Origin: a virus
IMG/VR virus record: IMGVR_UViG_3300006969_000007
DNA length: 36,782 nucleotides
Strand: one strand, 5' to 3'
In this document: piece by piece, positions 1 to 36,782 of the stretch
How the letters are laid out: the number at the start of each line of letters is the position of its first letter
Position numbering within the stretch: position 1 is the stretch's first letter
Translations under genes and position numbers: made by a program
The notes under the pieces: generated by a model
What the model was told of the DNA's origin: nothing
What the model saw: the letters and a program-made list of their open reading frames with translations, nothing else
The model's database searches: none

Positions 1-123
1 CCAACGGCACCGATGCTAATAGTCATGGCTCCGGTTGAAGCACCAATAAAGATAGCACCTGTCTGAGCAGCACCACCGATATTTATAGAACCAGCGACCA
101 TACTATCACCGATTGCAATAGAC
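1..123. repeat. Terminal overlap, copy 1 (identical to 36660..36782); signature of a circular or circularly permuted assembly
   Basis: Base-by-base comparison of the first 123 nt with the last 123 nt shows identity. Confidence 0.95.
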
Positions 124-770
124 CCACCTGCCTGTGTAGCACCAATACTGATTACGTTAGCACCAGTTCCACCAATGTTGATGACATTTGCTACAGCCGC
201 ACCAGTACCAATATTAATGGTCTTGAATGCACCGACTCCTGTTCCTATATTAATCGTTCCCAAACCAATGCCGATACCAATATCAATTGTATTGGCCGCA
301 CTAGAATTTCCTATAGCAATCGTTCCTGATTGGAGAGTACCACCAATATTGATACTACCGGTTGTTAATGAAGGTCCGATATTGAAAATAGAAGCGCCAA
401 CACCATCAAGACCAAATCCACCGGTACCTACAAATATATCAACACTGGTAGCACCATTAATATTACCAAATGAGTTCACCGTAGAAGCAGTAGTAGTCGC
501 AAGATTAGTCTGCCCAGTACTGGTAAGAGTCGTGAATACACCAGCACCACCTGCTGCTTCTATAAGAGACCAGGTTGCTACATTAGCAATAATTGATACC
601 AAAATATAGGCGACCGCAGGAGAGACCGCTTTATTAATCCAAATAGTACCTAATTGATAACCCGTGTCTGCTCCAGTTGGTGCTCTGAGAGCCTGTATAG
701 GAGCTGGAGCTACTGCTATCAGTGCATCCGATAACCCATATGCTACTTTTGCCCTAAATTGTGCTGCCAT
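1..770 (-). CDS. Gly-rich beta-helix-type tail fibre / receptor-binding protein, N-terminal part. The gene wraps the circle junction and stops at 36359; full length 356 aa.
   Basis: ATG at 770 is preceded by AGGAGATACT. I checked the frame for stops over 1-240 and 600-770 and found none. It is in frame with ORF 36359..36760 once the 123-bp overlap is collapsed (1071 nt total). The protein carries xIxIG repeats (TINIGTG, VINIGGTG, SIAIGDS). Confidence 0.8.
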   Translation of the reverse strand, partial: MAAQFRAKVAYGLSDALIAVAPAPIQALRAPTGADTGYQLGTIWINKAVSPAVAYILVSIIANVATWSLIEAAGGAGVFTTLTSTGQTNLATTTASTVNSFGNINGATSVDIFVGTGGFGLDGVGASIFNIGPSLTTGSINIGGTLQSGTIAIGNSSAANTIDIGIGIGLGTINIGTGVGAFKTINIGTGAAVANVINIGGTGANVISIGATQAGGSIAIGDSMVAGSINIGGAAQTGAIFIGASTGAMTISIGAV

Positions 771-828
771 AGTATCTCCTTTTAAAAAGTTTTAATGTTA
801 ATCCCATAGAATCATAGCTAAAATTTAT

Positions 829-857
829 TTGCAATCTTTTCTATATTAGTGTATAGT
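829..857 (+). promoter_or_regulatory. Sigma70-like promoter TTGCAA-17 nt-TATAGT driving the RHH cassette
   Basis: -35 at 829-834, 17-nt spacer, -10 at 852-857, about 34 nt upstream of the ATG at 891. Confidence 0.55.
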
Positions 858-890
858 TAGTTATATAGATATAAACATTAAAGGGAACCC

Positions 891-1064
891 ATGGAAGAAC
901 TGAATAGAAAAAAGCCGACAAGAAAGCAGGTTATATTCGATGTTTCAGAAGAGGATCATCGATTAATCAAGCGAATGGCGATGAATCAAAAAATGACGAT
1001 GCGGGAATGGATCATCAATGCAATGGCTGATGCTATCAAAAAGATGCAGGAGCCGATTATATGA
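891..1064 (+). CDS. Ribbon-helix-helix (CopG/Arc/MetJ-like) DNA-binding protein, 57 aa
   Basis: The ORF is below the track cutoff. The sequence MEELNRKKPTRKQVIFDVSEEDHRLIKRMAMNQKMTMREWIINAMADAIKKMQEPII shows a beta-strand followed by two helices, as in RHH proteins. It is the first gene of an ATGA-coupled operon. Confidence 0.7.
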   Translation: MEELNRKKPTRKQVIFDVSEEDHRLIKRMAMNQKMTMREWIINAMADAIKKMQEPII

Positions 1065-1189
1065 TACTGATTAAATTATTAATGATCATGGCGCTTTGTA
1101 CTGCATCACTAGTTACGTTGTATGTATTTATGTTAGTGAATAAAGAAATAGATAATGCGTGGGAAAAATTTCGAAAGGGAAAATCATGA
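1061..1189 (+). CDS. Small membrane peptide, 42 aa, N-terminal TM helix and basic tail
   Basis: MILIKLLMIMALCTASLVTLYVFMLVNKEIDNAWEKFRKGKS. Its ATG overlaps the RHH stop (ATGA). Confidence 0.55.
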   Translation: MILIKLLMIMALCTASLVTLYVFMLVNKEIDNAWEKFRKGKS

Positions 1190-1317
1190 ATGAGAATGAA
1201 TTGAAAGAATTGATGCAATACATAAAGAGCATTAATAATAACATCATGTTTATGACGGTAATTAGTATGTCTTATTATTGGTATTGGTTTGTAAATACCC
1301 TCATATTCCAGGCGTAA
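1186..1317 (+). CDS. Small membrane peptide, 43 aa, C-terminal aromatic TM helix
   Basis: MNENELKELMQYIKSINNNIMFMTVISMSYYWYWFVNTLIFQA. Its ATG overlaps the previous stop (ATGA). Its 3' end overlaps the convergent 316-aa gene by 17 nt. Confidence 0.5.
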   Translation: MNENELKELMQYIKSINNNIMFMTVISMSYYWYWFVNTLIFQA

Positions 1318-2251
1318 TTTTCTGGTCCTGTAATAAATTCGATACGAAGCCTGAATGTTCTGATGCGCAATTTTCATATGCTAAACGATCAGCTTCTGCG
1401 CGATTAGCTTGAGCTCTTTCTATCTCAACCATGCTCAATTCTTCTGGTCGAGCTTCTTGGCTTTTACCTTCTTTAAGCACTTCAATCTTATTGACCAAGC
1501 CACCGTATACCCGTTCTAATCGAGCAATACGCATGCTACCAGCCAATCGTGTCTCGACTTCTTCCCTATCGTGTTTATCTAAATCACGGCTTATGCATCC
1601 AACTTTTTGTTCAATACTGTCTTGTTTCTTCTTCTGTTGTTTTACATAGTTATTGCCATCAACAAGCAGCTGCTTCATTTGTTCTCTATATCTGCCTATT
1701 GAATCAGCAATTTCACGTTGCCTAACCGCGACGATATTCAAATTGTTATGTATTTCATTCATTTTAGATGTGGTTACGTGTGTATGATCAATAAGGTCAC
1801 ATAGTATAAGTTTATGACCGTTTTGTTCTTCGTGCAATCCTTCTAAATGTAATGATTCTAATCCATTAATACGCATATCAATTCTATCATGCCTATTTTG
1901 TAGTTCCTCATGATGAATATCAAGCGCTATCTTCTGTTGATCAATAATCGCCTGTAAAGAAACCAGTTGTTCGGCAAGCCTCTGTCCTTCTTGCCTTTGT
2001 TGCTTTAATAATTCTGATTGCTTTTCTTGTTCATGGAGCAATCGAGCTGGATCACAAAAACCGCTCAGGTCAAAATTTGAAGAGCCACGACTATGCCATG
2101 GAACTGGAAATTGTGGGCTCAGGCTTGGACTTCTTCGCCGGATTATGGGCGAATGCTTTCGGGTGTTACTCTTATTATTACGTACGGCACATACATTACT
2201 ATTCATGCTTAAAATGGTTACATAAAGACACAATAGTGAGAACATATTCAT
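1301..2251 (-). CDS. Signal-peptide-bearing coiled-coil protein; last gene of the internal-virion/ejection-like block
   Basis: 316-aa ORF with a hydrophobic N-terminus (MNMFSLLCLYVTILSMNSNVCA), followed by long heptad-like Q/E/L-rich sequence. Confidence 0.65.
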   Translation of the reverse strand: MNMFSLLCLYVTILSMNSNVCAVRNNKSNTRKHSPIIRRRSPSLSPQFPVPWHSRGSSNFDLSGFCDPARLLHEQEKQSELLKQQRQEGQRLAEQLVSLQAIIDQQKIALDIHHEELQNRHDRIDMRINGLESLHLEGLHEEQNGHKLILCDLIDHTHVTTSKMNEIHNNLNIVAVRQREIADSIGRYREQMKQLLVDGNNYVKQQKKKQDSIEQKVGCISRDLDKHDREEVETRLAGSMRIARLERVYGGLVNKIEVLKEGKSQEARPEELSMVEIERAQANRAEADRLAYENCASEHSGFVSNLLQDQKITPGI

Positions 2252-2255
2252 CGTA

Positions 2256-3698
2256 TCACCGTTTTGGCATTATGGTACGAGCACCGCCAAGATTTATTGG
2301 TTGCATTGGTTCTTTTTTAGATACAGGAGGCTTCGATTCTCCAACAAATTTCTCTGCAAGTTTGTCTAATTCTGCTTGAGCTCTTTCCTCAACCAAAATA
2401 GCTAATTCTGCTGGTCGCTTACCACGATTCTCTTTAATAATTTCTTTCATAGCTTTGGCACGCGCATGTTCAGCTTCATTCGCTATCTTCATACTTCTGA
2501 TTATTTTCTTTTTTCCTGCGTCAGTATTTGAAAGCGTTGGTATCTGTTGCATAAATGCTCGAAGATCTTGGTCAGTAATGCGAGCACCAAAAATAGATTT
2601 TGCTCCAGAAATAAATTGGCTACTTAATTTTTCAAATTCTTCAGTGTCTGGTGATGTTAAACGCTGAATAGAGCGTAATACACCTACAACAGGGCTCACT
2701 AAACCTCCTATAGCACCGCCTACTGCGGTACCAACAGCTGCTCCTGGAGCAGCGGCAAGGCCGGCCGTGACGCCTCCTCCTAACAATCCTCCTATTACAC
2801 CACCAATTGCTCCTCCAGCGCCAACACCGGTCACCGGAGAAACATGTTCTTCTATATTTTTAAGACCGCTGTAATAGGCAGAAAAAGGCAAACTCCCCTC
2901 ATTAACTAATTTTAGCATTCTATCAAGGCGATTATCTGATTCTCGAGCTGCTTTATCAACTGACAAAACTTGGTCATAATATTTTTGCGTTTCTTTATGA
3001 GCAGCAGCTTCTTCTTTATGTAATTGTTTTTTTTGTTCGTGGGTTAAGATCTTTTTTTCTTTCTCAGCTTTTTTTTGTTCAACGGGAGTTAATTTTCTTT
3101 GTGGTGCTATTGCTTGCTGAACTGCTTGTTGTTCCTGTATTTGCTGCTGTACTGGTGAAGCAGCCATTTGAGGTGCCGCAGCTTCTTCAGGAATGTTCTC
3201 AACAGGTTGTTGAGCAGCCTGCAGTTGCTCTTGCATTGGCAGTTGAGGAGCATTTGGTAATTGGAACTGAGCATATGGAGCGCGATTAGTAACAGGAGCC
3301 TGTTCTTGTTCTTGTGCACCCATGAGTTGTGTAAGACCTTGGCCTTCTTGATTCTCTAATAATGGCAGTGCTTGTTCAGCTTGTTCCGGTGACATGTTAA
3401 ATAATGACTGCAAGTGACTTTTTTTCTGTTCACGCAGACGATCTTTGACCACATAATCAAGGATCTCTGGTTGCAATCCTGCAAGATGATGTGCTTCTTG
3501 TGCAGGGATATTCAATAAATGCTGCAAGCCAGAAGCAGTTTGTTGTTGCTTCCTACGTTGCGATAGTTCCTGTGCTCTGCCATGTATTAAACCACCTAAT
3601 ACACTCGAAACTGCATTGAAGTAGGGCGTTTCCTGTTCATATTTTTGTTGAGCGCTATAATCACGATTTCTATACGGATCATTAATAACCTGTGCCAT
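2256..3698 (-). CDS. Internal virion / ejection-like protein: Q-rich, with a Gly-rich hydrophobic segment
   Basis: 480-aa ORF with a TAATG overlap with the upstream gene. It has a GxxxG-rich stretch (GVGAGGAIGGVIGGLLGGGVTAGLAAAPGAAVGTAVGGAIGG) and lies within the tail operon. Confidence 0.6.
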   Translation of the reverse strand: MAQVINDPYRNRDYSAQQKYEQETPYFNAVSSVLGGLIHGRAQELSQRRKQQQTASGLQHLLNIPAQEAHHLAGLQPEILDYVVKDRLREQKKSHLQSLFNMSPEQAEQALPLLENQEGQGLTQLMGAQEQEQAPVTNRAPYAQFQLPNAPQLPMQEQLQAAQQPVENIPEEAAAPQMAASPVQQQIQEQQAVQQAIAPQRKLTPVEQKKAEKEKKILTHEQKKQLHKEEAAAHKETQKYYDQVLSVDKAARESDNRLDRMLKLVNEGSLPFSAYYSGLKNIEEHVSPVTGVGAGGAIGGVIGGLLGGGVTAGLAAAPGAAVGTAVGGAIGGLVSPVVGVLRSIQRLTSPDTEEFEKLSSQFISGAKSIFGARITDQDLRAFMQQIPTLSNTDAGKKKIIRSMKIANEAEHARAKAMKEIIKENRGKRPAELAILVEERAQAELDKLAEKFVGESKPPVSKKEPMQPINLGGARTIMPKR

Positions 3699-4690
3699 TA
3701 TACCCCCTTCTGAAGTCTTTTAAGTGCGATTAAATTAGCGAACGTATTGATCGATGGTTTTCTACCAGTCCCTTTTGTACGCGCATCCACAAGTGAGCCG
3801 GTTCTGTTTTTATTCAGTATTTGATTTACCACCGCTTCTTGTTGTTTTTTTGCTTTTCGATTGGCAAGGATTTGGCTAATACCAAAATCACCACCGCCTT
3901 GTAAATAACCTCCAAGCAATCCAGCACCTGTTTCAAGAGTCCGTTCACCAGTAGAAGGCATTTGCGGTAATGGTGGTTGTGCAGGGAAATAATGCTGTTC
4001 AGTTTGTGGTGTTAATCCCATTCTTAATAGATCAAGTGCTCGGCCTTGGTTCTCTAGTCCATACTGTGCTCGTAAGGCAGCAATGCCTTGGTCAAATTCT
4101 GATTGAGCACCAGCAAGAGATCCCGTAAGATCACTTGAATAACGAGTATCCGATCCACCAAGTGCAGAAAATCGTTCAGCAATACTGGGCAATGATTCAC
4201 TTTGAAACTTAGATCGTGCTTGTTGCTCAATGGGTTCAAATCCTCCGTACGGATTTTCCAGTTGAGATTTGCCCTGGCTGAGGAGATAATTCAAAACATT
4301 TTGTTGTTCTGGACTATAAAGATTCGGTGAGGTTTGGTAGCCACCTTCTGTGCCAAGCGTAGTAGCTCCTGGAGCACCCGCAGTTGCTGGTTGTCCAGCA
4401 GTACTTTGATCAGTAGGAGAAGGAACTTGAACGGTACTTGGATCTACATAGCCAGCAGGATATCTACCAAATTTTCTGTAATATTTGTCCGCTTTTTTTT
4501 GCGCTTTCAATGCAGCTTTTGCTTTTTTCTTTTCAGGATCTCTTCGGATACCGGATAAAAGTCCTGCCAATCCACCAATACCTGCACCGATTGCAGTTCC
4601 TATACCAGGAAAAATTGCTGATCCTACTGCTGCGCCCGTTGCAGCTCCTCCCAAACCACCACCAACCCCTTGGCTTGTATCATATGGCAT
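3698..4690 (-). CDS. Internal virion / ejection-like protein with a Gly-rich N-terminal hydrophobic segment
   Basis: ATG at 4690 lies 7 nt after GAGGAG; the track start at 4705 is a TTG. The N-terminus reads GVGGGLGGAATGAAVGSAIFPGIGTAIGAGIGGLAGLL. Confidence 0.6.
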   Translation of the reverse strand: MPYDTSQGVGGGLGGAATGAAVGSAIFPGIGTAIGAGIGGLAGLLSGIRRDPEKKKAKAALKAQKKADKYYRKFGRYPAGYVDPSTVQVPSPTDQSTAGQPATAGAPGATTLGTEGGYQTSPNLYSPEQQNVLNYLLSQGKSQLENPYGGFEPIEQQARSKFQSESLPSIAERFSALGGSDTRYSSDLTGSLAGAQSEFDQGIAALRAQYGLENQGRALDLLRMGLTPQTEQHYFPAQPPLPQMPSTGERTLETGAGLLGGYLQGGGDFGISQILANRKAKKQQEAVVNQILNKNRTGSLVDARTKGTGRKPSINTFANLIALKRLQKGV

Positions 4691-4701
4691 TACTATTCTC
4701 C

Positions 4702-5241
4702 TCAACTTTGCACATATTCAAGAATGATATACGTAATAGTAAAATTAGTTCTATTTGATCCCGTTATAATAGTGACATTTGTTCCATCAACTTTCAACTC
4801 TATTTCATTCGCATCAGTAGGAGAAGCATATGGCAACGGAATATAATTCCCTGCTGTATCAGTTGAGCATCCATAAATTCGTGTAAATGAAGTCATGGCT
4901 GTACACGTTATGCCGTGGGCCACTGCTTTTGTTCCCGTATTAGGCAATGAACCGAAATCAATTACTTTACGCCATATTTGTCTATCTTCAGCCGTTTGTG
5001 CCGTGGAAGATGTTAGTGCAGGATTACTGAAAAGAAGCTGTCCATTAACAAATTCTGTCAGCGGATATTGCCCCGTATCTTTTATGTTCAACAGATTCGC
5101 AATGTTATTTACCTGCTGATACAGCCGAACAAGAAGTTCTTTAAATGCAGGACTAGTAACATCAACATCGAGTAACTGAGAAATATCCCATACTTGGGTT
5201 GTTTGGATAAAGGCACCATACTGAATAGAATCTTGTGGCAT
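4702..5241 (-). CDS. Virion (tail) structural protein, function unassigned
   Basis: 179-aa ORF, translationally coupled (TAATG) with the upstream small gene. Confidence 0.6.
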   Translation of the reverse strand: MPQDSIQYGAFIQTTQVWDISQLLDVDVTSPAFKELLVRLYQQVNNIANLLNIKDTGQYPLTEFVNGQLLFSNPALTSSTAQTAEDRQIWRKVIDFGSLPNTGTKAVAHGITCTAMTSFTRIYGCSTDTAGNYIPLPYASPTDANEIELKVDGTNVTIITGSNRTNFTITYIILEYVQS

Positions 5242-5513
5242 TACTTCTTTCCTACGATACTATTTAACTTCAATTTAACTAATATGATACTTTTTTTGTC
5301 TTCCGAATAAGAAAAAGCAAAAGGGCATTCAGGAGTACCATCTTTATACTTCCCTAAGAAAGGAGTAAGATCATGATTTTTTCTTATATTATTGTTATAT
5401 TCTTGTTCTTCTTTGATATGTGCTTCTCGCAAGCGAATAAATTTCTGGGATGCATTACTATCCATAAAACAGCACAATAAAAGGAGATAACCATAATATA
5501 TACTATTCTTCAT
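5241..5513 (-). CDS. Small protein with a hydrophobic N-terminus (signal/anchor), embedded in the tail operon
   Basis: 90-aa ORF with an ATGA overlap upstream and a TAATG overlap downstream. N-terminus is MKNSIYYGYLLLLCCFMDSNA. Confidence 0.55.
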   Translation of the reverse strand: MKNSIYYGYLLLLCCFMDSNASQKFIRLREAHIKEEQEYNNNIRKNHDLTPFLGKYKDGTPECPFAFSYSEDKKSIILVKLKLNSIVGKK

Positions 5514-7840
5514 TCTAACCTCACTGACGTTGGTTGGGTATGTAATACCATTCCTTGTATTTCAAATTCCTGTAATGAAACAGTAGGATCAATCATTTGT
5601 TCTAAACTAAATGATATACCCAGTTGAATATACTCTCCACTTGATTGAAAGTAGATAGGGTGCCATAACAATTCCTGGAATTGCTCAAGAGGATACATCG
5701 TTGGATCATACGGGAATGTTTCTAAAATATTGTTTCCCATGATAGCGCCTGTTTGAACACCGCCATCGATCATAGATACTTCAGACGATGATGGATAATA
5801 ATCAACGGTGATTTCACCAGATGTTGTCTTAACAACACCGAAATCAATACGAGCAAGATATACATTCTGCCCATCATTAACATACGGGTTCCATTGCTTA
5901 CTCTTGATCTGAATATTAGAAACACGCGCTGCCGTTCCCAACCCATTGTACGTACCCGATAATAATCCAGGCACTAGGATTCTAATATTATTGGCATCAA
6001 CAACGGTATATACCTGAAAAATATTACCATTGAGTGCTAGTTCTGTTGTAGCATCCCCGTCAACATCTTCGATGAGAATGAAATCCATATCATAATCAAA
6101 CTCAATAGGTTGATCGGTAAGATTATGACTTATGATGGTCAGAGTCAGTGACTGATCACCATTAAAGGTAATATTAGTAATTTGCATCGATGCTGCATTA
6201 CGTGATATTTCAGTATCAAGAACCAATACGAATCCCTCAGGAGTACCGAATAAAATATCACGGTGCTGTCCTTGAATTGAGTTACTATTCCAGGCAAATG
6301 TTGCTTCTGCCCATTCTAGTGGATCTGAAGATGCCCATGTCATGTCAGTTGATTGTTCTAAATACCCAAATGTCGTTGCACAATCATCATTGATCGCCCA
6401 CGTGCCATTCTTATAGTTATACACTAATATTTGATTAGGGAATGTTTGCGTCGCTTGTTCAAGATCATCAACATAGGCCCAATATACTAATTCAGTATAG
6501 TAATCTCGGATACCTGCCGTGCGCTGTGTCGCATTGTTATCAAGCTCCATCTCAAATACGGTTGTTGGTATGTTATCATCGATACGAACAACATTTGATC
6601 CGTTACATGCATGAACGCCTGTTTGACCAATCGTCAAAACATCTTTATCAAATGAGATAGAGCTGAAAGTCGATTGCGATCCTAATTCATTATTAATTTT
6701 TTGCCATATAAAGGGACCGACTTGGTTACCGGTATATACTAATTCCCAGGTACTTCGTTCAAAATAAACAATAAGCCGATCTTTGATGAATTCCGCTGAT
6801 ATAATTTGTTCTTCCGTTGATGCATCAACAACACCACCACCAGCACCAACATTAGGAACGTTATCTGCTTGTGCTCTTTCATACCATGCATTGACGGCGA
6901 ACGGCGAACCATAAAAACAATACCGTGCACGATTGGTATACGCAGTATTAACACCCGCACCACCACTATTATCATTTTCTATAGTGCTTAACAGTACTAA
7001 TCGATTCTTAAAAGGAACAATCATTCGTGCTGTCTTAACATAAGGACCAGTATGAATCGCGCCACCAGCTGGTCTGAAATAAAATGCATTCGCACCCGAT
7101 GCAGCAGTCCACGTTGTTCCATCAAAAAACCAAATAGGATCATCATTCGCACCTGGTGTTGGCACCGTCGCATTGTAATTAGTAACAAATAAATATTTTG
7201 TACCTACTAATCCCTGCCAGTTAGTAACCCAAAAATAGTTCAGATTAGTACCATGCCATATCGCGGTACCAGATCGCCCCCATGAAACACCTGAAAATAC
7301 GTAGGCATACCGCATATCAAATGCATAGGTCGGATGATTATTAACCGCGTTAATTTCATACTGACTAATACCCATAACCGGAAGGCTTGGATAGAAAAAA
7401 ATAGTAGTCGTTGCTGGTCCACCGGTAATCGTAAAATCACCATTGCTAATATTAAAAGTACCGGATCCCATCGTTGCTAGCATCGCTTGCACACCAGCAA
7501 CTGCTGAAATAACCGTGTACATTTCATCATCAATAGAAAATGCTTGTCCAACCGCTAATGGTAGTGACGCGTCACCTAAAATAGTACGCACATTACCCGC
7601 AGCAGCTCCTGCACCACTCGTAATACCAACTCCTGCGCCACCAGCAGCAAGTGAAGCACGAAGTCGTGTTTCAAATTGGGTGAATCCCATCATTATGGAT
7701 CCGTATCGTTTTTTTAATCTGCTCCTAAATACATATGCATTCTGGAGATAATCAAATGCTTCATCAGGTATTAACCATGGTGGTGCATTTTTTGTAAGTC
7801 CCGAATTAATAGGTGCGATTAAAAAACGATCGAATGCCAT
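5510..7840 (-). CDS. Large virion structural protein (tail hub/nozzle candidate)
   Basis: 776-aa ORF, the largest protein in the structural operon. The function assignment rests on position only. Confidence 0.6.
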   Translation of the reverse strand: MAFDRFLIAPINSGLTKNAPPWLIPDEAFDYLQNAYVFRSRLKKRYGSIMMGFTQFETRLRASLAAGGAGVGITSGAGAAAGNVRTILGDASLPLAVGQAFSIDDEMYTVISAVAGVQAMLATMGSGTFNISNGDFTITGGPATTTIFFYPSLPVMGISQYEINAVNNHPTYAFDMRYAYVFSGVSWGRSGTAIWHGTNLNYFWVTNWQGLVGTKYLFVTNYNATVPTPGANDDPIWFFDGTTWTAASGANAFYFRPAGGAIHTGPYVKTARMIVPFKNRLVLLSTIENDNSGGAGVNTAYTNRARYCFYGSPFAVNAWYERAQADNVPNVGAGGGVVDASTEEQIISAEFIKDRLIVYFERSTWELVYTGNQVGPFIWQKINNELGSQSTFSSISFDKDVLTIGQTGVHACNGSNVVRIDDNIPTTVFEMELDNNATQRTAGIRDYYTELVYWAYVDDLEQATQTFPNQILVYNYKNGTWAINDDCATTFGYLEQSTDMTWASSDPLEWAEATFAWNSNSIQGQHRDILFGTPEGFVLVLDTEISRNAASMQITNITFNGDQSLTLTIISHNLTDQPIEFDYDMDFILIEDVDGDATTELALNGNIFQVYTVVDANNIRILVPGLLSGTYNGLGTAARVSNIQIKSKQWNPYVNDGQNVYLARIDFGVVKTTSGEITVDYYPSSSEVSMIDGGVQTGAIMGNNILETFPYDPTMYPLEQFQELLWHPIYFQSSGEYIQLGISFSLEQMIDPTVSLQEFEIQGMVLHTQPTSVRLE

Positions 7841-7841
7841 A

Positions 7842-8453
7842 TTAATATCCTATCGCTAAATAATAAAAACTCACTGCCGCCGATCCTGTCGTACTTCGTG
7901 GTGATCCCCATGCAGTAAAGTTTGCATTGGTAATCGCGACCAATCGTACTGCTAAATCAGTATCTAAAGCACCTGCTTGCAGTACCGTTAATTGAACACT
8001 TAAACAGACGGTAAATGCAGGCCCCGCAAATGCTATCACCGCAGATCCATTTGCTGTTCCTGGACCCCATTTTAATATAAGACCAGAAGGCAAATAGGTG
8101 TAGCCATCCGTTCCCAATAATGGTGTTGCCGTACCAAGGGTCGAAGCGGTTGATGGTATTTGTGCAACACCAGAAGCAAGGGTTTTATTAATGTATAATT
8201 CATCTCGCGTTGATGTCACATTATTAAATGCGTACAGGGCCACATCACCAGCAGGGAACGAAGAACCTGCCGGCGGTGTAGCACCTTGATTGGGGAAATA
8301 CAGCCAATTAAATCCAGAAGTACTATTAATAGAAGCGCTTGCAGCACTTGCGTTGCCTGCAATAGCGCCAAGGATAGTAAAATTGTTTAATATATTACCT
8401 TGTGAAATGGATAATTTATCAGTTGATTGCGGAATAAGTGGCAAAAAAGCCAT
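7842..8453 (-). CDS. Tail fibre-like / receptor-binding-like structural protein
   Basis: 203-aa ORF. The N-terminal STDKLSISQGNILNNF motif and the C-terminal LPSGLILKWG pattern recall short phage fibre proteins (from memory). Confidence 0.5.
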   Translation of the reverse strand: MAFLPLIPQSTDKLSISQGNILNNFTILGAIAGNASAASASINSTSGFNWLYFPNQGATPPAGSSFPAGDVALYAFNNVTSTRDELYINKTLASGVAQIPSTASTLGTATPLLGTDGYTYLPSGLILKWGPGTANGSAVIAFAGPAFTVCLSVQLTVLQAGALDTDLAVRLVAITNANFTAWGSPRSTTGSAAVSFYYLAIGY

Positions 8454-8462
8454 GATATCTCC

Positions 8463-9602
8463 TTAAAGACTACTACCGCCACTGCCCCATCCACTAAATC
8501 CGCCTGTTGTTGGAGACGTTTGTTCAGTGTAAATAGTAGCAACGCGTTCATTGGTATATTGTACAATTGTTCTACGGCCTATCAATCGTTCTTGTTCTTT
8601 CAATGCAGGAAGCAGCAGTTGAACGCTATCCATGTCCATACGATCTTCAAGAATCTTTTTTGCTGCTGAAAATGCTATATATTGCCAGTACTCTTCAAGC
8701 TCAGGGCTTTGAGACGTTGCCAAAAGAGCTGTTGGTCGTTTATATACCTCTATGTCGATTCTATATGGCTGATCAGGAACCGGACGTATTACAAATGTAT
8801 TGCCATAATAAAGCATTGCCTGTGGCATACCAAGTCTTTGATTATTAGTCTGGCTGTTAATAGGAATCCCTGATCCTGGTGCAGTACCAAACGTAATCGT
8901 GTACACGCCGGTAGCGTAATTGATTGTATTAGTCACATCGACAACCGTTGGCGGAGCCAGCAGCGCTGCTTGATACGCAGCAGATGCAGGATCATATAAA
9001 TTACCATCAACCGTAGGATTACCGGTAGTTGCATTGATGACTGGCACATCAACCAATGCTAAGCCGTTCAAATTTGAATCAGCAGAATCAAAAAGTACTT
9101 GCCCTTGTACCAAGCCAACATTCTGAATAACATTCCCTGGCGTCGATTGTAGAGCATTTACGACGCCAGTAAATGAGGTAGTCACACCATCACCTGCATT
9201 GGCTGTCAATGCGATGGAGTTCACATTTGGATAATATCCGTAAAATTGTTCCCGCGATTGGGTGTACAGGGTTTGATAACCAGCAACATAAATTGGCGGA
9301 TGAACTGAGATATATTTGTTCTGAAAGTTATAGAGTGGATTATAAACAATCGTTGGATTCGCTACTGGATCACCGAATGATATCTCATCAGTACGGTAGG
9401 TATCTTGGTAGGGATTCGTGTAAAATGCAAAAGTTGTTCTGAGATTAAATGTCCTTAGATGCTCAGGAAAATCATACACAACAAAGGTGTTAATGTAATT
9501 TTGAAGATCAAGATCAGTAAGCTGAGCAGTAGAAGGAGAACGCGTGAGACGCCTTACCTTCGTTTGTATTGCCTGTAATGTCGTTGTTGGTGGTATTGGC
9601 AT
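8463..9602 (-). CDS. Virion structural protein (adaptor/tail candidate)
   Basis: ATG at 9602 lies 8 nt after AAGGAG; the track start at 9608 is a TTG. 379 aa. Confidence 0.6.
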   Translation of the reverse strand: MPIPPTTTLQAIQTKVRRLTRSPSTAQLTDLDLQNYINTFVVYDFPEHLRTFNLRTTFAFYTNPYQDTYRTDEISFGDPVANPTIVYNPLYNFQNKYISVHPPIYVAGYQTLYTQSREQFYGYYPNVNSIALTANAGDGVTTSFTGVVNALQSTPGNVIQNVGLVQGQVLFDSADSNLNGLALVDVPVINATTGNPTVDGNLYDPASAAYQAALLAPPTVVDVTNTINYATGVYTITFGTAPGSGIPINSQTNNQRLGMPQAMLYYGNTFVIRPVPDQPYRIDIEVYKRPTALLATSQSPELEEYWQYIAFSAAKKILEDRMDMDSVQLLLPALKEQERLIGRRTIVQYTNERVATIYTEQTSPTTGGFSGWGSGGSSL

Positions 9603-9614
9603 AACCAATTCTCC

Positions 9615-9974
9615 TTATAAAAGATTAATCTCAGCGGGAGCAAGCGTATCATTATTTGAGCCAATCGGTACAGATAATCCACATACATTTATTTTGGAAG
9701 ATAACCCAACGGGAATAACAAATGGTGCAAATTGTGTTGTATCAATAGTAATAGTAAATGTTGTAGGACTCGTAACAACAATCGGAGAGGTCATTTGGTC
9801 TAACTGAATCATGCCTAAAGCTGGCGGTATATCAAACCTCACGACCGTTCCATTTGGATAACCATGGGCAAATGAAGTAGTTACCAGAGCAAAAGGACTG
9901 TTCGTGATTGCGGTAATAATTCGCATGGCTGGACCATAAACAGGATCCGTATAGGCATAACACTGATAAGCCAT
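9615..9974 (-). CDS. Small beta-barrel structural protein sharing a domain with the 367-aa protein
   Basis: HGYPNGTVVRFDIPPALGMIQLDQMTSPIVVTSPTTFTITIDTTQFAPFV parallels HGMTPGQEIRFSIP...MIQLNGLSAIVLSVTDDYNFVINIDTSAFNTFV in 10499..11602. Confidence 0.65.
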   Translation of the reverse strand: MAYQCYAYTDPVYGPAMRIITAITNSPFALVTTSFAHGYPNGTVVRFDIPPALGMIQLDQMTSPIVVTSPTTFTITIDTTQFAPFVIPVGLSSKINVCGLSVPIGSNNDTLAPAEINLL

Positions 9975-10000
9975 GATCTCTCTCCTTGTTAATAATTACA

Positions 10001-10426
10001 CTACTTTAAAAATGTTACCGTTTCAATATTCGATGGTGTTAATTCTGCTATATCATTGGAGTCCATAAAATCTAATGGTTCAAATGAACAACGGCGCTTT
10101 TTCTTGGTGATCTGAATAGAAGGCAATCCCTTATCATCCATTTTATACGCGTGTTCAGGATACCAACAATTATTGGATAAATGATGCGCAACGCCACGCG
10201 GAATAGTATAAATAGATCCATCATTTAAAGTATATGTTTCTATTTCGTCTTCCTTATATTTTCGGAAAGAAAACGCCATAGTCCCATTGGGGACTTCAAA
10301 AAATCTAAAAATGCCCCGTACCATTTCACGGTCTTTGTCTCGCATGTACTTAAGATCTTTTTTTGTTTTTTGATTGGTCTTAGCCGCATTGGTCTCAGCG
10401 GTTCCTTGCAATTTTCCATCTGACAT
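10001..10426 (-). CDS. Conserved-looking hypothetical protein in the head module
   Basis: 141-aa ORF with SD AGGAAC upstream. No family recognised. Confidence 0.6.
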   Translation of the reverse strand: MSDGKLQGTAETNAAKTNQKTKKDLKYMRDKDREMVRGIFRFFEVPNGTMAFSFRKYKEDEIETYTLNDGSIYTIPRGVAHHLSNNCWYPEHAYKMDDKGLPSIQITKKKRRCSFEPLDFMDSNDIAELTPSNIETVTFLK

Positions 10427-10452
10427 GGAGTTCCTTTCTATAATTTTACAAC

Positions 10453-10474
10453 GGGGAAGGCCGTCGCCCTCCCC
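10453..10474 (-). terminator. GC-rich hairpin after the 367-aa gene (attenuator/terminator candidate)
   Basis: GGGGAAGG/CCCTCCCC stem with one mismatch. The U tract on the minus strand is weak. Confidence 0.35.
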
Positions 10475-10498
10475 TTAATGTGACATTAATTAAAAAGT

Positions 10499-11602
10499 TT
10501 ATAGTCCGCCGTAAGATGACTTACCAGCAACCCAATAAACAACATCAGCAGCAGCAGTACCCGCAGGACCACTAATTGCTAATGCACCAGCAACGGTACC
10601 AACCCCGCCAGTACCAAGAACCATACCAAGGAATCCAGTATTAACGGTAGCATCGGCAAGGATACCTGATTGCGTTCCATTAATTTGTATTCCTCCAATA
10701 GTAGGAACCTGTGACGCAGGAGTTGATAATGATGTTGCGGTATCTTCACCAAACGGCACCATAAGTGGGAATGATGAAGGTTGTTGCGCAACAGTAGGCC
10801 ATACAAATGTATTGAATGCTGATGTATCAATATTGATAACGAAGTTATAATCATCCGTTACCGATAAGACGATAGCACTCAAGCCATTCAATTGGATCAT
10901 GCCAGGGTTACCAATCACCAACGTTGGAATAGAGAACCGAATCTCTTGTCCCGGTGTCATGCCATGAGCAATAGAGGTACTCACGGTTGGTGTTACGGCG
11001 TTTGTGATATTAACCACCACACGTCGACGTGGATAGAAAAGTTCTGATGTGTTAACAATGCGGTAGAAACCAGCACCACCAACTACACCAGGAACATTCG
11101 CTAATGGGTTAGTCGCCGTAAGTAAGGTGAAACTCACATTAGTGGTGACCGCACCAACGACCATATCGATACCATTAACATCAGTTTGTGCAGTATTGCT
11201 CATACGAACAACACTTCCTACAACAATACCAGCCGTAGATGCTGTTGATACAACAGGGCGAACAGCATTAGTAGACGCTGTTGTCGCGACTGCATTACCA
11301 ATTAACGGTAAAGCTCCTGCAGTTTGTCCTGATGGATCATAAAGAGTAAAACCACCAGATACTAACGTATCACCACTCATAACGGCAGTTGCGTTACCAT
11401 AGTAGTTAACAACACCGGTTCCGGGAGCCATACCACGTTGCCAGTAGTAACTGACACCTAAACCAGTAGCACCACCGACTTTTGCTGCATTGGTGTAGTT
11501 AAGAACCTTCATCCAATCAACGCCAGATGGTATTTTGATATATTGATTTACAACGGTTGCAGGGACTACAAACGAACCCTGACCTATAATAGTTCCGTCC
11601 AT
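10499..11602 (-). CDS. Head decoration / head fibre-like protein with two internal beta-barrel repeats
   Basis: 367-aa ORF immediately downstream of the capsid gene, with the repeated domain shared with 9615..9974. Confidence 0.55.
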   Translation of the reverse strand: MDGTIIGQGSFVVPATVVNQYIKIPSGVDWMKVLNYTNAAKVGGATGLGVSYYWQRGMAPGTGVVNYYGNATAVMSGDTLVSGGFTLYDPSGQTAGALPLIGNAVATTASTNAVRPVVSTASTAGIVVGSVVRMSNTAQTDVNGIDMVVGAVTTNVSFTLLTATNPLANVPGVVGGAGFYRIVNTSELFYPRRRVVVNITNAVTPTVSTSIAHGMTPGQEIRFSIPTLVIGNPGMIQLNGLSAIVLSVTDDYNFVINIDTSAFNTFVWPTVAQQPSSFPLMVPFGEDTATSLSTPASQVPTIGGIQINGTQSGILADATVNTGFLGMVLGTGGVGTVAGALAISGPAGTAAADVVYWVAGKSSYGGL

Positions 11603-11612
11603 ATTATCTCCT

Positions 11613-12293
11613 TTAAGCTAATGTTGCGCGTAAGTTAATTACCCACAAGTCATTAGTAATTCTTGGAACTTCAGCAAATTTGTAACCAACCGACGCGTTC
11701 AACGCTAATGGTCCATCATAAATCGGTGGTCGATAAATAAAGCTTGCTGAGTAACCGTCTTGCTCAATGCATGCGTATGCTTCCATACCAACACAGAAAA
11801 TGTTGAATACATTGGCACCATTTGAAGATGCATTAGCAGTAAAGCTACCAATAGATGAAATCAAGAATCGAAGGTTACCAATAGCACCCCATTCTGAACG
11901 CAATGCATTCATTGGCGCAGGGTATTGGTTCTTTTGAATGAATCCAGCAACGGCATCAAGATTACCAGTCAATTGTGTTGAACATAATGCAAAGTATGCA
12001 TCACGAACTGGTGCTGTACCGAATTTGTCTTCACCTTCGATGTTGTCCATAATCGTGTACGCATTATTGTTTAATAAAGTACGAACGACAGCATCCACAT
12101 CAGAACGGGTAATTTCAGTCGGATTATCACCATTAACACCACCAACACTATTAATAAAACCAGCAGTTGCTGCTAACATATCACGAGTTAATTGGTCTTC
12201 GGTTTGACGAAGAGATACACCAAGACGAGCAGCACATTCATTAAGAACAGGATCTTGGTTCTGCAGTGTGCATTTAACTGTTACTTTTTTTGA
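11613..12293 (-). CDS. Major capsid protein, exon 2 (226 aa; HK97-fold / N4 gp56-like pattern)
   Basis: The frame is open from 12293. There is no start codon for the first 38 conserved codons (SKKVTVKCTLQNQDPVLNECAARLGVSLRQTEDQLTRD). The rest is the 188-aa track ORF. Confidence 0.75.
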   Translation of the reverse strand, partial: SKKVTVKCTLQNQDPVLNECAARLGVSLRQTEDQLTRDMLAATAGFINSVGGVNGDNPTEITRSDVDAVVRTLLNNNAYTIMDNIEGEDKFGTAPVRDAYFALCSTQLTGNLDAVAGFIQKNQYPAPMNALRSEWGAIGNLRFLISSIGSFTANASSNGANVFNIFCVGMEAYACIEQDGYSASFIYRPPIYDGPLALNASVGYKFAEVPRITNDLWVINLRATLA

Positions 12294-13125
12294 CCAAATA
12301 TTTTCTATTTGGCGGTTGGTCTTGTTATTCCCAACTCCCCTAGTCTCCTAAGGGATCGGACTGTCGCTTCACCTCTCGGTGTCCACTCGCCTCAGTCTCT
12401 CAGCGTGATAATTTAATTTATTTATGGTACGCTATATCCATACATTAAAATGAAGGAAAACTATGCATGACGAATTCTCATACTTATCACAAAATAATTC
12501 AGAGCAACAACTAATAAGAGATTTGAAAATAACAACTATGAGCTATCTTGCTGGAATTGTAGACGGAGAAGGATGCATTGGATTAGAACATCTTTCACCG
12601 ACTAAAAATAGAAAGAAAGATTATTACGTATGCCGACTTACCGTAGTTAACACCAGTGAAGAACTAATGAAGTTATTAGTGTCTAGCCTCAAAGGGCAAT
12701 ATGATACAAGAAAAAAGATAGAAGGCAGAAAGACTTGTTATAGATGGCATGTTTTTGGTAAAGACCTAGAACAAGCTATCTTGGCCTTGTTGCCTTATTT
12801 GCGTATCAAAAAGAAACAAGCGAAATTAGTTCTCGAATATAGAAATACAGTAGCAAGCAATGGTTGGCTCATTAGTGATGATGTACTTGCGCATAGAAAA
12901 ACCATTTGGATTGAATGTAAGAAATTAAATACCATAGGTGGTTAAATTATCTTCGCCCTTGTCGCCCTCGTCTTTACGTTAGGGCTTCCAAGTCAATCAG
13001 AGCGGATTTAAAGCAGGCCATTTACTGCTAAAACCAAGAAATTTCAAAGAACAATCGTCGTTAACCTGCTCGTTCAACTGTACATAGGTCTATAATAAGT
13101 CGAACTCATACGGCACCTACTTTTT
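12294..13125 (-). mobile_element. Group I-like self-splicing intron (832 nt) carrying an antisense LAGLIDADG gene
   Basis: P1 pairs exon/intron UACGGU|A with UGCCGUA (plus-strand 13125-13131 with 13109-13115), with U.G at the cleavage site. The intron ends in G at the tip of a 7-bp hairpin CCAAAUA/UAUUUGG (12294-12312). Further stems are 12315-12335, 12338-12354 and GUUCGAC/GUUGAAC. Joining the exons gives an in-frame 314-aa capsid protein. Confidence 0.65.
12463..12945 (+). CDS. LAGLIDADG homing endonuclease, single-motif (I-CreI-size, 160 aa), antisense to the capsid gene
   Basis: Contains the motif SYLAGIVDGEGCIG. SD AAGGAA lies 6 nt upstream of the ATG. It sits inside the capsid-gene interruption. 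Confidence 0.8.
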   Translation: MHDEFSYLSQNNSEQQLIRDLKITTMSYLAGIVDGEGCIGLEHLSPTKNRKKDYYVCRLTVVNTSEELMKLLVSSLKGQYDTRKKIEGRKTCYRWHVFGKDLEQAILALLPYLRIKKKQAKLVLEYRNTVASNGWLISDDVLAHRKTIWIECKKLNTIGG

Positions 13126-13389
13126 ACCGTAAAAACTAATAACTGCATCAATATCTACCGCAGTAAGATTTTGGGCAGGAGGAGTAATACCAGAATTCCC
13201 TAAAGGAACCATCGCTGTGTTAAGCGGATTGTATCGACGCATACGAAGAGTTGTACCACCATTACGCGGCATATTCTTCTTCATTGCGGGGATCTTATGG
13301 ATCATATTAGGAACTGGTACTGAAAGTAGTTTGTACGAGAAACTTTGCTGCACTGGTGCAGGCAGTGTACTCGTAGTTGTGATAGCCAT
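13126..13389 (-). CDS. Major capsid protein, exon 1 (88 aa, ends ...AVISFYG)
   Basis: AAGGAG lies upstream of the ATG at 13389. The N-terminal pattern is QQSFSYKLL...GGTTLRMRRY...LTAVDIDAVISFYG. The unspliced frame stops 2 codons later (TAG at 13117-13119). Confidence 0.75.
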
Positions 13390-13397
13390 AATAGCTC

Positions 13398-13427
13398 CTT
13401 AAGTAATAAAATAATTTTTTACTTAAG
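13398..13427 (-). promoter_or_regulatory. Perfect 9-bp hairpin abutting the capsid gene SD
   Basis: CTTAAGTAA (13398-13406) pairs with TTACTTAAG (13419-13427). On the mRNA the 3' arm runs into AAGGAG. Confidence 0.4.
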
Positions 13428-13596
13428 ACTGACGAGATCTCACATTGCGTCATCGGCGGACGAATTCCGATTTACGTCCAGACAATTTCAGATTGCTAAT
13501 CCGAACTTTCATGCAGATTGGAAGAACGACTTCCAAATTACGTTCATACGTAGGATATAATGAAGAAAAAAGAGAAGCAAGTAGGAAAAATAGGAG

Positions 13597-13633
13597 GGTC
13601 GTGGTTGGCAAAGAGGATTGACCAACCACGACC
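13597..13633 (-). terminator. Perfect 12-bp hairpin between the scaffold and capsid genes (terminator/processing site candidate)
   Basis: GGTCGTGGTTGG/CCAACCACGACC. On the minus strand it is followed by CTCCTATTTTTCC. Confidence 0.45.
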
Positions 13634-13653
13634 TATCATAAAAAGAGTCTTAG

Positions 13654-14427
13654 TTATTTACGATACTGTTGCATTTCTTTCCACAATCGCGCTTTCATAT
13701 CTTCGTTAAATTCTCCATTTGCAAAGGCATTTGCTTTTGACAATGGGCTATCGCCTTGTTGCGGAGAAATAGATGCAAGCGATTTAGGTTTTGCTGCATT
13801 GCGTTGAGCAATCTCTTTTTCCTGCTTAAATGGATCATCTTGTGGTGATATTCCCAATCGCTTTATCATAGTGTATGCAGTCACTGCCTTACTGTAAAGA
13901 TCAGTTGAAGAATCAATAGTATGTGCTATCTCTGGATGGCTACTGCGTAAGTTTTCAAGATTATCAACGGAAACAATCGCATCAAAATCAGGATATTTTT
14001 GCTTTAATCGCACTTCTGTTGCACTTAAACTCGATTGCTGTTCATACTGGCGAATTTGTTTTTCTAGATTCTGTATCTTCTTACTCACTTTACTCAGATG
14101 CTTACCTTCAACAAGGGAATCATCATCAACTTTAAGTTCAAGATCTTCGTCTTCAGACTCAGATTCTTGTTGTGCGAGTAATGCTCGTTCAAGTTCAGCT
14201 GCTCTGCGCTCTGCACGTTCAGCCTTTTCACGAAGTGTTTTCCATGATTCTTGTGGCGCAGGTTTATGAACTACTGGTTTCTCTTCTTGCACTGGTTCCG
14301 GTGTTTCATACTCTTCTTGGGCTATTGGTGCTGCTTCCAGTTGTTGTTCGGGAACCTGCTCTTGGAATTGTGGTTCAGGTTGAGGAATAACGGTACCATC
14401 GCGATCATATTTGATTTCAAAACTCAT
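13654..14427 (-). CDS. Scaffolding protein
   Basis: 257 aa with an acidic Q/E/P-rich N-terminus and a coiled-coil middle, positioned between the portal and capsid genes. Confidence 0.6.
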   Translation of the reverse strand: MSFEIKYDRDGTVIPQPEPQFQEQVPEQQLEAAPIAQEEYETPEPVQEEKPVVHKPAPQESWKTLREKAERAERRAAELERALLAQQESESEDEDLELKVDDDSLVEGKHLSKVSKKIQNLEKQIRQYEQQSSLSATEVRLKQKYPDFDAIVSVDNLENLRSSHPEIAHTIDSSTDLYSKAVTAYTMIKRLGISPQDDPFKQEKEIAQRNAAKPKSLASISPQQGDSPLSKANAFANGEFNEDMKARLWKEMQQYRK

Positions 14428-14594
14428 TAATTATCCTTACTCAATGCAGAAGATAAATAATCTTTGATAATATTTATTTTAGAATGGCTATCTTGAGTAG
14501 AAAAAAATTCTTCTGATTTTATTTCATCAATTTTTATTCTTATACTTCTAAATAATTCTAATTTTTTCGAAATTTCTTTTTTTTTATCTAACAT
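14427..14594 (-). CDS. Small helical protein, 55 aa
   Basis: The ORF is below the track cutoff. AAGGGA lies 5 nt before the ATG, and its stop overlaps the scaffold ATG (TAATG). Confidence 0.4.
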   Translation of the reverse strand: MLDKKKEISKKLELFRSIRIKIDEIKSEEFFSTQDSHSKINIIKDYLSSALSKDN

Positions 14595-14596
14595 TT

Positions 14597-15088
14597 TTAT
14601 CCCTTAAATGTAAAATCTTGTAATTCTACGCTCTCTAATTTTTCACCATTTAATTTTTTTGCGATACGCAGAAGCGTTCCATCATGAAATGCTAAAACAT
14701 ATTCTAACAGTTTATACTCTTCAAGGGGAATAAGATGTTTATTCATCATCATTTCTTCACATGATTGTTTGGATGGAATTACCCACATAAATATAATACC
14801 ATCATCTTTTCTATTATATTTATACACTGCTTGATCCCAGTCTGGTGTTGGGCATGATACTCTGCCATAGAAATAATTTCTTAGTACATTCTGCATCAAT
14901 CGTTCACGCTTTGTGAGAACAACAACATAGAAATCACCAGGGAAATCCTTTTTATTCCTTTCTACGCATTCCATAATGTTTTTATCGTATTCACCCAGTT
15001 GTTCGCGCATCTGCTCTACAGGTGATGTTGTCTCATGAGGTTTTTTTATTAAATCAGACGATACTTTACCAACTGTCTCTCGAATCAT
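14597..15088 (-). CDS. Hypothetical protein
   Basis: 163-aa ORF with an SD-like AAAGGAGCA upstream. No motif recognised. Confidence 0.6.
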   Translation of the reverse strand: MIRETVGKVSSDLIKKPHETTSPVEQMREQLGEYDKNIMECVERNKKDFPGDFYVVVLTKRERLMQNVLRNYFYGRVSCPTPDWDQAVYKYNRKDDGIIFMWVIPSKQSCEEMMMNKHLIPLEEYKLLEYVLAFHDGTLLRIAKKLNGEKLESVELQDFTFKG

Positions 15089-15129
15089 AATGCTCCTTTT
15101 AAAATGAATAATGCTTATTGAGAATAACG

Positions 15130-15158
15130 AAAAAGCCCCGTGTAGTAAAACATGGGGC
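15130..15158 (-). terminator. Rho-independent terminator
   Basis: 8-bp stem GCCCCGTG/CATGGGGC (one G.U pair), followed on the minus strand by TTTTTCGTTATT. Confidence 0.65.
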
Positions 15159-15189
15159 CTTCATTAAAAGGGAGGGAATATAAACGCTG

Positions 15190-15477
15190 TTATTTCTTCG
15201 ATCTTTTTTTCTTTTTAGGTATCTTTGCACCTTCTTTACGCGCTTCTGAAAGGGCAATAGCTATAGCTTGTTTTGGATTTGTCACTTCTGGTCCCTTTTT
15301 AGAACCGCTATGAAGCTTATGTTCTTTGAACTCTTCCATAACTCTTTTGATCTTTAGTTTGCCCTTTTTTGCACCAATTTTTTTAGCATGCTTAACGGGC
15401 TTCAACTTCACTGGTTTCAACTTAACAACATCTTTTTTTACTGTCACTTTTTTTATTACTGATTTTTTTTTAGCCAT
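15190..15477 (-). CDS. Lys-rich small protein with a conserved C-terminal EFKEHKLHSGSKKGPEVTNPKQAIAIALSEARK motif (I recall this family as DUF6496)
   Basis: ATG at 15477 lies 6 nt after GAAGGA. The N-terminal half is a histone-H1-like K/V/P repeat (VKLKPVKLKPVK). Confidence 0.55.
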   Translation of the reverse strand: MAKKKSVIKKVTVKKDVVKLKPVKLKPVKHAKKIGAKKGKLKIKRVMEEFKEHKLHSGSKKGPEVTNPKQAIAIALSEARKEGAKIPKKKKRSKK

Positions 15478-15560
15478 CTTCAATCCTTCAGAGTCCATGA
15501 GAGAGAGGAAGCAAGGAGCAACCTGAACCTCTCTCTTTAATCATGGTAGTAGTAAAACTC

Positions 15561-15716
15561 TTATTTAACTCGTGACGTCTCATCAAAAACAAGCATATGT
15601 TCTATGTGCTTATCTTTTTTGCTTTTCTTCACGTTTTTTTCCATGTTAGTAGGCAAGCCTAAGATCGCGTAGGCAATCTTCTGCGCTTTCCCTTTCATAC
15701 GTGGCATTGCTGGCAT
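15561..15716 (-). CDS. Small basic protein, 51 aa
   Basis: The ORF is below the track cutoff. It starts 2 nt after the stop of the upstream gene: MPAMPRMKGKAQKIAYAILGLPTNMEKN... Confidence 0.35.
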   Translation of the reverse strand: MPAMPRMKGKAQKIAYAILGLPTNMEKNVKKSKKDKHIEHMLVFDETSRVK

Positions 15717-15718
15717 AA

Positions 15719-15916
15719 TTAATCCCATTCTGGTAAGAAATAGCCACCAAGTGGAGGGAATTCATGATGTTGTGCTTTGGTCGGTAGATTAGCCATTGCG
15801 GTTTTATCAGCACGAATCATATTAAAATCAGCACGTTCTTGATTCCGTCGTGGATCCTGATTAGCTGACTTAATTTTTCCTGCGGCCATAAATGCCAAAC
15901 GAATTTCTTGTTCCAT
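15719..15916 (-). CDS. Small protein, paralog of 15926..16207
   Basis: Shares the motif (D/A)(F/G)(N/-)MIR..(K/H)(T/A)A(M/I)ANLP....H/I..(F/W)P..G.YLPE with the upstream gene. Confidence 0.6.
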   Translation of the reverse strand: MEQEIRLAFMAAGKIKSANQDPRRNQERADFNMIRADKTAMANLPTKAQHHEFPPLGGYFLPEWD

Positions 15917-15925
15917 AGAAACTCC

Positions 15926-16207
15926 TTAGACCTTCTTTGGTACCATATGTTTATCACGCAATCTATCATCTAACGCTTCTTGCTGATTAACGCCTCTGAT
16001 AGTATCATCAAGACCTTCAGGCAAGTAACTTCCTGCTGACGGCCATGGTTTGATCATAACTTCCTGAGGAAGATTAGCAATTGCTGCATGATTTTCACGA
16101 ATCATACCAGCATCATGCATTTCTTGATCACGACGACTGCTAAGTCCTTCGTAATGACCTTCAGAATGTTTTGGACTGTGATGAGAAGAATGATGTCTTT
16201 TTGCCAT
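15926..16207 (-). CDS. Small His/Ser-rich protein, paralog of 15719..15916
   Basis: ATG at 16207 lies 8 nt after AAGGAG. The protein begins MAKRHHSSHHSPKHSEGHYEG... Confidence 0.6.
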   Translation of the reverse strand: MAKRHHSSHHSPKHSEGHYEGLSSRRDQEMHDAGMIRENHAAIANLPQEVMIKPWPSAGSYLPEGLDDTIRGVNQQEALDDRLRDKHMVPKKV

Positions 16208-16297
16208 GGTTGGCTCTCCTTCGAAACTGCGATCCACTTTCGTGTCGCAAGGTTTAACCTCTATCGACCAACTAAAACCATTTTAGCCAGCTTGAGA

Positions 16298-18397
16298 TCA
16301 TAAACTTGGTTGCTGCGCCGGTTGTTGTTGGGCCATATTAAGTGCTGGATTCTGGGCAATTTGGCTGGCAGCAGCGTTTTCAACACGTTGGGCTTGCTCC
16401 ATTTTGCCTCCAGCAGTCTCTTTGGTATCCGTCCGCAGCATGTTTGCTAAAGCAATCAATTTCTCTAAATGAACGATATCAAGTTGTTCTAATTCTTTCA
16501 ATGCCCTTACTTTATCCAGCAGCCCTGCATCTTCGTCCCGCACCGCTTGTGCCCTGCGTTCAACAGCCAAAGCTTGGTTCTCTTCAACACGTGATACCCG
16601 TTCAAGACCAAGTCCTTGATCAGAAACTGCACGAGCACGAGTAAGTTCAATCTGCGCTTTCTGCATTTCAAGTTGAATGTCTTGAGCTTGTTTTTGTTCT
16701 TCTTGCTGTTGTTTTTTGGCTTGCTCAATGGATTCAATCAGCTCTTTTTTGTTTTGCATAGTCGACGCATTAAGTAGCATGTCATCAGGAACAGGGACTC
16801 CAGCTTCTCGCAAATGAAGCAGTTGTGCAAACTGCATTTGCTTTTGGGTTGCCGTATTGAGGCCTTCTTCAACCACTGCATCATATTTCCCAAACGCCTT
16901 ATTGTAAAATTGTTGAGTAGGTTCTTCTCCTTCAAGAATCTTCTTTACCTTACCCGGCGTGAAGTTAGCCTGAATAAGATTAAGCATCAATTTACCAAGC
17001 ATTTTTTGGGTATGATCAAGGTTATCAAATAAAATCTGTAAGGTGGTAAGACCCGAACCTTGCCGTAACATGGAAAGAATACCCGCTTTATCATCAGTTG
17101 CGCTACCAAGCAACTCTTCATTGACTCCCGATATCTGTGAAATCTCCTCACCAAGGATCTTCGATAGTTCAATCATCGATGGTGGAATTTGGGGAGCCAG
17201 TATCTGCTGCACATCAGTCATTTGTGCTTCATCTTTAAGCGCTAATCCGCGACCTTGTCCTGACAAGAATACATCTTTGGGATTAACGAGTGCAGATTCT
17301 TTATAAATCCATCCCGAGTTGATTTGGGACTCGAGGATATCTAATTCTATTGCCTTACGGCGATTATATAAGTATTGGCTATCACGTAATCCTCTGACAA
17401 CGCCCTGAATACGCCACGGGAAATAAGGCATTTGTGGATAGTAATAGGCAAACGTTGGTACGAATGGATATTGATCGATCCCCATTGGCTGCGGACCATC
17501 GTACATTACTTTCCCTTGTACAACGACTGCAAGTTTTACCGTAGGAACGTCAGATTCAATAACGGTAACCTGTGGATACACGCGTAAGAATTGCTTTAAA
17601 CGATCCTCATCTTGGGATCGCCATTCTTGTGTCTCACCAGTCTGCGCATCAACAAGCAATTTCTGGGGACGATAATCTCTATAATAATATTCATCGTATG
17701 TTAAAAGATTCTTCATACCGTAATTGTAGGTCTCAGGCATGAATTGGAACTTACCATCACGATTTGATAATGGTTCAAGACCAACAATCATTTCAGCAGA
17801 GTCAGGAAGCAGTGAAATACATTCACGTTTAGTAAGATATGAGCGCTTCCAGATCGCATTGCAATCAGATAAATCAGCTTTCTTAAAGAATGGATCGATC
17901 AAAAAACTATTGTATGAACAGTTATCAACCTTTATATTCCCACTCACTGGATCAGATCGATAATCCATCCATACCTGCAGTAAGTTCATCCCGGTAACGA
18001 GTGAACCCCTAAAAGAATCAGATATAGTTTCAAGAATACCTTCTTGGTTATTAATCCACATTAATACTTTGCTAAATTGATCTGCGGTTTCATCATCAGC
18101 ATTCTCGACGCCAACAACAATGGTCGACTTCCTATTGTTTCTCTGATGACCATCGATCATGTTAACGACGCGAGCGATCCGATTGAAATTAAATTGTCTC
18201 CGACGATTGGCAGGAAGATTACCATAGATATCATTCCATAATGTCTGATCACCAGCCATAAACCGTGTATCAGTATCCGCCTCTCCCCAGAAAGATTGAT
18301 TGATAGTGATAGATTCAGCATAAAATGCCTCCATTCGAGACAATATCCCTTTATCTTTTTCATCATAATATTGGGGGGCGAGCTGGGGGAAGATCAT
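16298..18397 (-). CDS. Portal protein
   Basis: 699 aa, placed after the terminase, with a coiled-coil Q/E-rich C-terminus and portal-like N-terminal motifs (FMAGDQTLW, RRQFNFNRIARVVNMIDG). Confidence 0.8.
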   Translation of the reverse strand: MIFPQLAPQYYDEKDKGILSRMEAFYAESITINQSFWGEADTDTRFMAGDQTLWNDIYGNLPANRRRQFNFNRIARVVNMIDGHQRNNRKSTIVVGVENADDETADQFSKVLMWINNQEGILETISDSFRGSLVTGMNLLQVWMDYRSDPVSGNIKVDNCSYNSFLIDPFFKKADLSDCNAIWKRSYLTKRECISLLPDSAEMIVGLEPLSNRDGKFQFMPETYNYGMKNLLTYDEYYYRDYRPQKLLVDAQTGETQEWRSQDEDRLKQFLRVYPQVTVIESDVPTVKLAVVVQGKVMYDGPQPMGIDQYPFVPTFAYYYPQMPYFPWRIQGVVRGLRDSQYLYNRRKAIELDILESQINSGWIYKESALVNPKDVFLSGQGRGLALKDEAQMTDVQQILAPQIPPSMIELSKILGEEISQISGVNEELLGSATDDKAGILSMLRQGSGLTTLQILFDNLDHTQKMLGKLMLNLIQANFTPGKVKKILEGEEPTQQFYNKAFGKYDAVVEEGLNTATQKQMQFAQLLHLREAGVPVPDDMLLNASTMQNKKELIESIEQAKKQQQEEQKQAQDIQLEMQKAQIELTRARAVSDQGLGLERVSRVEENQALAVERRAQAVRDEDAGLLDKVRALKELEQLDIVHLEKLIALANMLRTDTKETAGGKMEQAQRVENAAASQIAQNPALNMAQQQPAQQPSL

Positions 18398-18478
18398 CTA
18401 GTTCTCCTTTAATCATTTCATACTTTCAATCCTAGTCTAGAATTACTCAAATATGATATCAAGAAGAATTACAATAAA

Positions 18479-18521
18479 GGAGGCATAAGTAAAGACAACC
18501 ACAAATCCACTTATGCCCTCC
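18479..18521 (-). terminator. Rho-independent terminator between the packaging genes and the portal
   Basis: GGAGGCATAAGT/ACTTATGCCCTCC stem (one bulge), followed on the minus strand by TTTATTGTAATTCTTCTT. Confidence 0.6.
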
Positions 18522-18536
18522 TATGAATAAAACGCC

Positions 18537-18806
18537 TCAGTTAGAGCTCTTATTAGAATAGCTACTTCTGTTGTGTTCTTCGAGGAAGTTAAAGCCCCAT
18601 TCCATAAGGCAATCAGCATCATGACGGAGAGGATTTAATAAAGACAGTAAATCATCAACTGATTTAGCCAGATCAACATAGATAGAGAATCTTTTATCGT
18701 AAGAAATAGTTACATCGTCTTCAATTTCGTATACACATTCTCTTAATGAATCCAGTTGATCCACACCCCAATTAATGACATGTCGCTCAAGATCCTCAAA
18801 AGACAT
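18537..18806 (-). CDS. Acidic hypothetical protein, 89 aa
   Basis: Internal ATG of the 126-aa track ORF. I chose it because the 5' part of that ORF overlaps the tightly coupled 78-aa ORF. Confidence 0.4.
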   Translation of the reverse strand: MSFEDLERHVINWGVDQLDSLRECVYEIEDDVTISYDKRFSIYVDLAKSVDDLLSLLNPLRHDADCLMEWGFNFLEEHNRSSYSNKSSN

Positions 18807-19032
18807 CTTCTTCTTTTCTCTCTTCTTTGCTACCATAACTGCCCCTACATATCGTTTGTCTACAATCTGCACAAATTGATTCAATTTCACGATAAACCAA
18901 CGTTGTAACAAACTCATCGGTTGTGTTAACTGATTTTAGATTATCAGTTTTATCGGCTAAATAAAATTGATTATTTTCGGTGTGCTTTTGAGTACGATAA
19001 TGAGGAATAATGAAACCACGGCAGTCACGCAT
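18796..19032 (-). CDS. Small Cys-containing hypothetical protein, 78 aa
   Basis: ATG lies 2 nt after the terminase stop (TAATAATG), with GAAGG 9 nt upstream. Confidence 0.4.
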   Translation of the reverse strand: MRDCRGFIIPHYRTQKHTENNQFYLADKTDNLKSVNTTDEFVTTLVYREIESICADCRQTICRGSYGSKEERKEEDVF

Positions 19033-19034
19033 TA

Positions 19035-20444
19035 TTAATAACCTTCATTATTAAACATCCTTGGCAAATTGCTCTCGCTACCATATAATGCTTCACGGTA
19101 TCGTCGATCAAGTTCATCAGGAGAGGTACCATCTTTTGTTTTTGGTAGTGATATACAGAGATAGCGCATCGAATCCGCAAAATGGGAGGACCAATCGTGC
19201 AGTGGGCAGCTTTTATATACCTTGCGTTTCACATCATACTCTTGGCGGTAATTCTCAAGAGCCTTTAATAATGGCTCGCATGCTTTTACATCAATCCATA
19301 TTTTCCCTAAAGAGGATCGAACCGATTCAATCCCATCTTCGATAGAAACATCTGGTGCTATCGTAAAGCTAATTCCTAACTGTTTTGCTTTCTCGATCCG
19401 TGTCATACCAGAACCAAACTCACGAACGCGTATATCATGGGGCGCAATATGTTTTCCGTAGGTGTACGGCTTCTGCTGTAAGATCTTTGCATAATGCTCA
19501 AGACCTTCTTTATTCTTTTCATACACATCGATTAATCGTATCGCCTGACCAATCACCTGAAAGAAGATAATACAGGTATTATCGCGTACTCCCAAGTCCC
19601 ATGCAGTATGTACTTTGAACCCAGGCTCCCAAGGAACCATGCCAATTTGATTGTTTACCCGCATCCTATCAAGATATTTTGCGTAGTAAGAACCCTCGAC
19701 ACCCATGGTAAAACTGGTATAATACTCTTGTTGAATTAAATCTTCGCTCATTACTCCTTCTCTGCGTTCTTTTTCTATTTCAGAAAGTGGTATGTGATTA
19801 GTGTCTTCAATGGTGAGTTTATACACAAACCATTCAGGAGAATGAAGGGCTATCTGATACAGCTGCCACATATGATTTTTACCCCGAGGAGTAGAGATAA
19901 AAAGTGCCCAGCCTTGGTTCGCCGTCAGAATCGGTCGAATGTATTGATATGCCCTCTCATCCTGCAGTGCATACTCTGAGAATACTACTCCTTGTGGATT
20001 AGTACCCATCAGAGAATCATAGTTATCTGAACCAACTATTTGGAAGAGAGACCCGTTTTTAAAGCGGATCTTCATCTCCTGTCCATTCTTGGAATCTATT
20101 AATTCCTCAGGAATGTAATCTAAAATCCGTTCACCCGTGCTTGTTATTGAATCCCAAAGGATTTTCTTACCCGATGCGTAGGTAGGAAATATGTAAAATA
20201 TTACACACACTTTTCTTAAACAAGCACGAATGCACAGTTGAAAGGCAGTCATGTCCTTACCAGCTCGCCGAGGCAAGATAGCAAGAACCTTTTTGTAACC
20301 CTTATTCTCTATCGCATCAAGAATAGGAAGTTGATAGTCTCGTGGAACAAATTTATTCAATCGTATCTTCGTTTCTACGTTCAGGACAGTTTGCGTACCC
20401 GCAGCTGCAGTGTTCATATTTGCATTTAGCTTCATTGCATGCAT
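19035..20444 (-). CDS. terL: Terminase large subunit
   Basis: Walker A-like LPRRAGKD, an ATPase domain followed by an RNaseH-like nuclease domain (HTAWDLG, HDWSSHFADSMRY). AAGGAA lies 6 nt before the ATG. Confidence 0.9.
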   Translation of the reverse strand: MHAMKLNANMNTAAAGTQTVLNVETKIRLNKFVPRDYQLPILDAIENKGYKKVLAILPRRAGKDMTAFQLCIRACLRKVCVIFYIFPTYASGKKILWDSITSTGERILDYIPEELIDSKNGQEMKIRFKNGSLFQIVGSDNYDSLMGTNPQGVVFSEYALQDERAYQYIRPILTANQGWALFISTPRGKNHMWQLYQIALHSPEWFVYKLTIEDTNHIPLSEIEKERREGVMSEDLIQQEYYTSFTMGVEGSYYAKYLDRMRVNNQIGMVPWEPGFKVHTAWDLGVRDNTCIIFFQVIGQAIRLIDVYEKNKEGLEHYAKILQQKPYTYGKHIAPHDIRVREFGSGMTRIEKAKQLGISFTIAPDVSIEDGIESVRSSLGKIWIDVKACEPLLKALENYRQEYDVKRKVYKSCPLHDWSSHFADSMRYLCISLPKTKDGTSPDELDRRYREALYGSESNLPRMFNNEGY

Positions 20445-20928
20445 AGTGTTTCCTTAACCAGTATTTCAATATATAGTTAATAACCAAAAATATCAGACAA
20501 TGGAGAATGAAATTAAAAACCAAACACATACACCACATTATTCCCGATACTGTTACTGGTATTCTCCCTACAAATGAACACATCCAGTATATCCATCCGA
20601 CGTACGAAAATTGCAGCACTCCATGCCGTTTACGATAACACCACGAGGATGCTTCTGTACGGTTACAGGTAGTTTTATCACACTCATAGTGCTCTCTTAA
20701 CCAGTATTTCAATATAAAGTTAACAACCAAAAAAGTAGCAACGTGGAAAATGAACGACATCATTTGTGAGCCAAATGCCATTGTATATGAATAATGCCTC
20801 TCCAATCTATAGCACATTATTGTTGCTGGTACTAACACTAAAAATGAATACAACCAATACATCCATCCAACAAAGGTAAACTGATCTATACAATGCCGTT
20901 TACGATAACACCATCTATTATTGTTCAT
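20353..20928 (-). CDS. Polytopic membrane protein built from two tandem ~81-aa repeats with a Cys-rich tail
   Basis: WCYRKRH..QF..VGW.YW ... NFILKYWLR.HY.C occurs twice. Hydrophobic helices are present. The 3' end overlaps terL by 92 nt. Confidence 0.65.
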   Translation of the reverse strand: MNNNRWCYRKRHCIDQFTFVGWMYWLYSFLVLVPATIMCYRLERHYSYTMAFGSQMMSFIFHVATFLVVNFILKYWLREHYECDKTTCNRTEASSWCYRKRHGVLQFSYVGWIYWMCSFVGRIPVTVSGIMWCMCLVFNFILHCLIFLVINYILKYWLRKHYACNEAKCKYEHCSCGYANCPERRNEDTIE

Positions 20929-20938
20929 CGAGACTATC
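20453..20938. repeat. Tandem 243-bp in-frame duplication inside the membrane-protein gene
   Basis: CTTAACCAGTATTTCAATATA occurs at 20453 and 20696. ATGCCGTTTACGATAACACCA occurs in both copies. Confidence 0.8.
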
Positions 20939-20950
20939 TCCTTTTATGAG

Positions 20951-21988
20951 TTATTCTTTTTGTTCGTCAAGACCTTGTATTGCCCTAATTGATCTCTTCA
21001 ATTCATTATCACCAGATCGTCTATAATTAATACTTTTGTCACCAAAACGAGCAAGTGTTTTTGCATGTTTTTCACTCTGCGAAGCCATTTCTTTTTTTAT
21101 AAGAGCAAGTTCTTTCTGTTTTTGATTAAGCTTTTGATTTTGTTCACTTTTTAATATTTCTTCATGGAGTTTTGAAGCATTTTCTTGTATTTCTAAGTTA
21201 GCAGCATTGACCTTTAAATTCTGTTCAGCATACTCTAGGGCTTTTTGTCGATCTTCAGTGAGTTGACGCTGTTCTTCTTCTCGTGCCGCTGGCCCTCCTT
21301 TTAAAACATCAACAACTTTCTGAAAACCAATAGCAGCACCACCGCTACTTGCAGTGAAAACAACTCCATTCACCGCAATATTAGCAAGCTCTTTTGCTCT
21401 ATCCGAATTACTCATTTCTGCATCATTCATAACGTGCGCAACGCTCTTTGATGAACCAATAGTATTTGCCGCGCCGGATATTGCTATCTTGCCTAATCGT
21501 TTCGCGTGGTCAATCGTAGCATTTAATGCACTGTACGTCTCCTGATGAGGATTTGCGACCTCCGCAGAAACAATCGGTTCTACAGCTGGCGCATTAAAAC
21601 CTCTGGTTGTTTTATCATCAGTACCTTCATTTGATGAACCAATAGAAGCTGCCGCTCCTGACAGTACTACTTTAGTTGCAGTTGGCGTTGAAGAAACAGC
21701 GGCATTTAATGCATTGTACGCTTTCGTAGCTGCAGCAGAAGGATTTGCAGCTATTGCAGCAACAATCGGTGCAGCATATGGTGCCACAAGTACGGTAGCA
21801 GATCCAGCTACAGCTCCAATCGCAAAACTAGTAGCATCCTTTTTAAACTTCTGTGGTGTTCCGCTTACTCTACACATGCTTCTCATAATACCCCATCCAC
21901 CACTATATTTAGAATCGCATGTTTCCTCATTAGCAGAGAAGATCAATGATGATACGCAGAGTAATGACAAAGATAATAATTTATTCAC
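20951..21988 (-). CDS. Secreted protein with a signal peptide, an Ala/Ser/Gly-rich core and a C-terminal coiled coil
   Basis: N-terminus is MNKLLSLSLLCVSSLIFSANEE. The C-terminal third is E/Q/K heptads. Confidence 0.65.
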   Translation of the reverse strand: MNKLLSLSLLCVSSLIFSANEETCDSKYSGGWGIMRSMCRVSGTPQKFKKDATSFAIGAVAGSATVLVAPYAAPIVAAIAANPSAAATKAYNALNAAVSSTPTATKVVLSGAAASIGSSNEGTDDKTTRGFNAPAVEPIVSAEVANPHQETYSALNATIDHAKRLGKIAISGAANTIGSSKSVAHVMNDAEMSNSDRAKELANIAVNGVVFTASSGGAAIGFQKVVDVLKGGPAAREEEQRQLTEDRQKALEYAEQNLKVNAANLEIQENASKLHEEILKSEQNQKLNQKQKELALIKKEMASQSEKHAKTLARFGDKSINYRRSGDNELKRSIRAIQGLDEQKE

Positions 21989-22043
21989 AGTTAATCCTAA
22001 TTTACTTTAATACTATTGTGATTGTTCAGAATAAGATTCATCT

Positions 22044-23294
22044 TTAAAAGAGATTTCTTCGTTTCGCTGCTTTCGGCGCTTCCTGTGGAGCTACTTGAGG
22101 AGCTGCTGCTTGAGAAGCTAATTTCTTTTGTTGAGATAATTCAAATATCTGACGCAGTGATGGCGCTGCGACTGGAGCAGATTGCTGAACCACGGGCGCT
22201 GCTGCCTTTGGAGCCGCTTGAACAGCTTTAGGAGCAGGAGCCGGGGCTTGTTTTACGGGCGCTGCTTTTTGAGCCGCTGGCGCCGCTGCTGGTTTTTTAG
22301 TTACCGGTGCTGGTGCCGCTTTTGCTGCTGCCTTTGGCGCTGCAGCAGGTGCTGATTCTCGTTTTACAGGCGTTGCTCCCTTATAAGCACCGGATTGAAC
22401 TGGCGCTATATCATCATATACAGCGCTATAAATTTTACAGCTATCATTCCCACCTGTGCGCTCAAAACGAGCCGGTTGTGGTGGTGTATAATTACTATCC
22501 ATATTCACTTTATATGCTCCATCTGCACCAATTGAAAGTCTAGGATCAAGAATACTGGATTCCCCCCAACCCAAAGGATGCCTTGATAGTGCTGTGCCCC
22601 CCAAAGCACATTCCGCCTTAGAAGTCGGTGCCGGATCACTACCAGTATATAAATCACGAACCATTTGATCATTTATCTCTTGCTCTCTTCTATACTGAGC
22701 GCCTCTACAATCTCTACAAGGTTCACGAGTAGCGCCTATTGAATCCGCAGTGGCATTAATAGCCGCTTTCGTAACCTGTCCACCAACTTCTCCAAGAGCT
22801 CCGGCAACAATTGCTTCTAACGCCCACATCATATTATGAGTCAAAACACCATCAACGAATAACTGATGAACCGATGCAATGTTCACCATACGTGTTTTCA
22901 TTGCCAAGCCACTCTTTCTTTTCACATCAAGGATAGTAATTGGCAATAGATCACCGCCAAATAATGCATTCTGGGCAGTAAGATCTTCTGCCTTTATCCA
23001 TTCTTCTTTTAATGGATCAAAAAACAATTGATCTGGTGCTGCTTTGATTCTTCGTTTTCCCAAATTGATTTGTATTGTTGAGTTTCTCCTGCCACCACAC
23101 TGGTTCATCAGGACTCGCTCGTGTGCAAGACCGTTCATCTCTCTGTTCGCAGAAAGAACGCGCTCACCTACCATAACTTCGTGTAACATTTTTACGCCAG
23201 AACCGGATTGTACTAATGCATCGCCTGGTATAACCGCAGCGATAGGATTGGAAAGTGCGACAAGAATCGTCGACATCTTTAAATGATATTTCAT
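22044..23294 (-). CDS. Hint (Hedgehog/intein-like) domain protein with a Pro/Ala/Lys-rich C-terminal region
   Basis: ATG at 23294 lies 4 nt after GGAGC. It has a hydrophobic leader. The Hint-like blocks are GDALVQSGSGVKMLHEVMVGERVLS ... VNIASVHQLFVDGVLTHN, ending in the intein-type HN. The low-complexity segment reads APAAAPKAAAKAAPAPV... Confidence 0.65.
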   Translation of the reverse strand: MKYHLKMSTILVALSNPIAAVIPGDALVQSGSGVKMLHEVMVGERVLSANREMNGLAHERVLMNQCGGRRNSTIQINLGKRRIKAAPDQLFFDPLKEEWIKAEDLTAQNALFGGDLLPITILDVKRKSGLAMKTRMVNIASVHQLFVDGVLTHNMMWALEAIVAGALGEVGGQVTKAAINATADSIGATREPCRDCRGAQYRREQEINDQMVRDLYTGSDPAPTSKAECALGGTALSRHPLGWGESSILDPRLSIGADGAYKVNMDSNYTPPQPARFERTGGNDSCKIYSAVYDDIAPVQSGAYKGATPVKRESAPAAAPKAAAKAAPAPVTKKPAAAPAAQKAAPVKQAPAPAPKAVQAAPKAAAPVVQQSAPVAAPSLRQIFELSQQKKLASQAAAPQVAPQEAPKAAKRRNLF

Positions 23295-23348
23295 GTTGCT
23301 CCCTGAAATATACTCGTATATGATTTTAAACACTGCTCTGCTTTACTA

Positions 23349-23588
23349 CTACCGCAAAAATTTAGTCTGTATTTCCTCCATTTCTTGCACGTAATTGTTG
23401 TAAATTTCTTGGCACATAATCTCTTCTTCACCTATAAGCACGGTTGCCCAAAGGCTTATCGACCAACTCATGATATCCCGTATACCCCACGAAGATGAAG
23501 ATCGACAAACGAAAGAATGAGTATCAGTTGCTGAAAGAGATCCAGCAAGTAACATAATTATCGAACATCGTATCATCATACGTTTCAT
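23349..23588 (-). CDS. Small secreted/membrane-anchored protein
   Basis: ATG at 23588 lies after AGGAC. The signal-like leader is MKRMMIRCSIIMLLAGSLSA. Confidence 0.5.
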   Translation of the reverse strand: MKRMMIRCSIIMLLAGSLSATDTHSFVCRSSSSWGIRDIMSWSISLWATVLIGEEEIMCQEIYNNYVQEMEEIQTKFLR

Positions 23589-23748
23589 GTACGTCCTAAA
23601 ATGTAATGAGTTATCGCACATCACTGTAGCGGTAATTTTTAAAAAATAAAGAGCGTTTTTGCCAAAAAAATGATTTTAGGAACAAAATAAAAAAAACTGC
23701 ATTCAGCGTGTAACGTGAAGGGAAAAAACATTCCTAAAAGTTGCGTGA

Positions 23749-24351
23749 TTATTCTTCAGTTTTTTTAGGAGGCACTAATGGTGAGTTGGGATAGTTTTCC
23801 AATATTACTTGTATCGGTTGTGTTTGATGTGCATCATTTTTTGCTGCAAGGGAAGAACGCCATTCCTCTGTCTCTTTCCATTCCTTGCTGTACACGCATT
23901 GGATCTTCATAACCATAGCACTGTTGTATTTGTTCAGGAGCCCACCCTTTTCTCTGCGCATCGCAATAATTTCACGGACAAACGATTGAGCACTTTTCAA
24001 TTTCGAAGATCGATTTACCCAATCTTCCCATGTTGTTTGTGGTATACCTTTTTGCATACGATATTCATTCATAAACAGAATGTCATCATTATTGTATGTC
24101 ATATTCACCCACTCAATAGCACACTTGGTTAAATACTCTGGTGAAATTGGTGTCGTTACAAAAGTGAACATATCCTCATAACATTCTTGATCATACGTTT
24201 TTAAAGGCGGTTTTAAAGCGACTAAAACCCGTTTTTTTGCCTGTTTGTGTACTTGCTTTATAGTATTAGGTATTTTCTTGTCCATTGTGGCAGTTCCTGT
24301 TCGGCGTTTTTCTTTTGCCATTTTTTTCTGTAATGTGCTCATTCGTTCCAT
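23749..24351 (-). CDS. Terminase small subunit-like DNA-binding protein
   Basis: ATG at 24351 lies after AAAGGAAC. MNEYRMQKGIPQTTWEDWVNRSSKLKSAQSFVREIIAMRREKGGLLNKYNSAMVMKIQCVYSKEWKE matches the HTH plus oligomerisation pattern of TerS families, as I recall it. Confidence 0.5.
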   Translation of the reverse strand: MERMSTLQKKMAKEKRRTGTATMDKKIPNTIKQVHKQAKKRVLVALKPPLKTYDQECYEDMFTFVTTPISPEYLTKCAIEWVNMTYNNDDILFMNEYRMQKGIPQTTWEDWVNRSSKLKSAQSFVREIIAMRREKGGLLNKYNSAMVMKIQCVYSKEWKETEEWRSSLAAKNDAHQTQPIQVILENYPNSPLVPPKKTEE

Positions 24352-24415
24352 GATGTTCCTTTCTGATGTTAGGATATCAGTGTGTGATGAAACGTCACGA
24401 ACTCGTGAGGATCTG

Positions 24416-25375
24416 TCACGGGTTGGTCGCCGCCACAATATCTCTTATCTGCTGTTGCTCCACCGGAGTGCAATGGGATAATAGGCCATCAGCGAAGATC
24501 GCCAAGAAGGGATTAGGACTCTTCTTGAGTTGTAACTGCATCTTCAATGCCTTTTCAAAATGACTCTCTGATTCACGTTTCTCTTCTGGTTTATATAGTG
24601 CATAAGGTCCATCTTTTGGTCTCACGTATGTATGAGCCTTTCCCGTTTCAGTAGTTTTTTTATTCTTAAATCCTGCAGACTGCGTCATACCAAATGGTTG
24701 CTCGTCAGCAAGTGGCGTTGCCTTTGCAGCTTCTTGCCTGAAAATCCCCATAAAGTATGCAGGTTGATTGCAGATTGCAGTTCCTTCTTTTAATTTCTTA
24801 CGAAATTGGATGAGCGATTTCTCGTAAACCCACCCCGGGTAGCTTCGCACCTCGATGAGTTGCTCCGCAGTCAGTTGCTCCATGATAATTTTATCCCTCG
24901 AAAAGGTCTTAGCAATTAAATTATCTACCTTTTCTTTTAATAGGTACCGATTTTCCTTTTTAGGTCTAGACAACAACAAAAAAAAGAGGGAGAGGTCTAC
25001 TATCTGTCTAACCAATGAGGATAATTCTCTTCTTTTTTTATAGTAAAACTGATGCATCCTGAATACGAGTGTTTTACGATACCCACGATACTCAGTCTGT
25101 ATGATATTGAGTTCCTTAAGACGATTGATTGCTGCTTGAACCGTAGAGCGAGCGCAGTTAGCCATTTTTGCGAGCAAAGACAAAGAAGGGAAAACACCAG
25201 CGTGTTTAACCACAAGCTGCATGACACAATCAAACACTCTAATGTGTGATTTGGTAAGATTATCTTGAAGAAACTCACGGAAATATTTTGTTTGATTTTT
25301 TTTTAGTTGACAATCGAATAAATTGCCATTATTATTGCTATACGAATTGATTGAAATAACAAAATGATTAGACAT
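24416..25375 (-). CDS. Winged-HTH replication-initiator-like protein
   Basis: 319 aa. The wHTH segment reads FPSLSLLAKMANCARSTVQAAINRLKELNIIQ. The C-terminal ICNQPAYFMGIF is Rep-like. Repeats lie upstream. Confidence 0.5.
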   Translation of the reverse strand: MSNHFVISINSYSNNNGNLFDCQLKKNQTKYFREFLQDNLTKSHIRVFDCVMQLVVKHAGVFPSLSLLAKMANCARSTVQAAINRLKELNIIQTEYRGYRKTLVFRMHQFYYKKRRELSSLVRQIVDLSLFFLLLSRPKKENRYLLKEKVDNLIAKTFSRDKIIMEQLTAEQLIEVRSYPGWVYEKSLIQFRKKLKEGTAICNQPAYFMGIFRQEAAKATPLADEQPFGMTQSAGFKNKKTTETGKAHTYVRPKDGPYALYKPEEKRESESHFEKALKMQLQLKKSPNPFLAIFADGLLSHCTPVEQQQIRDIVAATNP

Positions 25376-25550
25376 TAGGACTCCTCCTTTGGATTCCGTA
25401 TCTCCTTTTTGATCTCCTATTGGTGATTGTATGGGTGATGAGACACTTCATTGTTACGAATTGATATTGATTAGGTTTAGGATGGCTTTTCATTTTTTTG
25501 TTTTTTATGTGTTTAAAACGTCGGTCGGGAAACTTAAGTAGTAAACACGT

Positions 25551-25578
25551 TGATTGATTTTGATTGTGATCGTGATTG
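25551..25578. repeat. Four tandem TGAT(T/C)G hexamers (iteron/operator candidate)
   Basis: TGATTG ATTT TGATTG TGATCG TGATTG read directly from the sequence. Confidence 0.5.
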
Positions 25579-25603
25579 TTGTTAATTCAAATATCGCTAT
25601 ATG

Positions 25604-25674
25604 TTTGTTGAGAATAAGTTTTAGATCCAAAACGTTTCTAAAACGGACTGATTCTTTACCTTGTTCTCAACAAA
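25604..25674. repeat. Nested inverted repeats
   Basis: The outer 11-bp arms are TTTGTTGAGAA (25604-25614) and TTCTCAACAAA (25664-25674). The inner 8-bp arms are GTTTTAGA (25618-25625) and TCTAAAAC (25637-25644). Confidence 0.7.
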
Positions 25675-25701
25675 TTAATACGAGCTATTGTAATGGTTTC
25701 T

Positions 25702-25935
25702 TTAAATATCGCAATAGTTTTTCTCTAATTTATCTAAGCCTTCTGCTATCTTGAGAAGGCTTGTGCATGATAGTTTACCTCCATGAAATAGCTTGTAGAT
25801 CGTGTAATACGATACACCACAAGCATCTATAATCATGATGTGTGTCATCTTATATTTCTTTACGAGTTTTTGTAATCGTTCAGAAAGATCCGGAGCAGAG
25901 TTCTGGATTTCGATTTGTTTAAGCATATCTAACAT
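25702..25935 (-). CDS. XRE/Cro-type helix-turn-helix regulator, 77 aa
   Basis: ATG at 25935 lies after AGGAAGGAAAGG; the track start at 25962 falls at the predicted TSS. The HTH reads MTHIMIIDACGVSYYTIYKLFHGG. Confidence 0.7.
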   Translation of the reverse strand: MLDMLKQIEIQNSAPDLSERLQKLVKKYKMTHIMIIDACGVSYYTIYKLFHGGKLSCTSLLKIAEGLDKLEKNYCDI

Positions 25936-25955
25936 ATACCTTTCCTTCCTATTAA

Positions 25956-25984
25956 TTGACAAAATTACAATTTTATTGTATAGT
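25956..25984 (+). promoter_or_regulatory. Sigma70-like promoter TTGACA-17 nt-TATAGT (rightward)
   Basis: -35 at 25956-25961 and -10 at 25979-25984. Confidence 0.55.
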
Positions 25985-26003
25985 TTTTTATAATAGATGA
26001 CAA
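25975..26003 (-). promoter_or_regulatory. Sigma70-like promoter TTGTCA-17 nt-TACAAT (leftward); its -10 overlaps the rightward -10
   Basis: On the minus strand the -35 is at 26003-25998 and the -10 at 25980-25975. The predicted TSS is about 33 nt upstream of the HTH ATG. Confidence 0.5.
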
Positions 26004-26088
26004 TGCTTGAGTTTAATCTTCAAATATCATGCTCATTTTGTACAAACTGGTTCAACAAATTTATTTTTTATACTGATTTCTGTAAATC

Positions 26089-26097
26089 TGCTATAAT
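26089..26097 (+). promoter_or_regulatory. Extended -10 element TGcTATAAT proximal to the RHH gene
   Basis: Read directly; it lies about 39 nt upstream of the ATG at 26136. Confidence 0.45.
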
Positions 26098-26135
26098 ATA
26101 ATATAATAAAACACAATGTAAATAAGGAAAAATCA

Positions 26136-26330
26136 ATGAGTACAAAAAATGAACTAGCGAGAATCACTATTGACCTTCCGCCAGAGCTACAAAAAAAATT
26201 AAAAACTTTCTCAGTGATCAATGGAATAAGCATGAAAGAATTAGTGATCACCGCAATTGAGAAGCAACTGAAAGCAATGGAAGCGAAAACAACTAATATC
26301 TTGCATCGAGAAAATTATCATGGAAAATAA
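26136..26330 (+). CDS. Ribbon-helix-helix DNA-binding protein; first gene of the rightward operon
   Basis: ARITIDLPPELQKKLKTFSVINGISMKELVITAIEKQL fits the RHH pattern. SD AAGGAAAAA lies upstream. Confidence 0.7.
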   Translation: MSTKNELARITIDLPPELQKKLKTFSVINGISMKELVITAIEKQLKAMEAKTTNILHRENYHGK

Positions 26331-26871
26331 TCTGTTTAATGCATTGGCTCGCGCACAGGCTACCTATGCTGTTGCACACAAGAATGGGTATAATCCTCAC
26401 TACAAGAGTAGTTTCTCAACATTTGAGGACCTTGTATTGGCTTCACGTGAATCGTTGACTAGAGAGGGAATTTCAGTGACTCAGTATATTGAGTCTACTG
26501 AAGATGGAAAAGATTACCTTATAACGATCCTTATGCATATCTCAAGTCAGAGTATTAAGAGTAAGATGATCATTGCAGTGAAAGACAGAACTGATGTACA
26601 GAAGTTCGGCAGTGCTCTTACCTATTTAAAGAGGTATTTGTACGCAGCGATCTGCGGGATAGCAACCTCAGAACACGATGAAGATGGAAACGACACAATA
26701 CAAGAGAACGTTATTACTGACAAGCAGGCAGCGTTATTGCATATGTTGATGAAAGGCGATATGGATCTAGAGGGAAAGATCTGTAAGCATTATAATATTA
26801 CATCGATCAGAAGTTTGCCGATGAAGTACATGAACCAACTCGTAGAGAAACTTAAACCGAAAGAATCTTAA
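26320..26871 (+). CDS. ERF-family single-strand annealing protein (copy 1)
   Basis: KFGSALTYLKRYLYAAICGIATSEHDEDGND matches the ERF signature G..TY.RRY.....GI...DDD, and the N-terminal region is ERF-like. Confidence 0.7.
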   Translation: MENNLFNALARAQATYAVAHKNGYNPHYKSSFSTFEDLVLASRESLTREGISVTQYIESTEDGKDYLITILMHISSQSIKSKMIIAVKDRTDVQKFGSALTYLKRYLYAAICGIATSEHDEDGNDTIQENVITDKQAALLHMLMKGDMDLEGKICKHYNITSIRSLPMKYMNQLVEKLKPKES

Positions 26872-26874
26872 CAT

Positions 26875-27282
26875 ATGCCACAAATTGATTTAGCAGCCCA
26901 AACATCATCCATAGAAACTAATTATAAAAACTTAATAGATAAGTTATTTCTTCTCATAGAAAAAATAAAGCATATTGATGAATTAGGAGAAAAAAACATA
27001 CCAGAAGAATTATCAACGGAGATGAGTAATACTATCAACCAGGTTCTTTTCTGCTCTGTATTTATAATGTCTCATTATGAAAGTGCTATAGAAATTATTA
27101 ATTTTTATAATATTGCCAGAGAAACTTTACCAGTAAAATATTATATGGATAATGTAGATGCTTTGATCAATCGAGCTAGGAAAATTCACGGAGAAAATAA
27201 AAAATCAAAAATATATAAAAATTCAAAAGAGTACGAATCTGACCTGCAGTTAGTAGAAAAACTAAAACCCAAGGAGCAATAA
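26875..27282 (+). CDS. Helical hypothetical protein ending in QLVEKLKPKE
   Basis: 135-aa ORF whose C-terminal decapeptide is identical to that of ERF copy 1. Confidence 0.6.
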   Translation: MPQIDLAAQTSSIETNYKNLIDKLFLLIEKIKHIDELGEKNIPEELSTEMSNTINQVLFCSVFIMSHYESAIEIINFYNIARETLPVKYYMDNVDALINRARKIHGENKKSKIYKNSKEYESDLQLVEKLKPKEQ

Positions 27283-27283
27283 T

Positions 27284-27634
27284 ATGGATCTGAAGTTTAA
27301 TATAAAAGAGTTAGAAGCATTTCATAAATTTGTATCAGGAAAAGAAAAAAGTTTAGAAGAGCTCCTCAACAAATTGTATGAGGATGATCAAGACGCCTCT
27401 CAAAAAGATAGTCGTTTGTTAAAACAAAAAGCAGATGAGTTGGCTGAGATAGCGATGTTTTTCATAGTGATGTACCAAAAACAGTGTCATTTTATGGATT
27501 TCTATACTGATTTAATAAAAAATTCTCCCGGAATGGAAGATCCAGAGTTTAGAAACGCCGCAGAGAATGTTACTAACCATTTTGTAACAGTCTTTAAAGA
27601 AAACAAAAAATTGGAACTGCAACCGTCGACATAA
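27284..27634 (+). CDS. Helical acidic hypothetical protein
   Basis: 116-aa ORF that starts 1 nt after the preceding stop. Confidence 0.6.
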   Translation: MDLKFNIKELEAFHKFVSGKEKSLEELLNKLYEDDQDASQKDSRLLKQKADELAEIAMFFIVMYQKQCHFMDFYTDLIKNSPGMEDPEFRNAAENVTNHFVTVFKENKKLELQPST

Positions 27635-27653
27635 CGTCGACAGAAGGATATTA

Positions 27654-28349
27654 GTGAGTGAATGCATCTGTAAGAATAAAAAAGATAAACTCTATGAGGC
27701 GTTAGCGAAAACAAAACTTGAGTATCGTAATGTAACCTTCAATAGAGTTAACTCCTTCAACAAACAGGTCTACGCAGATCTTGATATCATCCAGAAAAGT
27801 ACCAACAAAGCATTAGCAAATAATGGCTTGGTATTTATTCAAGAACCTCGTGATGAAGATGGTACGACATTCCTCTATTCAACACTCGGTCATGCAAGTG
27901 GTCAAGAGATCATCTGTAAAAGCCGCTTAATCGTTCCAGGTTACACGGGAGCTAAGTCAGACAACCAACGCTTTGGCGAATCACTTGCGTATCTTAAAAG
28001 GCATGTAGCGCAGTGTATGCTTGGGGTGGTTGCCAATAACGATCCAGAAGATAATGATGATGCAGATGCCTCAGAAACTCAATACGCTAACGAATCACGC
28101 AGATCGATGGCAGGTGATGAGAAAGCAGCACATGTTGATCAGGGAATATTTACTGAAAAGATAACCAGAGAACAGCTTGATGAACTTTATTATGAGCTAC
28201 AGGATTATCCTATCATGGCTGAGAGCCTCAAGAAGGCATTAGAGATATCCCATTTATCAGATGTTCCTAAGGCTAAATATACCTCCCAGATGCAGCATAT
28301 TAGAAGACAGAAAATAGCTCTGATGAACTCGCCACGCAAAGAATGGTAA
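27654..28349 (+). CDS. ERF-family single-strand annealing protein (copy 2, divergent)
   Basis: GTG start lies 5 nt after GAAGGA. RFGESLAYLKRHVAQCMLGVVANNDPEDNDDAD is an ERF signature variant. Confidence 0.65.
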   Translation: MSECICKNKKDKLYEALAKTKLEYRNVTFNRVNSFNKQVYADLDIIQKSTNKALANNGLVFIQEPRDEDGTTFLYSTLGHASGQEIICKSRLIVPGYTGAKSDNQRFGESLAYLKRHVAQCMLGVVANNDPEDNDDADASETQYANESRRSMAGDEKAAHVDQGIFTEKITREQLDELYYELQDYPIMAESLKKALEISHLSDVPKAKYTSQMQHIRRQKIALMNSPRKEW

Positions 28350-28463
28350 ATGTTTCTGTGTGAAATGAGTGTAATTTTTATAAATTATACTGTTGACAGA
28401 TAAGTCTTATTGTAGTACCATAAGAGGAGTGATTATTTCCTTCTCGGTAATAATACATCTGCT

Positions 28464-28498
28464 GAGGCCTCGGTTCGTGTCATAACATCCGAGGCCTC
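28464..28498. terminator. Hairpin terminator between the convergent early (+) and fibre (-) operons
   Basis: Perfect 10-bp GC-rich stem GAGGCCTCGG/CCGAGGCCTC, followed on the plus strand by TCCTTGTTGTT. Confidence 0.65.
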
Positions 28499-28507
28499 TC
28501 CTTGTTG

Positions 28508-28651
28508 TTAAAGAGGCTTTTTGATTAACAGTTCACTGACTGCCTTATTTCTGCTTTTGTTTGAATTCATTTTATGTGCTATGCCACCTATTATGAATAA
28601 CATAAGTACTATAGCACATGCCATACGTTTTAATAAAAGATTCATGTCCAT
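28508..28651 (-). CDS. Small membrane peptide, 47 aa; last gene of the fibre operon
   Basis: The ORF is below the track cutoff. AAGGAG lies 6 nt before the ATG. Sequence: MDMNLLLKRMACAIVLMLFIIGGIAHKMNSNKSRNK... Confidence 0.5.
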   Translation of the reverse strand: MDMNLLLKRMACAIVLMLFIIGGIAHKMNSNKSRNKAVSELLIKKPL

Positions 28652-28663
28652 ACAAAACTCCTT

Positions 28664-29896
28664 CTAGACGTAATAAAGTCCTTGGATAAGCATACTGTGA
28701 TAAACGCTTGGCGTATTTATAAATAAAGTACTGGTGATAGCAAAAGCATTTCCTGATGATAAATTATTAAGTTGTGCCTGAATAGACATCGTTGTGGTTC
28801 CCGCCACAAATCTACACCATGTATACTGATTACTCCCTAAACTATTAAGTCTATTTTCACCCCATCCTGCTGTTTCCATGAAAAATGATCCATGAGCATT
28901 AGAAACAGTAAATGGTAATCCAGATATGGTAGCAGCTAATCCTCCTGTAGAACCTGAATATTGTGGACTTATATAAATATTTATAAATACAATACTCCCC
29001 ATGCGTACATACCAACCATATCTATTACCAGCAAAATAACTAATCCCAGAAGATGAACCGCCCAAAAGTAAAGAGGGCGTAAAGGTACCGTTTGAATAAT
29101 TCGGTAATGCACCACTTCCCGTGCCAGTTATAGTTACGGTGCTTCCTGCAGCAGATATGGATGTTCCCGTGCCAGAAGCAAAAGTTATAACGCCCGCAGC
29201 AGGAGTAGCGGTTCCCGTCGCAGGACTCGTTATATAACTTTGAGCAATATTAGAGCCAGCAGTTACCGTAACGGTCGAACCCGCACCACTGGTAGAAATA
29301 GAGTTAGAACCATATATATTCAATACACCAGCAACCGGAACTGCTGTACCAGCCTGGGTTAAGAATGATGTTGCATTGGCTCCTGATTGAGAAATGGTCA
29401 ATGTTGAAGTACCGGGATTACCGGCAACAGAGATCGTTCCCGCACCAAGTATGTTAATATTACCGGCTGTTTCGCCAACAGCACCGCCACTATTGCCAGT
29501 TAATGTTAACGCAGCACCACCACCGATAGCGCTCATCGTTAACGTAGAAGTGCCTGGATTACCCGTTATATTTACCGTGGTACCATCACCTACTACATTG
29601 ATATTACCAGATAAGGGTAATACCAAGCCACCAGAGTTACCGGTTAATGAAAGCAATCCAGTACCTGATCCTTGTACCTGTATCCAGGTAGCGGTCAAAC
29701 CATTTGTTACTGCAAGATACCATATGGAATTGTCAGAAGTATTAAGCCACCAATCACCACGATTAAATTCACGAGCATCATCTACCGTAGGAGCTGAAGA
29801 AGCCATGGTAAAGTTGGTAGGTTGAACAGCATTGGCACCAATATATGACAAGGGTGTAAATCCATTAAGTCGTTGATTCTGATTATTACTAGACAT
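28664..29896 (-). CDS. Tail fibre paralog 3 (410 aa)
   Basis: Has the shared N-terminus QRLNG(F/L)(T/N)PLSY(I/L)G, repeated modules TGNSGG...GNIN.VG...GNPGTSTLT, and a divergent C-terminal domain. Confidence 0.8.
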   Translation of the reverse strand: MSSNNQNQRLNGFTPLSYIGANAVQPTNFTMASSAPTVDDAREFNRGDWWLNTSDNSIWYLAVTNGLTATWIQVQGSGTGLLSLTGNSGGLVLPLSGNINVVGDGTTVNITGNPGTSTLTMSAIGGGAALTLTGNSGGAVGETAGNINILGAGTISVAGNPGTSTLTISQSGANATSFLTQAGTAVPVAGVLNIYGSNSISTSGAGSTVTVTAGSNIAQSYITSPATGTATPAAGVITFASGTGTSISAAGSTVTITGTGSGALPNYSNGTFTPSLLLGGSSSGISYFAGNRYGWYVRMGSIVFINIYISPQYSGSTGGLAATISGLPFTVSNAHGSFFMETAGWGENRLNSLGSNQYTWCRFVAGTTTMSIQAQLNNLSSGNAFAITSTLFINTPSVYHSMLIQGLYYV

Positions 29897-29905
29897 ATGG
29901 AACTC

Positions 29906-31129
29906 CTAAATTAAATAACAACCAGAAACGGTAAATGTAGAACCATTTTGTAGATTATTTGATATGAAAAATGGCGCTGATTTAGCACCTGCTCCCAAAA
30001 ACGATCCAGTGTAAGGGTTACCCATGACAAGACCAGCACCAAATATAACATACCAATAAAGAATATTACCGACTGGTATATTATATTGATAACTCGTTAT
30101 AGGAGTTGAAAAAGTAACTTGAGGACTCCCATAAGCAGCAGGATAAGAAGGGACGGTAAACGGAAGTCCACTAAGAATTGTGGTGCCAACAATAGTAGGA
30201 GCCCACGTTGCTATAGCAATATCAATCTGAACAAAAACAAAATTACCTATCTGAACATATTGACCATTTTGACGTGTATAAGTAATACCTGCAGTACCTG
30301 CAGAGGTCCTTAAAATCGGTACAAATGATCCTGTTGAATAAGTAGGAGTCGCACCACCACTACTTGTTATGGTCACCGTACTTCCCGCTGCTGACATGGT
30401 AATGCCACCAGCTCCTGCAAAAGTTAATACGCCAGCTGCTGGTATCGCCGTTCCCGTAGCTGGACTCGTTTTATAACTTTGTGATAATGTTCCACCTGCT
30501 ACCACGGTGACAGTAGATCCTACACCAGTCGTTGATAGTCCATTTGATCCATTGATGGTAAGAGCGCCTGCAACAGGTATTGCTGTGCCAGATTGAGTAG
30601 GAAATGACTGAGCAACAATACCACTTTGACTTACTGTCAACGTCGAAGTTCCTGGATTACCCGCAACAGATATGGGCGCTGTACCAATGATATTTATGTT
30701 ACCCATAGTCGGGCCTACTGCGCCACCACTATTACCAGTGAGTGTACTCGTCGCTGGCGCACCGACAGCAGATATCGTCAACGTACTTGTTCCTGGATTA
30801 CCCGCAATATTCATTGATACCCCATCACCAACAACATTAATGTTGCCAAGTGTTGGTGGTACGGGACCACCGGTGTTTGCTGTTAACGTTTCAACAGCAC
30901 CACTCATGGCAGATACATTAATCCACGTAGCAGATCCATTAGTAAGCGCTGCCAAATAAAATAAACTGTTTGTATCCGTATTAAGCCACCAGGTACCCAA
31001 ATAAAAATTATTAAAATCGGTCGTTAATGGATCTCTGGGTAGTTTTATAAAATCAGTAGGTTGATATGCATCAACACCTAGATATGATAAAGGATTGAGA
31101 CCATTCAATCGTTGATTCACTCGTGACAT
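29906..31129 (-). CDS. Tail fibre paralog 2 (407 aa)
   Basis: Same architecture as 28664..29896, with a distinct C-terminus. Confidence 0.8.
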   Translation of the reverse strand: MSRVNQRLNGLNPLSYLGVDAYQPTDFIKLPRDPLTTDFNNFYLGTWWLNTDTNSLFYLAALTNGSATWINVSAMSGAVETLTANTGGPVPPTLGNINVVGDGVSMNIAGNPGTSTLTISAVGAPATSTLTGNSGGAVGPTMGNINIIGTAPISVAGNPGTSTLTVSQSGIVAQSFPTQSGTAIPVAGALTINGSNGLSTTGVGSTVTVVAGGTLSQSYKTSPATGTAIPAAGVLTFAGAGGITMSAAGSTVTITSSGGATPTYSTGSFVPILRTSAGTAGITYTRQNGQYVQIGNFVFVQIDIAIATWAPTIVGTTILSGLPFTVPSYPAAYGSPQVTFSTPITSYQYNIPVGNILYWYVIFGAGLVMGNPYTGSFLGAGAKSAPFFISNNLQNGSTFTVSGCYLI

Positions 31130-31146
31130 ATACTATCTCTCCTTTA

Positions 31147-32352
31147 TTACATAAAATACATGCCATAAAATGTAAATGATGTAGTACTTAAAAAGTGATT
31201 TGTTTGTACAATACCCCCAGCCACCAGTGGGCCCCCATATCGTAACGTTCCTGTCGTAGCACCAGGAGTAAATCTAACCCAAAAATATGTCGTTCTTCCT
31301 GCTGCAAAAAGAACATTGCTCACTGGCGTTAAAATATTAAATTGATGACTATCCATAAAAGAAGTAACCACATTAGATACCGTAAATGGCAAATCTTCAA
31401 TCAACACATTATTAATAGGTGCTGGCCATCCTGTTAGAGTAATGTTCGCGGTAACATACACCATAGTACCTATTTGTGTATAAATACCCAGTTGCTTTGA
31501 ATAGGTTATACCGGCTCTATTACCATTAATAGATAGTGCCGGAGTCCAGTTACCCGTTGAGTAGGAAGGAACCCCCCCTCCAGTTACACTAAATGTTACG
31601 GTACTGCCTGCAGCAGAAGCAGTTGAGTTAGCCCCTGAGGCGAACGTTAGCACTCCTGCAGCCGGCACCGCTACGCCGGTCGCAGGGCTGGTGATAAAAC
31701 TTTTTGCTAACGCAGAACCACCAATAACCGTAACCGTATTCCCGACACCCATCGTTGATAATCCATTGGAACCATTAACAGTCAAGACACCCGCTACTGG
31801 TGTCGCAGTCCCTGCTTGGGTAATAAATGAATTAGCAACCGCACCCGATTGCGTAATAGTAAGCGTAGAAGTACCAGGATTACCTGCAATGGAGAGGGTA
31901 CCAGTACCAACTAAATTTATATTGTCCGCTGTAGGAAAAACCGGACCGCCCGTATTACCAGTTAATGAACTGATCACTGATGATCCAATAGCAGAAACGG
32001 TTAGCGTATTAGTTCCAGGATTACCTATTACGAGTACCGTAGTAACATCTCCCACAAGATTAATATTGCCAGCTGTTGGGCTGACGGGGCCACCACTGTT
32101 ACCCGTTAATGTTTGTATACCAGGAACAGATGAAGATATATTAATCCACGAAGCAACCCCATTACGTAATGATGCTAAATAAAAAAGAGAGGTCGTAGCG
32201 CTATTAAGCCACCACGAACCTACATACACATTCCTATTATCACTCGTCTCTGGATTCCTTGGTTGTATAACGATATTCGTTGGCTGAACCGCATCAAACC
32301 CAAGATAGGATAATGGGTTTAAACCATTCAATCGTTGATCTATCTTAGGCAT
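31147..32352 (-). CDS. Tail fibre paralog 1 (401 aa)
   Basis: Same architecture as 28664..29896, with a distinct C-terminus. Confidence 0.8.
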   Translation of the reverse strand: MPKIDQRLNGLNPLSYLGFDAVQPTNIVIQPRNPETSDNRNVYVGSWWLNSATTSLFYLASLRNGVASWINISSSVPGIQTLTGNSGGPVSPTAGNINLVGDVTTVLVIGNPGTNTLTVSAIGSSVISSLTGNTGGPVFPTADNINLVGTGTLSIAGNPGTSTLTITQSGAVANSFITQAGTATPVAGVLTVNGSNGLSTMGVGNTVTVIGGSALAKSFITSPATGVAVPAAGVLTFASGANSTASAAGSTVTFSVTGGGVPSYSTGNWTPALSINGNRAGITYSKQLGIYTQIGTMVYVTANITLTGWPAPINNVLIEDLPFTVSNVVTSFMDSHQFNILTPVSNVLFAAGRTTYFWVRFTPGATTGTLRYGGPLVAGGIVQTNHFLSTTSFTFYGMYFM

Positions 32353-32363
32353 AATAGTTCCTT

Positions 32364-33950
32364 TTATGTTGATGCTATCATATACGCAAAACTAATTGTT
32401 ATGGTGTTATCATTAGCAGCATTACCTGATATTTCTGTTGCTATCGGTTGGTATACAACTACAGTTTTATTAGCAGTACTAGTTATAGCAGTAGGATTAG
32501 TTAGAGTAATGCCACCCAGTTGAAATTTTGAACTTGTAGAAACTATGAGAGCAGTAGTTAAAGCATCAGTACTAGAAGAAACAAGCAGTCCTGCACCATC
32601 CGTATATTTTAATACAATAGTTTGAGATGCAGCGGCGGTAAAAGCACTCGTTCCACCATAATTTAATGTACCTACCTGTTGAACTCCAATAATTGACAGT
32701 CCAGCACCCGGAGCTGCTAATATTTGAATAGGTGTTGCGTGAAGATTTTTTATTTGAGAATTAGTTAAAGTTAAAGTAACAACTTTAACAACTCCAGAGG
32801 GAGCAGCAGCAGCTTGAAAACTTGGCGCCGTACCAGCAGCATTTGCTGTTAAAACAAATCCTGCTGTACCGGTAACCGTTGAAATTACCCCTGTACTACT
32901 TGTTACTAATGCTCCTTCAGCAAATGCTGGTATTTTAATTCCACCACTTCCTGATTGAAGATTCGTCGTTGACGTTGTATTAGTGCTACCAAGAGTAATA
33001 GTCTTAACAGCAGCACCTGTTCCTAGATTGACTGTTGTCGCTGATGCATCAGTTGATACACCAAGTGTTCCTGTTCCAGAATTTATCGTTAATGTACCAT
33101 TCGTACTCGTAACTGCTAATGCACCTGAACCACTTTGAACAGTCGTAGCAGAAGTAGAGTTAGTGCTACCAAGAGTAACGCCTTTCACTGCAGCACCAGT
33201 TGCAAGACTCACCGTCGTTGCTGATGCATCAGTAGAAATACCAAGTGCACCAGTTCCGGAATTTATGGTGAGAGCACCATTAGTTGACGTAACATTAAGC
33301 GCTCCAGATCCGCTTTGTACTGTGGTAGCAGACGTTGAATTGGTACTTCCGAGTGTCACTCCTTTAACGGCAGCACCTGTTCCTAAGCTTACTGTTGTTG
33401 CAGAAGCATCAGTTGAAACACCTAAAGCTCCTGTACCAGAGTTAATAGTAAGAGCACCGTTGGTTGAAGTTACATTGAGAGCCCCACTACCACTTTGGAT
33501 AGTTGTAGTAGATGTCGTATTGGTACTACCAAACGTGGAAGTCTTAACCCCAGCACCAGTACCGATGTTTATGGTTGAAGCAGTTGCATCAGTCGCTAAT
33601 GACACCGTACCACCATTCGCGGTAATACCCGCAAAGGTAGTGGTAAACGTAGAAATTAAACCATCAAATGAAAGCCCGGTTGTGCCTCCAGTAAAAATAA
33701 ATGCTGCACCGACTAATGGTCCGCCGGTATCACCAGTGATAGTAATAGGCGATGGTGATCCAGAAGTCCATGTAGGAAGTGCACCTGCACCTGCCGAGGT
33801 TAATAGTTGACCGGCTGTACCGAGTCCTACCACATTCTGAAATGGACCAGTAGCAGTAGTTCCTGCGGTAATAACGGAATATGCCGTAAATGTATTATTT
33901 CCTGTTCCCCCTTCTACAACTGGCTGGGGGCTAATTCTTTTATATGCCAA
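32364..33950 (-). CDS. Tail fibre with a 60-aa tandem-repeat shaft (528 aa)
   Basis: The N-terminus reads EGGTGNNTFTAY...GQLLTSAGAGALPTWTS. It has about 3.8 copies of VSTDASATTVSLGTGAAVKGVTLGSTNSTSATTVQSGSGALNVTSTNGALTINSGTGALG. Confidence 0.8.
   Translation of the reverse strand: MAYKRISPQPVVEGGTGNNTFTAYSVITAGTTATGPFQNVVGLGTAGQLLTSAGAGALPTWTSGSPSPITITGDTGGPLVGAAFIFTGGTTGLSFDGLISTFTTTFAGITANGGTVSLATDATASTINIGTGAGVKTSTFGSTNTTSTTTIQSGSGALNVTSTNGALTINSGTGALGVSTDASATTVSLGTGAAVKGVTLGSTNSTSATTVQSGSGALNVTSTNGALTINSGTGALGISTDASATTVSLATGAAVKGVTLGSTNSTSATTVQSGSGALAVTSTNGTLTINSGTGTLGVSTDASATTVNLGTGAAVKTITLGSTNTTSTTNLQSGSGGIKIPAFAEGALVTSSTGVISTVTGTAGFVLTANAAGTAPSFQAAAAPSGVVKVVTLTLTNSQIKNLHATPIQILAAPGAGLSIIGVQQVGTLNYGGTSAFTAAASQTIVLKYTDGAGLLVSSSTDALTTALIVSTSSKFQLGGITLTNPTAITSTANKTVVVYQPIATEISGNAANDNTITISFAYMIAST
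32950..33640. repeat. About 3.8 tandem copies of a 180-bp in-frame repeat
   Basis: Anchor strings recur at 32981, 33161, 33341 and 33521, an exact 180-nt period. Confidence 0.85.
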
Positions 33951-33971
33951 AGTTTTCTCCTTTGAAATTTA

Positions 33972-35318
33972 TCAATATACCTCATACGAACTGCCATTAC
34001 CGATTACATTAATAGCTTGGTATGCTGTATTCATGACGAATGTTGTAGCGCCATCAATGTTAACTGCACCACCAACCGTTGTAACCGTGATGTTATTCGC
34101 TGCAGCAGAGCCTGTTCTATCTTTTATGATAAATACTTGGCTTAACGTGGCAGCATTAGGCAATTGAACTGTTATGGCACCACCAGAACTATCCACACTT
34201 AAATATTCATCAGTGACCAAAACGACATAAGGCGTTGTATTAACATTCGTATAATTTGCAGGAGTGACACCACTTGAAGCAATGGTAATCGTATTTGCTC
34301 CAGGAGTAACGACTATGCCAGCACCGCCAGTAATGGTCGCAGTTCCTAATTGATCAGACGCAAGCGTAACAACTTTAGCGACAGAACCAACATTCACCCC
34401 ATCGATACCCGCTATAAATGTTGCCGTATGAGTACCATTGGTACCTATGCGAATTTTCGCATTATCACCAACAATACCACCATTACCAATAAGGATATTA
34501 TTACCATCAGTTGTGGTGAGATTTGCTCCAGCGTTTATACCAAGCGCAATATTACCAGTTCCTGTCGTTAAATTATAAAGAGCACTATAGCCGATAGAAG
34601 TATTATTAGATGCTCCTGCAAGGGCATTAAACATCGACCAGGCACCAACTGCGGTACACTGACTTCCTGTAGTCGATGAAACCATTGCTTGGTAGCCAAT
34701 AGCAGTATTACTATCACCAGATGTATTAGAGGCTAATGCTATTTTACCCAATGCCGTATTAGAAGTACCCGTAGTAATCGATCCCGTTGATCCGAGTAAC
34801 ATATTACTTGTTGGTGCAAAATCAAGTGTTTCAGTAGAAACAGCACCAGCAAATACAATATTAGTATTTGCCGTGACGATGTTAATGTTGCCCAATGTAG
34901 GAGAAATAGGGCCACCGGTATTACCGGTAATGGTTGAAACAAAACCAGCTGAATTTACTACCATATCAAGTGAATTTGGTCCTGGGGTAAAAACAATTGA
35001 ACCATTACCACTGGTGATGGTTGCAAAGGCGGGATCTGCTCCCGTGGCACCTATAAGAACCTGGCCATCCGTACCTACCCCTAAAGAGGTAAGACTGCCA
35101 CCAGCATTACCAACTTGCACTGCATGATTGGTGGTACCAACTAAGGTGATAGTAAGGGTATTAGTACCTGGATTACCCGCAACATCAATATTACCTGAAC
35201 CGACCAAAAATATTGTATTGGCAAAATCAGGTGGTACTGGTCCACCACTGTTACCTTGGATAAAATCGACCGTTGCAAGCGCGGGGTTCCCTTGAAAATA
35301 TTGCCCTAATTGACTCAT
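33972..35318 (-). CDS. Tail fibre / beta-helix protein (448 aa) sharing the GN(S/T)GGP...GNPGT.TLT module
   Basis: Contains QGNSGGPVPPDFANTIFLVGSGNIDVAGNPGTNTLTIT and ITGNTGGPISPTLGNINIV. Confidence 0.75.
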   Translation of the reverse strand: MSQLGQYFQGNPALATVDFIQGNSGGPVPPDFANTIFLVGSGNIDVAGNPGTNTLTITLVGTTNHAVQVGNAGGSLTSLGVGTDGQVLIGATGADPAFATITSGNGSIVFTPGPNSLDMVVNSAGFVSTITGNTGGPISPTLGNINIVTANTNIVFAGAVSTETLDFAPTSNMLLGSTGSITTGTSNTALGKIALASNTSGDSNTAIGYQAMVSSTTGSQCTAVGAWSMFNALAGASNNTSIGYSALYNLTTGTGNIALGINAGANLTTTDGNNILIGNGGIVGDNAKIRIGTNGTHTATFIAGIDGVNVGSVAKVVTLASDQLGTATITGGAGIVVTPGANTITIASSGVTPANYTNVNTTPYVVLVTDEYLSVDSSGGAITVQLPNAATLSQVFIIKDRTGSAAANNITVTTVGGAVNIDGATTFVMNTAYQAINVIGNGSSYEVY

Positions 35319-35327
35319 GATCTCTCC

Positions 35328-35681
35328 TTATCCATTAATAAATCCATAGAATATAGAAAGATACACAGAGCCCACAGTTGGCAATGCAACACCCAATGTT
35401 TTGACATAAAAACGAGTCCCTTGGGCTACCATAAAAGAACCGCCTGTTAATGTTTTATTTGATGCAACATCCATAATAACATAGCCATTAATGGGAAGAG
35501 GGAAATGATCATTGATCCCGTCCCACGATATCATCACTGGCTGATCACTGAGATTCTGAACCATAAACCAATGTACTGGATTATCAAATGGAGCACCAAT
35601 ACCAGTATACGTTGCGGTGATCGATGCGAAACCAGTACTTCTTACCGGCTCTGGCATCACCCGTACTGCAAGATTAGACAT
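35328..35681 (-). CDS. Small beta-rich structural protein, paralog of 35692..36033
   Basis: ATG at 35681 follows GAAGGAGAAACT. Shares the pattern N.SD..V..S.DG.NDH...P ... A.GT..YVK ... LS.FYG with its neighbour. Confidence 0.6.
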   Translation of the reverse strand: MSNLAVRVMPEPVRSTGFASITATYTGIGAPFDNPVHWFMVQNLSDQPVMISWDGINDHFPLPINGYVIMDVASNKTLTGGSFMVAQGTRFYVKTLGVALPTVGSVYLSIFYGFING

Positions 35682-35691
35682 AGTTTCTCCT

Positions 35692-36033
35692 TCATACCTG
35701 AGGTTGATAGAATCCAGACAAGAACACAAAACCGGTTCCCGCCGCTCCTTTAACATATATTTTCGTGCCTTGAGCAAGAGAACACATATTATTTTGAGGT
35801 TGAGAATTTGTTTGGAACTGAATATCCCGTACTGTCTTAGTAGGGATATAATCATGATCATTGGTACCATCATAACTAACGGTAACATCTTTATCAGAAT
35901 TATTTACAATACGTATTATGATACAGGGATGTGTGACACCTGCGGCACCTGAAACAAGCTGATAGGCACCGGTGAAAGAAAAGGAATCAATAGATGAGAG
36001 GGGGATGGGGAGAACCCTATTTTTTACTGCCAT
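35692..36033 (-). CDS. Small beta-rich structural protein, paralog of 35328..35681
   Basis: 113-aa ORF with the shared motif pattern described for 35328..35681. Confidence 0.6.
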   Translation of the reverse strand: MAVKNRVLPIPLSSIDSFSFTGAYQLVSGAAGVTHPCIIIRIVNNSDKDVTVSYDGTNDHDYIPTKTVRDIQFQTNSQPQNNMCSLAQGTKIYVKGAAGTGFVFLSGFYQPQV

Positions 36034-36059
36034 TCTGCTCTCCTTTTTTTATAGATAAT

Positions 36060-36287
36060 TTATGCAACTACTTCTGCAGCAACCTCAGGTGATTCTTCTT
36101 GTGCTTTCTTTTGAGCAGCTTCAGCTTCAGCAGCAAGTGCTTTCTCTTTCAATATAGCTAATTCTGCTTTAAATGCTTCTAATGCATTATCAAGATCATC
36201 AAAATTAACGACACCTGGCTGAAATGAAAACTGATAGTATTTTTCATTAACCGCCATTTCAAAATGACACAATATACGTTGATTCAT
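36060..36287 (-). CDS. Small protein with an Ala/Glu-rich helical C-terminus, 75 aa
   Basis: ATG at 36287 lies 4 nt after AAGGAA. The upstream part of the track ORF overlaps the terminator hairpin. Confidence 0.5.
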   Translation of the reverse strand: MNQRILCHFEMAVNEKYYQFSFQPGVVNFDDLDNALEAFKAELAILKEKALAAEAEAAQKKAQEESPEVAAEVVA

Positions 36288-36315
36288 AGAGTTCCTTATA
36301 AATAATAAATATGAA

Positions 36316-36346
36316 GCCTCCTTTAGTTTATATAACCAAAGGAGGC
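36316..36346 (-). terminator. Rho-independent terminator after the wrap-around fibre gene
   Basis: Perfect 9-bp stem GCCTCCTTT/AAAGGAGGC, followed on the minus strand by TTCATATTTATTATTTAT. Confidence 0.6.
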
Positions 36347-36358
36347 AAATCAATCACC

Positions 36359-36782
36359 CTATGCAGCACACGTGAAATTCGTCCAAACTCCAGCAGCGGT
36401 AGCAATGAACATACGATCAGCAGCTCCCGTTGGTGTTGTATTAATGTACGTATCACCCGCATGTAATGCTAAGCCACCCGCAGGGGCACCTGCTCCTGTA
36501 TACATAAATATTGGACCAGGAAGTTCAACAAATGGCGCATTAAGGAAAATACCATTAGTACCTGCTCTTATGATTGTTCCCGCAACACCAGTAGTTGAAC
36601 CAATGGTTATTTGGTTATCAATCGCTCCAGTACCAATTAAAATAGTTTTAATACCAGTACCAACGGCACCGATGCTAATAGTCATGGCTCCGGTTGAAGC
36701 ACCAATAAAGATAGCACCTGTCTGAGCAGCACCACCGATATTTATAGAACCAGCGACCATACTATCACCGATTGCAATAGAC
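36359..36782 (-). CDS. C-terminal part of the wrap-around fibre gene (see 1..770)
   Basis: Stop codon at 36359-36361. The frame is continuous with 770..1 through the circle junction. Confidence 0.8.
   Translation of the reverse strand, partial: SIAIGDSMVAGSINIGGAAQTGAIFIGASTGAMTISIGAVGTGIKTILIGTGAIDNQITIGSTTGVAGTIIRAGTNGIFLNAPFVELPGPIFMYTGAGAPAGGLALHAGDTYINTTPTGAADRMFIATAAGVWTNFTCAA
36660..36782. repeat. Terminal overlap, copy 2 (identical to 1..123)
   Basis: Direct comparison of the two window ends. Confidence 0.95.

Follow-up and report, generated by a model that had tools for sequence, protein, structure and literature searches.

In phage P22, the interval from gene 16 to the tailspike gene 9 houses sieA, orf59a and mnt; SieA, an inner-membrane protein of 162-164 aa with three transmembrane (TM) segments, prevents DNA from entering the cell and is matched to the ejection proteins (PMC10883804). 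The immI region of P22 contains small ribbon-helix-helix (RHH) repressors, which autoregulate at a promoter-overlapping operator. Llp of phage T5 is expressed early, from a gene adjacent to pb5 (PMC9586334). It is a receptor-blocking outer-membrane lipoprotein, and no regulator gene is attached to llp. Imm and Sp of T4 are early exclusion proteins of a lytic phage. The T7 holin gp17.5 is encoded beside the tail-fibre gene and far from the amidase gene, and the P1 holin genes lydA and lydB are unlinked from the endolysin; these holin genes are late, co-oriented with the late operon, and code for 60-130 aa.

Here we analyse a cassette in a viral DNA of 36,782 nucleotides (IMG/VR record IMGVR_UViG_3300006969_000007, as a whole referred to as the window), which follows the same podovirus module order of ejection proteins, accessory region and fibre or spike genes. 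The positional analogy to P22, drawn previously in a sequence-only reading of the window, holds, with the cassette at the junction of ejection and fibre or tailspike genes as in the P22 layout (PMC10883804). Unlike in P22, one reverse-oriented operon makes up the whole cassette; its membrane proteins, each with one TM segment, measure 42-43 aa and include no SieA homologue; an Ant-like ORF is found neither here nor in the related cassettes; and neither an integrase nor prophage copies of the phage were found.

The source is a large and abundant family of uncultivated podoviruses. TerL is 64-92% identical among the best 80 of 260 related IMG/VR stretches, and near and distant similarity searches gave no DNA match to cultured phages. 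As the portal shares only about 25% identity with those of KPP25, Bcep22-like and BA3 podoviruses, annotated relatives give no help.

Results

According to the ORF list, three plus-strand ORFs occupy positions 891-1317 and read against the flanking structural (late) genes, with an ATGA overlap at both junctions (RHH/pep2 and pep2/pep3) and an SD-like AAGGGA or AGGAG before all three starts (Table 1). The cassette is a real, reverse-facing mini-operon of one RHH regulator gene and two genes for membrane peptides of about 42 residues. It is flanked on one side by genes for Gly-zipper/TMP-like internal proteins (335, 480 and 316 aa) and on the other by a fibre-like gene, followed by more fibre or tailspike paralogues; the distance to TerL is about 18 kb. 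The ATGA-coupled arrangement against the late genes and the overlap with the convergent 316-aa gene are located exactly as the sequence-only reading had placed them. An intrinsic terminator was found on neither strand at this convergent junction, so that the transcripts of the cassette and the 316-aa gene probably overlap. No relatives of the 316-aa neighbour were found in IMG/VR. An apparent length polymorphism of this gene (191, 301, 314 or 316 aa) was rejected, as the DNA is identical and the variants differ in their called starts only.

Table 1. Coordinates of the cassette genes and associated sequence elements
Feature	Position	Strand	Description
Direct repeat CATAG-N3-CATAG	805..817	+	upstream of the -35 hexamer; candidate distal RHH site
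Sigma-70-type promoter	829..857	+	-35 TTGCAA 829-834, 17-nt spacer, -10 TATAGT 852-857
Candidate operator CTATA (841-845)/TATAG (852-856)	841..868	+	inverted repeat overlapping the -10 hexamer
SD-like AAGGGA, RHH gene	881..886	+	4 nt upstream of ATG 891
RHH gene	891..1064	+	57 aa; leads the operon; codes for a minimal RHH DNA-binding protein of Arc/CopG size
pep2	1061..1189	+	42 aa; N-terminal TM helix, basic tail NKEIDNAWEKFRKGKS
pep3	1186..1317	+	43 aa; hydrophilic N-terminus MNENELKELMQYIKSINNN, aromatic C-terminal anchor
Tail-to-tail overlap of pep3 and 316-aa gene	1301..1317		17 nt; 316-aa gene at 1301-2251, minus strand

In the lineage L016-18, at a local nucleotide divergence of 25-34%, the small ORFs stay open and their changes are conservative. 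The RHH gene differs from that of L016 by 8 synonymous and 4 non-synonymous codon changes, and from that of L002 by 3 differences, all in synonymous third positions; pep2 is intact in frame in L016-18 and swaps only hydrophobic for hydrophobic residues. A 106-aa antisense ORF (1057..1377, minus strand), which would have refuted the sequence-only reading had it been the real gene, carries two in-frame stops and lacks a start in L016-18. One of the stops arises from G1203A, a change that is silent in pep3, and Pfam and PHROGs gave no family matches for this ORF. Judged by this comparison, the three small ORFs are real genes and the antisense ORF is a shadow ORF. The pep3 gene is uncalled in all seven of the near-identical contigs listed, and no source names any of the peptides.

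In the relatives, too, the cassette slot has the ejection-protein genes on one side and the first fibre gene on the other. Among about 30 related cassettes, an RHH gene almost invariably opens the reverse-oriented cassette and adjoins the fibre gene on the opposite strand, with at least one small TM ORF nearly always following, and HMM searches recovered an RHH homologue in every analysed related locus covering the junction except L033. The -4 overlaps are kept in the window and in L016, L008, L010 and L021. The small TM proteins are N-anchored, C-anchored or of a 2-TM type, and among the cargo and the insertions around it are HNH endonucleases, a MazE/AbrB-like gene (in L010, beside the cassette and together with a toxin fragment), Zn-ribbon-TM proteins and a TM-RHH fusion (L134); L132 has two tandem RHH genes. 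This variety of cargo marks the slot as a hotspot for accessory genes rather than a fixed enzymatic module. The term moron, applied to the cassette earlier, does not fit, as the RHH-headed cassette is fixed across the phage family and the cargo alone varies; the RHH-led architecture and its promoter are conserved family-wide.

The promoter upstream of the RHH gene scores 9/12 against the consensus. It is present as previously described, though at this score "near-consensus" was a generous wording, and the match is not above chance: the AT-rich window contains 7 promoter-like matches where 7.1 are expected, the repeat count is 7 versus 6.98, and comparison with the shuffled intergenic region yielded a P of about 0.5. 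As the hexamers alone are not significant, the case for the promoter is based on their conservation in relatives. In an intergenic alignment of the window, L016, L008, L010 and L021 (53% mean column identity), both hexamers and their spacing are invariant, and the equivalent hexamers in L030 are TTGTAA/TACAGT. Across 21 relatives, the promoter score of the RHH strand equals or exceeds that of the opposite strand in every locus and is higher in most, with means of 9.29 and 8.24, respectively (shuffles 8.53). A sigma-70-like promoter for the fibre gene was not found in the intergenic region. The Erf operon on the plus strand, which is also RHH-headed, has a perfect TTGACA together with the same -10 hexamer TATAGT.

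The CTATA/TATAG repeats around the -10 hexamer are candidates for the RHH operator, by analogy to the autoregulation by RHH proteins of the Arc, CopG and omega types. An additional TATAG (864-868) lies within a conserved TTATATA(G/A) block, and L010 and L021 have, as the equivalent element, the perfect palindrome ACTATAT-N4-ATATAGT, of which the right arm is the -10 hexamer. At the candidate distal site further upstream, the intergenic alignment shows partial conservation of a block CCATA(G/T)AAnCATA(G/A). The type of operator-like repeat changes with the RHH clade: in the other clade, TGTACA repeats replace the TATAG type, with three tandem copies in L011. The operator-like stretch 841-856 is matched by an early promoter at 25956-25984 in 13 of 16 bases, most of which are promoter consensus bases.

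For the RHH protein, the AlphaFold model has two helices, residues 20-32 and 37-53; its mean pLDDT is 79.6 and exceeds 90 across residues 21-50. In Foldseek searches with this model, all of the top 50 PDB matches were RHH proteins, including AtaR, KacA, Arc, NikA, ParG, CopG and TacA, with TM-scores of up to 0.82 (normalised to the target), probabilities of up to 0.97 and E-values of 0.46 and above, weak values that are owed to the tiny size of the domain. The segment RKQVIFDV (residues 11-18) suits an RHH beta-strand and falls, in the family alignment, on the strand of every member; it is unstructured in the monomer model, as expected without a partner chain. Pfam gave no RHH match above cut-off, the best being NikA-like (17.3 versus 27 bits), with further sub-threshold matches to HicB, ParD, TacA1, DUF6290 and FitA-like families; the PHROG match to an Arc-like repressor was also sub-threshold (E=0.0077). 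Profile matches to the PDB were led, marginally, by P22 Arc (1b28, E=0.017) and included an antitoxin, ParG and CopG. The ribbon-helix-helix assignment of the sequence-only reading thus agrees with the modelled helices and the Foldseek matches, and by its predicted fold the protein is a member of the MetJ/Arc/CopG superfamily, outside any named family. Across the family, the protein measures 51-67 aa and keeps this layout; the exceptions are a single longer form and the second copy of L134, which is fused to a TM segment and has 90 aa. In the window it ends only 4 residues after helix B, and this near-absence of a C-terminal extension indicates a regulator rather than an antitoxin. Similarity to the second RHH protein of the genome was not detectable.

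Both of the TM segments proposed in the sequence-only reading were recovered. Residues 2-26 of pep2 are clearly TM (KD19 2.33); the C-terminal segment of pep3 (residues 22-40) scores weakly by Kyte-Doolittle (0.97), whereas its aromatic character makes it strongly favourable by the Wimley-White octanol scale (-13.2 kcal/mol). Neither peptide has a lipobox, a Pfam or PHROG family match, or, in Pfam, PHROGs and PADLOC, sequence similarity to known exclusion proteins; PADLOC returned nothing credible for the cassette, with a single weak match to PDC-M67B (E 0.012). A search of 5.8 billion proteins found no homologue of pep2 outside its own lineage. In contrast, pep3 aligns with 47-61-aa tail-anchored peptides of L008, L010 and L021 and of 15 metagenomic clusters, with MN(E/P)..., E(I/L)K+L..+(I/L)..(I/L)E and a subsequent TM segment as common features. 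The MNE/MNP start of this family supports ATG 1186 over GTG 1159 as the start of pep3. Pep3 and its homologues end within the membrane, without a charged C-terminal tail.

The soluble and hydrophobic parts of the peptides diverge at different rates. In pep2, identity amounts to 50% in the TM segment and 94% in the tail; the N-terminal 24 aa of pep3 are identical to those of L016, compared to 42% identity in the anchor. Overall, soluble segments are 79-100% and anchors 27-72% identical, which points to a cytoplasmic business end with the TM segment as an anchor. The high conservation of positions 1141-1257 may simply reflect recombination, and L020 is a recombinant.

An integrase was not found in the window, and a search for prophages or hosts in 185,579 genomes yielded only two free MAG contigs of about 35 kb; the earlier suggestion of lysogen-specific expression is thereby undercut. 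No endolysin, holin or spanin was recognisable in the window (PHROGs, Pfam, NCBIfam, PDB), in a search that included the pre-terminase cluster (20353-23624) and further genes without annotation, and Rfam and tRNA scans of the window returned nothing, an antisense RNA family included. No muralytic gene was seen in the roughly 30 cassettes, for which the Pfam scan covered part of the cargo. Among relatives, L056, L057, L105 and L086 encode an M15 peptidase without signal sequence and without an adjacent TM gene, L114 an M15 peptidase with an N-terminal TM segment and flanking small TM ORFs, and L094 an M15 peptidase together with two lipoprotein-like ORFs. The gene sets of L114 and L094 indicate that the family can carry lysis genes outside the cassette slot.

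Discussion

We tentatively favour an autoregulated operon, read by the host polymerase, for cell-modifying inner-membrane peptides of the superinfection-exclusion type. Host sigma-70 RNA polymerase would read the cassette as a self-contained unit opposite the late genes, and a minimal Arc/CopG-type RHH dimer would most likely bind CTATA/TATAG over its own -10 hexamer and thereby autoregulate the operon. As the operon is independent of the late operon, it is probably expressed early; pep2 and pep3 would then be anchored in the inner membrane by their N- and C-terminus, respectively, with conserved segments of about 16-24 residues facing the cytoplasm, and alter the inner membrane of the infected cell. 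The role that we prefer for them is to exclude a superinfecting phage at the DNA-entry step, the task of P22 SieA, which is encoded at the matching map position and directed at ejection proteins. Late read-through from the p480/p316 operon, running antisense through the cassette, may provide the shut-off. The predicted arrangement resembles T5 llp and T4 imm, where a small envelope protein encoded beside adsorption or entry genes is made early from its own promoter and protects the infected cell; envelope location and own promoter are predictions for the cassette, and the likeness would be one of function, not of homology. Unlike Llp, the peptides are predicted to reside in the inner membrane, show no sequence similarity to Llp and are headed by a regulator gene. 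Known Sie proteins are larger than pep2 and pep3, and what every member of the family possesses could just as well serve an essential function, for example lysis.

That pep2 and/or pep3 instead act in lysis timing, as an RHH-controlled holin/antiholin or pinholin-like pair unlinked from the endolysin, is rather unlikely in our estimate and is kept in play by the window lacking any recognisable lysis gene. Essentially every cassette has a small TM protein, as would be expected of an essential function; the diverse topologies are typical of holins; pep2, with one TM segment and a charged, basic tail, is like gp17.5 and the LydA/LydB proteins a very small single-TM protein encoded beside fibre genes; oligomerisation could be driven by the heptad-like N-terminus that leads into the TM segment in peptides of the pep3 type; two neighbouring genes for small membrane proteins could form a holin/antiholin pair; and the signal-less M15 peptidases of four relatives would need a holin encoded elsewhere. 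Against this, the cassette opposes the late genes under a sigma-70-type promoter and a repressor-type first gene, unlike the T7 and P1 holin genes, pep3-type peptides lack a charged C-terminal tail, and characterised holins are longer than 42-43 aa. Moreover, the soluble parts are conserved and the TM helices drift, where pore-forming helices usually show the reverse. L114 has a canonical-looking lysis set elsewhere, as L094 has its M15 peptidase with two lipoprotein-like ORFs, and that no muralytic gene was seen in the cassettes lowers the claim somewhat, linkage to an endolysin not being obligatory for holins.

The RHH-antitoxin/membrane-toxin pair of the sequence-only reading, or more generally an abortive system with depolarising toxins like Hok, Fst or TisB, checked by the RHH protein or an antisense RNA, is very unlikely. 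Pep2 does have the size and layout of a type I toxin, with a TM segment followed by a K/R-rich tail; overlapping small genes are a feature shared with such systems; the RHH fold is shared with the antitoxins ParD, CcdA, FitA and TacA/AtaR, with AtaR, KacA and TacA among the top Foldseek matches and HicB, ParD, TacA and FitA-like families among the weak Pfam matches; a MazE/AbrB-like gene and a toxin fragment adjoin the L010 cassette; and convergent late transcription would supply an antisense RNA. Yet throughout the family the RHH protein ends right after helix B, unlike type II antitoxins with their C-terminal toxin-binding domain, and apart from the weak PADLOC match above, searches of toxin and defence families gave nothing for the downstream genes, which makes a classical pair unlikely. 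Rfam revealed no antisense RNA family, nothing points to a life as prophage or plasmid in which addiction would pay, and conservation in the peptides lies in the soluble segment instead of the hydrophobic helix. Similarly improbable is a membrane-tethered switch, in which the RHH protein would control the operon that encodes it, possibly along with the early promoter or the divergent fibre genes, while the peptides sequester it at the membrane in the manner of anti-repressors. The RHH gene, always abutting the fibre gene, is the one invariant component of the cassette, prediction places the conserved peptide segments in the cytoplasm, the TM-RHH fusion of L134 and the tandem RHH genes of L132 provide a Rosetta-stone hint, and the early promoter shares bases with the operator-like stretch. 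However, the fusion is a single case, the shared bases largely belong to the promoter consensus, no sigma-70-like fibre promoter was found in the intergenic region, and the two RHH proteins of the genome are not detectably similar.

A broader reading combines elements of these alternatives: an undescribed, family-wide, repressor-headed antisense operon whose single-pass peptides of 40-90 residues, with conserved cytoplasmic coiled segments and interchangeable anchors, would be an RHH-timed lysis clock, as a holin set without linkage to an endolysin, or tethered partners controlling the RHH protein, an option at which the TM-RHH fusion of L134 hints. We regard it as doubtful.

The analysis defines a syntenic locus in which an RHH regulator leads fast-evolving, tiny membrane proteins in an uncultivated phage family, peptides that are usually missed by annotation. 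The promoter-operator-RHH unit with its clade-specific repeats is compact and directly testable. Should the peptides be holins, they would account for cell exit in a family that lacks recognisable lysis genes; should they be exclusion factors, as we tentatively favour, they would rank with the smallest known and would extend the logic of P22 sieA/immI to phages without signs of lysogeny.

Cassette anatomy and coding capacity

The sequence-only reading had described a reverse-oriented cassette of three small coupled genes behind a near-consensus promoter, and all of its physical features were found in place (Table). The RHH ORF is joined to the pep2 ORF, and this to the pep3 ORF, by ATGA overlaps, and the end of pep3 shares 17 nt, stop included, with the end of the convergent 316-aa gene. 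On both sides of the cassette the genes are all on the minus strand: one flank encodes the 316-aa protein and Gly-zipper/TMP-like internal proteins of 335 and 480 aa, and the other carries a fibre-like gene. As no terminator was found between the convergent pep3 and 316-aa genes, late read-through would run antisense to the cassette.

Positions of features in the window and in related loci (locus handles precede the coordinates).
Feature	Position	Strand	Basis
Promoter TTGCAA-17-TATAGT	829-857	+	sequence
RHH ORF	891-1064	+	ORF, SD-like motif
pep2 ORF	1061-1189	+	ORF, SD-like motif
pep3 ORF	1186-1317	+	ORF, SD-like motif
Split major capsid gene	11619-13392	-	
Match to L056 capsid residues 4-101	13392-13063		
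Match to L056 capsid residues 96-318	12287-11619		
LAGLIDADG-type endonuclease ORF	12463-12945	+	
Orphan cluster	20353-23624	-	
Switch-like early region	25702-26330		
86-aa HTH gene	25702-25962	-	
Promoter TTGACA-17-TATAGT	25956-25984		
Second RHH gene, 64 aa	26136-26330		
TM-RHH fusion, 90 aa	L134:3875-4147	-	
Tandem RHH pair	L132:4060-4367	-	
Zinc-ribbon-TM proteins	L011:9022-9261; L013:9093-9371; L026:6253-6486	-	
M15_4 peptidase	L114:6004-6489; L094:14702-15505; L056:12074-12409; L057:17841-18290; L105:17622-17981; L086:9451-9807		

Coding capacity was assessed in a related lineage, L016-L018, with identities to the window of 93% (RHH), 91% (fibre N-terminus), 94-96% (480-aa protein) and only 56% (316-aa protein). 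RHH codons differ by 8 synonymous and 4 non-synonymous changes. The pep2 frame is open, with 14 replacements, nearly all I/L/V/M/F/A swaps in residues 3-24, and N32D as the sole change in the tail; the pep3 frame is also open, with residues 1-24 identical and replacements confined to the C-terminal anchor. In the same lineage the start of the antisense 106-aa ORF is lost and two stops have appeared in its frame; the change behind one of them, G1203A, is silent in pep3. The small ORFs are thus genes, as had been proposed, their frames being kept while the antisense ORF is broken. The related contig L002 differs from the window by four further cassette substitutions, all third-position and silent, and L020 is a recombinant of the window and L016-L018 lineages, with recombination inside the cassette.

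Divergence between the window and L016 is sharply mosaic (1068-1140 and 1258-1880). It is 25-40%, or too great for alignment, in the codons for the pep2 TM helix and in a stretch that runs from the anchor of pep3 into the part of the 316-aa gene encoding the C-terminal two-thirds. In 1141-1257, 2 of 117 nt differ, and the adjacent 480-aa and fibre genes show 91-96% protein identity.

Conservation and cargo

Related loci were gathered via the 480-aa protein and the fibre N-terminus. With an RHH HMM, a homologue was found in every junction-covering locus but L033, which has an Xis-like HTH in its place; the layout of L133 differs. The RHH gene typically leads the cassette and adjoins the fibre gene on the opposite strand, followed by small TM ORFs, with an extra ORF ahead of it in L013, L019, L023 and L029. 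The cargo comprises one C-anchored peptide (L008) or two (L010, L021, the former with a MazE/AbrB-like gene beside the cassette), a Zn-ribbon-TM protein plus a C-anchored peptide (L011, L013, L026, L028), N-anchored proteins (L029, L137), proteins with at least two TM segments (L023, L027, L031, L138) or single TM peptides of 34-45 aa (L135, L139, L025). In L014, L035 and L141 the cassette is larger and contains an HNH endonuclease insertion, in L132 it has two RHH genes and in L134 a TM-RHH fusion. The three-gene set occurs only in the window and L016 lineages; an RHH gene with one or more small membrane proteins encoded behind it is a family-wide feature. The term moron is therefore inapt, as the element is not sporadic: the slot is conserved and the cargo variable. 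The suggested link to lysogeny does not hold.

In L134 an N-terminal TM helix is fused to a second RHH domain, and in L132 the RHH pair is followed by a 35-aa TM peptide. The zinc-ribbon-TM proteins (77-92 aa) combine a CxxC...(F/Y)C..xC ribbon with a C-terminal TM anchor and would be membrane-tethered zinc fingers; that of L028 (81 aa) adjoins its RHH gene, and the same finger, with a weak YacG-like match in Pfam, is repeated in the HNH endonucleases of L014 and L035.

Membrane peptides and RHH protein

Residues 2-26 of pep2 are unambiguously hydrophobic and precede a basic tail; a homologue search for pep2 returned no relatives outside its own lineage. The aromatic anchor of pep3 (22-40) scores weakly on the Kyte-Doolittle scale and -13 kcal/mol on the octanol scale. 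Its family consists of tail-anchored peptides of 43-61 aa in 16 clusters, forming two paralogous, often tandem subfamilies, with a common layout of an MN(E/P) start, a heptad-like E(I/L)K+L..+(I/L)..(I/L)E segment and the TM helix. Throughout the peptides the soluble part is kept (79-100%) and the anchor drifts (27-72%).

Sequence searches with the RHH protein gave sub-threshold matches, all to RHH families (NikA-like, HicB, ParD, TacA, DUF6290 and the PHROG 'Arc-like repressor'). Compared with solved structures, a profile of 18 family members matched P22 Arc best (E=0.017), followed by an antitoxin, ParG, CopG and MazE7. The AlphaFold model has an unpaired N-terminal segment and helices at 20-32 and 37-53, and its best 50 Foldseek matches are all RHH proteins. 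Ending four residues past helix B, the protein is Arc/CopG-sized and, unlike RHH antitoxins, has no room for a toxin-binding tail.

Promoter and operator-like repeats

On consensus match alone TTGCAA-17-TATAGT is unremarkable. When the intergenic regions between RHH and fibre genes were aligned (mean identity 53%), the blocks without variation were the fibre SD, TTG(C/T)AA, CTATA, TA(T/C)AGT and TTATA(T/A)A. In L010 and L021 a perfect palindrome, ACTATAT-N4-ATATAGT, has the -10 element as its right arm; in a more distant clade TGTACA repeats take its place, as expected if an operator co-evolves with the RHH protein. In all 21 loci compared, the RHH strand's best promoter score equalled or exceeded that of the opposite strand (means 9.29 vs 8.24; shuffles 8.53). 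The window's other clear host-type promoter also drives an RHH-first operon.

That promoter, a strong one, lies in a switch-like early region, divergent from the HTH gene; the second RHH gene, unrelated to the first, heads the Erf operon, so that two operons of the genome are RHH-first.

Phage genome and family

The 36.8-kb window is an essentially complete, circularly permuted genome of an uncultivated podovirus: in ENA, JGI and Logan contigs with the same RHH protein, 99.9-100% identical over 600-2300, its last genes sit directly upstream of its truncated first gene. This near-identity, seen in several unrelated samples (L001, L003-L007), means either that the phage is widespread and unusually clonal or that sequence was carried over between samples; 35 blocks of the collection list the RHH protein in their index. 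PHROGs matches comprise portal, large terminase, capsid, fibre/tailspike-like proteins, two Erf-like proteins and a replication initiator, with no integrase among them. DNA similarity searches found nothing shared with cultured phages, and the portal is ~25% identical to those of KPP25, Bcep22-like and BA3 podoviruses. The family is large, as a terminase search of IMG/VR returned 260 related stretches, the best 80 of which are 64-92% identical and mostly on 30-40 kb contigs.

Relative to the intact 318-aa capsid of L056, the major capsid gene is split by ~775 bp, the opposite strand of which bears a homing endonuclease ORF; none of the Rfam intron models matched at threshold. Capsid genes are interrupted in L057 and L105 too.

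No lysis gene was recognisable in the window by PHROGs and further searches. An endolysin-like M15_4 peptidase, absent from the window, is inserted at differing sites among relatives: the L114 enzyme carries a TM helix at its N-terminus and has small TM ORFs beside it, that of L094 is followed by two lipoprotein-like ORFs, and in L056, L057 and L105 it lies between scaffold and capsid genes. In lambdoid phages the lysis genes lie just upstream of the terminase, the position of an orphan cluster here. Its ORFs encode 91 aa (hydrophobic N-terminus), 429 aa (weak pretoxin-HINT match), 345 aa (signal-peptide-like start) and 191 aa (hydrophobic); searches gave no family or structure matches.

Function

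An exclusion-type accessory role is tentatively suggested by the variable cargo with endonuclease and TA-like insertions, by independent, host-type and probably early transcription, and by conserved, predicted cytoplasmic segments on interchangeable anchors. There is precedent in P22, where sieA/mnt occupy the equivalent map position and SieA targets ejection proteins (PMC10883804), and in T5, whose early gene llp adjoins the receptor-binding protein gene (PMC9586334). That the cassette instead times lysis is rather unlikely: a small TM protein is nearly universal in the cassettes, the window has no recognisable lysis gene, and the M15 peptidase of some relatives lacks both signal sequence and adjacent TM gene, but no muralytic gene was seen in any of about 30 cassettes, part of whose cargo was scanned against Pfam, orientation and promoter type are wrong, pep3-type peptides lack a charged C-tail, and lysis-looking sets are located elsewhere in at least L114 and L094. 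A toxin or abortive module is improbable, the minimal RHH protein and the absence of toxin or defence matches disfavouring a classical TA pair, and we give similarly little weight to a membrane-tethered regulatory switch. The locus is best described as an accessory cassette that encodes small envelope proteins under probable RHH control and lies at the junction of the entry-apparatus genes.

Follow-up and report, generated by a model that had tools for sequence, protein, structure and literature searches.

Exon structure of the capsid gene

A minus-strand major capsid gene in the window analysed here (the whole stretch of viral DNA, 36,782 nt) raises the question of how a complete capsid protein can be made from a reading frame that, unspliced, falls into a 90-aa ORF (13389-13117, ending ...ISFYGKK and a stop codon) and an ATG-started 188-aa ORF (12179-11613), as read from the ORF list and the sequence. 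The initial annotation had recognised the interruption of this gene, which is borne out by the two ORFs and by no fewer than 24 contigs, drawn from independent samples in ENA, JGI and Logan, that carry the identical split arrangement; genomes of 36-37 kb are among them. The source phage belongs to an uncultured lineage; megablast against isolated phages returned no match, and by tblastn only capsid proteins were matched, at no more than 26% identity.

Comparison with intact homologues indicates that two inserts, Ins A of 36 nt and Ins B of 793 nt, interrupt the major capsid gene on either side of a 26-nt exon, with the following predicted exon features:

13126..13389, minus strand: exon 1, encoding M1-G88 (ORF list; ungapped alignment to intact homologues)
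13131-13126, minus strand: 5' strand of P1(A), UACGGU, the last six bases of exon 1
13064..13089, minus strand: mini-exon, 26 nt, ACC UAU GUA CAG UUG AAC GAG CAG GU (encodes the TYVQLNEQV of intact homologues)
13089-13084, minus strand: mini-exon bases pairing with the P10(A) guide
13079-13072, minus strand: 3' strand of helix X, in the mini-exon
13070-13064, minus strand: 5' strand of P1(B), AGCAGGU, in the mini-exon
11613..12270, minus strand: exon 3 (homologue alignment; covariation of its first base with the P10(B) guide)

The mini-exon runs from the T89 codon through two bases of the V97 codon, whose third base, C12270, opens exon 3; T98 to A315 and the stop codon make up the rest of that exon; the predicted junctions are GGU/ACC between exon 1 and the mini-exon and GGU/CAC between the mini-exon and exon 3. 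Joined without gaps, the three exons encode 315 aa, and the product aligns ungapped with the intact homologues (315 aa, 85-91% identical, reading FYG-TYVQLNEQV-TLQ), with 294-295 identities over 315 positions. A global MAFFT alignment of split against intact genes mis-aligned the junctions, and codon-level inspection was used instead. Capsid genes that are 85-91% identical occur both with and without the intron, the intron-less site in the capsid gene of L001 lying around GAACAAGTTACCTTACAA. The exact spliced protein was absent from a collection of 15 billion proteins, which offers no sign of a cDNA or of an intron-less twin; the junction-spanning peptides of the predicted spliced capsid protein are FYGTYVQLNEQVTLQNQ and ISFYGTYVQLNEQVTLQNQDPVLNECAAR.

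The 793-nt group I intron and its antisense endonuclease gene

By its sequence features, the 793-nt insert is a group I intron of the ordinary, probably mobile type, for which the following elements are predicted:

12271..13063, minus strand: Ins B (boundaries, covariation, HMM of relatives)
13020-13019, minus strand: P10(B) guide
13018-13012, minus strand: guide sequence GCCUGCU
13006-13000 with 12388-12382, minus strand: P3
12992-12989 with 12961-12958, minus strand: P4
12985-12981 with 12968-12964, minus strand: P5
12957-12954 with 12405-12402, minus strand: P6
12951-12946 with 12412-12407, minus strand: P6a
G12399 and 12397-12394 (A12398 bulged) with 12362-12358, minus strand: P7
12381-12378 with 12373-12370, minus strand: P8
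12354-12349 with 12342-12337, minus strand: P9
12335-12331 with 12319-12315, minus strand: P9a
12312-12306 with 12300-12294, minus strand: P9b
12271, minus strand: terminal G
12463..12945, plus strand: LAGLIDADG homing endonuclease gene, 160 aa, single motif (Pfam, PDB, motif conservation)

P1(B) is formed by AGCAGGU and GCCUGCU, with the wobble U13064.G13018 at the 5' splice site; this U.G is invariant among introns at the Ins B site (16/16) and is kept in all 12 relatives at other sites, whose remaining six P1 pairs covary. Boundaries of the form GU/U...G/N (slashes marking the splice sites) are present in all 16 distinct loci (21 listed) with an intron at this site, and the first exon base pairs with the P10(B) guide as A-U in 10, G-C in five and U-A in one, with mismatches in 0/16. 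The foldable core anticipated in the initial annotation is found in Ins B as P3-P9, including a P3/P7 pseudoknot, and is supported by covariation: 94.9% of cells are paired, versus 36-42% with slid partners, and 33 of the 61 pairs change on both sides. For 12 endonuclease-free relatives the figures are 96.7% versus 34-47%; both partners vary in 20 of 30 pairs, and in this set they do so in all seven pairs of P3. P7 has the form G(A)GACU/AGUCC with A12398 bulged, and the pair beside the bulge is G-C, A-U or U-A in the endonuclease-free relatives and G-C, C-G or A-U among introns at the Ins B site; GAGACU and AAGCGACAGUCC are taken by us to resemble the classical R and S elements. An HMM built from the 12 endonuclease-free relatives matches only 13021-12949 (E 9e-16) and 12410-12339 (E 5e-8), indicating that the window contains one core. 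By eye, GGCG/CGCC and UGAC/GUCA stand out as possible long-range pairings.

The internal ORF described in the initial annotation does exist; its plus-strand orientation, antisense to the capsid mRNA, had gone unmentioned. The gene sits in the P6/P6a loop of Ins B, and its predicted product is a LAGLIDADG-family protein of the I-CreI/I-MsoI type, matching Pfam PF00961 exactly at the cut-off (23.1 bits, E 1.4e-4) and, in the PDB, I-MsoI (E 2.9e-10), I-CvuI (3.6e-8) and also I-CreI. In its motif, YLAGIVDGEG, residues D34, G35, E36 and G37 are invariant across 17 homologues. The endonuclease cassette has been exchanged for a 32%-identical gene in an otherwise near-identical genome. A search for a sigma-70 promoter or a terminator for the antisense gene found neither; a conserved TTATTTATGGTACGCT lies upstream of it and occurs once in the window. 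The flanks of the ORF, held to be GC-richer than their surroundings, are so relative to the ORF itself (0.42 and 0.40 versus 0.35), but not relative to the exons (0.41-0.43) or the window (0.40).

Searches with Rfam RF00028, as put forward in the initial annotation, gave no match in the window at the gathering threshold or at E<=10, no group I match in scans of 20 loci and, at E<=10, no match even on a 194-nt endonuclease-free relative. RF00028 is a detection model and not a structural definition of group I introns, and in a control the same gathering-threshold search missed the T4 td and nrdB introns; because a scan at this threshold is so insensitive, the Rfam negative is a weak judge and not strong counter-evidence. 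In permissive mode, T4 td scored 40.3 bits on RF00028 (E 2.5e-8), below the cut-off of 50, whereas the Ins B family scored nothing, indicating that the Ins B core is atypical for this model and that the family is a blind spot of the Rfam group I model.

A 36-nt mini-intron without a catalytic core

Taken by itself, the large intron would add another case to the mobile group I introns of phage capsid genes; the new feature of this locus is the mini-intron upstream of it, whose anatomy is as follows:

13090..13125, minus strand: Ins A, 36 nt, core-less mini-intron (missing from intact homologues; 92 variants; P1/P10 pairing)
13125-13121, minus strand: loop
13120-13115, minus strand: P10(A) guide, GUAGGU
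13114-13109, minus strand: guide sequence, GCCGUA
13108-13106, minus strand: linker, UGA
13105-13098, minus strand: 5' strand of helix X, GUUCGACU
13097-13091, minus strand: loop before the terminal G
13090, minus strand: terminal G

The anatomy of both inserts, their exact junctions and all of their pairings are established by the comparative data, which for Ins A comprise 92 distinct variants of 28-59 nt with lengths that are not multiples of three; the element in the window contains in-frame UAG stops. The P1 that the initial annotation had placed at the YG codons is upheld (UACGGU, 13131-13126, with GCCGUA, 13114-13109, and a U.G at the junction), but it belongs to the core-less Ins A and not to a large intron: 6/6 pairs form in 92/92 elements, including one compensatory variant, UAUGGU/GCCAUA. 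The P10(A) guide forms a Watson-Crick pair with the third base of the Thr codon in 91/92 elements, the pair types at this wobble position being C-G (60), U-A (11), G-C (11) and A-U (9), and a terminal G precedes ACN in every element. Ins A has no catalytic core (P3-P8) of its own: beyond P1 and the guide there is room for nothing but the 3-nt linker, a single helix X strand and a small loop.

Helix X, in which the tail of Ins A pairs with exon bases adjoining the P1 of the following intron, is always present, with a mean duplex energy of -11.5 kcal/mol for cognate pairings versus -7.8 for non-cognate ones, and a minimum-free-energy (MFE) fold recovers P1(A), helix X and P1(B). The next P1 follows helix X within 0-3 nt in 73/90 elements, against a background of 11%, and does so at no fewer than eight different splice sites. 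In the window, the closeness of helix X to P1(B) is partly forced by the 26-nt mini-exon, and loci with mini-exons of 51-85 nt provide the stronger evidence for its placement. Among the 90 elements with enough flank, the family core motif lies downstream in 75, and the remaining 15 have a downstream P1 and intron, judged by inspection; a first, loose DNA pattern scan had returned mostly chance matches, and a more specific pattern worked.

Across the capsid genes of this phage group, introns of the Ins B family are present at a dozen sites or more. At the G88/T89 site, L034 and L035 carry full-size introns of this family with the same P1/P10 layout as Ins A. In L113 (IMGVR_UViG_3300031716_000272, minus strand, roughly 1660-1330), about 330 nt accommodate the whole arrangement, with a mini-intron of 29 nt, an exon of 26 nt and an endonuclease-free ribozyme of 194 nt.

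A proposed ribozyme shared by two introns

We consider it probable that the two group I-type intervening sequences share one ribozyme, the Ins B core excising first Ins A and then itself; the proposal goes beyond the comparative data in inferring that the core is catalytic, that Ins A leaves first and that its removal depends on Ins B. Ins A would be the remnant of a sister intron once resident at G88/T89, which lost its core and retained a P1 hairpin with its U.G, a terminal G, and a P10 guide that pairs with the start of the mini-exon. Helix X would tether the Ins A splice sites to the Ins B ribozyme, whose core would dock P1(A)/P10(A) first, two transesterifications then removing Ins A. The core would next dock its own P1, in which the guide GCCUGCU would pair with the exon end AGCAGGU and place a U.G at the cleavage site; an external guanosine would cleave after U13064, the terminal G12271 would enter the putative guanosine site in P7, and the exon would be joined to C12270, removing Ins B and leaving a message for the 315-aa capsid protein. 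The antisense LAGLIDADG product may cut intron-less alleles and so spread Ins B.

Were Ins B to splice first, the mRNA would lose the core and Ins A would be stranded, and the proposal must assume which of the two leaves first. With its terminal G on the 5' side of the core, Ins A would also need an uncommon topology to gain access to the guanosine site. We know of no group I ribozyme for which processing of a second, upstream intron in cis has been shown, and targeted literature searches for such a case found none. On balance, and a little more cautiously, we favour the view that Ins A represents a class of dependent (satellite) group I introns of 28-59 nt, tethered by a helix beside the P1 of the next intron and excised in cis by that intron's core before it excises itself.

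Alternative explanations

The initial annotation had proposed a single 832-nt intron (13125-12294), yielding a 314-aa capsid with the junction FYG/SKKVTVKC. Ligation of 13126 to 12293 does keep the frame and give 314 aa, and a real P1 stands at the 5' end of this stretch and a G at 12294; the model is nevertheless next to impossible, as it discards TYVQLNEQV, which is encoded within the proposed intron, is nearly invariant in 13 intact homologues and stands in frame, with conservative changes only, in the first 27 related loci listed. Replacement of this segment by SKKVTVKC costs one residue, and alignment across YG/SKK gives 285-287/315 identities with a gap, compared with the ungapped 294-295 of the three-exon model. 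G12294 is the last base of the covarying 7-bp hairpin P9b, which it closes inside Ins B, and the 3' splice site is set at 12271 by P10(B), which covaries, and by a terminal G that never varies. What survives of the earlier reading is a group I-type intron in the capsid gene and the requirement for splicing, with two inserts in place of one. The 90-aa and 188-aa ORFs of the unspliced reading might also be taken for a dead gene in a defective phage, or for a capsid built from separately translated fragments, an idea that we regard as extremely improbable: the arrangement is almost unchanged in full-length genomes from many samples, the in-frame mini-exon has accumulated only the conservative changes noted above, the window holds no second capsid gene, and neither the mini-exon nor the first 30 codons of exon 3 contain a start codon (the start-less stretch, earlier put at 38 codons, is about 30 codons long when counted from 12270, where the exon truly begins). 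Recoding of the 36 nt, or read-through at TAG, was rejected, as the window has no tRNA genes, its other ORFs read intact with the standard code and the lengths of Ins A are not divisible by three; an intein is excluded by the stop codons and frame changes, and tandem introns or a twintron with two complete ribozymes by the presence of only one core and the 36-nt size of Ins A.

Other explanations concern how the 36 nt are passed over. In T4 gene 60, an untranslated gap of 50 nt in a phage coding sequence is bypassed from a Gly take-off codon in a hairpin, with a stop nearby, and translational bypass needs matched take-off and landing codons. A ribosome hopping 36 nt in this manner, with the P1(A) hairpin as take-off stem-loop, would find a comparable gap (28-59 nt), a Gly codon in a hairpin and, in the window, a UAG two codons on; it would not find a landing codon to match its take-off GGU, since the triplets before ACN are UAG, CCG, AUG, AAG, ACG, UUG and others. 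The covariation between guide and first exon bases (Watson-Crick in 91/92) is a group I P10 pattern with no role in hopping, Ins A shares homology with the 5' end of the full group I introns found at its site, and its pairings are of the type used in group I splice-site selection, unlike those of gene 60 bypass; hopping is accordingly very improbable. Removal of Ins A from the RNA by something other than its neighbour in cis, either trans splicing by excised intron RNA or the action of Ins A as an autonomous minimal intron, is unlikely but deserves more weight. Excised intron RNA would be abundant late in infection, Ins A adjoins several core subfamilies and so needs no one particular partner, and the small introns of Phialophora, with P1, P10 and a 3'-exon pairing, include one reported to splice in vitro (PMC3160393). 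Ins A, however, has no P7 or other guanosine site, whereas the fungal mini-introns are described with P7; a downstream intron is present in 90/90 elements with enough flank; and helix X abuts the downstream P1 at whichever of at least eight sites it occupies, which fits a tether better than diffusion or autonomy.

Relation to known introns

The T4 td and nrdB introns (group IA2, with I-TevI and I-TevIII) resemble Ins B as introns of phage protein genes with an endonuclease gene in a peripheral loop, and like Ins B are missed by Rfam at the gathering threshold, although td reaches 40 bits on RF00028 and the Ins B family nothing. The T4 introns self-splice and carry P7.1/P7.2 extensions, and their endonuclease genes are sense-oriented and of the GIY-YIG and HNH families.

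In fungal mitochondria, group I introns can stand in tandem or side by side (PMC7902536, which cites Hafez and Hausner 2015). These tandem introns and twintrons, with their 'ratchet' splicing, share with the present locus two close units removed stepwise and a short intervening sequence that is an exon or pseudo-exon (PMC7902536); both fungal modules have complete P1-P9 ribozymes (PMC7902536), whereas Ins A has no core and is tethered by a helix to the P1 of Ins B. Twin-ribozyme introns (GIR1/GIR2, Didymium and Naegleria) likewise combine more than one group I-derived unit with a homing endonuclease gene, but place two catalytic RNAs within one splice-site pair (PMC2219692), where one catalytic RNA would here serve two pairs. 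The small 'degenerate' group I introns of fungal SSU rDNA (Phialophora PaSSU and others), at 56-81 nt, are like Ins A very short with P1 and P10 retained; they are described with P7, as self-splicing alone, in nuclear rDNA and with no partner ribozyme (PMC3160393), whereas Ins A is shorter (28-59 nt), lacks P7 and always lies upstream of a complete intron.

Introns in phage capsid genes are rare, as the initial annotation held, but already documented in LittleE and Tuc2009 (PMC3706429). In the Cluster J mycobacteriophage LittleE, splicing was demonstrated by RT-PCR and N-terminal sequencing, and the group I-type intron in the major capsid gene has an exon-end U, an intron-end G and a bottom-strand ORF for a LAGLIDADG-like endonuclease, antisense to the capsid gene; unlike the Ins A/Ins B pair, the LittleE intron is single, with no upstream mini-intron reported (PMC3706429). 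LittleE and its host are unrelated to the present ones, the ribozymes being likened by description.

Implications

If the proposed mechanism is correct, a group I ribozyme in nature acts with turnover on two substrates, or splice-site pairs, in one transcript, and intron cores can be lost with splicing kept. Gene finders would then keep mis-calling such genes, in which a 28-59 nt insert with stops resembles a frameshift or an assembly error, and the compactness of the L113 locus makes the system unusually easy to test. The loss of cores would offer a group I parallel to the passage from group II introns to core-less ones that rely on shared machinery, with self-splicing introns decaying to dependent ones that are tolerated in an essential, highly expressed gene.

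Two insertions in the capsid gene

The major capsid gene of the window lies on the minus strand in an ordinary tailed-phage structural module, neighboured by genes for portal, large terminase and structural proteins; no tRNA genes were found in the window by tRNA gene search. The capsid protein is divided between two open reading frames (ORFs), with an antisense gene between them.

Open reading frames of the split capsid gene
13389-13117, minus strand: N-terminal capsid ORF, 90 aa, ending ...DIDAVISFYGKK and a stop codon
12463-12945, plus strand: single-motif LAGLIDADG endonuclease ORF, 160 aa, between both capsid ORFs
12179-11613, minus strand: C-terminal capsid ORF, 188 aa, with an ATG start, encoding the rest of the capsid protein

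Judged from sequence, the interruption is real, since the 90-aa ORF and the same split layout recur on at least 24 contigs, 36–37 kb ones among them, from independent ENA, JGI and Logan samples; seven fetched copies of the split region differ from the window by 1–4 bases per 1,777.

Over 100 uninterrupted capsid proteins of 314–317 aa share 85–91% identity with the joined product, and all 13 that were aligned read ISFYG-TYVQLNEQV-TLQNQDPVL. In the window, the stretch encoding TYVQLNEQV (13089-13063) starts 36 nt past the GGU codon of G88, so that, compared with intact genes, the window carries two insertions: 36 nt at 13125-13090 (Ins A) and 793 nt at 13063-12271 (Ins B), separated by a mini-exon of 26 nt. 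Joining three exons (13389-13126, 13089-13064 and 12270-11613) yields a 315-aa product that aligns ungapped with the intact homologues P0001 and P0004 at 294–295/315 identities, versus 285–287 identities and one gap for the single 832-nt intron of the initial annotation, in which 13126 was joined to 12293. That junction, FYG-SKKVTVKC-TLQ, omits TYVQLNEQV and leaves the protein one residue short, and the proposed intron end, G12294, is merely the closing base of hairpin P9b inside Ins B.

A group I intron and its exchangeable endonuclease gene

Ins B is almost certainly a group I intron, an assignment that rests on structural features and not on the Rfam group I model RF00028, and its boundaries very probably lie at 13063 and 12271. 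The 16 distinct loci that carry an intron here, at codons 97/98, invariably show boundaries of the form GAGCAGGU/U...G/N-ACN (slashes marking splice sites). Across the 16 sequences of the window subfamily, with the endonuclease ORF trimmed out and a structure comprising P1, P10 and P3–P9b, 94.9% of cells are paired versus 36–42% with slid partners; both sides change in 33 of 61 pairs, and the exon's first base and the P10 guide base covary (A-U 10, G-C 5, U-A 1). Twelve endonuclease-free relatives, scored over P1, P3, P4, P6, a bulged P7 and P8, where P3 crosses P7, gave 96.7% paired cells (34–47% with slid partners) and changes on both sides in 20/30 pairs; the observed score was reached by none of 500 shuffles, and the splice-site U.G is invariant. 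An HMM of these relatives, applied to the whole window, gave two matches, 13021-12949 (E 9e-16) plus 12410-12339 (E 5e-8), with no further core beyond these segments; the window holds a single ribozyme core, split in the P6 loop by the endonuclease gene.

Most site-97/98 introns carry a 45–50 nt P1-loop insertion with conserved UCUUUGAMAU and GGUUUUG (window 13063-13019). The P9a loop GAAUAACAAGA (window 12330-12320) occurs in the same introns as this long insertion, which suggests a possible tertiary contact; the P9a loop differs in relatives whose P1 loop is short (L113, L016/L129). Across the family, the 3' tail keeps the motif (A)AAAGUAACAR nearly invariant, ahead of 3–6 variable bases and the terminal G (window 12293-12271); GGUCA, which directly precedes this motif, might form a pairing with UGAC in the J3/4-P4 region.

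The 160-aa ORF matches Pfam PF00961 exactly at the cut-off, its nearest solved structures being I-MsoI, I-CvuI and I-CreI. A near-identical genome (L005) keeps ~170 nt at the intron's 5' end and ~130 nt at its 3' end, but its antisense endonuclease gene is a different one (32% identical); by this comparison, the ORF is a swappable passenger in the loop. Between window 12402-12957 and L005 3264-4140, which share ribozyme and site and differ in their antisense LAGLIDADG genes, the break-points fall at the P6 base and the P6 strands change together (GGCG/CGCU versus GCGC/GCGU); endonuclease gene and P6 stem behave as a cassette moving independently of the intron. On another contig, Logan ERR15459711, this place is taken by a double-motif LAGLIDADG gene of 309 aa together with a 68-aa ORF, and in some family introns a small sense-oriented Cys-rich ORF with two CxxC pairs replaces the LAGLIDADG gene in the P6 loop (L323 about 10120-10300; L016/L129 about 6352+970; L102; for example MDINYNWDMIEFTCKKCNQ...CGECYKKY). 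AAGGA stands 7 nt ahead of the antisense endonuclease ATG, and no sigma-70-like promoter for this gene was detected in the window; TTATTTATGGTACGCT (window 12418-12433, plus strand), 30–45 nt upstream of the endonuclease start, occurs once in the window and is kept among loci sharing the endonuclease type.

A probable mini-intron at G88/T89

Ins A reads AAAAA-GUAGGU-GCCGUA-UGA-GUUCGACU-UAUUAUA-G in the window and was recovered as 92 distinct variants of 28–59 nt. Read-through cannot explain these variants and was ruled out, since their lengths span all three modulo-3 classes (23, 29 and 40 variants). The exon end UACGGU pairs with GCCGUA as P1(A), with U.G at the junction, in 92/92, one variant being compensatory (UAUGGU/GCCAUA). 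Directly 5' of the GCCGUA-type sequence lies a guide that pairs with the first 4–6 bases of the mini-exon, with 3–6 contiguous pairs in 91/92; a terminal G precedes the Thr codon in every variant, and the third base of that codon pairs with the guide in 91/92 (C-G 60, U-A 11, G-C 11, A-U 9). The predicted splice-site layout is the classical P1/P10 arrangement, which fixes the ligation junction at G88/T89, and Ins A is quite probably removed from the RNA at U/...G/.

Ins A is too short to house a core. Two more distant capsid genes (L034 and L035) carry full-size introns of the same family exactly at G88/T89, with the P1/P10 layout of Ins A followed directly by P3, so that Ins A looks like a full-size intron of this site with its interior deleted. 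As a speculation, it may be kept because it destroys the target of the 88/89 intron's endonuclease. Long forms of 52–59 nt (L218, L228, L297, L322) have an extra P1-loop hairpin, GCUGCUUAAGCAG, and in these GGAGG just past the 5' splice site may pair, judged by eye, with CCUCC just before the terminal G, a pairing that would place both Ins A ends side by side.

Tethering to the neighbouring intron

Helix X pairs the 3' half of Ins A to the downstream exon, in the window GUUCGACU/AGUUGAAC, at a cognate mean of -11.5 kcal/mol versus -7.8 for Ins A tails with the exons of other loci. Its exon strand adjoins the P1 5' strand of the next intron, whatever that intron's site, the abutting strands including AGCAGGU (site 97/98), AUCCCGU (105/106), UGUCGCU and AGAUCCU; by a strict automated test, P1 lies within 0–3 nt of helix X in 73/90 elements versus an 11% background. 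Of the 90 elements whose flank was long enough, 75 have the family core motif downstream; the remaining 15 are read as having a downstream P1 and intron, and partner introns include other core subfamilies. When 13140-13008 is folded by energy alone, P1(A), helix X and P1(B), the P1 of Ins B, are all recovered, helix X abutting P1(B) with zero unpaired bases between them. The large intron is independent of Ins A, since L323 has a site-97/98 intron without it.

The alignments display two predicted group I-type splice-site pairs, one core and a conserved tether. In the proposed mechanism, the Ins B core would dock P1(A)/P10(A), Ins A would be excised through attack by guanosine followed by ligation of the exons, and the core would then remove itself via its own P1/P10; viewed from Ins A, the places that P2 and P2.1 take up in an ordinary group I intron would fall to helix X and the P1(B) hairpin. 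This would require that Ins A leaves first, that the excised ribozyme stays bound, or that the ribozyme acts in trans; dependence of Ins A on its neighbour's core in cis is favoured with moderate confidence.

Capsid-gene introns have been documented in mycobacteriophage LittleE, with splicing shown and a LAGLIDADG-like ORF on the bottom strand (PMC3706429), and, as cited in the LittleE paper, in lactococcal phage Tuc2009, so the large intron is of a known kind. Fungal rDNA group I-like introns of 56–81 nt have P1, P7, P10 and 3' exon pairing (PMC3160393). Stepwise 'ratchet' splicing has been proposed for tandem group I introns of fungal mitochondria, where, in contrast, each module has a full core (PMC7902536). 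Targeted literature searches turned up no account of a group I element that lacks a core and is tethered to a neighbouring intron presumed to serve it.

Distribution and detection of the ribozyme family

The Ins B ribozyme family also occupies many other capsid-gene sites of the same phage group, with 50 members in the fetched loci, 12 of them without endonuclease and about 210–230 nt long; many copies are of this minimal form. Introns of the one family abound in these capsid genes, with up to four or five interruptions per gene and at least 12 different codons affected (intron-rich genes: L010, L013, L016, L039, L047, L049, L067, L070, L102, L113); L113 has three interruptions inside 17 codons.

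A covariance-model match, to which the initial annotation had looked, was not obtained: RF00028 (Rfam 15) gave none at its gathering threshold in the window or 20 related loci, and Ins B and a 194-nt endonuclease-free relative stayed without a match even at E<=10. The T4 td and nrdB introns (control L324, T4 132000-150000, at 5500-13500) were also missed at the gathering threshold, td reaching 40.3 bits (E 2.5e-8) in permissive mode against a cut-off of 50. RF00028 is a weak judge of group I membership here, and the Ins B family lies further from it than T4 td, since td scores permissively where Ins B and the 194-nt relative give nothing. Scans based on RF00028 will systematically overlook phage group I introns that contain ORFs.

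Follow-up and report, generated by a model that had tools for sequence, protein, structure and literature searches.

An antisense LAGLIDADG endonuclease cassette in a phage capsid-gene group I intron, and a 36-nt core-less mini-intron that its neighbor may splice

The major capsid gene in a viral sequence of 36,782 nt (IMG/VR record IMGVR_UViG_3300006969_000007; the whole stretch is referred to here as the window) lies on the minus strand and is interrupted around an endonuclease open reading frame (ORF) on the plus strand. How can such a gene yield an intact capsid protein, and how might an endonuclease be expressed against it? The capsid exon pieces match PHROG 1357 positions 22-114 and 119-300, exon 1 aligns to residues 1-88 of intron-less homologs, and a Megablast search of the region against 50,697 phage records returned no match. 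On the sequence evidence, the gene carries two predicted intervening sequences, 26 nt apart, a structure established by comparison with about 90 variants. We refer to the shorter as mini-intron A and to the longer as intron B; the segment between them is a micro-exon (Table 1). When both elements are removed, the product is a 315-aa capsid protein that is 93.7% identical to intron-less homologs with 0 gaps, the homolog sequence being restored once the micro-exon is included. This segment, which encodes Thr89 to Gln96 and the first two bases of Val97, is 26 nt long and reads TY[VIL]x[LI]NEQV in all variants, with mostly synonymous variation. The predicted mature junctions are TTTTACGGT/ACCTATGTACAG and GAGCAGGT/CACACTGCAG (slashes mark junctions throughout), and the mature capsid peptide would contain FYGTYVQLNEQVTLQ.

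Table 1. Features of the interrupted capsid gene, in window coordinates
Feature	Position	Strand	Details
Capsid exon 1	13126..13389	-	Codons Met1-Gly88, ends ...UAC GGU; PHROG 1357 match
Mini-intron A	13090..13125	-	36 nt, AAAAAGUAGGUGCCGUAUGAGUUCGACUUAUUAUAG; follows a U, ends in G
Internal guide sequence of mini-intron A	13109..13120	-	P1, GCCGUA (13114..13109) with exon 1 UACGGU (13131..13126); P10, GUAGGU (13120..13115) with micro-exon ACCUAU (13089..13084)
Helix S2, 5' strand	13099..13105	-	GUUCGAC, pairs with micro-exon GUUGAAC (13078..13072)
Micro-exon	13064..13089	-	26 nt, ACC UAU GUA CAG UUG AAC GAG CAG GU
Group I intron B (predicted)	12271..13063	-	793 nt, inserted after GU of codon Val97; P1, AGCAGGU (13070..13064) with GCCUGCU (13018..13012)
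Intron B core, 5' half	12954..13005	-	P3 5' strand 13005..13000; P4 12992..12989 with 12961..12958; P5 12985..12981 with 12968..12964; P6 5' strand 12957..12954; covariation counts in text
P6 loop (L6)	12406..12953		Wholly occupied by the antisense endonuclease cassette; closed by P6 GGCG/CGCU
LAGLIDADG homing-endonuclease gene	12463..12945	+	160 aa, single motif, ATG start, TAA stop, I-CreI/I-CvuI type
Shine-Dalgarno site of endonuclease gene	12452..12457	+	GAAGGA, 5 nt before ATG
Candidate sigma70-type promoter of endonuclease gene	12405..12433	+	-35 GTGATA 12405-12410; spacer 17 nt; TG 12425-12426; -10 TACGCT 12428-12433; position-conserved in relatives
Intron B core, 3' half	12271..12405	-	P6 3' strand 12405..12402; J6/7; P7 12397..12393 with 12363..12359; P3 3' strand 12388..12383; P8 12381..12370; J8/7 AAGCGA 12369..12364; P9, P9.1, P9.2; tail UCAAAAAAAGUAACAGUUAAAUG
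Capsid exon 3	11613..12270	-	Third base of Val97, Thr98 to stop codon

The longer element has the predicted structure of a group I intron, placed in codon Val97. In scans of Rfam 15 at gathering and E-value thresholds (E up to 10), neither the window nor 20 related loci nor a 195-nt form that lacks the homing-endonuclease gene (HEG) gave a group I match; we read this as a lineage outside the coverage of the models. We therefore derived the structure manually from alignments and used covariation to test it. The order of P3 to P9 and the P3/P7 pseudoknot topology fit group I, and across 37 distinct variants the helices from P3 to P9.2 were 87 to 100% paired, compared with 41 to 75% in slid controls. 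Compensatory pairs were found in P3 (5), P5 (4), P6 (3), P7 (1), P8 (4), P9 (6), and P9.1 (5). P1, with its U.G pair at the splice site, is invariant in the 37 variants, and in P10 the first base of exon 3 covaries with its partner (G:C in 16, A:U in 19, and U:A in 2). The intron ends in ...AAAUG, with omega-G at 12271 and C as the next base; in all variants that were read, exon 3 is directly preceded by a G, and the extraction pattern applied afterward required this base. Like the lack of an Rfam match, the spacing within the core counts against our overall explanation: only 4 nt separate P7 from the 3' strand of P3, which is unusual in comparison with canonical group I introns.

The plus-strand ORF inside intron B is real; the identical ORF, in the identical layout, was read on 24 independent contigs. 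It contains the motif YLAGIVDGEGC, and its Pfam LAGLIDADG_1 (PF00961) score of 23.1 bits falls exactly at the cutoff. A phmmer search of the 160-aa protein against the PDB matched I-MsoI (2.9e-10), I-CvuI (3.6e-8), and I-CreI (about 1e-3). An AF2 model (pLDDT 94.2) gave I-CvuI, I-CreI, and I-MsoI as its top Foldseek matches (TM 0.67 to 0.72, E about 1e-8), and AF2 and Foldseek together describe an alpha-beta-beta-alpha-beta-beta-alpha single domain within the range of about 150 to 170 aa. The motif residues D34 and E36 and the residue K116, which aligns to the LKLKQKQ segment of I-CreI, are invariant across 33 relatives, and 29 relatives with an intact ORF are 53 to 81% identical. Sequence and predicted fold thus support a single-motif LAGLIDADG endonuclease of the I-CreI/I-CvuI type. 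Its predicted cleavage target is the intron-less capsid allele ...GTACAGTTGAACGAGCAGGT/CACACTGCAGAACCAAG..., for which the synthetic form would be GTACAGTTGAACGAGCAGGTCACACTGCAGAACCAAGATCC. No clear palindrome was seen at this putative site, where symmetry peaked at 6 of 11 positions (at -5) and came to 2 to 4 at the insertion site itself, and a search of IMG/VR for an intron-less allele with identical exon sequence found none.

The cassette fills the loop of P6, which spans only 5 to 21 nt in HEG-less relatives. Among 37 distinct introns at Val97, an intact antisense LAGLIDADG ORF occupies L6 in 29, 6 are HEG-less, 2 hold remnants, and none carries the ORF in the sense orientation; since relatives keep the layout in this way, it is not an assembly artifact. 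The HEG-less forms measure 195 to 298 nt. The orientation of the ORF is directly visible, and both a Shine-Dalgarno site and a promoter-like element are conserved on its strand. Most relatives have AAGGA or AGGAG 5 to 9 nt upstream of the ATG. At the promoter-like element, T1, A2, and T6 of the -10 hexamer are kept in 28 of 30 relatives, at least five of six -10 matches or a TG extension occur in 27 of 30, and a -35 hexamer with at least four of six matches occurs in 29 of 30. The copy in the window is itself weak, with only 3 of 6 matches in the -10 hexamer, and this too counts against our explanation. A consensus promoter and terminator scan of positions 12150 to 13250 on both strands reported no promoter, so the candidate is proposed on its positional conservation in relatives. 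Repeats of TTTATGGTACGCTAT, considered as a phage-wide promoter motif, do not occur elsewhere in the window beyond chance.

Several claims of a first-pass annotation of this DNA are borne out by these results. It had described a LAGLIDADG gene of I-CreI size, had proposed a structure-prediction comparison with I-CreI and I-MsoI, and had given the gene its own Shine-Dalgarno site; the profile, PDB, and fold matches and the GAAGGA upstream of the ATG agree with it. The ORF does run antisense to a group I intron in the minus-strand capsid gene, and it is intact and conserved. The promoter was misplaced, however. The annotation had put it inside the 3' half of the ribozyme, with GATAAT at 12387-12392 as a -10 candidate; that hexamer is actually at 12407-12412, and the conserved candidate sits in the same P6-loop insert as the ORF, its -35 element abutting the P6 3' strand. 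The annotation further suggested that antisense transcription, splicing, and capsid dosage may be coupled.

The antisense layout can be set against several known systems. In the T4 td, nrdB, and sunY introns, a peripheral helix (P6 or P9) carries the endonuclease ORF in its loop, and the ORF has an independent promoter; intron B resembles them as a phage group I intron with an endonuclease ORF in a peripheral-helix loop. The T4 ORFs are of the GIY-YIG or HNH type, are sense-oriented, and have no satellite mini-intron. The homodimeric enzymes I-CreI, I-CvuI, and I-MsoI, from group I introns of chloroplast 23S rRNA, share with the phage protein a single motif, a size of about 150 to 170 aa, the same fold (TM about 0.7, 22 to 28% identity), and the motif acidic residue and conserved lysine. 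Their genes are sense-oriented in rRNA introns, whereas the phage gene is antisense and in a protein-coding gene, and its putative target has no evident palindrome. I-DirII is of the His-Cys box type, not LAGLIDADG. The I-DirII gene is antisense to its host, a group I intron in Didymium iridis rDNA, and has its own promoter (Johansen et al. 2006, as cited in PMC3073962), as the phage gene may have in its candidate promoter; the Didymium system differs in belonging to eukaryotic nuclear rDNA and in using a Pol II promoter, a spliceosomal intron, and polyadenylation. The layout also has a phage precedent. In mycobacteriophage LittleE, a probable group I intron (exon 1 U, intron-end G) interrupts the major capsid gene and bears a LAGLIDADG-like ORF "on the bottom strand"; its splicing was shown by RT-PCR (Pope et al. 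2013, PMC3706429). LittleE is unrelated in phage, in capsid family, and in sequence, its description mentions neither a mini-intron nor a micro-exon, and the antisense expression signals analyzed in the present family are not analyzed in that paper. The first-pass view that this layout is undescribed for phage introns therefore does not hold, given LittleE and the antisense HEGs of Didymium (PMC3073962). LAGLIDADG genes are common among phages, and the cassette by itself extends a layout noted once in a mycobacteriophage to a large and diverse environmental family. The family comprises dozens of variants with conserved expression signals, which makes it a good system for studying nuclease expression against the strongest late transcript.

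The mini-intron is the weightier of the two findings. It is absent from intron-less alleles, carries two in-frame UAG stops, and, in 91 distinct variants, ranges from 28 to 49 nt in lengths not constrained to multiples of 3. The P1 helix of the mini-intron, which puts U.G at the splice site, is invariant. Where P10 faces the third position of the Thr89 codon, the pair is Watson-Crick in 72 of 72 variants, with all four pair types represented. In genes with the mini-intron, the Gly88 codon is always GGU; in genes lacking it, GGA, GGU, and GGC all occur. Some of the variants were gathered by a pattern that required GGT, GTGCCGTA, and G-ACN, so that only the HEG-derived subset is unbiased at those positions; the base before Thr89 was G in 25 of 25 variants not selected for it. 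Two relatives (L027 and L030) carry full-length introns with the same guide sequence at the mini-intron site, Gly88/Thr89. Judged from these sequences, mini-intron A derives by internal deletion from a group I intron found at this site in other phages, retaining only the 5' splice-site U, a guide sequence predicted to pair with both flanking exons, and the terminal G. Because its own catalytic core (P3 to P9, including P7) is absent, it is a derivative of group I rather than an autonomous member.

Only 15 to 30 nt follow the guide sequence of the mini-intron, and these pair with the exon in a helix that we call S2. The micro-exon strand of S2 sits immediately 5' of the P1 strand of intron B. 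Across 62 variants with 34 different exon 9-mers, a mean of 8.45 of 9 positions were paired, compared with 6.33 in a cross-locus control. When the nearest full intron is at Val104, the S2 equivalent moves to codons 100-102, and when it is at Leu116/Ser117, to codons 111-113; S2 thus moves with the nearest full intron, as seen in three independent classes. Among complete capsid genes, none has the mini-intron without a full intron at most 87 nt downstream. Introns at Val97 also occur where the mini-intron is absent, which makes the dependence one-way, and some co-occurrence is to be expected anyway from the richness of this capsid clade in introns. We infer that the core of the neighbor splices the mini-intron, since the 3' half of the mini-intron always pairs with the exon flank of the nearest intron and the element is never seen alone.

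The interruption had been annotated as a single 832-nt group I intron (13125..12294) spliced at GGU/UCA, with the 26 nt and the downstream conserved block as plain intron. That model draws on a UACGGU/GCCGUA P1 pairing and a G at 12294, which fit group I rules, and on a junction that happens to be in frame in the window. Its product, however, reads FYG-SKKVTVKC-TLQ and leaves a gap, compared with FYG-TYVQLNEQV-TLQ in all homologs, and the equivalent junction is out of frame or meets stops in relatives (L017, L023, and L053). Every variant preserves both the coding capacity of the 26-nt segment and its precise length, the covariation of the guide sequence is with this segment and not with UCA..., and UCAnAAAAGUAACAG is a conserved intron tail shared by introns at other sites. 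We find the single intron hardly credible, and the intron-less target proposed with it, ...TTTTACGGT/TCAAAAAAAG..., is not a real junction. A different possibility is that only the 793-nt intron is spliced and that ribosomes bypass the remaining 36 nt, in the style of T4 gene 60 or the mitochondrial "byps" elements. Gene 60 contains a 50-nt bypass element linked to mobA, which the ribosome crosses by means of matched GGA codons. The likeness is as follows: a short untranslated insert in a phage gene adjoins a homing-endonuclease element, as the gene 60 gap reportedly adjoins mobA, and may protect the site from the nuclease; the region is strongly structured, and 28 to 49 nt is within the size range of known bypass elements. 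The take-off and landing codons are nevertheless unmatched (GGU versus UAG, CCG, AUG, AAG, UUG, and others before ACN), and Gly88 is not regularly followed by a stop codon. What is conserved instead are features of a group I splice site (the P1 U.G, a covarying P10, and a terminal G), and the source of the 36 nt is a full-length group I intron at this very site. Bypassing is therefore quite improbable.

The LAGLIDADG protein might no longer be a nuclease, acting as a splicing maturase or surviving as a decaying remnant. LAGLIDADG maturases are known from organellar group I introns, and the degenerate and HEG-less L6 variants display the usual decay cycle. Against this stand the invariant acidic motif residues and K116 in the 33 relatives and the survival of an intact ORF in 29 variants that have diverged to about 35 to 80% identity, and no maturase is required, given that 195-nt HEG-less introns persist alongside the mini-intron; we regard this reading as very unlikely. 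Finally, mini-intron A might leave by group I chemistry without its neighbor in cis, through free introns acting in trans or as a minimal self-splicer. Degenerate group I introns of 56 to 81 nt occur in the small-subunit rDNA of Phialophora and a lichen fungus (Harris & Rogers 2011, PMC3160393); they are strongly reduced, keep P1 and P10 with 3' exon pairing, and, having only P7 besides these, are reported to splice in vitro. Excised capsid introns should, by inference, abound late in infection, and one relative (L099) has full introns on both sides. The fungal introns differ, however, in retaining P7 and self-splicing (PMC3160393), whereas the mini-intron, at 28 to 49 nt, lacks both a P7-like hairpin and a guanosine site, belongs to an mRNA, and is in every case tethered to a full intron nearby, never being found without one. 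In three classes, moreover, S2 ties it specifically to exon sequence flanking the closest intron downstream, a link that a purely trans mechanism would not need. Removal without the cis neighbor is thus unlikely.

We favor the combination of an antisense-HEG intron B with a mini-intron A spliced by the core of its neighbor, and we put the probability of this explanation as a whole at roughly 0.6. The endonuclease would be produced from its own plus-strand mRNA by host RNA polymerase and would work as a homodimer, cutting intron-less capsid alleles near ...GAGCAGGT/CACACUG... and thereby driving intron homing; co-conversion would carry along the mini-intron, which lies 26 nt away. Group I chemistry would remove both elements. 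The mini-intron would provide its own substrate helices and the core of intron B the guanosine-binding site and catalysis, with S2 serving as P2 and the P1 hairpin of intron B as P2.1; the mini-intron would probably leave first, after which intron B would splice itself. The more specific proposition has, in our estimate, an even chance: that the 36 nt represent a naturally occurring group I "satellite" intron, core-less but with its own guide sequence, which depends on the catalytic core of a helper and is tethered to that helper through a covarying helix, so that one ribozyme performs two successive splicings, and which spreads by co-conversion with the endonuclease of the helper. Such a reaction is feasible, as engineered group I ribozymes remove introns from other RNAs, including in E. 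coli (PMC4094466). In these trans-excision-splicing ribozymes or "spliceozymes," a group I core cuts an internal segment bounded by U and G out of another stretch of RNA and ligates the flanks (PMC2532722, PMC4094466). They are laboratory constructs with the guide sequence in the ribozyme, whereas the mini-intron would carry it in the excised segment, in a natural arrangement in cis. A limited literature search found no group I core that serves two introns in nature, no earlier description of anything like the mini-intron, no group I analogue of abbreviated, helper-dependent introns, and no natural counterpart of the spliceozymes.

If confirmed, this arrangement would mean that a group I intron may lose its entire catalytic core and survive on that of a neighbor; it would also lower the known minimum size of natural group I introns and reveal, in nature, a single ribozyme core that works on two substrate helices in a set order. 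In practical terms, gene callers split or truncate the capsid genes of this family, and junctions guessed from a single sequence go wrong, as with GGU/UCA here. Three further readings were considered and rejected. A split capsid made as two separate polypeptides fails because the downstream part has no start codon or Shine-Dalgarno site, and amber recoding, with read-through of the two UAG codons in the 36 nt, fails because the lengths of mini-intron variants are mostly not multiples of 3. In one variant (L013), the mini-intron stretch "UGAUUGACUUUG" had been taken for a remnant of J3/4-P4; it is instead the S2 strand, complementary to the L013 exon CAAAGUCAA.

The minus-strand ORFs flanking the endonuclease gene each encode one part of a major capsid protein of the N4-gp56 type. 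Intron-less homologs of this protein are plentiful (2,604 matches; the best 120 are 314 to 317 aa long and 85 to 91% identical). The first-pass annotation had proposed a single intron, joining GGT (13126) to TCA (12293). This junction is wrong: its product reads FYG-SKKVTVKC-TLQ where every homolog has FYG-TYVQLNEQV-TLQ, and in related loci it is out of frame or runs into stop codons. A segment within the supposed intron, 36 nt past exon 1 (13089..13064; the micro-exon), encodes the nine conserved residues and differs from intron-less alleles only synonymously. When 13389..13126, the micro-exon and 12270..11613 are joined, the 315-aa product aligns with intron-less homologs without gaps at 93.7% identity. 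The gene is interrupted by a mini-intron before the micro-exon and by a large intron after it (see the table).

We collected related loci in three ways: as endonuclease homologs, by short-insert DNA patterns in IMG/VR, and by the same pattern in metagenomes. In about 45 endonuclease-derived loci, the capsid gene is antisense to the LAGLIDADG ORF and split around it, at several different codons. The structure of the large intron was derived from 37 distinct variants. Its 5' exon ends in ...GAGCAGGU and pairs with an invariant GCCUGCU (13018..13012), forming a P1 whose splice-site pair is U.G. The last base of the intron is G (12271), and in P10 exon 3's first base and the base just before the guide sequence covary. 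The helices are paired in 87 to 100% of cases, versus 41 to 75% when partner columns are slid, and compensatory pairs occur in P3 (5), P5 (4), P6 (3), P7 (1), P8 (4), P9 (6), and P9.1 (5). Helix order is canonical, with a P3/P7 pseudoknot. By this comparative structure, the large element in codon Val97 is a group I intron. Rfam gave no group I match in the window, in 20 related loci, or in a 195-nt endonuclease-less form, and the lineage seems to lie outside Rfam's curated models.

Features of the capsid locus and its introns
Feature	Position	Strand	Details
Mini-intron	13125..13090	-	36 nt; starts after U of GGU, ends in G
Large intron	13063..12271	-	in codon Val97
P1-loop extension, large intron	13019-13062		44 nt (UAACGACGAUUGUUCUUUGAAAUUUCUUGGUUUUAGCAGUAAAUG); missing from minimal 195-nt relatives
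P3, large intron			CCGCUC/GAGUGG
P4, large intron			CUUG/CAAG
P5, large intron			GCCCU/AGGGC
P6, large intron			GGCG/CGCU
P7, large intron			GACUG/CAGUC
P8, large intron			CACC/GGUG
J8/7, large intron			AAGCGA
Further helices, large intron			P9, P9.1, P9.2
Candidate promoter	12405-12410; 12428-12433	+	-35 GTGATA, 17 nt, TG, -10 TACGCT
SD site	5 nt 5' of endonuclease ATG	+	GAAGGA
Endonuclease ORF	12463..12945	+	160 aa; ATG start, TAA stop
S2, nearest full intron at Val97			partner codons 92-94; 62 variants; 8.45/9 paired (cross-locus control, 6.33)
S2, nearest full intron at Val104			partner codons 100-102; 23 variants; 8.74/9 paired; 7/7 exon 9-mers compensated
S2, nearest full intron at Leu116/Ser117			partner codons 111-113; 6 variants; 8.67/9 paired

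The mini-intron is represented by 91 distinct variants of 28 to 49 nt. Length is divisible by three in only 18 of the 72 first analyzed, and the window's copy carries two in-frame stops; judged from these sequences, the element cannot be translated through. Its guide, GCCGUA, pairs with UACGGU of exon 1, and the bases 5' of the guide pair with the opening codons of the micro-exon. Thr89's third codon position faces a Watson-Crick partner in 72/72 variants, with all four pair types represented, and in a subset not selected for G, 25/25 variants end in G. Gly88 is GGU in every locus with a mini-intron that was found through a homing endonuclease gene (HEG); where the mini-intron is absent, it is GGA, GGU, or GGC. 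Introns of full length that share its guide sequence hold exactly this site in two loci (L027 and L030), which identifies the mini-intron, by comparison, as a deletion derivative of a group I intron that has lost P3-P9.

Helix S2 joins the mini-intron's 3' half to the exon segment that directly precedes, on the 5' side, the P1 strand of the full intron next in line, and this exon partner varies with the position of the nearest full intron. All complete capsid genes with a mini-intron have a full intron no more than 87 nt downstream, while Val97 introns without a mini-intron exist. At the level of sequence, the comparisons establish the architecture, the covariation, and a one-way dependence in co-occurrence. 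The proposed splicing of the mini-intron with a borrowed core is well supported by the covariation. We infer that the core of the large intron would catalyze mini-intron excision, with S2 serving as P2 and the large intron's own P1 hairpin as P2.1, and that the large intron would then splice itself. The nuclease would be expressed from its own promoter and drive homing, and co-conversion would carry the mini-intron along with the large intron. The mini-intron may also shield its site at Gly88 from the nuclease that the full-length intron of that site encodes.

The first-pass annotation's description of the ORF, with its own SD site and antisense to intron and capsid gene, held up. At least 24 contigs (up to 37.5 kb) encode the identical protein in the same layout, so the orientation is not an assembly inversion. 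Its identification as a LAGLIDADG enzyme of I-CreI size was likewise borne out. The ORF scores 23.1 bits against Pfam LAGLIDADG_1, equal to the curated cut-off, and strongly matches PHROG 5046 (8e-26); a PDB sequence search recovered I-MsoI, I-CvuI, and I-CreI (E-values of 3e-10 to 1e-3). The structure prediction that had been suggested, an AlphaFold model built from 33 relatives (pLDDT 94.2), has these same homodimeric enzymes as top structural matches (TM 0.67 to 0.72). The acidic motif residues D34 and E36 are invariant across the family, as is K116, which aligns with the LKLKQKQ segment of I-CreI. The label "HNH endonuclease," which PHROG 5046 and numerous GenBank records of phages give to these LAGLIDADG proteins, is a misnomer.

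The endonuclease cassette entirely occupies the P6 loop. An intact antisense LAGLIDADG ORF (141 to 185 aa) is present in 29/37 Val97 intron variants, remnants in 2/37, and a 5- to 21-nt loop without an ORF in 6/37; an ORF of this family in sense orientation occurs in none of the 37. Most of the ORFs have AAGGA or AGGAG 5 to 9 nt 5' of the ATG. A position-conserved sigma70-like element lies at a fixed distance upstream, adjoining the P6 3' strand: T1, A2, and T6 of the -10 are kept in 28/30 variants, 27/30 match the -10 at 5/6 positions or better or have a TG extension, and the -35 matches at 4/6 positions or better in 29/30. A consensus promoter scan of the window region did not report this candidate, which is too weak. 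Conserved in position but weak, it leaves plus-strand transcription of the gene plausible, if unproven. Both orientations occur in the wider family, since in a distant capsid gene of high GC content the Gly88 site holds a related full intron (L059, 2390-3080) with a sense-oriented LAGLIDADG ORF. The 3' end of that ORF extends into the P7/J8/7 core. A 178-aa sense-strand ORF overlapping the antisense endonuclease ORF in another intron (L016) may be a chance ORF.

The antisense layout had been put forward as undescribed for phage introns. LAGLIDADG genes are common in phages, mycobacteriophage LittleE has a bottom-strand LAGLIDADG-like ORF in its capsid intron, which is spliced (PMC3706429), and Didymium I-DirII is a documented antisense HEG (PMC3073962); the layout is therefore already known in kind. 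The mini-intron, the second element at the locus, is more unusual. Among the nearest things to it are degenerate Phialophora rDNA introns, which at 56 to 81 nt retain P7 (PMC3160393), and engineered trans-excision ribozymes and spliceozymes (PMC2532722, PMC4094466); in a limited literature search, no account turned up of a group I intron that naturally lacks a core and is tethered to a helper.

Several related loci differ in arrangement. Four (L043, L058, L065, and L089) have a closely related intron in codon Leu99, inserted after its CU and thus 6 nt downstream, with another guide sequence (GGCGUG) and no mini-intron, which looks like a site shift through guide-sequence change. In three others (L057, L071, and L075), the intron at the Val97 site has a different core, the mini-intron is absent, and Gly88 is GGA. 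In Stenotrophomonas phage StenR_269 (L001), a related LAGLIDADG gene stands free between the genes for the scaffolding and major capsid proteins, annotated "intron homing endonuclease," yet an intron is not evident. Capsid genes of this clade are unusually intron-rich for a phage gene, with 3 to 5 interruptions possible per gene (L011/L343, L358, L375, and others) at about 15 codons (about 28-31, 70, 79, 88, 97, 99, 104/105, 117, 144, 172-176, 222, 261, 269-274, and 302), many containing antisense LAGLIDADG ORFs. Since contigs with the identical endonuclease are 35.7 to 37.5 kb long, the window probably represents a podovirus-sized genome that is close to complete. Its structural genes lie almost without exception on the minus strand, with the endonuclease an isolated plus-strand gene among them.

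Follow-up and report, generated by a model that had tools for sequence, protein, structure and literature searches.

[quoted passage not shown] There is precedent for a Sec signal peptide combined with a HINT domain placed just ahead of a variable C-terminal domain (PMC3482391, Table 1 and discussion), and MafB proteins are ordered as signal peptide, conserved domain, A-type BIL and variable C-terminus, after which MafI follows (PMC4287609). Among lysis proteins, the i-spanin is a class II membrane protein with periplasmic coiled coils (PMC6139136). As for packaging genes, gene 3 of P22 overlaps gene 2 by 23 nt. The window analysed here, a stretch of 36,782 nucleotides taken as a whole, is the circularised complete genome of an uncultured phage in which four genes for exported or membrane proteins lie between a terS-like gene and terL. 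One of them encodes what is probably, judging from its sequence, a secreted, self-cleaving intein-like protein with a fast-evolving tail.

The terS-terL junction and its boundary genes

All four island ORFs (23349..23624, 22044..23294, 20951..21988 and 20353..20928) are on the minus strand and were recovered as the preliminary description had drawn them, each with a Shine-Dalgarno (SD) sequence. Its view that they bear no virion or DNA-metabolism signature also stood, since searches of Pfam, PHROGs, NCBIfam and PADLOC matched none of the four to a virion or DNA-metabolism family. The upstream boundary of the island is A200 (200 aa; 23749..24351, minus strand). Of 80 TerL-related loci, 70 have a member of the A200 family, without exception upstream of terL and on the same strand; it abuts or overlaps terL in about 20 of the 70, and five of 56 members matched PF16677 GP3_package, the Pfam model of the P22 gp3 TerS (best E = 1e-4). 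On account of this position and these matches A200 is very probably TerS, and the gene earlier called TerS-like is indeed the conserved TerS-position gene of the lineage. The window's own A200 protein reaches no TerS model; its HTH region was aligned on Sf6 gp1 by hhalign with E = 0.003 and a probability of 10%. The AF2 model of A200 has a helical core at residues 70-135 (pLDDT about 90), and a Foldseek search with it returned no significant structural match. Read directly from the sequence, an A+T-rich non-coding spacer (23589..23748, minus strand) separates A200 from the first island gene, and a consensus scan of it gave no promoter or terminator above chance. The downstream boundary, terL (19035..20444, minus strand), was identified by phrog_2 (E = 1.8e-33) and by tblastn matches to 1504 phage records annotated as terminase large subunit. 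The phage looks virulent, since none of the ORFs of the circularised genome was recognised as an integrase.

The terS-terL junction is a hot spot in this lineage. It had been supposed that terS and terL are normally adjacent; in fact they abut in only about 20 of 70 relatives, while in 50 of the 70 they are separated by 0.2-5.3 kb of unrelated, mostly cytoplasmic genes, whose products include HNH endonucleases, methyltransferases, a primase, RusA, GroEL, DUF551 and endolysins. Nor is the island a single inserted cargo block: it is made of three units, combined differently among relatives. The Hint gene and the gene that follows it, here called D, occur as a pair in all six close relatives in which this part of the gap is readable (L010, L011, L090, L105/L091, L106 and L108). 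The E family, to which the last island gene belongs, is present in L107 as well and absent from L010 and L011; upstream of E in L107 two genes are readable, one of the NUDIX type and the other a partial ORF without likeness to D. The island genes are missing from most relatives with TerL and portal proteins 65-80% identical to those of the window.

The proposal that all four products leave the cytoplasm could be retained in part. All are envelope-directed as judged by sequence features and by the conservation of these features across diverged homologues, but the Cys-rich tail of E191 is predicted from the positive-inside rule to be cytoplasmic, so that only part of this protein would leave the cytoplasm. 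Under one and the same hydropathy rule, a hydrophobic segment was found in all four island ORFs (the Hint protein leader passing only a shorter, laxer window), as compared with 26 of 182 (14%) ORFs of the equivalent gap in relatives and three of the 33 other genes of the phage genome, none of these being N-terminal. The clustering of envelope-type genes in the island exceeds chance.

The Hint protein and its downstream partner

The Hint protein (416 aa; 22044..23294, minus strand) begins with a predicted Sec signal peptide (residues 1-20; 23235..23294). The leader has a positively charged n-region, a hydrophobic core of 9-10 residues and small residues at -1 and -3, with the predicted cut site between MKYHLKMSTILVALSNPIAA and V, a layout common to all seven family members at 23-88% identity. 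Residues 21-154 (22833..23234, minus strand) form an A-type BIL/PT-HINT domain. Pfam PT-HINT matched the window's protein with E = 7e-4, under the gathering score, and four of six members of the family (best 6.6e-7); in the PDB, the family profile matched 6TMM/6Y75 (E = 7e-11) and 2LWY, a 'bacterial intein-like domain' (E = 1.4e-7). The segment GVLtHNM aligns with the C-terminal GVLAH-A-M of the crystal construct, the domain ending in His153-Asn154, and GVLxHN is retained in six of seven members. Cys1 is lost, position 1 being Val or Ala; in block B, AxxQ with an invariant Gln replaces TxxH, and the block-B His is thereby lost; at the block-F His, three homologues have H and three R. The signal peptide stands in place of an N-extein. 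A tblastn search with the window's signal peptide and Hint domain gave zero matches in 50,697 deposited phage genomes.

The motif state, from which self-cleavage is predicted, makes only C-terminal cleavage plausible: having lost the N-terminal nucleophile and the block-B His, the domain would neither splice nor cut at its N-terminus. Asn154 is predicted to cyclise and cut the bond between N154 and M155 once, which would free a largely unstructured polypeptide of 262 aa. This C-terminal fragment (residues 155-416; 22044..22832, minus strand), hypervariable in the identity comparison, contains 22% Ala and 10% Pro, and the Gly/Ala-rich hydrophobic stretch at its start would become the new N-terminus. 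No family or PDB match was obtained for the fragment, and the AF2 model of the protein (pLDDT 36) is unusable.

D345, the putative partner (345 aa; 20951..21988, minus strand), directly follows the Hint gene, as D does in constant order in every readable close relative. It consists of a leader (residues 1-19), Cys24 and Cys39, a Gly/Ala-rich hydrophobic stretch at about residues 52-80, and a coiled-coil-like C-terminal region with an (S/A)EQNxK motif; the gene contains an internal 183-nt duplication. Its homologues, 21-37% identical to it, measure 180 aa in L090, 281 aa in L105/L091, 274 aa in L106, 252 aa in L010, 277 aa in L011 and 345 aa in L108. The Cys pair just past the leader is present in five of six aligned homologues, the 180-aa form lacking the segment. 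All Hint and D homologues, though only 20-40% identical, retain leaders in which -1 and -3 are small residues. D345 matches no specific family and, in particular, no immunity family; one D homologue touches phrog_10341, which we read as a match to its Gly-rich stretch because the window's Gly-zipper protein matches the same model there.

Divergence of the Hint fragment and of D far outpaces that of the remaining genome. Between phages with TerL 92-95% identical (95% to the window for L106, 92% for L010 and L011), Hint and D proteins are 20-45% identical. For L106, L010 and L011, respectively, identity is 44, 38 and 34% over the leader and Hint domain, 29, 18 and 20% over the C-terminal fragment, and 29, 21 and 24% for D; in five relatives, the C-terminal fragment is 56, 20, 29, 18 and 20% identical as against 90, 63, 44, 38 and 34% for the N-terminal part. 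In L090, a block of DNA 94% identical to the window stops at 22830, exactly at the junction between HN and M; the C-terminal fragments of the two are 56% identical and the D proteins 23% (345 versus 180 aa). The dN/dS values of E191 and of both parts of the Hint gene are 0.27-0.50.

E191, B79 and the overlap with terL

E191 (191 aa; 20353..20928, minus strand) had been described as a duplicated polytopic membrane protein with a Cys-rich tail, and the duplication is a true one, present in both DNA and protein: two tandem two-helix units (residues 6-95 and 96-191) are each framed by WCYRKRH and KYWLRxHYxCxxxxC, the Cys-rich tail lying at the end of the protein. The gene was omitted by gene callers in five of six identical contigs; we take it to be real because it is conserved in relatives, with a dN/dS of about 0.43 against L105. 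An exhaustive HMMER search of 1.84 billion representatives yielded only five matches at E <= 0.001, three of them credible relatives and the other two short and within much longer proteins. E genes always lie directly upstream of terL and overlap it (L105, L106, L107 and L108); the E protein of L106 has a single unit (103 aa), and L108 has two E genes. E191 is a separate family whose copy number varies.

The 3′ end of E191 and the 5′ end of terL overlap in different frames (20353..20444, minus strand). The 92 nt initially reported are correct for the terL start ATG 20444, which has AAGGA 6 nt upstream; the alternative ATG 20417 lacks an SD and would still leave an overlap of 65 nt. Such an overlap is not special to the island: across the family, a gene that lies ahead of terL will commonly terminate about 25 nt into the conserved TerL N-terminus, whichever gene it is. 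E191 ends at the offset most often used in relatives (-25 nt, counted from TerL residue 23). Its stop codon TAA is drawn from AAT AAA, which in the TerL frame encodes the Asn-Lys of the motif RLNKF; the closest relatives have N-K or N-R here. The usual terL start in relatives lies 1-5 codons ahead of NVETKIRL; in the window that ATG is lost and terL starts inside E191, whose gene supplies the terL ribosome-binding site and start codon. An inverted repeat (downstream arm 20328..20350; 23 nt, 19/23 complementary to the partner arm 20921-20943) brackets E191, its upstream arm holding the E191 SD and start codon. L105 and L108 retain it, L106 has a weaker form and L107 none, and no compensatory changes were observed among the relatives compared.

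The B79 gene (23349..23588, minus strand) starts at ATG 23588, with AGGA 5 nt upstream, and encodes 79 aa; no SD precedes the GTG/ATG at 23624/23621. The product, which matched no family in any of the four collections, is moderately hydrophobic at residues 4-20 and again at residues 39-53, has an acidic tail at the C-terminus, and is probably a small membrane protein. A B79-type protein was seen in L090 (last 60 residues identical, the gene being cut by the contig end) and probably in L108, which has an 89-aa gene at the equivalent position. It is absent from L106, which has no gene at this position, and from L010 and L011, which have an acidic soluble ORF of 60-63 aa there.

Possible roles of the island and known systems

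The explanation that we tentatively prefer is a late-operon envelope module, the core of which is a pair, exported effector and partner, that changes the envelope late in infection. The module would occupy a recombination hot spot, with its three units in varying combinations. The freed Hint fragment and exported D345, with its Cys pair, hydrophobic segment and coiled coil, would act jointly at the envelope of the infected cell, the pair being built like a Sec/HINT-type polymorphic toxin and its downstream cognate gene (MafB/MafI-like). From its appearance the fragment would, however, act on membrane or periplasm and not as an enzyme, and the partner could be an anchor or a neutraliser; the changed envelope might exclude or mask against other phages, for example, or aid exit. 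E191, a separate unit, would be a polytopic membrane protein whose Cys/His motifs face the cytoplasm. That nearly the whole close clade has Hint and D agrees better with an essential function than with cargo; both the virulent look of the phage and the late packaging operon weaken a role in exclusion or competition. Against an effector pair speak the low complexity of the fragment, which has no domain match, unlike known polymorphic toxins, and the fact that D is itself exported; no orphan C-terminal or partner cassettes are present.

A serious rival, albeit a somewhat doubtful one, is that the island is a lysis cassette or most of one, B79 and/or E191 being holin or antiholin, D345 resembling an inner-membrane spanin (N-terminal anchor and periplasmic coiled coil) and the Hint protein delivering a membrane- or wall-active fragment. 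Position and late-operon context suit this role about equally well, because lysis-type genes are found in this gap in relatives and the window shows no other recognisable gene for lysis: models of endolysins, holins and spanins match nothing in the complete genome, whose small multi-helix membrane proteins are B79 and E191 only. Peptidase_M15_4 or 'endolysin' matches were found in the terS-terL gaps of two relatives. The gap of L088 holds a candidate 161-aa ORF with an N-terminal hydrophobic anchor, assigned by reading H-x6-D and D-x-x-H motifs. In L077, the gap encodes a coiled-coil protein with a transmembrane segment and, after it, a 70-aa lipoprotein whose lipobox reads LAGC. The translational coupling to terL and the occurrence of Hint and D throughout the close clade would also suit lysis, and D345 loosely fits the i-spanin description, although it is about twice the size of typical i-spanins. 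The island, however, has no muralytic domain; no lipobox-bearing ORF is present in any of its frames, and hence no o-spanin candidate; and no holin or spanin PHROG or Pfam model is matched. L010 and L011 have Hint and D without a small membrane protein in the gap, the two readable ORFs upstream of E in L107 are neither Hint nor D, the Cys/His motifs of E191 are unusual for holins, and Hint domains are not known to take part in lysis.

Rather unlikely, in our view, is true polymorphic toxin-immunity cargo, in which the fragment would kill or inhibit competing bacteria, for instance as a pore former, and D345 or E191 would protect the producer. The order of signal peptide, HINT domain, variable C-terminus and variable downstream gene would agree with it (PMC3482391; PMC4287609), as would the divergence break exactly at the predicted cleavage site and the hydrophobic stretch that opens the fragment. 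Immunity proteins for pore formers are membrane proteins, as are the downstream proteins here. Yet no toxin or immunity family is matched, a carrier or delivery domain is lacking, the fragment is a long, low-complexity sequence, and in a phage without a recognised integrase there would be no long-lived producer cell to protect; the expected co-variation also fails in L090, whose fragment is far closer to the window's than its D. We consider it similarly improbable that the four genes are a passive set of unrelated morons, their shared envelope targeting being coincidental. As a proven hot spot the junction has very mixed contents, and B79, Hint with D, and E combine differently among relatives, but Hint and D are always neighbours in the same order, hydrophobic segments are confined to 14% of the hot-spot ORFs of relatives as against all four here, and the four genes have SD sequences, with E191 and both Hint parts in the dN/dS range given above. 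Least credible, and very improbable, is that the four are virion or ejection proteins or packaging-linked assembly factors instead of envelope effectors. They do lie within the packaging/morphogenesis operon, E191 is always coupled to terL, and the virion-module protein 3698..4705 also has a Gly-zipper stretch; against this, no structural family is matched, cleavable-looking Sec leaders and polytopic topology are unexpected for tailed-phage capsid contents, most relatives with 65-80% identical TerL and portal lack the genes, and the divergence is extreme beside a TerL 95% identical.

Compared with described systems, the Hint domain resembles BIL domains in its profile matches, in the conserved C-terminal His-Asn followed by a non-nucleophilic Met, and in its location at the border of conserved and hypervariable parts of a secreted protein. 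It differs in directly following a signal peptide without an N-extein, in residue 1 and block B, and in being encoded by a tailed phage between terS and terL. With Neisseria class 1 MafB/MafI it shares the signal peptide, the BIL/HINT domain just ahead of a variable C-terminus, the variable gene directly downstream and a divergence break at the processing site; it lacks a conserved carrier domain such as DUF1020, its C-terminal region is long and Ala/Pro-rich without a toxin fold, the downstream protein is exported, membrane-associated and outside any immunity family, and the context is a phage late operon without orphan cassettes. The island shares with lysis cassettes (holin, endolysin, two-component spanin Rz/Rz1) the small membrane proteins and anchored coiled-coil protein beside packaging genes, late expression and fast evolution, and lysis-type genes occupy this gap in relatives; the island differs in having no muralytic enzyme, outer-membrane lipoprotein partner or holin/spanin family match, and in its Hint protein and the E191 Cys/His motifs. 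Genes of the A200 family lie directly upstream of terL, often overlapping it by tens of nt, as P22 gene 3 overlaps gene 2, and the family is further linked to P22 gp3 and Sf6 gp1 (GP3_package) by the five model matches and the HTH alignment; A200 of the window, in contrast, sits 3.4 kb from terL. Finally, as in the accessory-gene (moron or homing endonuclease) hot spots of terminase regions, the terS-terL and terL-portal junctions range from 0 to >5 kb among close relatives and carry HNH endonucleases, methyltransferases and many small ORFs, whereas the content in the window is wholly envelope-directed and the Hint-D pair is fixed across the close clade rather than patchy.

The terS–terL junction and its gene island

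The window closes into a circle and represents a complete phage genome of ~36.66 kb, as the identical 123-nt direct repeat at its two ends (1-123 and 36660-36782) indicates. The portal protein is of the P22 type (Pfam E = 1.9e-71), and TerL is of the Pelagibacter HTVC010P/Stenotrophomonas BUCT type. An identical TerL was found in 22 public contigs, and six loci drawn from JGI, ENA and Logan samples match the window at 100% identity over 20300-24500; with GenBank phages, a weak terL match is the sole DNA in common. With no integrase seen among its ORFs, the circularised genome looks like that of a virulent phage. The window carries no tRNAs, and Rfam revealed neither an intron nor any other RNA family in it. 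MAG bins that contain related contigs disagree taxonomically (Chitinophagaceae, Saccharibacteria, Gemmatimonadales, Bathyarchaeia and Simkaniaceae) and point to no one host. Strong Shine-Dalgarno (SD) sequences of the AAGGAG type were present at 31 of the 38 candidate starts checked in the genome; Bacteroidota are SD-poor hosts, and this usage argues solely against hosts of that kind.

The gene at 23749-24351 (A200, minus strand), preceded upstream by a Rep gene (HTH_36; 24416-25375, minus strand), had been described as small-terminase-like, and its position speaks for this assignment. When the ORFs of 80 fetched viral contigs, with TerL 64-92% identical to that of the window, were searched iteratively, the A200 family was recovered from 70 of them, each time upstream of terL and on the same strand. 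It abuts terL in about 20 of these 70 relatives, with the stop codon inside the terL start in 17; the end point seen most often is 25 nt beyond the codon that corresponds to TerL residue 23. P22 shows a comparable overlap, of 23 nt, between genes 3 and 2. Pfam PF16677 (GP3_package, the TerS family of P22 gp3 and Sf6 gp1; best E = 1e-4) is matched by five of 56 family members, but not by the window protein itself. With hhalign, the helix-turn-helix region of A200 was placed on Sf6 gp1 at E = 0.003 but with a probability of 10%, and the A200 profile found no TerS, nor anything else significant, in the PDB. The AF2 model has a confident helical core (pLDDT ~90), for which Foldseek returned no significant PDB match (best E 0.9), two TerS or TerS-like entries appearing only at E of 3.5-6.4; tblastn against deposited phages found nothing. 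Position and weak homology together make it very probable, short of proof, that A200 is TerS.

The preliminary description took terS and terL to be normally adjacent. This does not hold in the phage family, where a gap separates them in 50 of the 70 relatives; the spacing there is 185-5313 nt, and in the window A200 sits 3.4 kb from terL (3371 nt). The junction is rightly described as a variable insertion site. Of 126 longer gap ORFs from relatives scanned, the majority belong to no family; the others are HNH endonucleases (at least eight), DNA methyltransferases, primase fragments, RusA, DUF551, GroEL and two M15-type endolysins. The GroEL match (Cpn60_TCP1, E = 1.8e-76; phrog_5725, E = 8e-162) comes from summary tables in which the member is unnamed; it probably belongs to the sole 545-aa ORF among those scanned, found at 241-1878 in the terS–terL gap of a related phage, L087. 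A simple hydropathy rule detected a hydrophobic segment in 26 of 182 gap ORFs of relatives (14%), and an island composed solely of predicted envelope-directed proteins is unusual for this site. In these widespread uncultured podophages, much gene turnover takes place at the terS–terL junction, which bears both on annotation and on the search for lysis genes not yet recognised in such phages.

The ORF map confirmed the four minus-strand genes that had been noted in the gap, in the order described: the small ORF B79 (23349-23588), the gene for the Hint protein (416 aa; 22044-23294), D345 (345 aa; 20951-21988) and E191 (191 aa; 20353-20928), followed by terL (19035-20444) on the same strand. An SD sequence is present at each of the four. 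B79 most likely starts at ATG 23588 (79 aa), with AGGA 5 nt upstream, the longer start having no SD. A promoter and terminator scan of the island region gave nothing above chance, and PADLOC and NCBIfam returned noise alone for all island proteins.

Closer relatives were obtained by exact-protein look-ups and one metagenome scan. In L108 (A200 93% identical), an 89-aa gene occupies the B79 position, followed by Hint (416 aa), D (345 aa) and two tandem E genes. The partial contig L090, which starts inside B79, carries the C-terminal part of that gene, Hint (411 aa), D (180 aa) and a partial E, while L105/L091 (partial contig) has Hint (449 aa), D (281 aa) and E (192 aa). L106 (TerL 95% identical) encodes Hint (390 aa), D (274 aa) and a single-unit E (103 aa). 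In L010 and L011 (TerL 92% identical), an acidic ORF of 60-63 aa is followed by Hint (555 aa; about 513 from the aligned Met) and D (252 and 277 aa, respectively), with no E. Finally, in the partial contig L107 a 252-aa partial ORF and a NUDIX gene, neither of them Hint or D, precede E (191 aa). Hint and D thus never occur apart, and their order is constant; E forms a unit of its own, linked to terL, and of all the island genes B79 is found least regularly.

Elsewhere in the genome, the terL–portal junction is a second variable site, spanning 0 to ~5 kb among relatives; the window has a 126-aa ORF there (18537-18917), with homologues in 4 of the 80 loci (L010, L011, L046 and L079). A structural gene of ~315 aa, which is a single ORF in 11 relatives, is split in the window (11613-13389) into a 90-aa ORF (13117-13389) and a 188-aa ORF (11613-12179) corresponding to its two ends. 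The insert, of ~0.9 kb, carries an opposite-strand LAGLIDADG endonuclease ORF (12463-12945, plus strand; Pfam E = 1.4e-4); ~39 codons of the split gene are unaccounted for, and Rfam finds no intron there at the gathering score. Three successive genes at 28664-32352 (410, 407 and 401 aa) carry almost the same motif in their N-terminal parts, QRLNGxxPLSYxG...WWLN, and look like paralogous fibre or receptor-binding proteins. In the virion module, the protein encoded at 2256-3698 matches DUF6861 (E = 4e-7), and that at 3698-4705 has an N-terminal glycine-zipper stretch to which its tape-measure and tail-lysin PHROG matches are confined.

The Hint protein and its partner

A profile of seven N-terminal regions of the Hint protein family matched the BIL-type Hint domain of 6TMM/6Y75 (E = 7e-11) and 2LWY (E = 1.4e-7) in the PDB, over profile positions 22-157. 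PT-HINT is matched by four of six family members (best 6.6e-7), while the window protein alone falls short of the gathering score, at 20.3 against 27.7 bits. A word-indexed protein search with the full-length protein retrieved three proteins only, low-complexity words dominating the candidates; the Hint domain alone gave no match in the same kind of search, nor by tblastn against deposited phages. An AF2 model built on a three-sequence alignment was set aside (pLDDT 36).

[quoted passage not shown] This residue is Val in four homologues, Ala in two and Asn in L012, and is nowhere a Cys or Ser nucleophile. Block B reads A-P-D-Q where the solved BIL domain has T-V-N-H; AxxQ takes the place of TxxH, and its Gln is invariant. 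The C-terminal block GVL(T/V/C/N)HN↓M(D) is kept in six of the seven members; in the window, His153-Asn154 is followed by Met155. In A-type BIL domains, the His-Asn is conserved and supports cleavage at the C-terminus via Asn (PMC7765530). We infer from these motifs that the Hint domain would cut solely at its C-terminal junction, between Asn154 and Met155 (window 22833/22832), releasing residues 155-416. In L012, a more distant relative, a 222-aa protein with a leader and a Hint-like domain (14234-14902) possesses neither the His-Asn nor a C-terminal extension; its gene lies downstream of the portal gene and not at the terS–terL junction.

The processing domain directly precedes a variable C-terminal region, as the drop in identity across HN↓M shows. 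Compared with L090, L105, L106, L010 and L011, the leader plus Hint domain is 90, 63, 44, 38 and 34% identical, and the fragment beyond the junction 56, 20, 29, 18 and 20%; moreover, a 94%-identical DNA block common to the window and L090 ends at 22830, exactly at HN↓M. A-type BIL domains are found in those parts of non-conserved bacterial proteins that are hypervariable (PMC7765530). The fragment opens with a Gly/Ala-rich hydrophobic stretch and consists overall of 22% Ala and 10% Pro; it matches nothing in Pfam, NCBIfam or PADLOC, and hence no toxin domain was found.

The partner gene D always follows the Hint gene and is itself variable: D proteins are 21-37% identical, as against 92-95% for TerL in the same phages, and between the window and L090 the fragments are similar whereas the D proteins are very different. 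D is predicted to be exported. An N-terminal leader is present in all six aligned homologues, and in five of them a Cys pair follows shortly after it, which would be consistent with residence in an oxidising compartment. The homologues have at least one Gly/Ala-rich hydrophobic stretch, to which L010 and L011 add a Pro/Ala/Lys-rich linker, and every aligned member has a C-terminal coiled-coil-like region with an (S/A)EQNxK motif. This motif and the family HMM scores back homology for the L010 and L011 proteins, and the idea that they are mere analogues of D345 was rejected. No holin, spanin or immunity family is matched by D. One homologue matches the 'endolysin' model phrog_10341 (aligned region not shown); since the glycine-zipper protein of the window matches the same model in its Gly-rich stretch, we read this as a Gly-zipper or low-complexity match. 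D345 contains an internal direct duplication at 21447-21720 with a 183-nt period (21447-21486 versus 21630-21669, 80% identity), and the 180-aa D of L090 wholly lacks this duplicated middle part.

E191 and the start of terL

E191 is built of two units, each with WCYRKRH at its head, a pair of hydrophobic helices and KYWLRxHYxCxxxxC as its tail; the last of them terminates in C-x4-C-x4-C-x-C-x4-C. By the positive-inside rule, the Cys/His segments would face the cytoplasm. HMMER against 1.84 billion representative proteins gave five matches at E <= 0.001, of which three are credible relatives and two are short matches within much longer proteins; tblastn against deposited phages gave none. All homologues with known context lie directly upstream of terL and overlap it. 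There is one unit in L106 (6001-6312) and two in the window, L105 and L107 (1247-1822), while L108 carries two complete tandem two-unit genes (9421-10564), the duplicated segment starting at the ribosome-binding site of E and taking in roughly the first 22 terL codons. Such copy-number variation could result from dosage selection or from repeat-driven recombination.

Gene callers left E191 out in five of six identical contigs, apparently because of the terL overlap. We nevertheless regard it as a real gene, because it is the sole long ORF in this place, its halves have diverged conservatively and dN/dS is 0.43 in comparison with L105. The same dN/dS value, the maintained reading frame and the conservative or synonymous nature of the inter-repeat substitutions led us to reject a non-coding role of the repeats at the DNA level, for instance as a pac site.

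The preliminary description had seen in the 92-nt overlap between E191 and terL a sign that the island is welded into the packaging operon. The overlap is real, for ATG 20444 of terL has AAGGA 6 nt upstream; the next ATG (20417) is without an SD and would still leave 65 nt of overlap. It is, however, generic rather than special to the island, because many different upstream genes end at the same TAA in terL Asn-Lys codons. In relatives, terL usually begins 1-5 codons ahead of NVETKIRL; in the window this usual ATG is lost (ACG), and the ATG and SD used instead lie inside E191. A 23-nt inverted repeat (19/23 complementary) flanks E191 at 20328-20350 and 20921-20943; the SD and start region of E191 is complementary to the stretch of terL that encodes KFVPRDYQL, which lies 570 nt downstream. 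Both L105 and L108 retain the repeat, L106 has a weaker form and L107 lacks it; no compensatory changes were seen.

Possible functions and relation to known systems

Beyond the established architecture, family assignment, motif state, gene pairing and divergence, the island proteins are predicted to be exported, the Hint protein to cleave itself, and the products to act jointly on the envelope. Our preferred reading, which we put forward tentatively, is that of an exported effector and its partner altering the envelope of the infected cell. The preliminary description is confirmed in what it observed and, as an interpretation of the island overall, partly supported; the envelope remodelling or exported effectors that it proposed are conjectural.

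The main rival is a role for the island in lysis. No gene of the complete genome matches endolysin, holin or spanin models, the Hint–D pair is fixed in the close clade, and relatives hold lysis-type genes in the same gap: in L088 (4004-5834), a candidate anchored M15 peptidase (161 aa, hydrophobic near the N-terminus and bearing M15-like motifs) followed by membrane proteins, and in L077 (7134-7857), a 132-aa protein with a transmembrane segment and a coiled coil, after which comes a lipoprotein of 70 aa whose lipobox reads LAGC. B79 and the E unit have the general shape of holins (small, at least one transmembrane domain, a charged C-terminus) but match no holin family, and D345 combines an N-terminal hydrophobic segment with a coiled-coil-like C-terminus. 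Against a lysis role, the island proteins match no holin or spanin family, no muralytic domain turned up anywhere in the genome, the island included, no frame of the island holds an ORF with the lipobox that the outer-membrane lipoprotein of a two-component spanin would carry, and L010 and L011 are without any small membrane protein in the gap. We give a lysis role a somewhat lower probability than the preferred reading. The leader-bearing ORF at 1301-2251 (316 aa) has no match in the PDB or, by tblastn, in deposited phages. One could also imagine that Hint and D, with E and/or B79, form a new endolysin-independent exit system. The Sec-exported Hint protein could serve as a one-shot self-cleaving timer freeing a membrane-active Ala/Pro-rich polypeptide into the periplasm, and the freed fragment and its coiled-coil partner could then breach the envelope. 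Although this would explain a genome without endolysin, holin or spanin, the clade-wide pair and its location at the lysis-gene site of relatives, we judge it improbable.

The preferred reading of an effector and its partner invites comparison with Sec-dependent polymorphic toxins, whose layout consists of a signal peptide, a HINT domain just before a variable C-terminal region, and a variable downstream gene (PMC3482391); class 1 MafB/MafI is an example (PMC4287609). With its predicted signal peptide, the Hint–D pair follows the same gene and domain layout. It differs from these toxins in that the fragment is not toxin-like, that the partner is itself predicted to be exported and has no immunity-family match, and that the genes belong to a late operon of an apparently virulent phage. 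In comparison with solved BIL domains, the Hint domain of the window has lost the residue-1 nucleophile and the block-B TxxH but kept the His-Asn.

This arrangement of stripped-down Hint domain, payload and partner was not found in the deposited phage genomes or the literature searched. Its components are of known kinds (BIL/PT-HINT, TerS, an accessory-gene hot spot); new to the collections searched is the combination, in a tailed phage, of a BIL domain that lacks its nucleophile and sits immediately behind a predicted signal peptide, a partner that is both fixed and fast-evolving, and, beside them, a copy-number-variable membrane protein gene fused into the terL start. If the prediction is true, the stripped-down Hint domain would be a pure C-terminal release device acting after Sec export, a compact natural self-cleaving secretion tag that a tailed phage has coupled to a fast-evolving payload and partner, and the HINT-processing logic of polymorphic toxins would extend to phage–host conflicts at the envelope, or to lysis.

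Follow-up and report, generated by a model that had tools for sequence, protein, structure and literature searches.

Hint domains are textbook two-ended catalysts. Is a Hint domain that carries the catalytic residues of one end only a decaying copy, an inert fold or a working half-enzyme? The question is raised by a gene in a 36,782-nt stretch of viral DNA (hereafter the window), whose product an earlier note described as a degenerate Hint domain with an intact terminal His-Asn, suggesting as one possibility that its C-terminal part is released by autocleavage after export. Based on the comparative data presented here, we consider it probable (roughly 0.6) that the product of this gene is a pro-protein that is exported and is built around a specialised Hint domain of the pre-toxin type; cleavage at Asn154 would release its tail.

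The gene and its predicted leader

The gene occupies positions 22044-23294 of the window on the minus strand and comprises 416 codons and a stop codon (22044-22046). The open reading frame is real: its ATG (23294-23292, minus strand) lies 4 nt downstream of a Shine-Dalgarno sequence read from the sequence, AGGGAG (23299-23304, minus strand), which also precedes the gene in the variants L011 and L012, and gene callers report the identical 416-aa product on 22 metagenome contigs, several of them 36-37 kb long. A GTG at 23333 was considered as an alternative start and dropped, because the ATG at 23294 has both the Shine-Dalgarno sequence and the gene-caller support. From its N terminus, the protein consists of a leader and the Hint domain, then a helix rich in Gly and Ala and a variable middle; 65 aa of Ala/Pro/Lys sequence and a basic end complete it.

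By inspection and hydropathy, the leader (residues 1-20, MKYHLKMSTILVALSNPIAA; 23235-23294, minus strand) has the makeup of a Sec signal peptide of the signal peptidase I type, which we took to require a basic n-region, an h-region of 10-15 residues, a helix breaker near -5 and small residues at -3 and -1. It can be divided into MKYHLK, MSTILVALS, NP and I-A-A|V, with a basic n-region, an h-region of 13 residues, Pro at -4 and Ile-Ala-Ala at -3 to -1, and a signal peptidase I cut is predicted between Ala20 and Val21 (S-N-P-I-A-A|V). Val21 is also where the Hint domain starts. Across the clade of relatives described below, Hint position 1 likewise falls at a median residue of 22-24 with a hydrophobic leader before it, and the AXA site of the leader usually adjoins it. 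At -1, 32 of the 61 members have Ala, 4 have Gly and 2 have Ser (38/61 together); 16/61 have Pro, a misfit with a signal peptidase cut exactly at position 1. Because the AXA site adjoins Hint position 1, the leader may well have a role beyond export, and signal peptidase appears to stand in for the lost N-terminal Hint reaction.

Fold and family of residues 21-154

The domain behind the leader (residues 21-154; 22833-23234, minus strand) is a 134-aa all-beta unit identified with AlphaFold, Foldseek and the Pfam profile PT-HINT. An AlphaFold model built from a 57-sequence alignment has a pLDDT of 94-98 across these residues, and its horseshoe-like all-beta fold, compared by Foldseek, places the segment in the Hint superfamily. 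In the PDB it is matched best by bacterial intein-like (BIL) domains and by mini-inteins, at E-values of 3e-11 to 1e-7 and a probability of 1.0, with TM values of 0.83-0.87 for the best Hint structures and from 0.8 for the lower ones. All 58 PDB matches at E<=1e-3 are Hint domains (TM up to 0.87), inteins and hedgehog among them. The closest structures are the BIL2 domain 6y75 (E 3e-11) and the C. thermocellum BIL 2lwy (TM 0.87), so that the earlier comparison with BIL domains stands as far as likeness goes; its second half does not, since BILs are not limited to C-terminal cleavage (PMC7765530).

Sequence profiles point to the same superfamily. PT-HINT (PF07591) aligns residues 27-151 with profile positions 1-133 of 137, scoring 20.3 bits (E 6.8e-4) with the full protein; the domain alone scores 23 bits (E 1e-4), and both values stay below the gathering threshold of 27.7 bits. 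Relatives that pass this threshold are P0064 (48.3 bits), P0040 (52.0) and P0102 (29.0), and PT-HINT is found at E<=0.01 in 50/57 clade members, some of them above the gathering score. When 1.84 billion proteins were searched with a profile of the three closest sequences, canonical PT-HINT proteins came up at whole-library E-values of 1e-10 to 1e-3. A PDB sequence search, PHROGs and NCBIfam gave no match for the gene. The Hint likeness of residues 21-154 is far beyond chance, and the Hint fold first surmised from the letters alone is borne out by structure and profile alike. We reject chance similarity on the evidence of the PT-HINT profile, AlphaFold and Foldseek.

A clade with an altered active site

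Relatives were gathered by exhaustive HMMER profile search; a word-indexed search returned two, even when the low-complexity tail was left out, and again two with the 57-sequence profile. The exhaustive search gave about 60 relatives, which form one clade and all lack Cys1; they were sampled with a profile made from the clade itself, which biases the class proportions. With the diagnostic columns left out, 60 of 61 sequences still fall in one neighbour-joining clade. No relatives were found in GTDB species genomes (scans with two different alignments) or among IMG/VR and INPHARED phages, and a metagenome scan added only two further short contigs. Some relatives carry C-terminal toxin domains (ColE3-type Cytotoxic, an rRNase; Ntox21; Ntox37) with immunity genes adjoining. 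DUF6980 genes adjoin relatives bearing Cytotoxic, Ntox37 or Ntox21 domains, and in GCA_009612835.1 relatives make up an array of toxins and DUF6980 that also includes an orphan toxin fragment. The clade is a sizeable branch of toxin-releasing Hint domains that is apparently undescribed.

The front half of the active site is replaced throughout this clade. In a MAFFT alignment of 129 Hint segments, Val21 (23232-23234, minus strand) occupies Hint position 1, the Cys nucleophile of canonical domains. This position is Cys in 48/48 canonical sequences and in 0/61 clade members, where the commonest residues are Ala (19), Gly (13), Ser (9), Val (8) and Asp (8). Block B is AAPDQ (residues 85-89; 23028-23042, minus strand), so that Thr-x-x-His reads Ala86-Pro-Asp-Gln89, with Ala86 for Thr and Gln89 for His. 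The latter residue is Gln in all 61 clade members and His in all 48 canonical sequences. Cys1 occurs together with the block-B His in 48/49 cases and a non-Cys residue together with Gln in 61, and Gln89 is among the only three invariant columns of alignment A3. The earlier note had read the domain correctly in placing its start block, GDALVQSGSGVKMLHEVMVGERVLS (residues 24-48), and in seeing neither Cys nor Ser at the domain start and APDQ in place of TxxH. The label "degenerate" is nevertheless misleading, because the clade has its own invariant residue and its own architecture and is no decaying copy.

The back half, in contrast to the front, is kept. Blocks F and G (VNIASVHQLFVDGVLTHN, residues 137-154; 22833-22886, minus strand), quoted in the earlier note as the end block, contain His143, His153 and Asn154, with the His153-Asn154 codons at 22833-22838. 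The block-F residue His143 is present in 47/61 clade members, and His153 and Asn154 in 60/61 each, in a clade with about 26% mean identity in which the positions around the catalytic residues vary freely. The His-Asn was correctly noted as intact and as followed by a non-nucleophile, Met155; the +1 residue is variable and non-nucleophilic across the clade. In terms of PT-HINT, the C-terminal elements (His-Asn and a block-F His) are present, and the position-1 nucleophile (Cys or Ser) and the block-B Thr-x-x-His are absent.

These residues bear on whether the domain is an ordinary intein, or the decayed remnant of one, sitting in a host gene as a selfish element. The Hint fold with its terminal His-Asn would fit such an origin, and a LAGLIDADG endonuclease ORF is found elsewhere in the same phage. 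Inteins are recognised by nucleophiles at positions 1 and +1 and by insertion in a conserved host protein, but here Val21 and Met155 occupy the two positions, neither being Cys, Ser or Thr; the domain has no homing-endonuclease insert; and it lies directly behind a leader and is followed by hypervariable sequence, not by a conserved host protein. The roughly 60 relatives also share this architecture under evident constraint. We reject the intein reading because the nucleophiles, the endonuclease insert and the conserved host protein are all lacking, and regard it as extremely improbable.

A polymorphic tail behind the His-Asn

The predicted scissile junction Asn154|Met155 (22830-22835, minus strand) coincides with a mosaic breakpoint, located by a drop in DNA identity. 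Identity to the variant L012 stays at 84-100% as far as about nt 22830 and drops to 17-46% directly after the His-Asn codons, and the points at which phage variants have recombined lie exactly behind these codons. The tail that follows is polymorphic, with its breakpoint at the His-Asn. It starts with a Gly/Ala-rich, weakly hydrophobic helix (residues 155-183, MMWALEAIVAGALGEVGG...; 22746-22832, minus strand) defined by AlphaFold and hydropathy, with a pLDDT of about 62 for residues 159-183. A hydrophobic segment after the His-Asn is found in 82% of the clade and in 0% of canonical PT-HINT. In the window protein it is only weakly hydrophobic (maximum KD19 = 1.12), a counterpoint to the mechanism set out below, since the tail might come to lie in the periplasm, the membrane or the cytoplasm.

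Further along lies the Cys-containing region pointed out in the earlier note, REPCRDCRGAQYRRE (residues 190-204; 22683-22727, minus strand). By alignment A1 and the relatives' sequences, it is the local form of [DES]NGRDGxGxx[HW]R, a motif common to the closest relatives (P0002, P0003, P0005, P0007 and P0008), with both Gly changed to Cys. The hypervariable middle (residues 205-313; 22356-22682, minus strand) has no family match, a low pLDDT and 25-79% DNA identity to L012. It is followed by an Ala/Pro/Lys-rich low-complexity stretch (residues 314-378; 22161-22355, minus strand), already described as a spacer, with 29 Ala, 13 Pro and 8 Lys in 65 residues and low-complexity matches only. The protein ends with a helix (residues 379-395) and a basic end, ...KAAKRRNLF (22047-22160, minus strand); AlphaFold models a helix at 380-396 with a pLDDT of about 68, and the C-terminal end is conserved in P0002. 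A full-length AlphaFold model from a 3-sequence alignment has a pLDDT of 36 and a tail without confident structure, and no toxin or enzyme domain was recognised in the tail in Pfam, PHROGs, NCBIfam and PDB sequence searches.

With the breakpoint in hand, we can weigh the possibility that the Hint domain is inert, a folded ectodomain such as a binding or oligomerisation module that stays fixed to its tail, with His-Asn and Gln89 kept for structural reasons. Two of three canonical catalytic elements are missing, and phage catalogues contain many free-standing, uncharacterised proteins with a Hint domain. It is also established intein biochemistry that canonical inteins couple Asn cyclisation to the N-terminal steps, and that cyclisation is normally slow when these are blocked; in the clade, the invariant Gln or the free amino terminus might compensate for this. 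Against this, the near-invariant residues (His153 and Asn154, with His143 less strictly kept) are exactly those for C-terminal cleavage, and modules are exchanged precisely at the His-Asn boundary. The relatives moreover have toxins with dedicated immunity genes behind the domain, a layout for which HINT is regarded as the releasing peptidase (PMC3482391). We consider an inert domain unlikely, if worth keeping in view.

The phage locus

Directly downstream of the Hint gene lies a partner gene (20951-21988, minus strand; ORF calls) for a secreted protein of 345 aa. Besides a signal peptide, this protein has hydrophobic segments rich in Gly and Ala and ends in a charged coiled coil; the profile libraries gave no family match for it. 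A partner gene adjoins every phage copy, and its length is highly variable (180-345 aa). The third gene of this cassette (20353-20928, minus strand; ORF calls) encodes a Cys-rich, 191-aa protein with an internal duplication and four hydrophobic segments and overlaps the start of the large terminase gene; L024 has a conserved 192-aa homologue. The order HTH_36 gene, about 200-aa gene, Hint gene, secreted partner, small gene, large terminase, P22-type portal is shared by the window, L015 and L027, three diverged phages whose Hint domains are 30-42% identical. Among cultured phages, even the closest portal shares only about 25% identity. No tRNA genes were found in the window, and no group I intron was found in the split capsid region (Rfam).

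The cassette sits directly upstream of the large terminase gene, the place of the lysis genes in lambdoid phages, as in the lambda and P22 maps. It could be a lysis module made up of the Hint protein, the secreted partner and the four-segment membrane protein, in which slow self-cleavage serves as a timer and exposes a membrane-active N terminus, in the manner of a "pro-holin" or priming step. Each gene of the cassette has an envelope-targeted product, profile-library scans of roughly 30 window ORFs revealed no endolysin family, and in the related phage L016 the Hint protein has a 43-aa tail that consists of one strong hydrophobic helix and a basic end, a holin pattern. However, the cassette genes match no holin, endolysin or spanin family in PHROGs, Pfam or NCBIfam, and the tail of the window protein is 262 aa long, weakly hydrophobic and mostly of low complexity. 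In L016 itself, a Peptidase_M15_4 gene lies about 1.9 kb from the Hint cassette, which is on the opposite strand, and chromosomal relatives employ the module for nuclease toxins. A dedicated lysis module is, in our estimate, decidedly unlikely.

A model for release of the tail

We return to the exported, self-cleaving pro-protein as the preferred reading. The Sec leader would bring the N terminus across the cytoplasmic membrane, where signal peptidase I would cut behind Ile-Ala-Ala and leave Val21, Hint position 1, as a free N terminus. As there would then be no N-extein, the Cys1 nucleophile and the block-B His would be unneeded, and both have been lost. Of the active site, the domain would retain the half that works on its own C terminus (His143, His153 and Asn154); Asn154 would cyclise to a succinimide and the Asn154-Met155 bond would be broken, so that the Hint domain (14.8 kDa) and the tail (residues 155-416; 27 kDa) come apart. 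The freed tail would begin with a Gly/Ala-rich amphipathic or hydrophobic helix and may be regarded as polymorphic "cargo", most likely an envelope-directed phage effector (toxin-like, exclusion or lysis-related), because the relatives carry rRNase/tRNase toxins and a co-varying secreted partner adjoins.

The comparative data support a working C-terminal cleavage site because the His-Asn has persisted in 60/61 sequences at such low identity, the block-F His is mostly kept, breakpoints fall behind the site, and toxins follow the module in relatives. Since the front-end chemistry is lost and the back-end cutting residues are kept, the tail is probably self-released. A bolder extension makes export itself the trigger: Val21, its amino terminus set free in the active site by signal peptidase, would act jointly with Gln89 to gate Asn154 cyclisation, and this export-activated, self-timed pro-protein would unmask a Gly/Ala-rich, membrane-active N terminus, the terminase-upstream cassette being an intein-clocked lysis or exclusion device in an endolysin-less phage group. 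We offer this as a long shot.

The clade looks like a natural lineage that leaves the N-terminal cut to signal peptidase, keeps the Asn-cyclisation half and has a new invariant Gln. If cleavage is true, it would provide a compact (134 aa), cysteine-free and export-compatible self-cleaving module, with a possible use in tag removal in oxidising compartments, and would widen the known processing routes of polymorphic toxins. It would also mean that an uncultured soil podophage group carries the module as a conserved terminase-adjoining gene, pointing to an envelope-directed role (toxin, exclusion or lysis) that has so far gone unrecognised in phages without an identifiable endolysin.

Comparison with known systems

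The chemistry has a precedent in C1A mini-inteins, used as cleavage tags, in which Asn cyclisation and C-terminal cleavage go on without the N-terminal nucleophile. Such position-1-mutated inteins are engineered and usually keep the block-B His and an N-extein, whereas here we have a natural clade with Gln in block B and, as predicted, no N-extein.

A-type BIL domains, reportedly the subject of work by Amitai et al. in 2003 and Dassa et al. in 2004, give the best structural matches. Like the window protein, they conserve a C-terminal His-Asn without a +1 nucleophile and occur where non-conserved, often secreted proteins are hypervariable. Unlike it, they keep Cys1 and block B and can cut at the N terminus or splice. 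A-type BILs can thus cleave at either end, at the C terminus through Asn (PMC7765530).

Phage-borne MuF-domain toxins are among the known polymorphic toxins (PMC3482391) and resemble the present protein in being phage-encoded and in joining a conserved N-terminal module to a polymorphic C-terminal part. MuF toxins are packaged in the head and have neither leader nor Hint domain, whereas here there is an export signal, a predicted self-cleaving module and a tail without a recognised toxin.

The closest sequence family is PT-HINT, which shares the fold, the terminal ...GVL-x-His-Asn and the block-F His. In polymorphic toxins exported by Sec, HINT peptidases directly precede the toxin domain (Zhang et al. 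2012, PMC3482391), and the clade likewise has its domain before a polymorphic C-terminal module, an association with Sec export, and relatives with toxins and immunity genes. Canonical PT-HINT domains, however, are internal (median start residue 148 in the sampled set), lack hydrophobic flanks, start with Cys-Phe-x-x-Gly-Thr and have Thr-x-x-His, whereas the clade members lie directly behind a leader, lack Cys1, carry the invariant Gln in place of the block-B His and have a "DQxF[FY]DP" signature.

The Hint fold of the phage protein

The Hint gene (22044-23294, minus strand; AGGGAG upstream of the ATG with 4-nt spacing) encodes a 416-aa protein. A leader (residues 1-20, MKYHLK-MSTILVALS-NP-IAA) precedes an all-beta domain (residues 21-154) that ends in ...VHQLFVDGVLTHN. 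Directly after this domain come Met155 and a Gly/Ala-rich helix (MMWALEAIVAGALGEVGG...), followed by a short Cys-Arg-Asp-Cys motif, ~110 residues matching nothing, a 65-residue Ala/Pro/Lys stretch, and a short helix with a basic end. The hydrophobicity of the Gly/Ala-rich helix is weak here (KD19 1.12) and strong in many relatives. The motifs quoted in the earlier note are all found at the positions it gave, and its Cys-containing region and low-complexity Pro/Ala/Lys spacer behind the domain correspond to the Cys-Arg-Asp-Cys motif and the 65-residue stretch.

PT-HINT (PF07591) aligns over nearly the full profile in Pfam (positions 1-133 of 137; E 6.8e-4), but the score of 20.3 bits is below the threshold of 27.7. 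Searches of PHROGs, NCBIfam and PDB sequences with the window protein returned no match, and a word-indexed search of 5.8 billion proteins found only two relatives, each from a sister phage. Using a profile built from the Hint regions of these three proteins against all 1.84 billion cluster representatives, we identified 140 proteins at E<=1e-3, including textbook PT-HINT proteins; for instance, one match (P0030) has three repeats of CFVAGTPV...VTxEHPFWDP...GVLVHNK. AlphaFold reached a pLDDT of 36 with the three full-length sequences; run on 57 aligned sequences from the closest class, it reached 94-98 over residues 21-154. Foldseek with the latter model retrieved Hint structures only: the BIL2 domain of the Tetrahymena BUBL locus (6y75; E 3e-11, TM 0.83), a Clostridium thermocellum BIL domain (2lwy; TM 0.87, rmsd 1.9 Å), the gp41-1, DnaB, RecA and DnaE mini-inteins, and the hedgehog autoprocessing domain. 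Based on this model we consider the Hint fold of residues 21-154 secure, and both the Hint/intein pattern and the likeness to BIL domains noted from the sequence are borne out.

A Cys-less, Gln-bearing clade

We aligned 129 Hint segments taken from the profile matches. In this sample, which was drawn with a profile of the clade itself so that class proportions are no census, Cys1 is paired with the block-B His in 48/49 segments, and a non-Cys position 1 (A19, G13, S9, V8, D8) is paired with Gln in 61. The window protein belongs to the second group, as Val21 aligns with Hint position 1 and Gln89 occupies the block-B His position; the reported lack of an N-terminal Cys/Ser nucleophile and of the TxxH block is therefore real. 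Among the 61 sequences, Gln89 is invariant (61/61), while 60/61 retain His153, 60/61 Asn154 and 47/61 the block-F His143, at a mean column identity of only 26%. The intact terminal His-Asn followed by Met had also been read correctly, and across the clade position +1 is occupied by Phe, Met, Gly or Asn, with Cys, Ser or Thr practically absent.

When the diagnostic columns are left out, a neighbour-joining tree places 60 of the 61 Gln-bearing sequences within a single clade of 66. The remaining six members lack Cys1 and still have the block-B His, which suggests that Cys1 was lost first and that His was replaced by Gln second. The domain is one member of a coherent, widespread clade, and "degenerate" misleads if it suggests a decayed copy.

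The clade also has its own protein context. Position 1 lies at median residue 22-24 behind a hydrophobic leader; canonical domains sit deep in long proteins, with a median start at residue 148. The residue at -1 is Ala in 32/61, Gly in 4 and Ser in 2, a prevalence indicating that the AXA signal-peptidase motif of the leader abuts the first Hint residue (S-N-P-I-A-A|V-I-P-G-D in the window protein). In most of the clade a hydrophobic segment follows within 70 residues of His-Asn (strong in 40%, weaker in 42%); the canonical class has neither kind.

A proposed processing mechanism

We propose that clade members are cut by signal peptidase at the front and by Asn cyclisation at the back. In the window protein, the leader would carry the N-terminus out and signal peptidase would cut at Ala20|Val21, so that Hint position 1 would become the mature N-terminus. 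With this end made by signal peptidase, Cys1 and the block-B His would be dispensable. Asn cyclisation proceeds in inteins mutated at position 1, and here it would be carried out by His143, His153 and Asn154. A-type BILs cleave their own C-terminus by this reaction (PMC7765530). The predicted products are a 14.8-kDa Hint domain and a 27.1-kDa tail with the Gly/Ala-rich helix at its new start; the helix may span the membrane (leaving the basic tail in the cytoplasm), lie on it, or be exported with the tail. We put the probability of C-terminal self-cleavage at roughly 0.6, and regard it as unlikely that the Hint domain is instead an inert ectodomain.

The phage genome

The window comprises the almost complete genome (~36.8 kb) of an uncultured podovirus-like phage. 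It encodes a P22-type portal (16298-18397; PF16510, E 2e-71), a large terminase (19035-20444), capsid and tail-fibre genes, two ERF recombinases and an HTH_36 replication-type protein. Contigs of 36-37 kb of the same genome, with differing end points, occur in several soil and rhizosphere metagenomes. A search of deposited phages and plasmids found no near relative of the genome, and its portal shares only ~25% identity with Rhizobium and Pseudomonas podophage portals.

The major capsid gene (11613-13389, minus strand) looks split into a 90-aa N-terminal piece (13117-13389, minus strand) and a 188-aa piece (11613-12179, minus strand) matching the C-terminal half of the major-head-protein profile. 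Within the ~940-nt gap lies an opposite-strand ORF for a LAGLIDADG endonuclease (12463-12945, plus strand); Rfam detected no group I intron in this region, and sister contigs have the identical layout. Five consecutive tail-fibre-like genes form a fibre gene array (28664-35318, minus strand). The repeated motif ...GN(I/L)N(V/L/I)VGDG...GNPGTSTLT... is common to four, and three, each ~400 aa, are clearly paralogous, with N-termini that are conserved and C-termini that diverge. The ERF-family genes are separate (26320-26871 and 27654-28349, plus strand), and the duplication is also present in the related phage L015.

Module exchange and the gene cassette

P0010 (513 aa) and P0008 (390 aa), two phage-borne relatives with 30-42% identity over the Hint part, are encoded at the equivalent position in related phages (L015, L027). 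The gene order is HTH_36 gene, ~200-aa gene, Hint gene, secreted partner, small gene, large terminase, portal. In this novel phage group a clade member is kept as a conserved gene. Three tandem clade genes (183, 292 and 225 aa; L019 8227-10678) lie on a mobile element that also encodes a large serine recombinase; each has a leader, Hint domain and His-Asn, and their hydrophobic tails differ.

Comparison with close variants places a sharp boundary in the gene. Window and L012 DNA are 84-100% identical across the leader and Hint domain and 17-46% identical in the first comparison window past the Asn154 codon, recovering in the Ala/Pro-rich part only; against L011 the tail is unrelated over its full length. 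Polymorphic toxin genes likewise exchange C-terminal modules, and here the exchange falls exactly at the predicted cleavage site.

The product of the partner gene (20951-21988, minus strand; 345 aa) has a signal peptide, hydrophobic stretches rich in Gly/Ala and a coiled-coil end that is charged. This gene always adjoins the phage Hint genes, is very variable in length (180-345 aa) and sequence, and co-varies with the Hint tail (345, 281 and 180 aa among the window, L011 and L012). Next is a 191-aa ORF (20353-20928, minus strand) that overlaps the large terminase start by ~90 nt and consists of two tandem Cys-rich units (WCYRKRH...two hydrophobic segments...ILKYWLRxHYxC). Profile searches gave no family match for this ORF; its conservation as a 192-aa ORF in L024 makes a genuine membrane protein probable, perhaps a holin-like one. 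Just upstream of the Hint gene, a small ORF (23349-23624, minus strand; ~90 aa) has an internal leader-like hydrophobic stretch (MKRMMIRCSIIMLLAGSLSA); in L013 a different secreted protein of 92 aa takes this position.

A special case of self-cleavage would be a lysis function for the three-gene cassette, with cleavage as timer. All three products look envelope-targeted, and the cassette directly precedes the terminase gene. Scans of ~30 window ORFs against family profiles detected no endolysin, holin or spanin family, although the related phage L016 has a small Peptidase_M15_4 gene adjoining its scaffold-like gene. Short phage versions would free holin-like peptides: P0009 (193 aa), which in a third related phage is paired with a secreted 135-aa protein in a two-gene cassette, has a tail of a single hydrophobic helix and a basic end. 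Even so, we rate the lysis-timer idea as quite improbable.

Relatives with toxins

By analogy with chromosomal relatives, our default reading is that the tail may be an effector, either toxin-like or for exclusion, and that the secreted neighbour co-varying with it may be its partner or immunity protein. Four clade members (P0032, P0104, P0140, P0040) carry a C-terminal ColE3-type Cytotoxic domain (PF09000); P0102 ends in Ntox37 and P0064 in Ntox21. P0032 is on a 118-kb chromosomal contig (GCA_009612835.1; 33-39% GC) amid plsX, gltX, fabD and acpP, in a classic polymorphic-toxin array (L021 6001-11220): Hint-ColE3, a second leader-Hint protein and an orphan Cytotoxic fragment, each followed by DUF6980. 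From this layout, DUF6980 is a candidate immunity family against ColE3-type toxins. Similar small genes lie downstream of P0051 and P0102. Zhang et al. regard HINT in such contexts, Sec-exported toxins included, as an autopeptidase that releases the toxin (PMC3482391).

Comparison with known Hint families

In the open-access papers searched, we found no earlier account of a Hint clade that lacks Cys1, carries Gln and abuts a leader. What is added to the first reading, which is upheld, is that the "degenerate" domain belongs to a coherent clade with a clear, testable logic. Unlike PT-HINT and A-type BIL domains, the window domain has neither Cys1 nor Thr-x-x-His, and on its own the protein misses the Pfam threshold. 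It has in common with them the fold, the His-Asn, the block-F His, the absence of a +1 nucleophile and a hypervariable context, and its predicted mode is that of a PT-HINT or A-type BIL domain limited to the C-terminal reaction.
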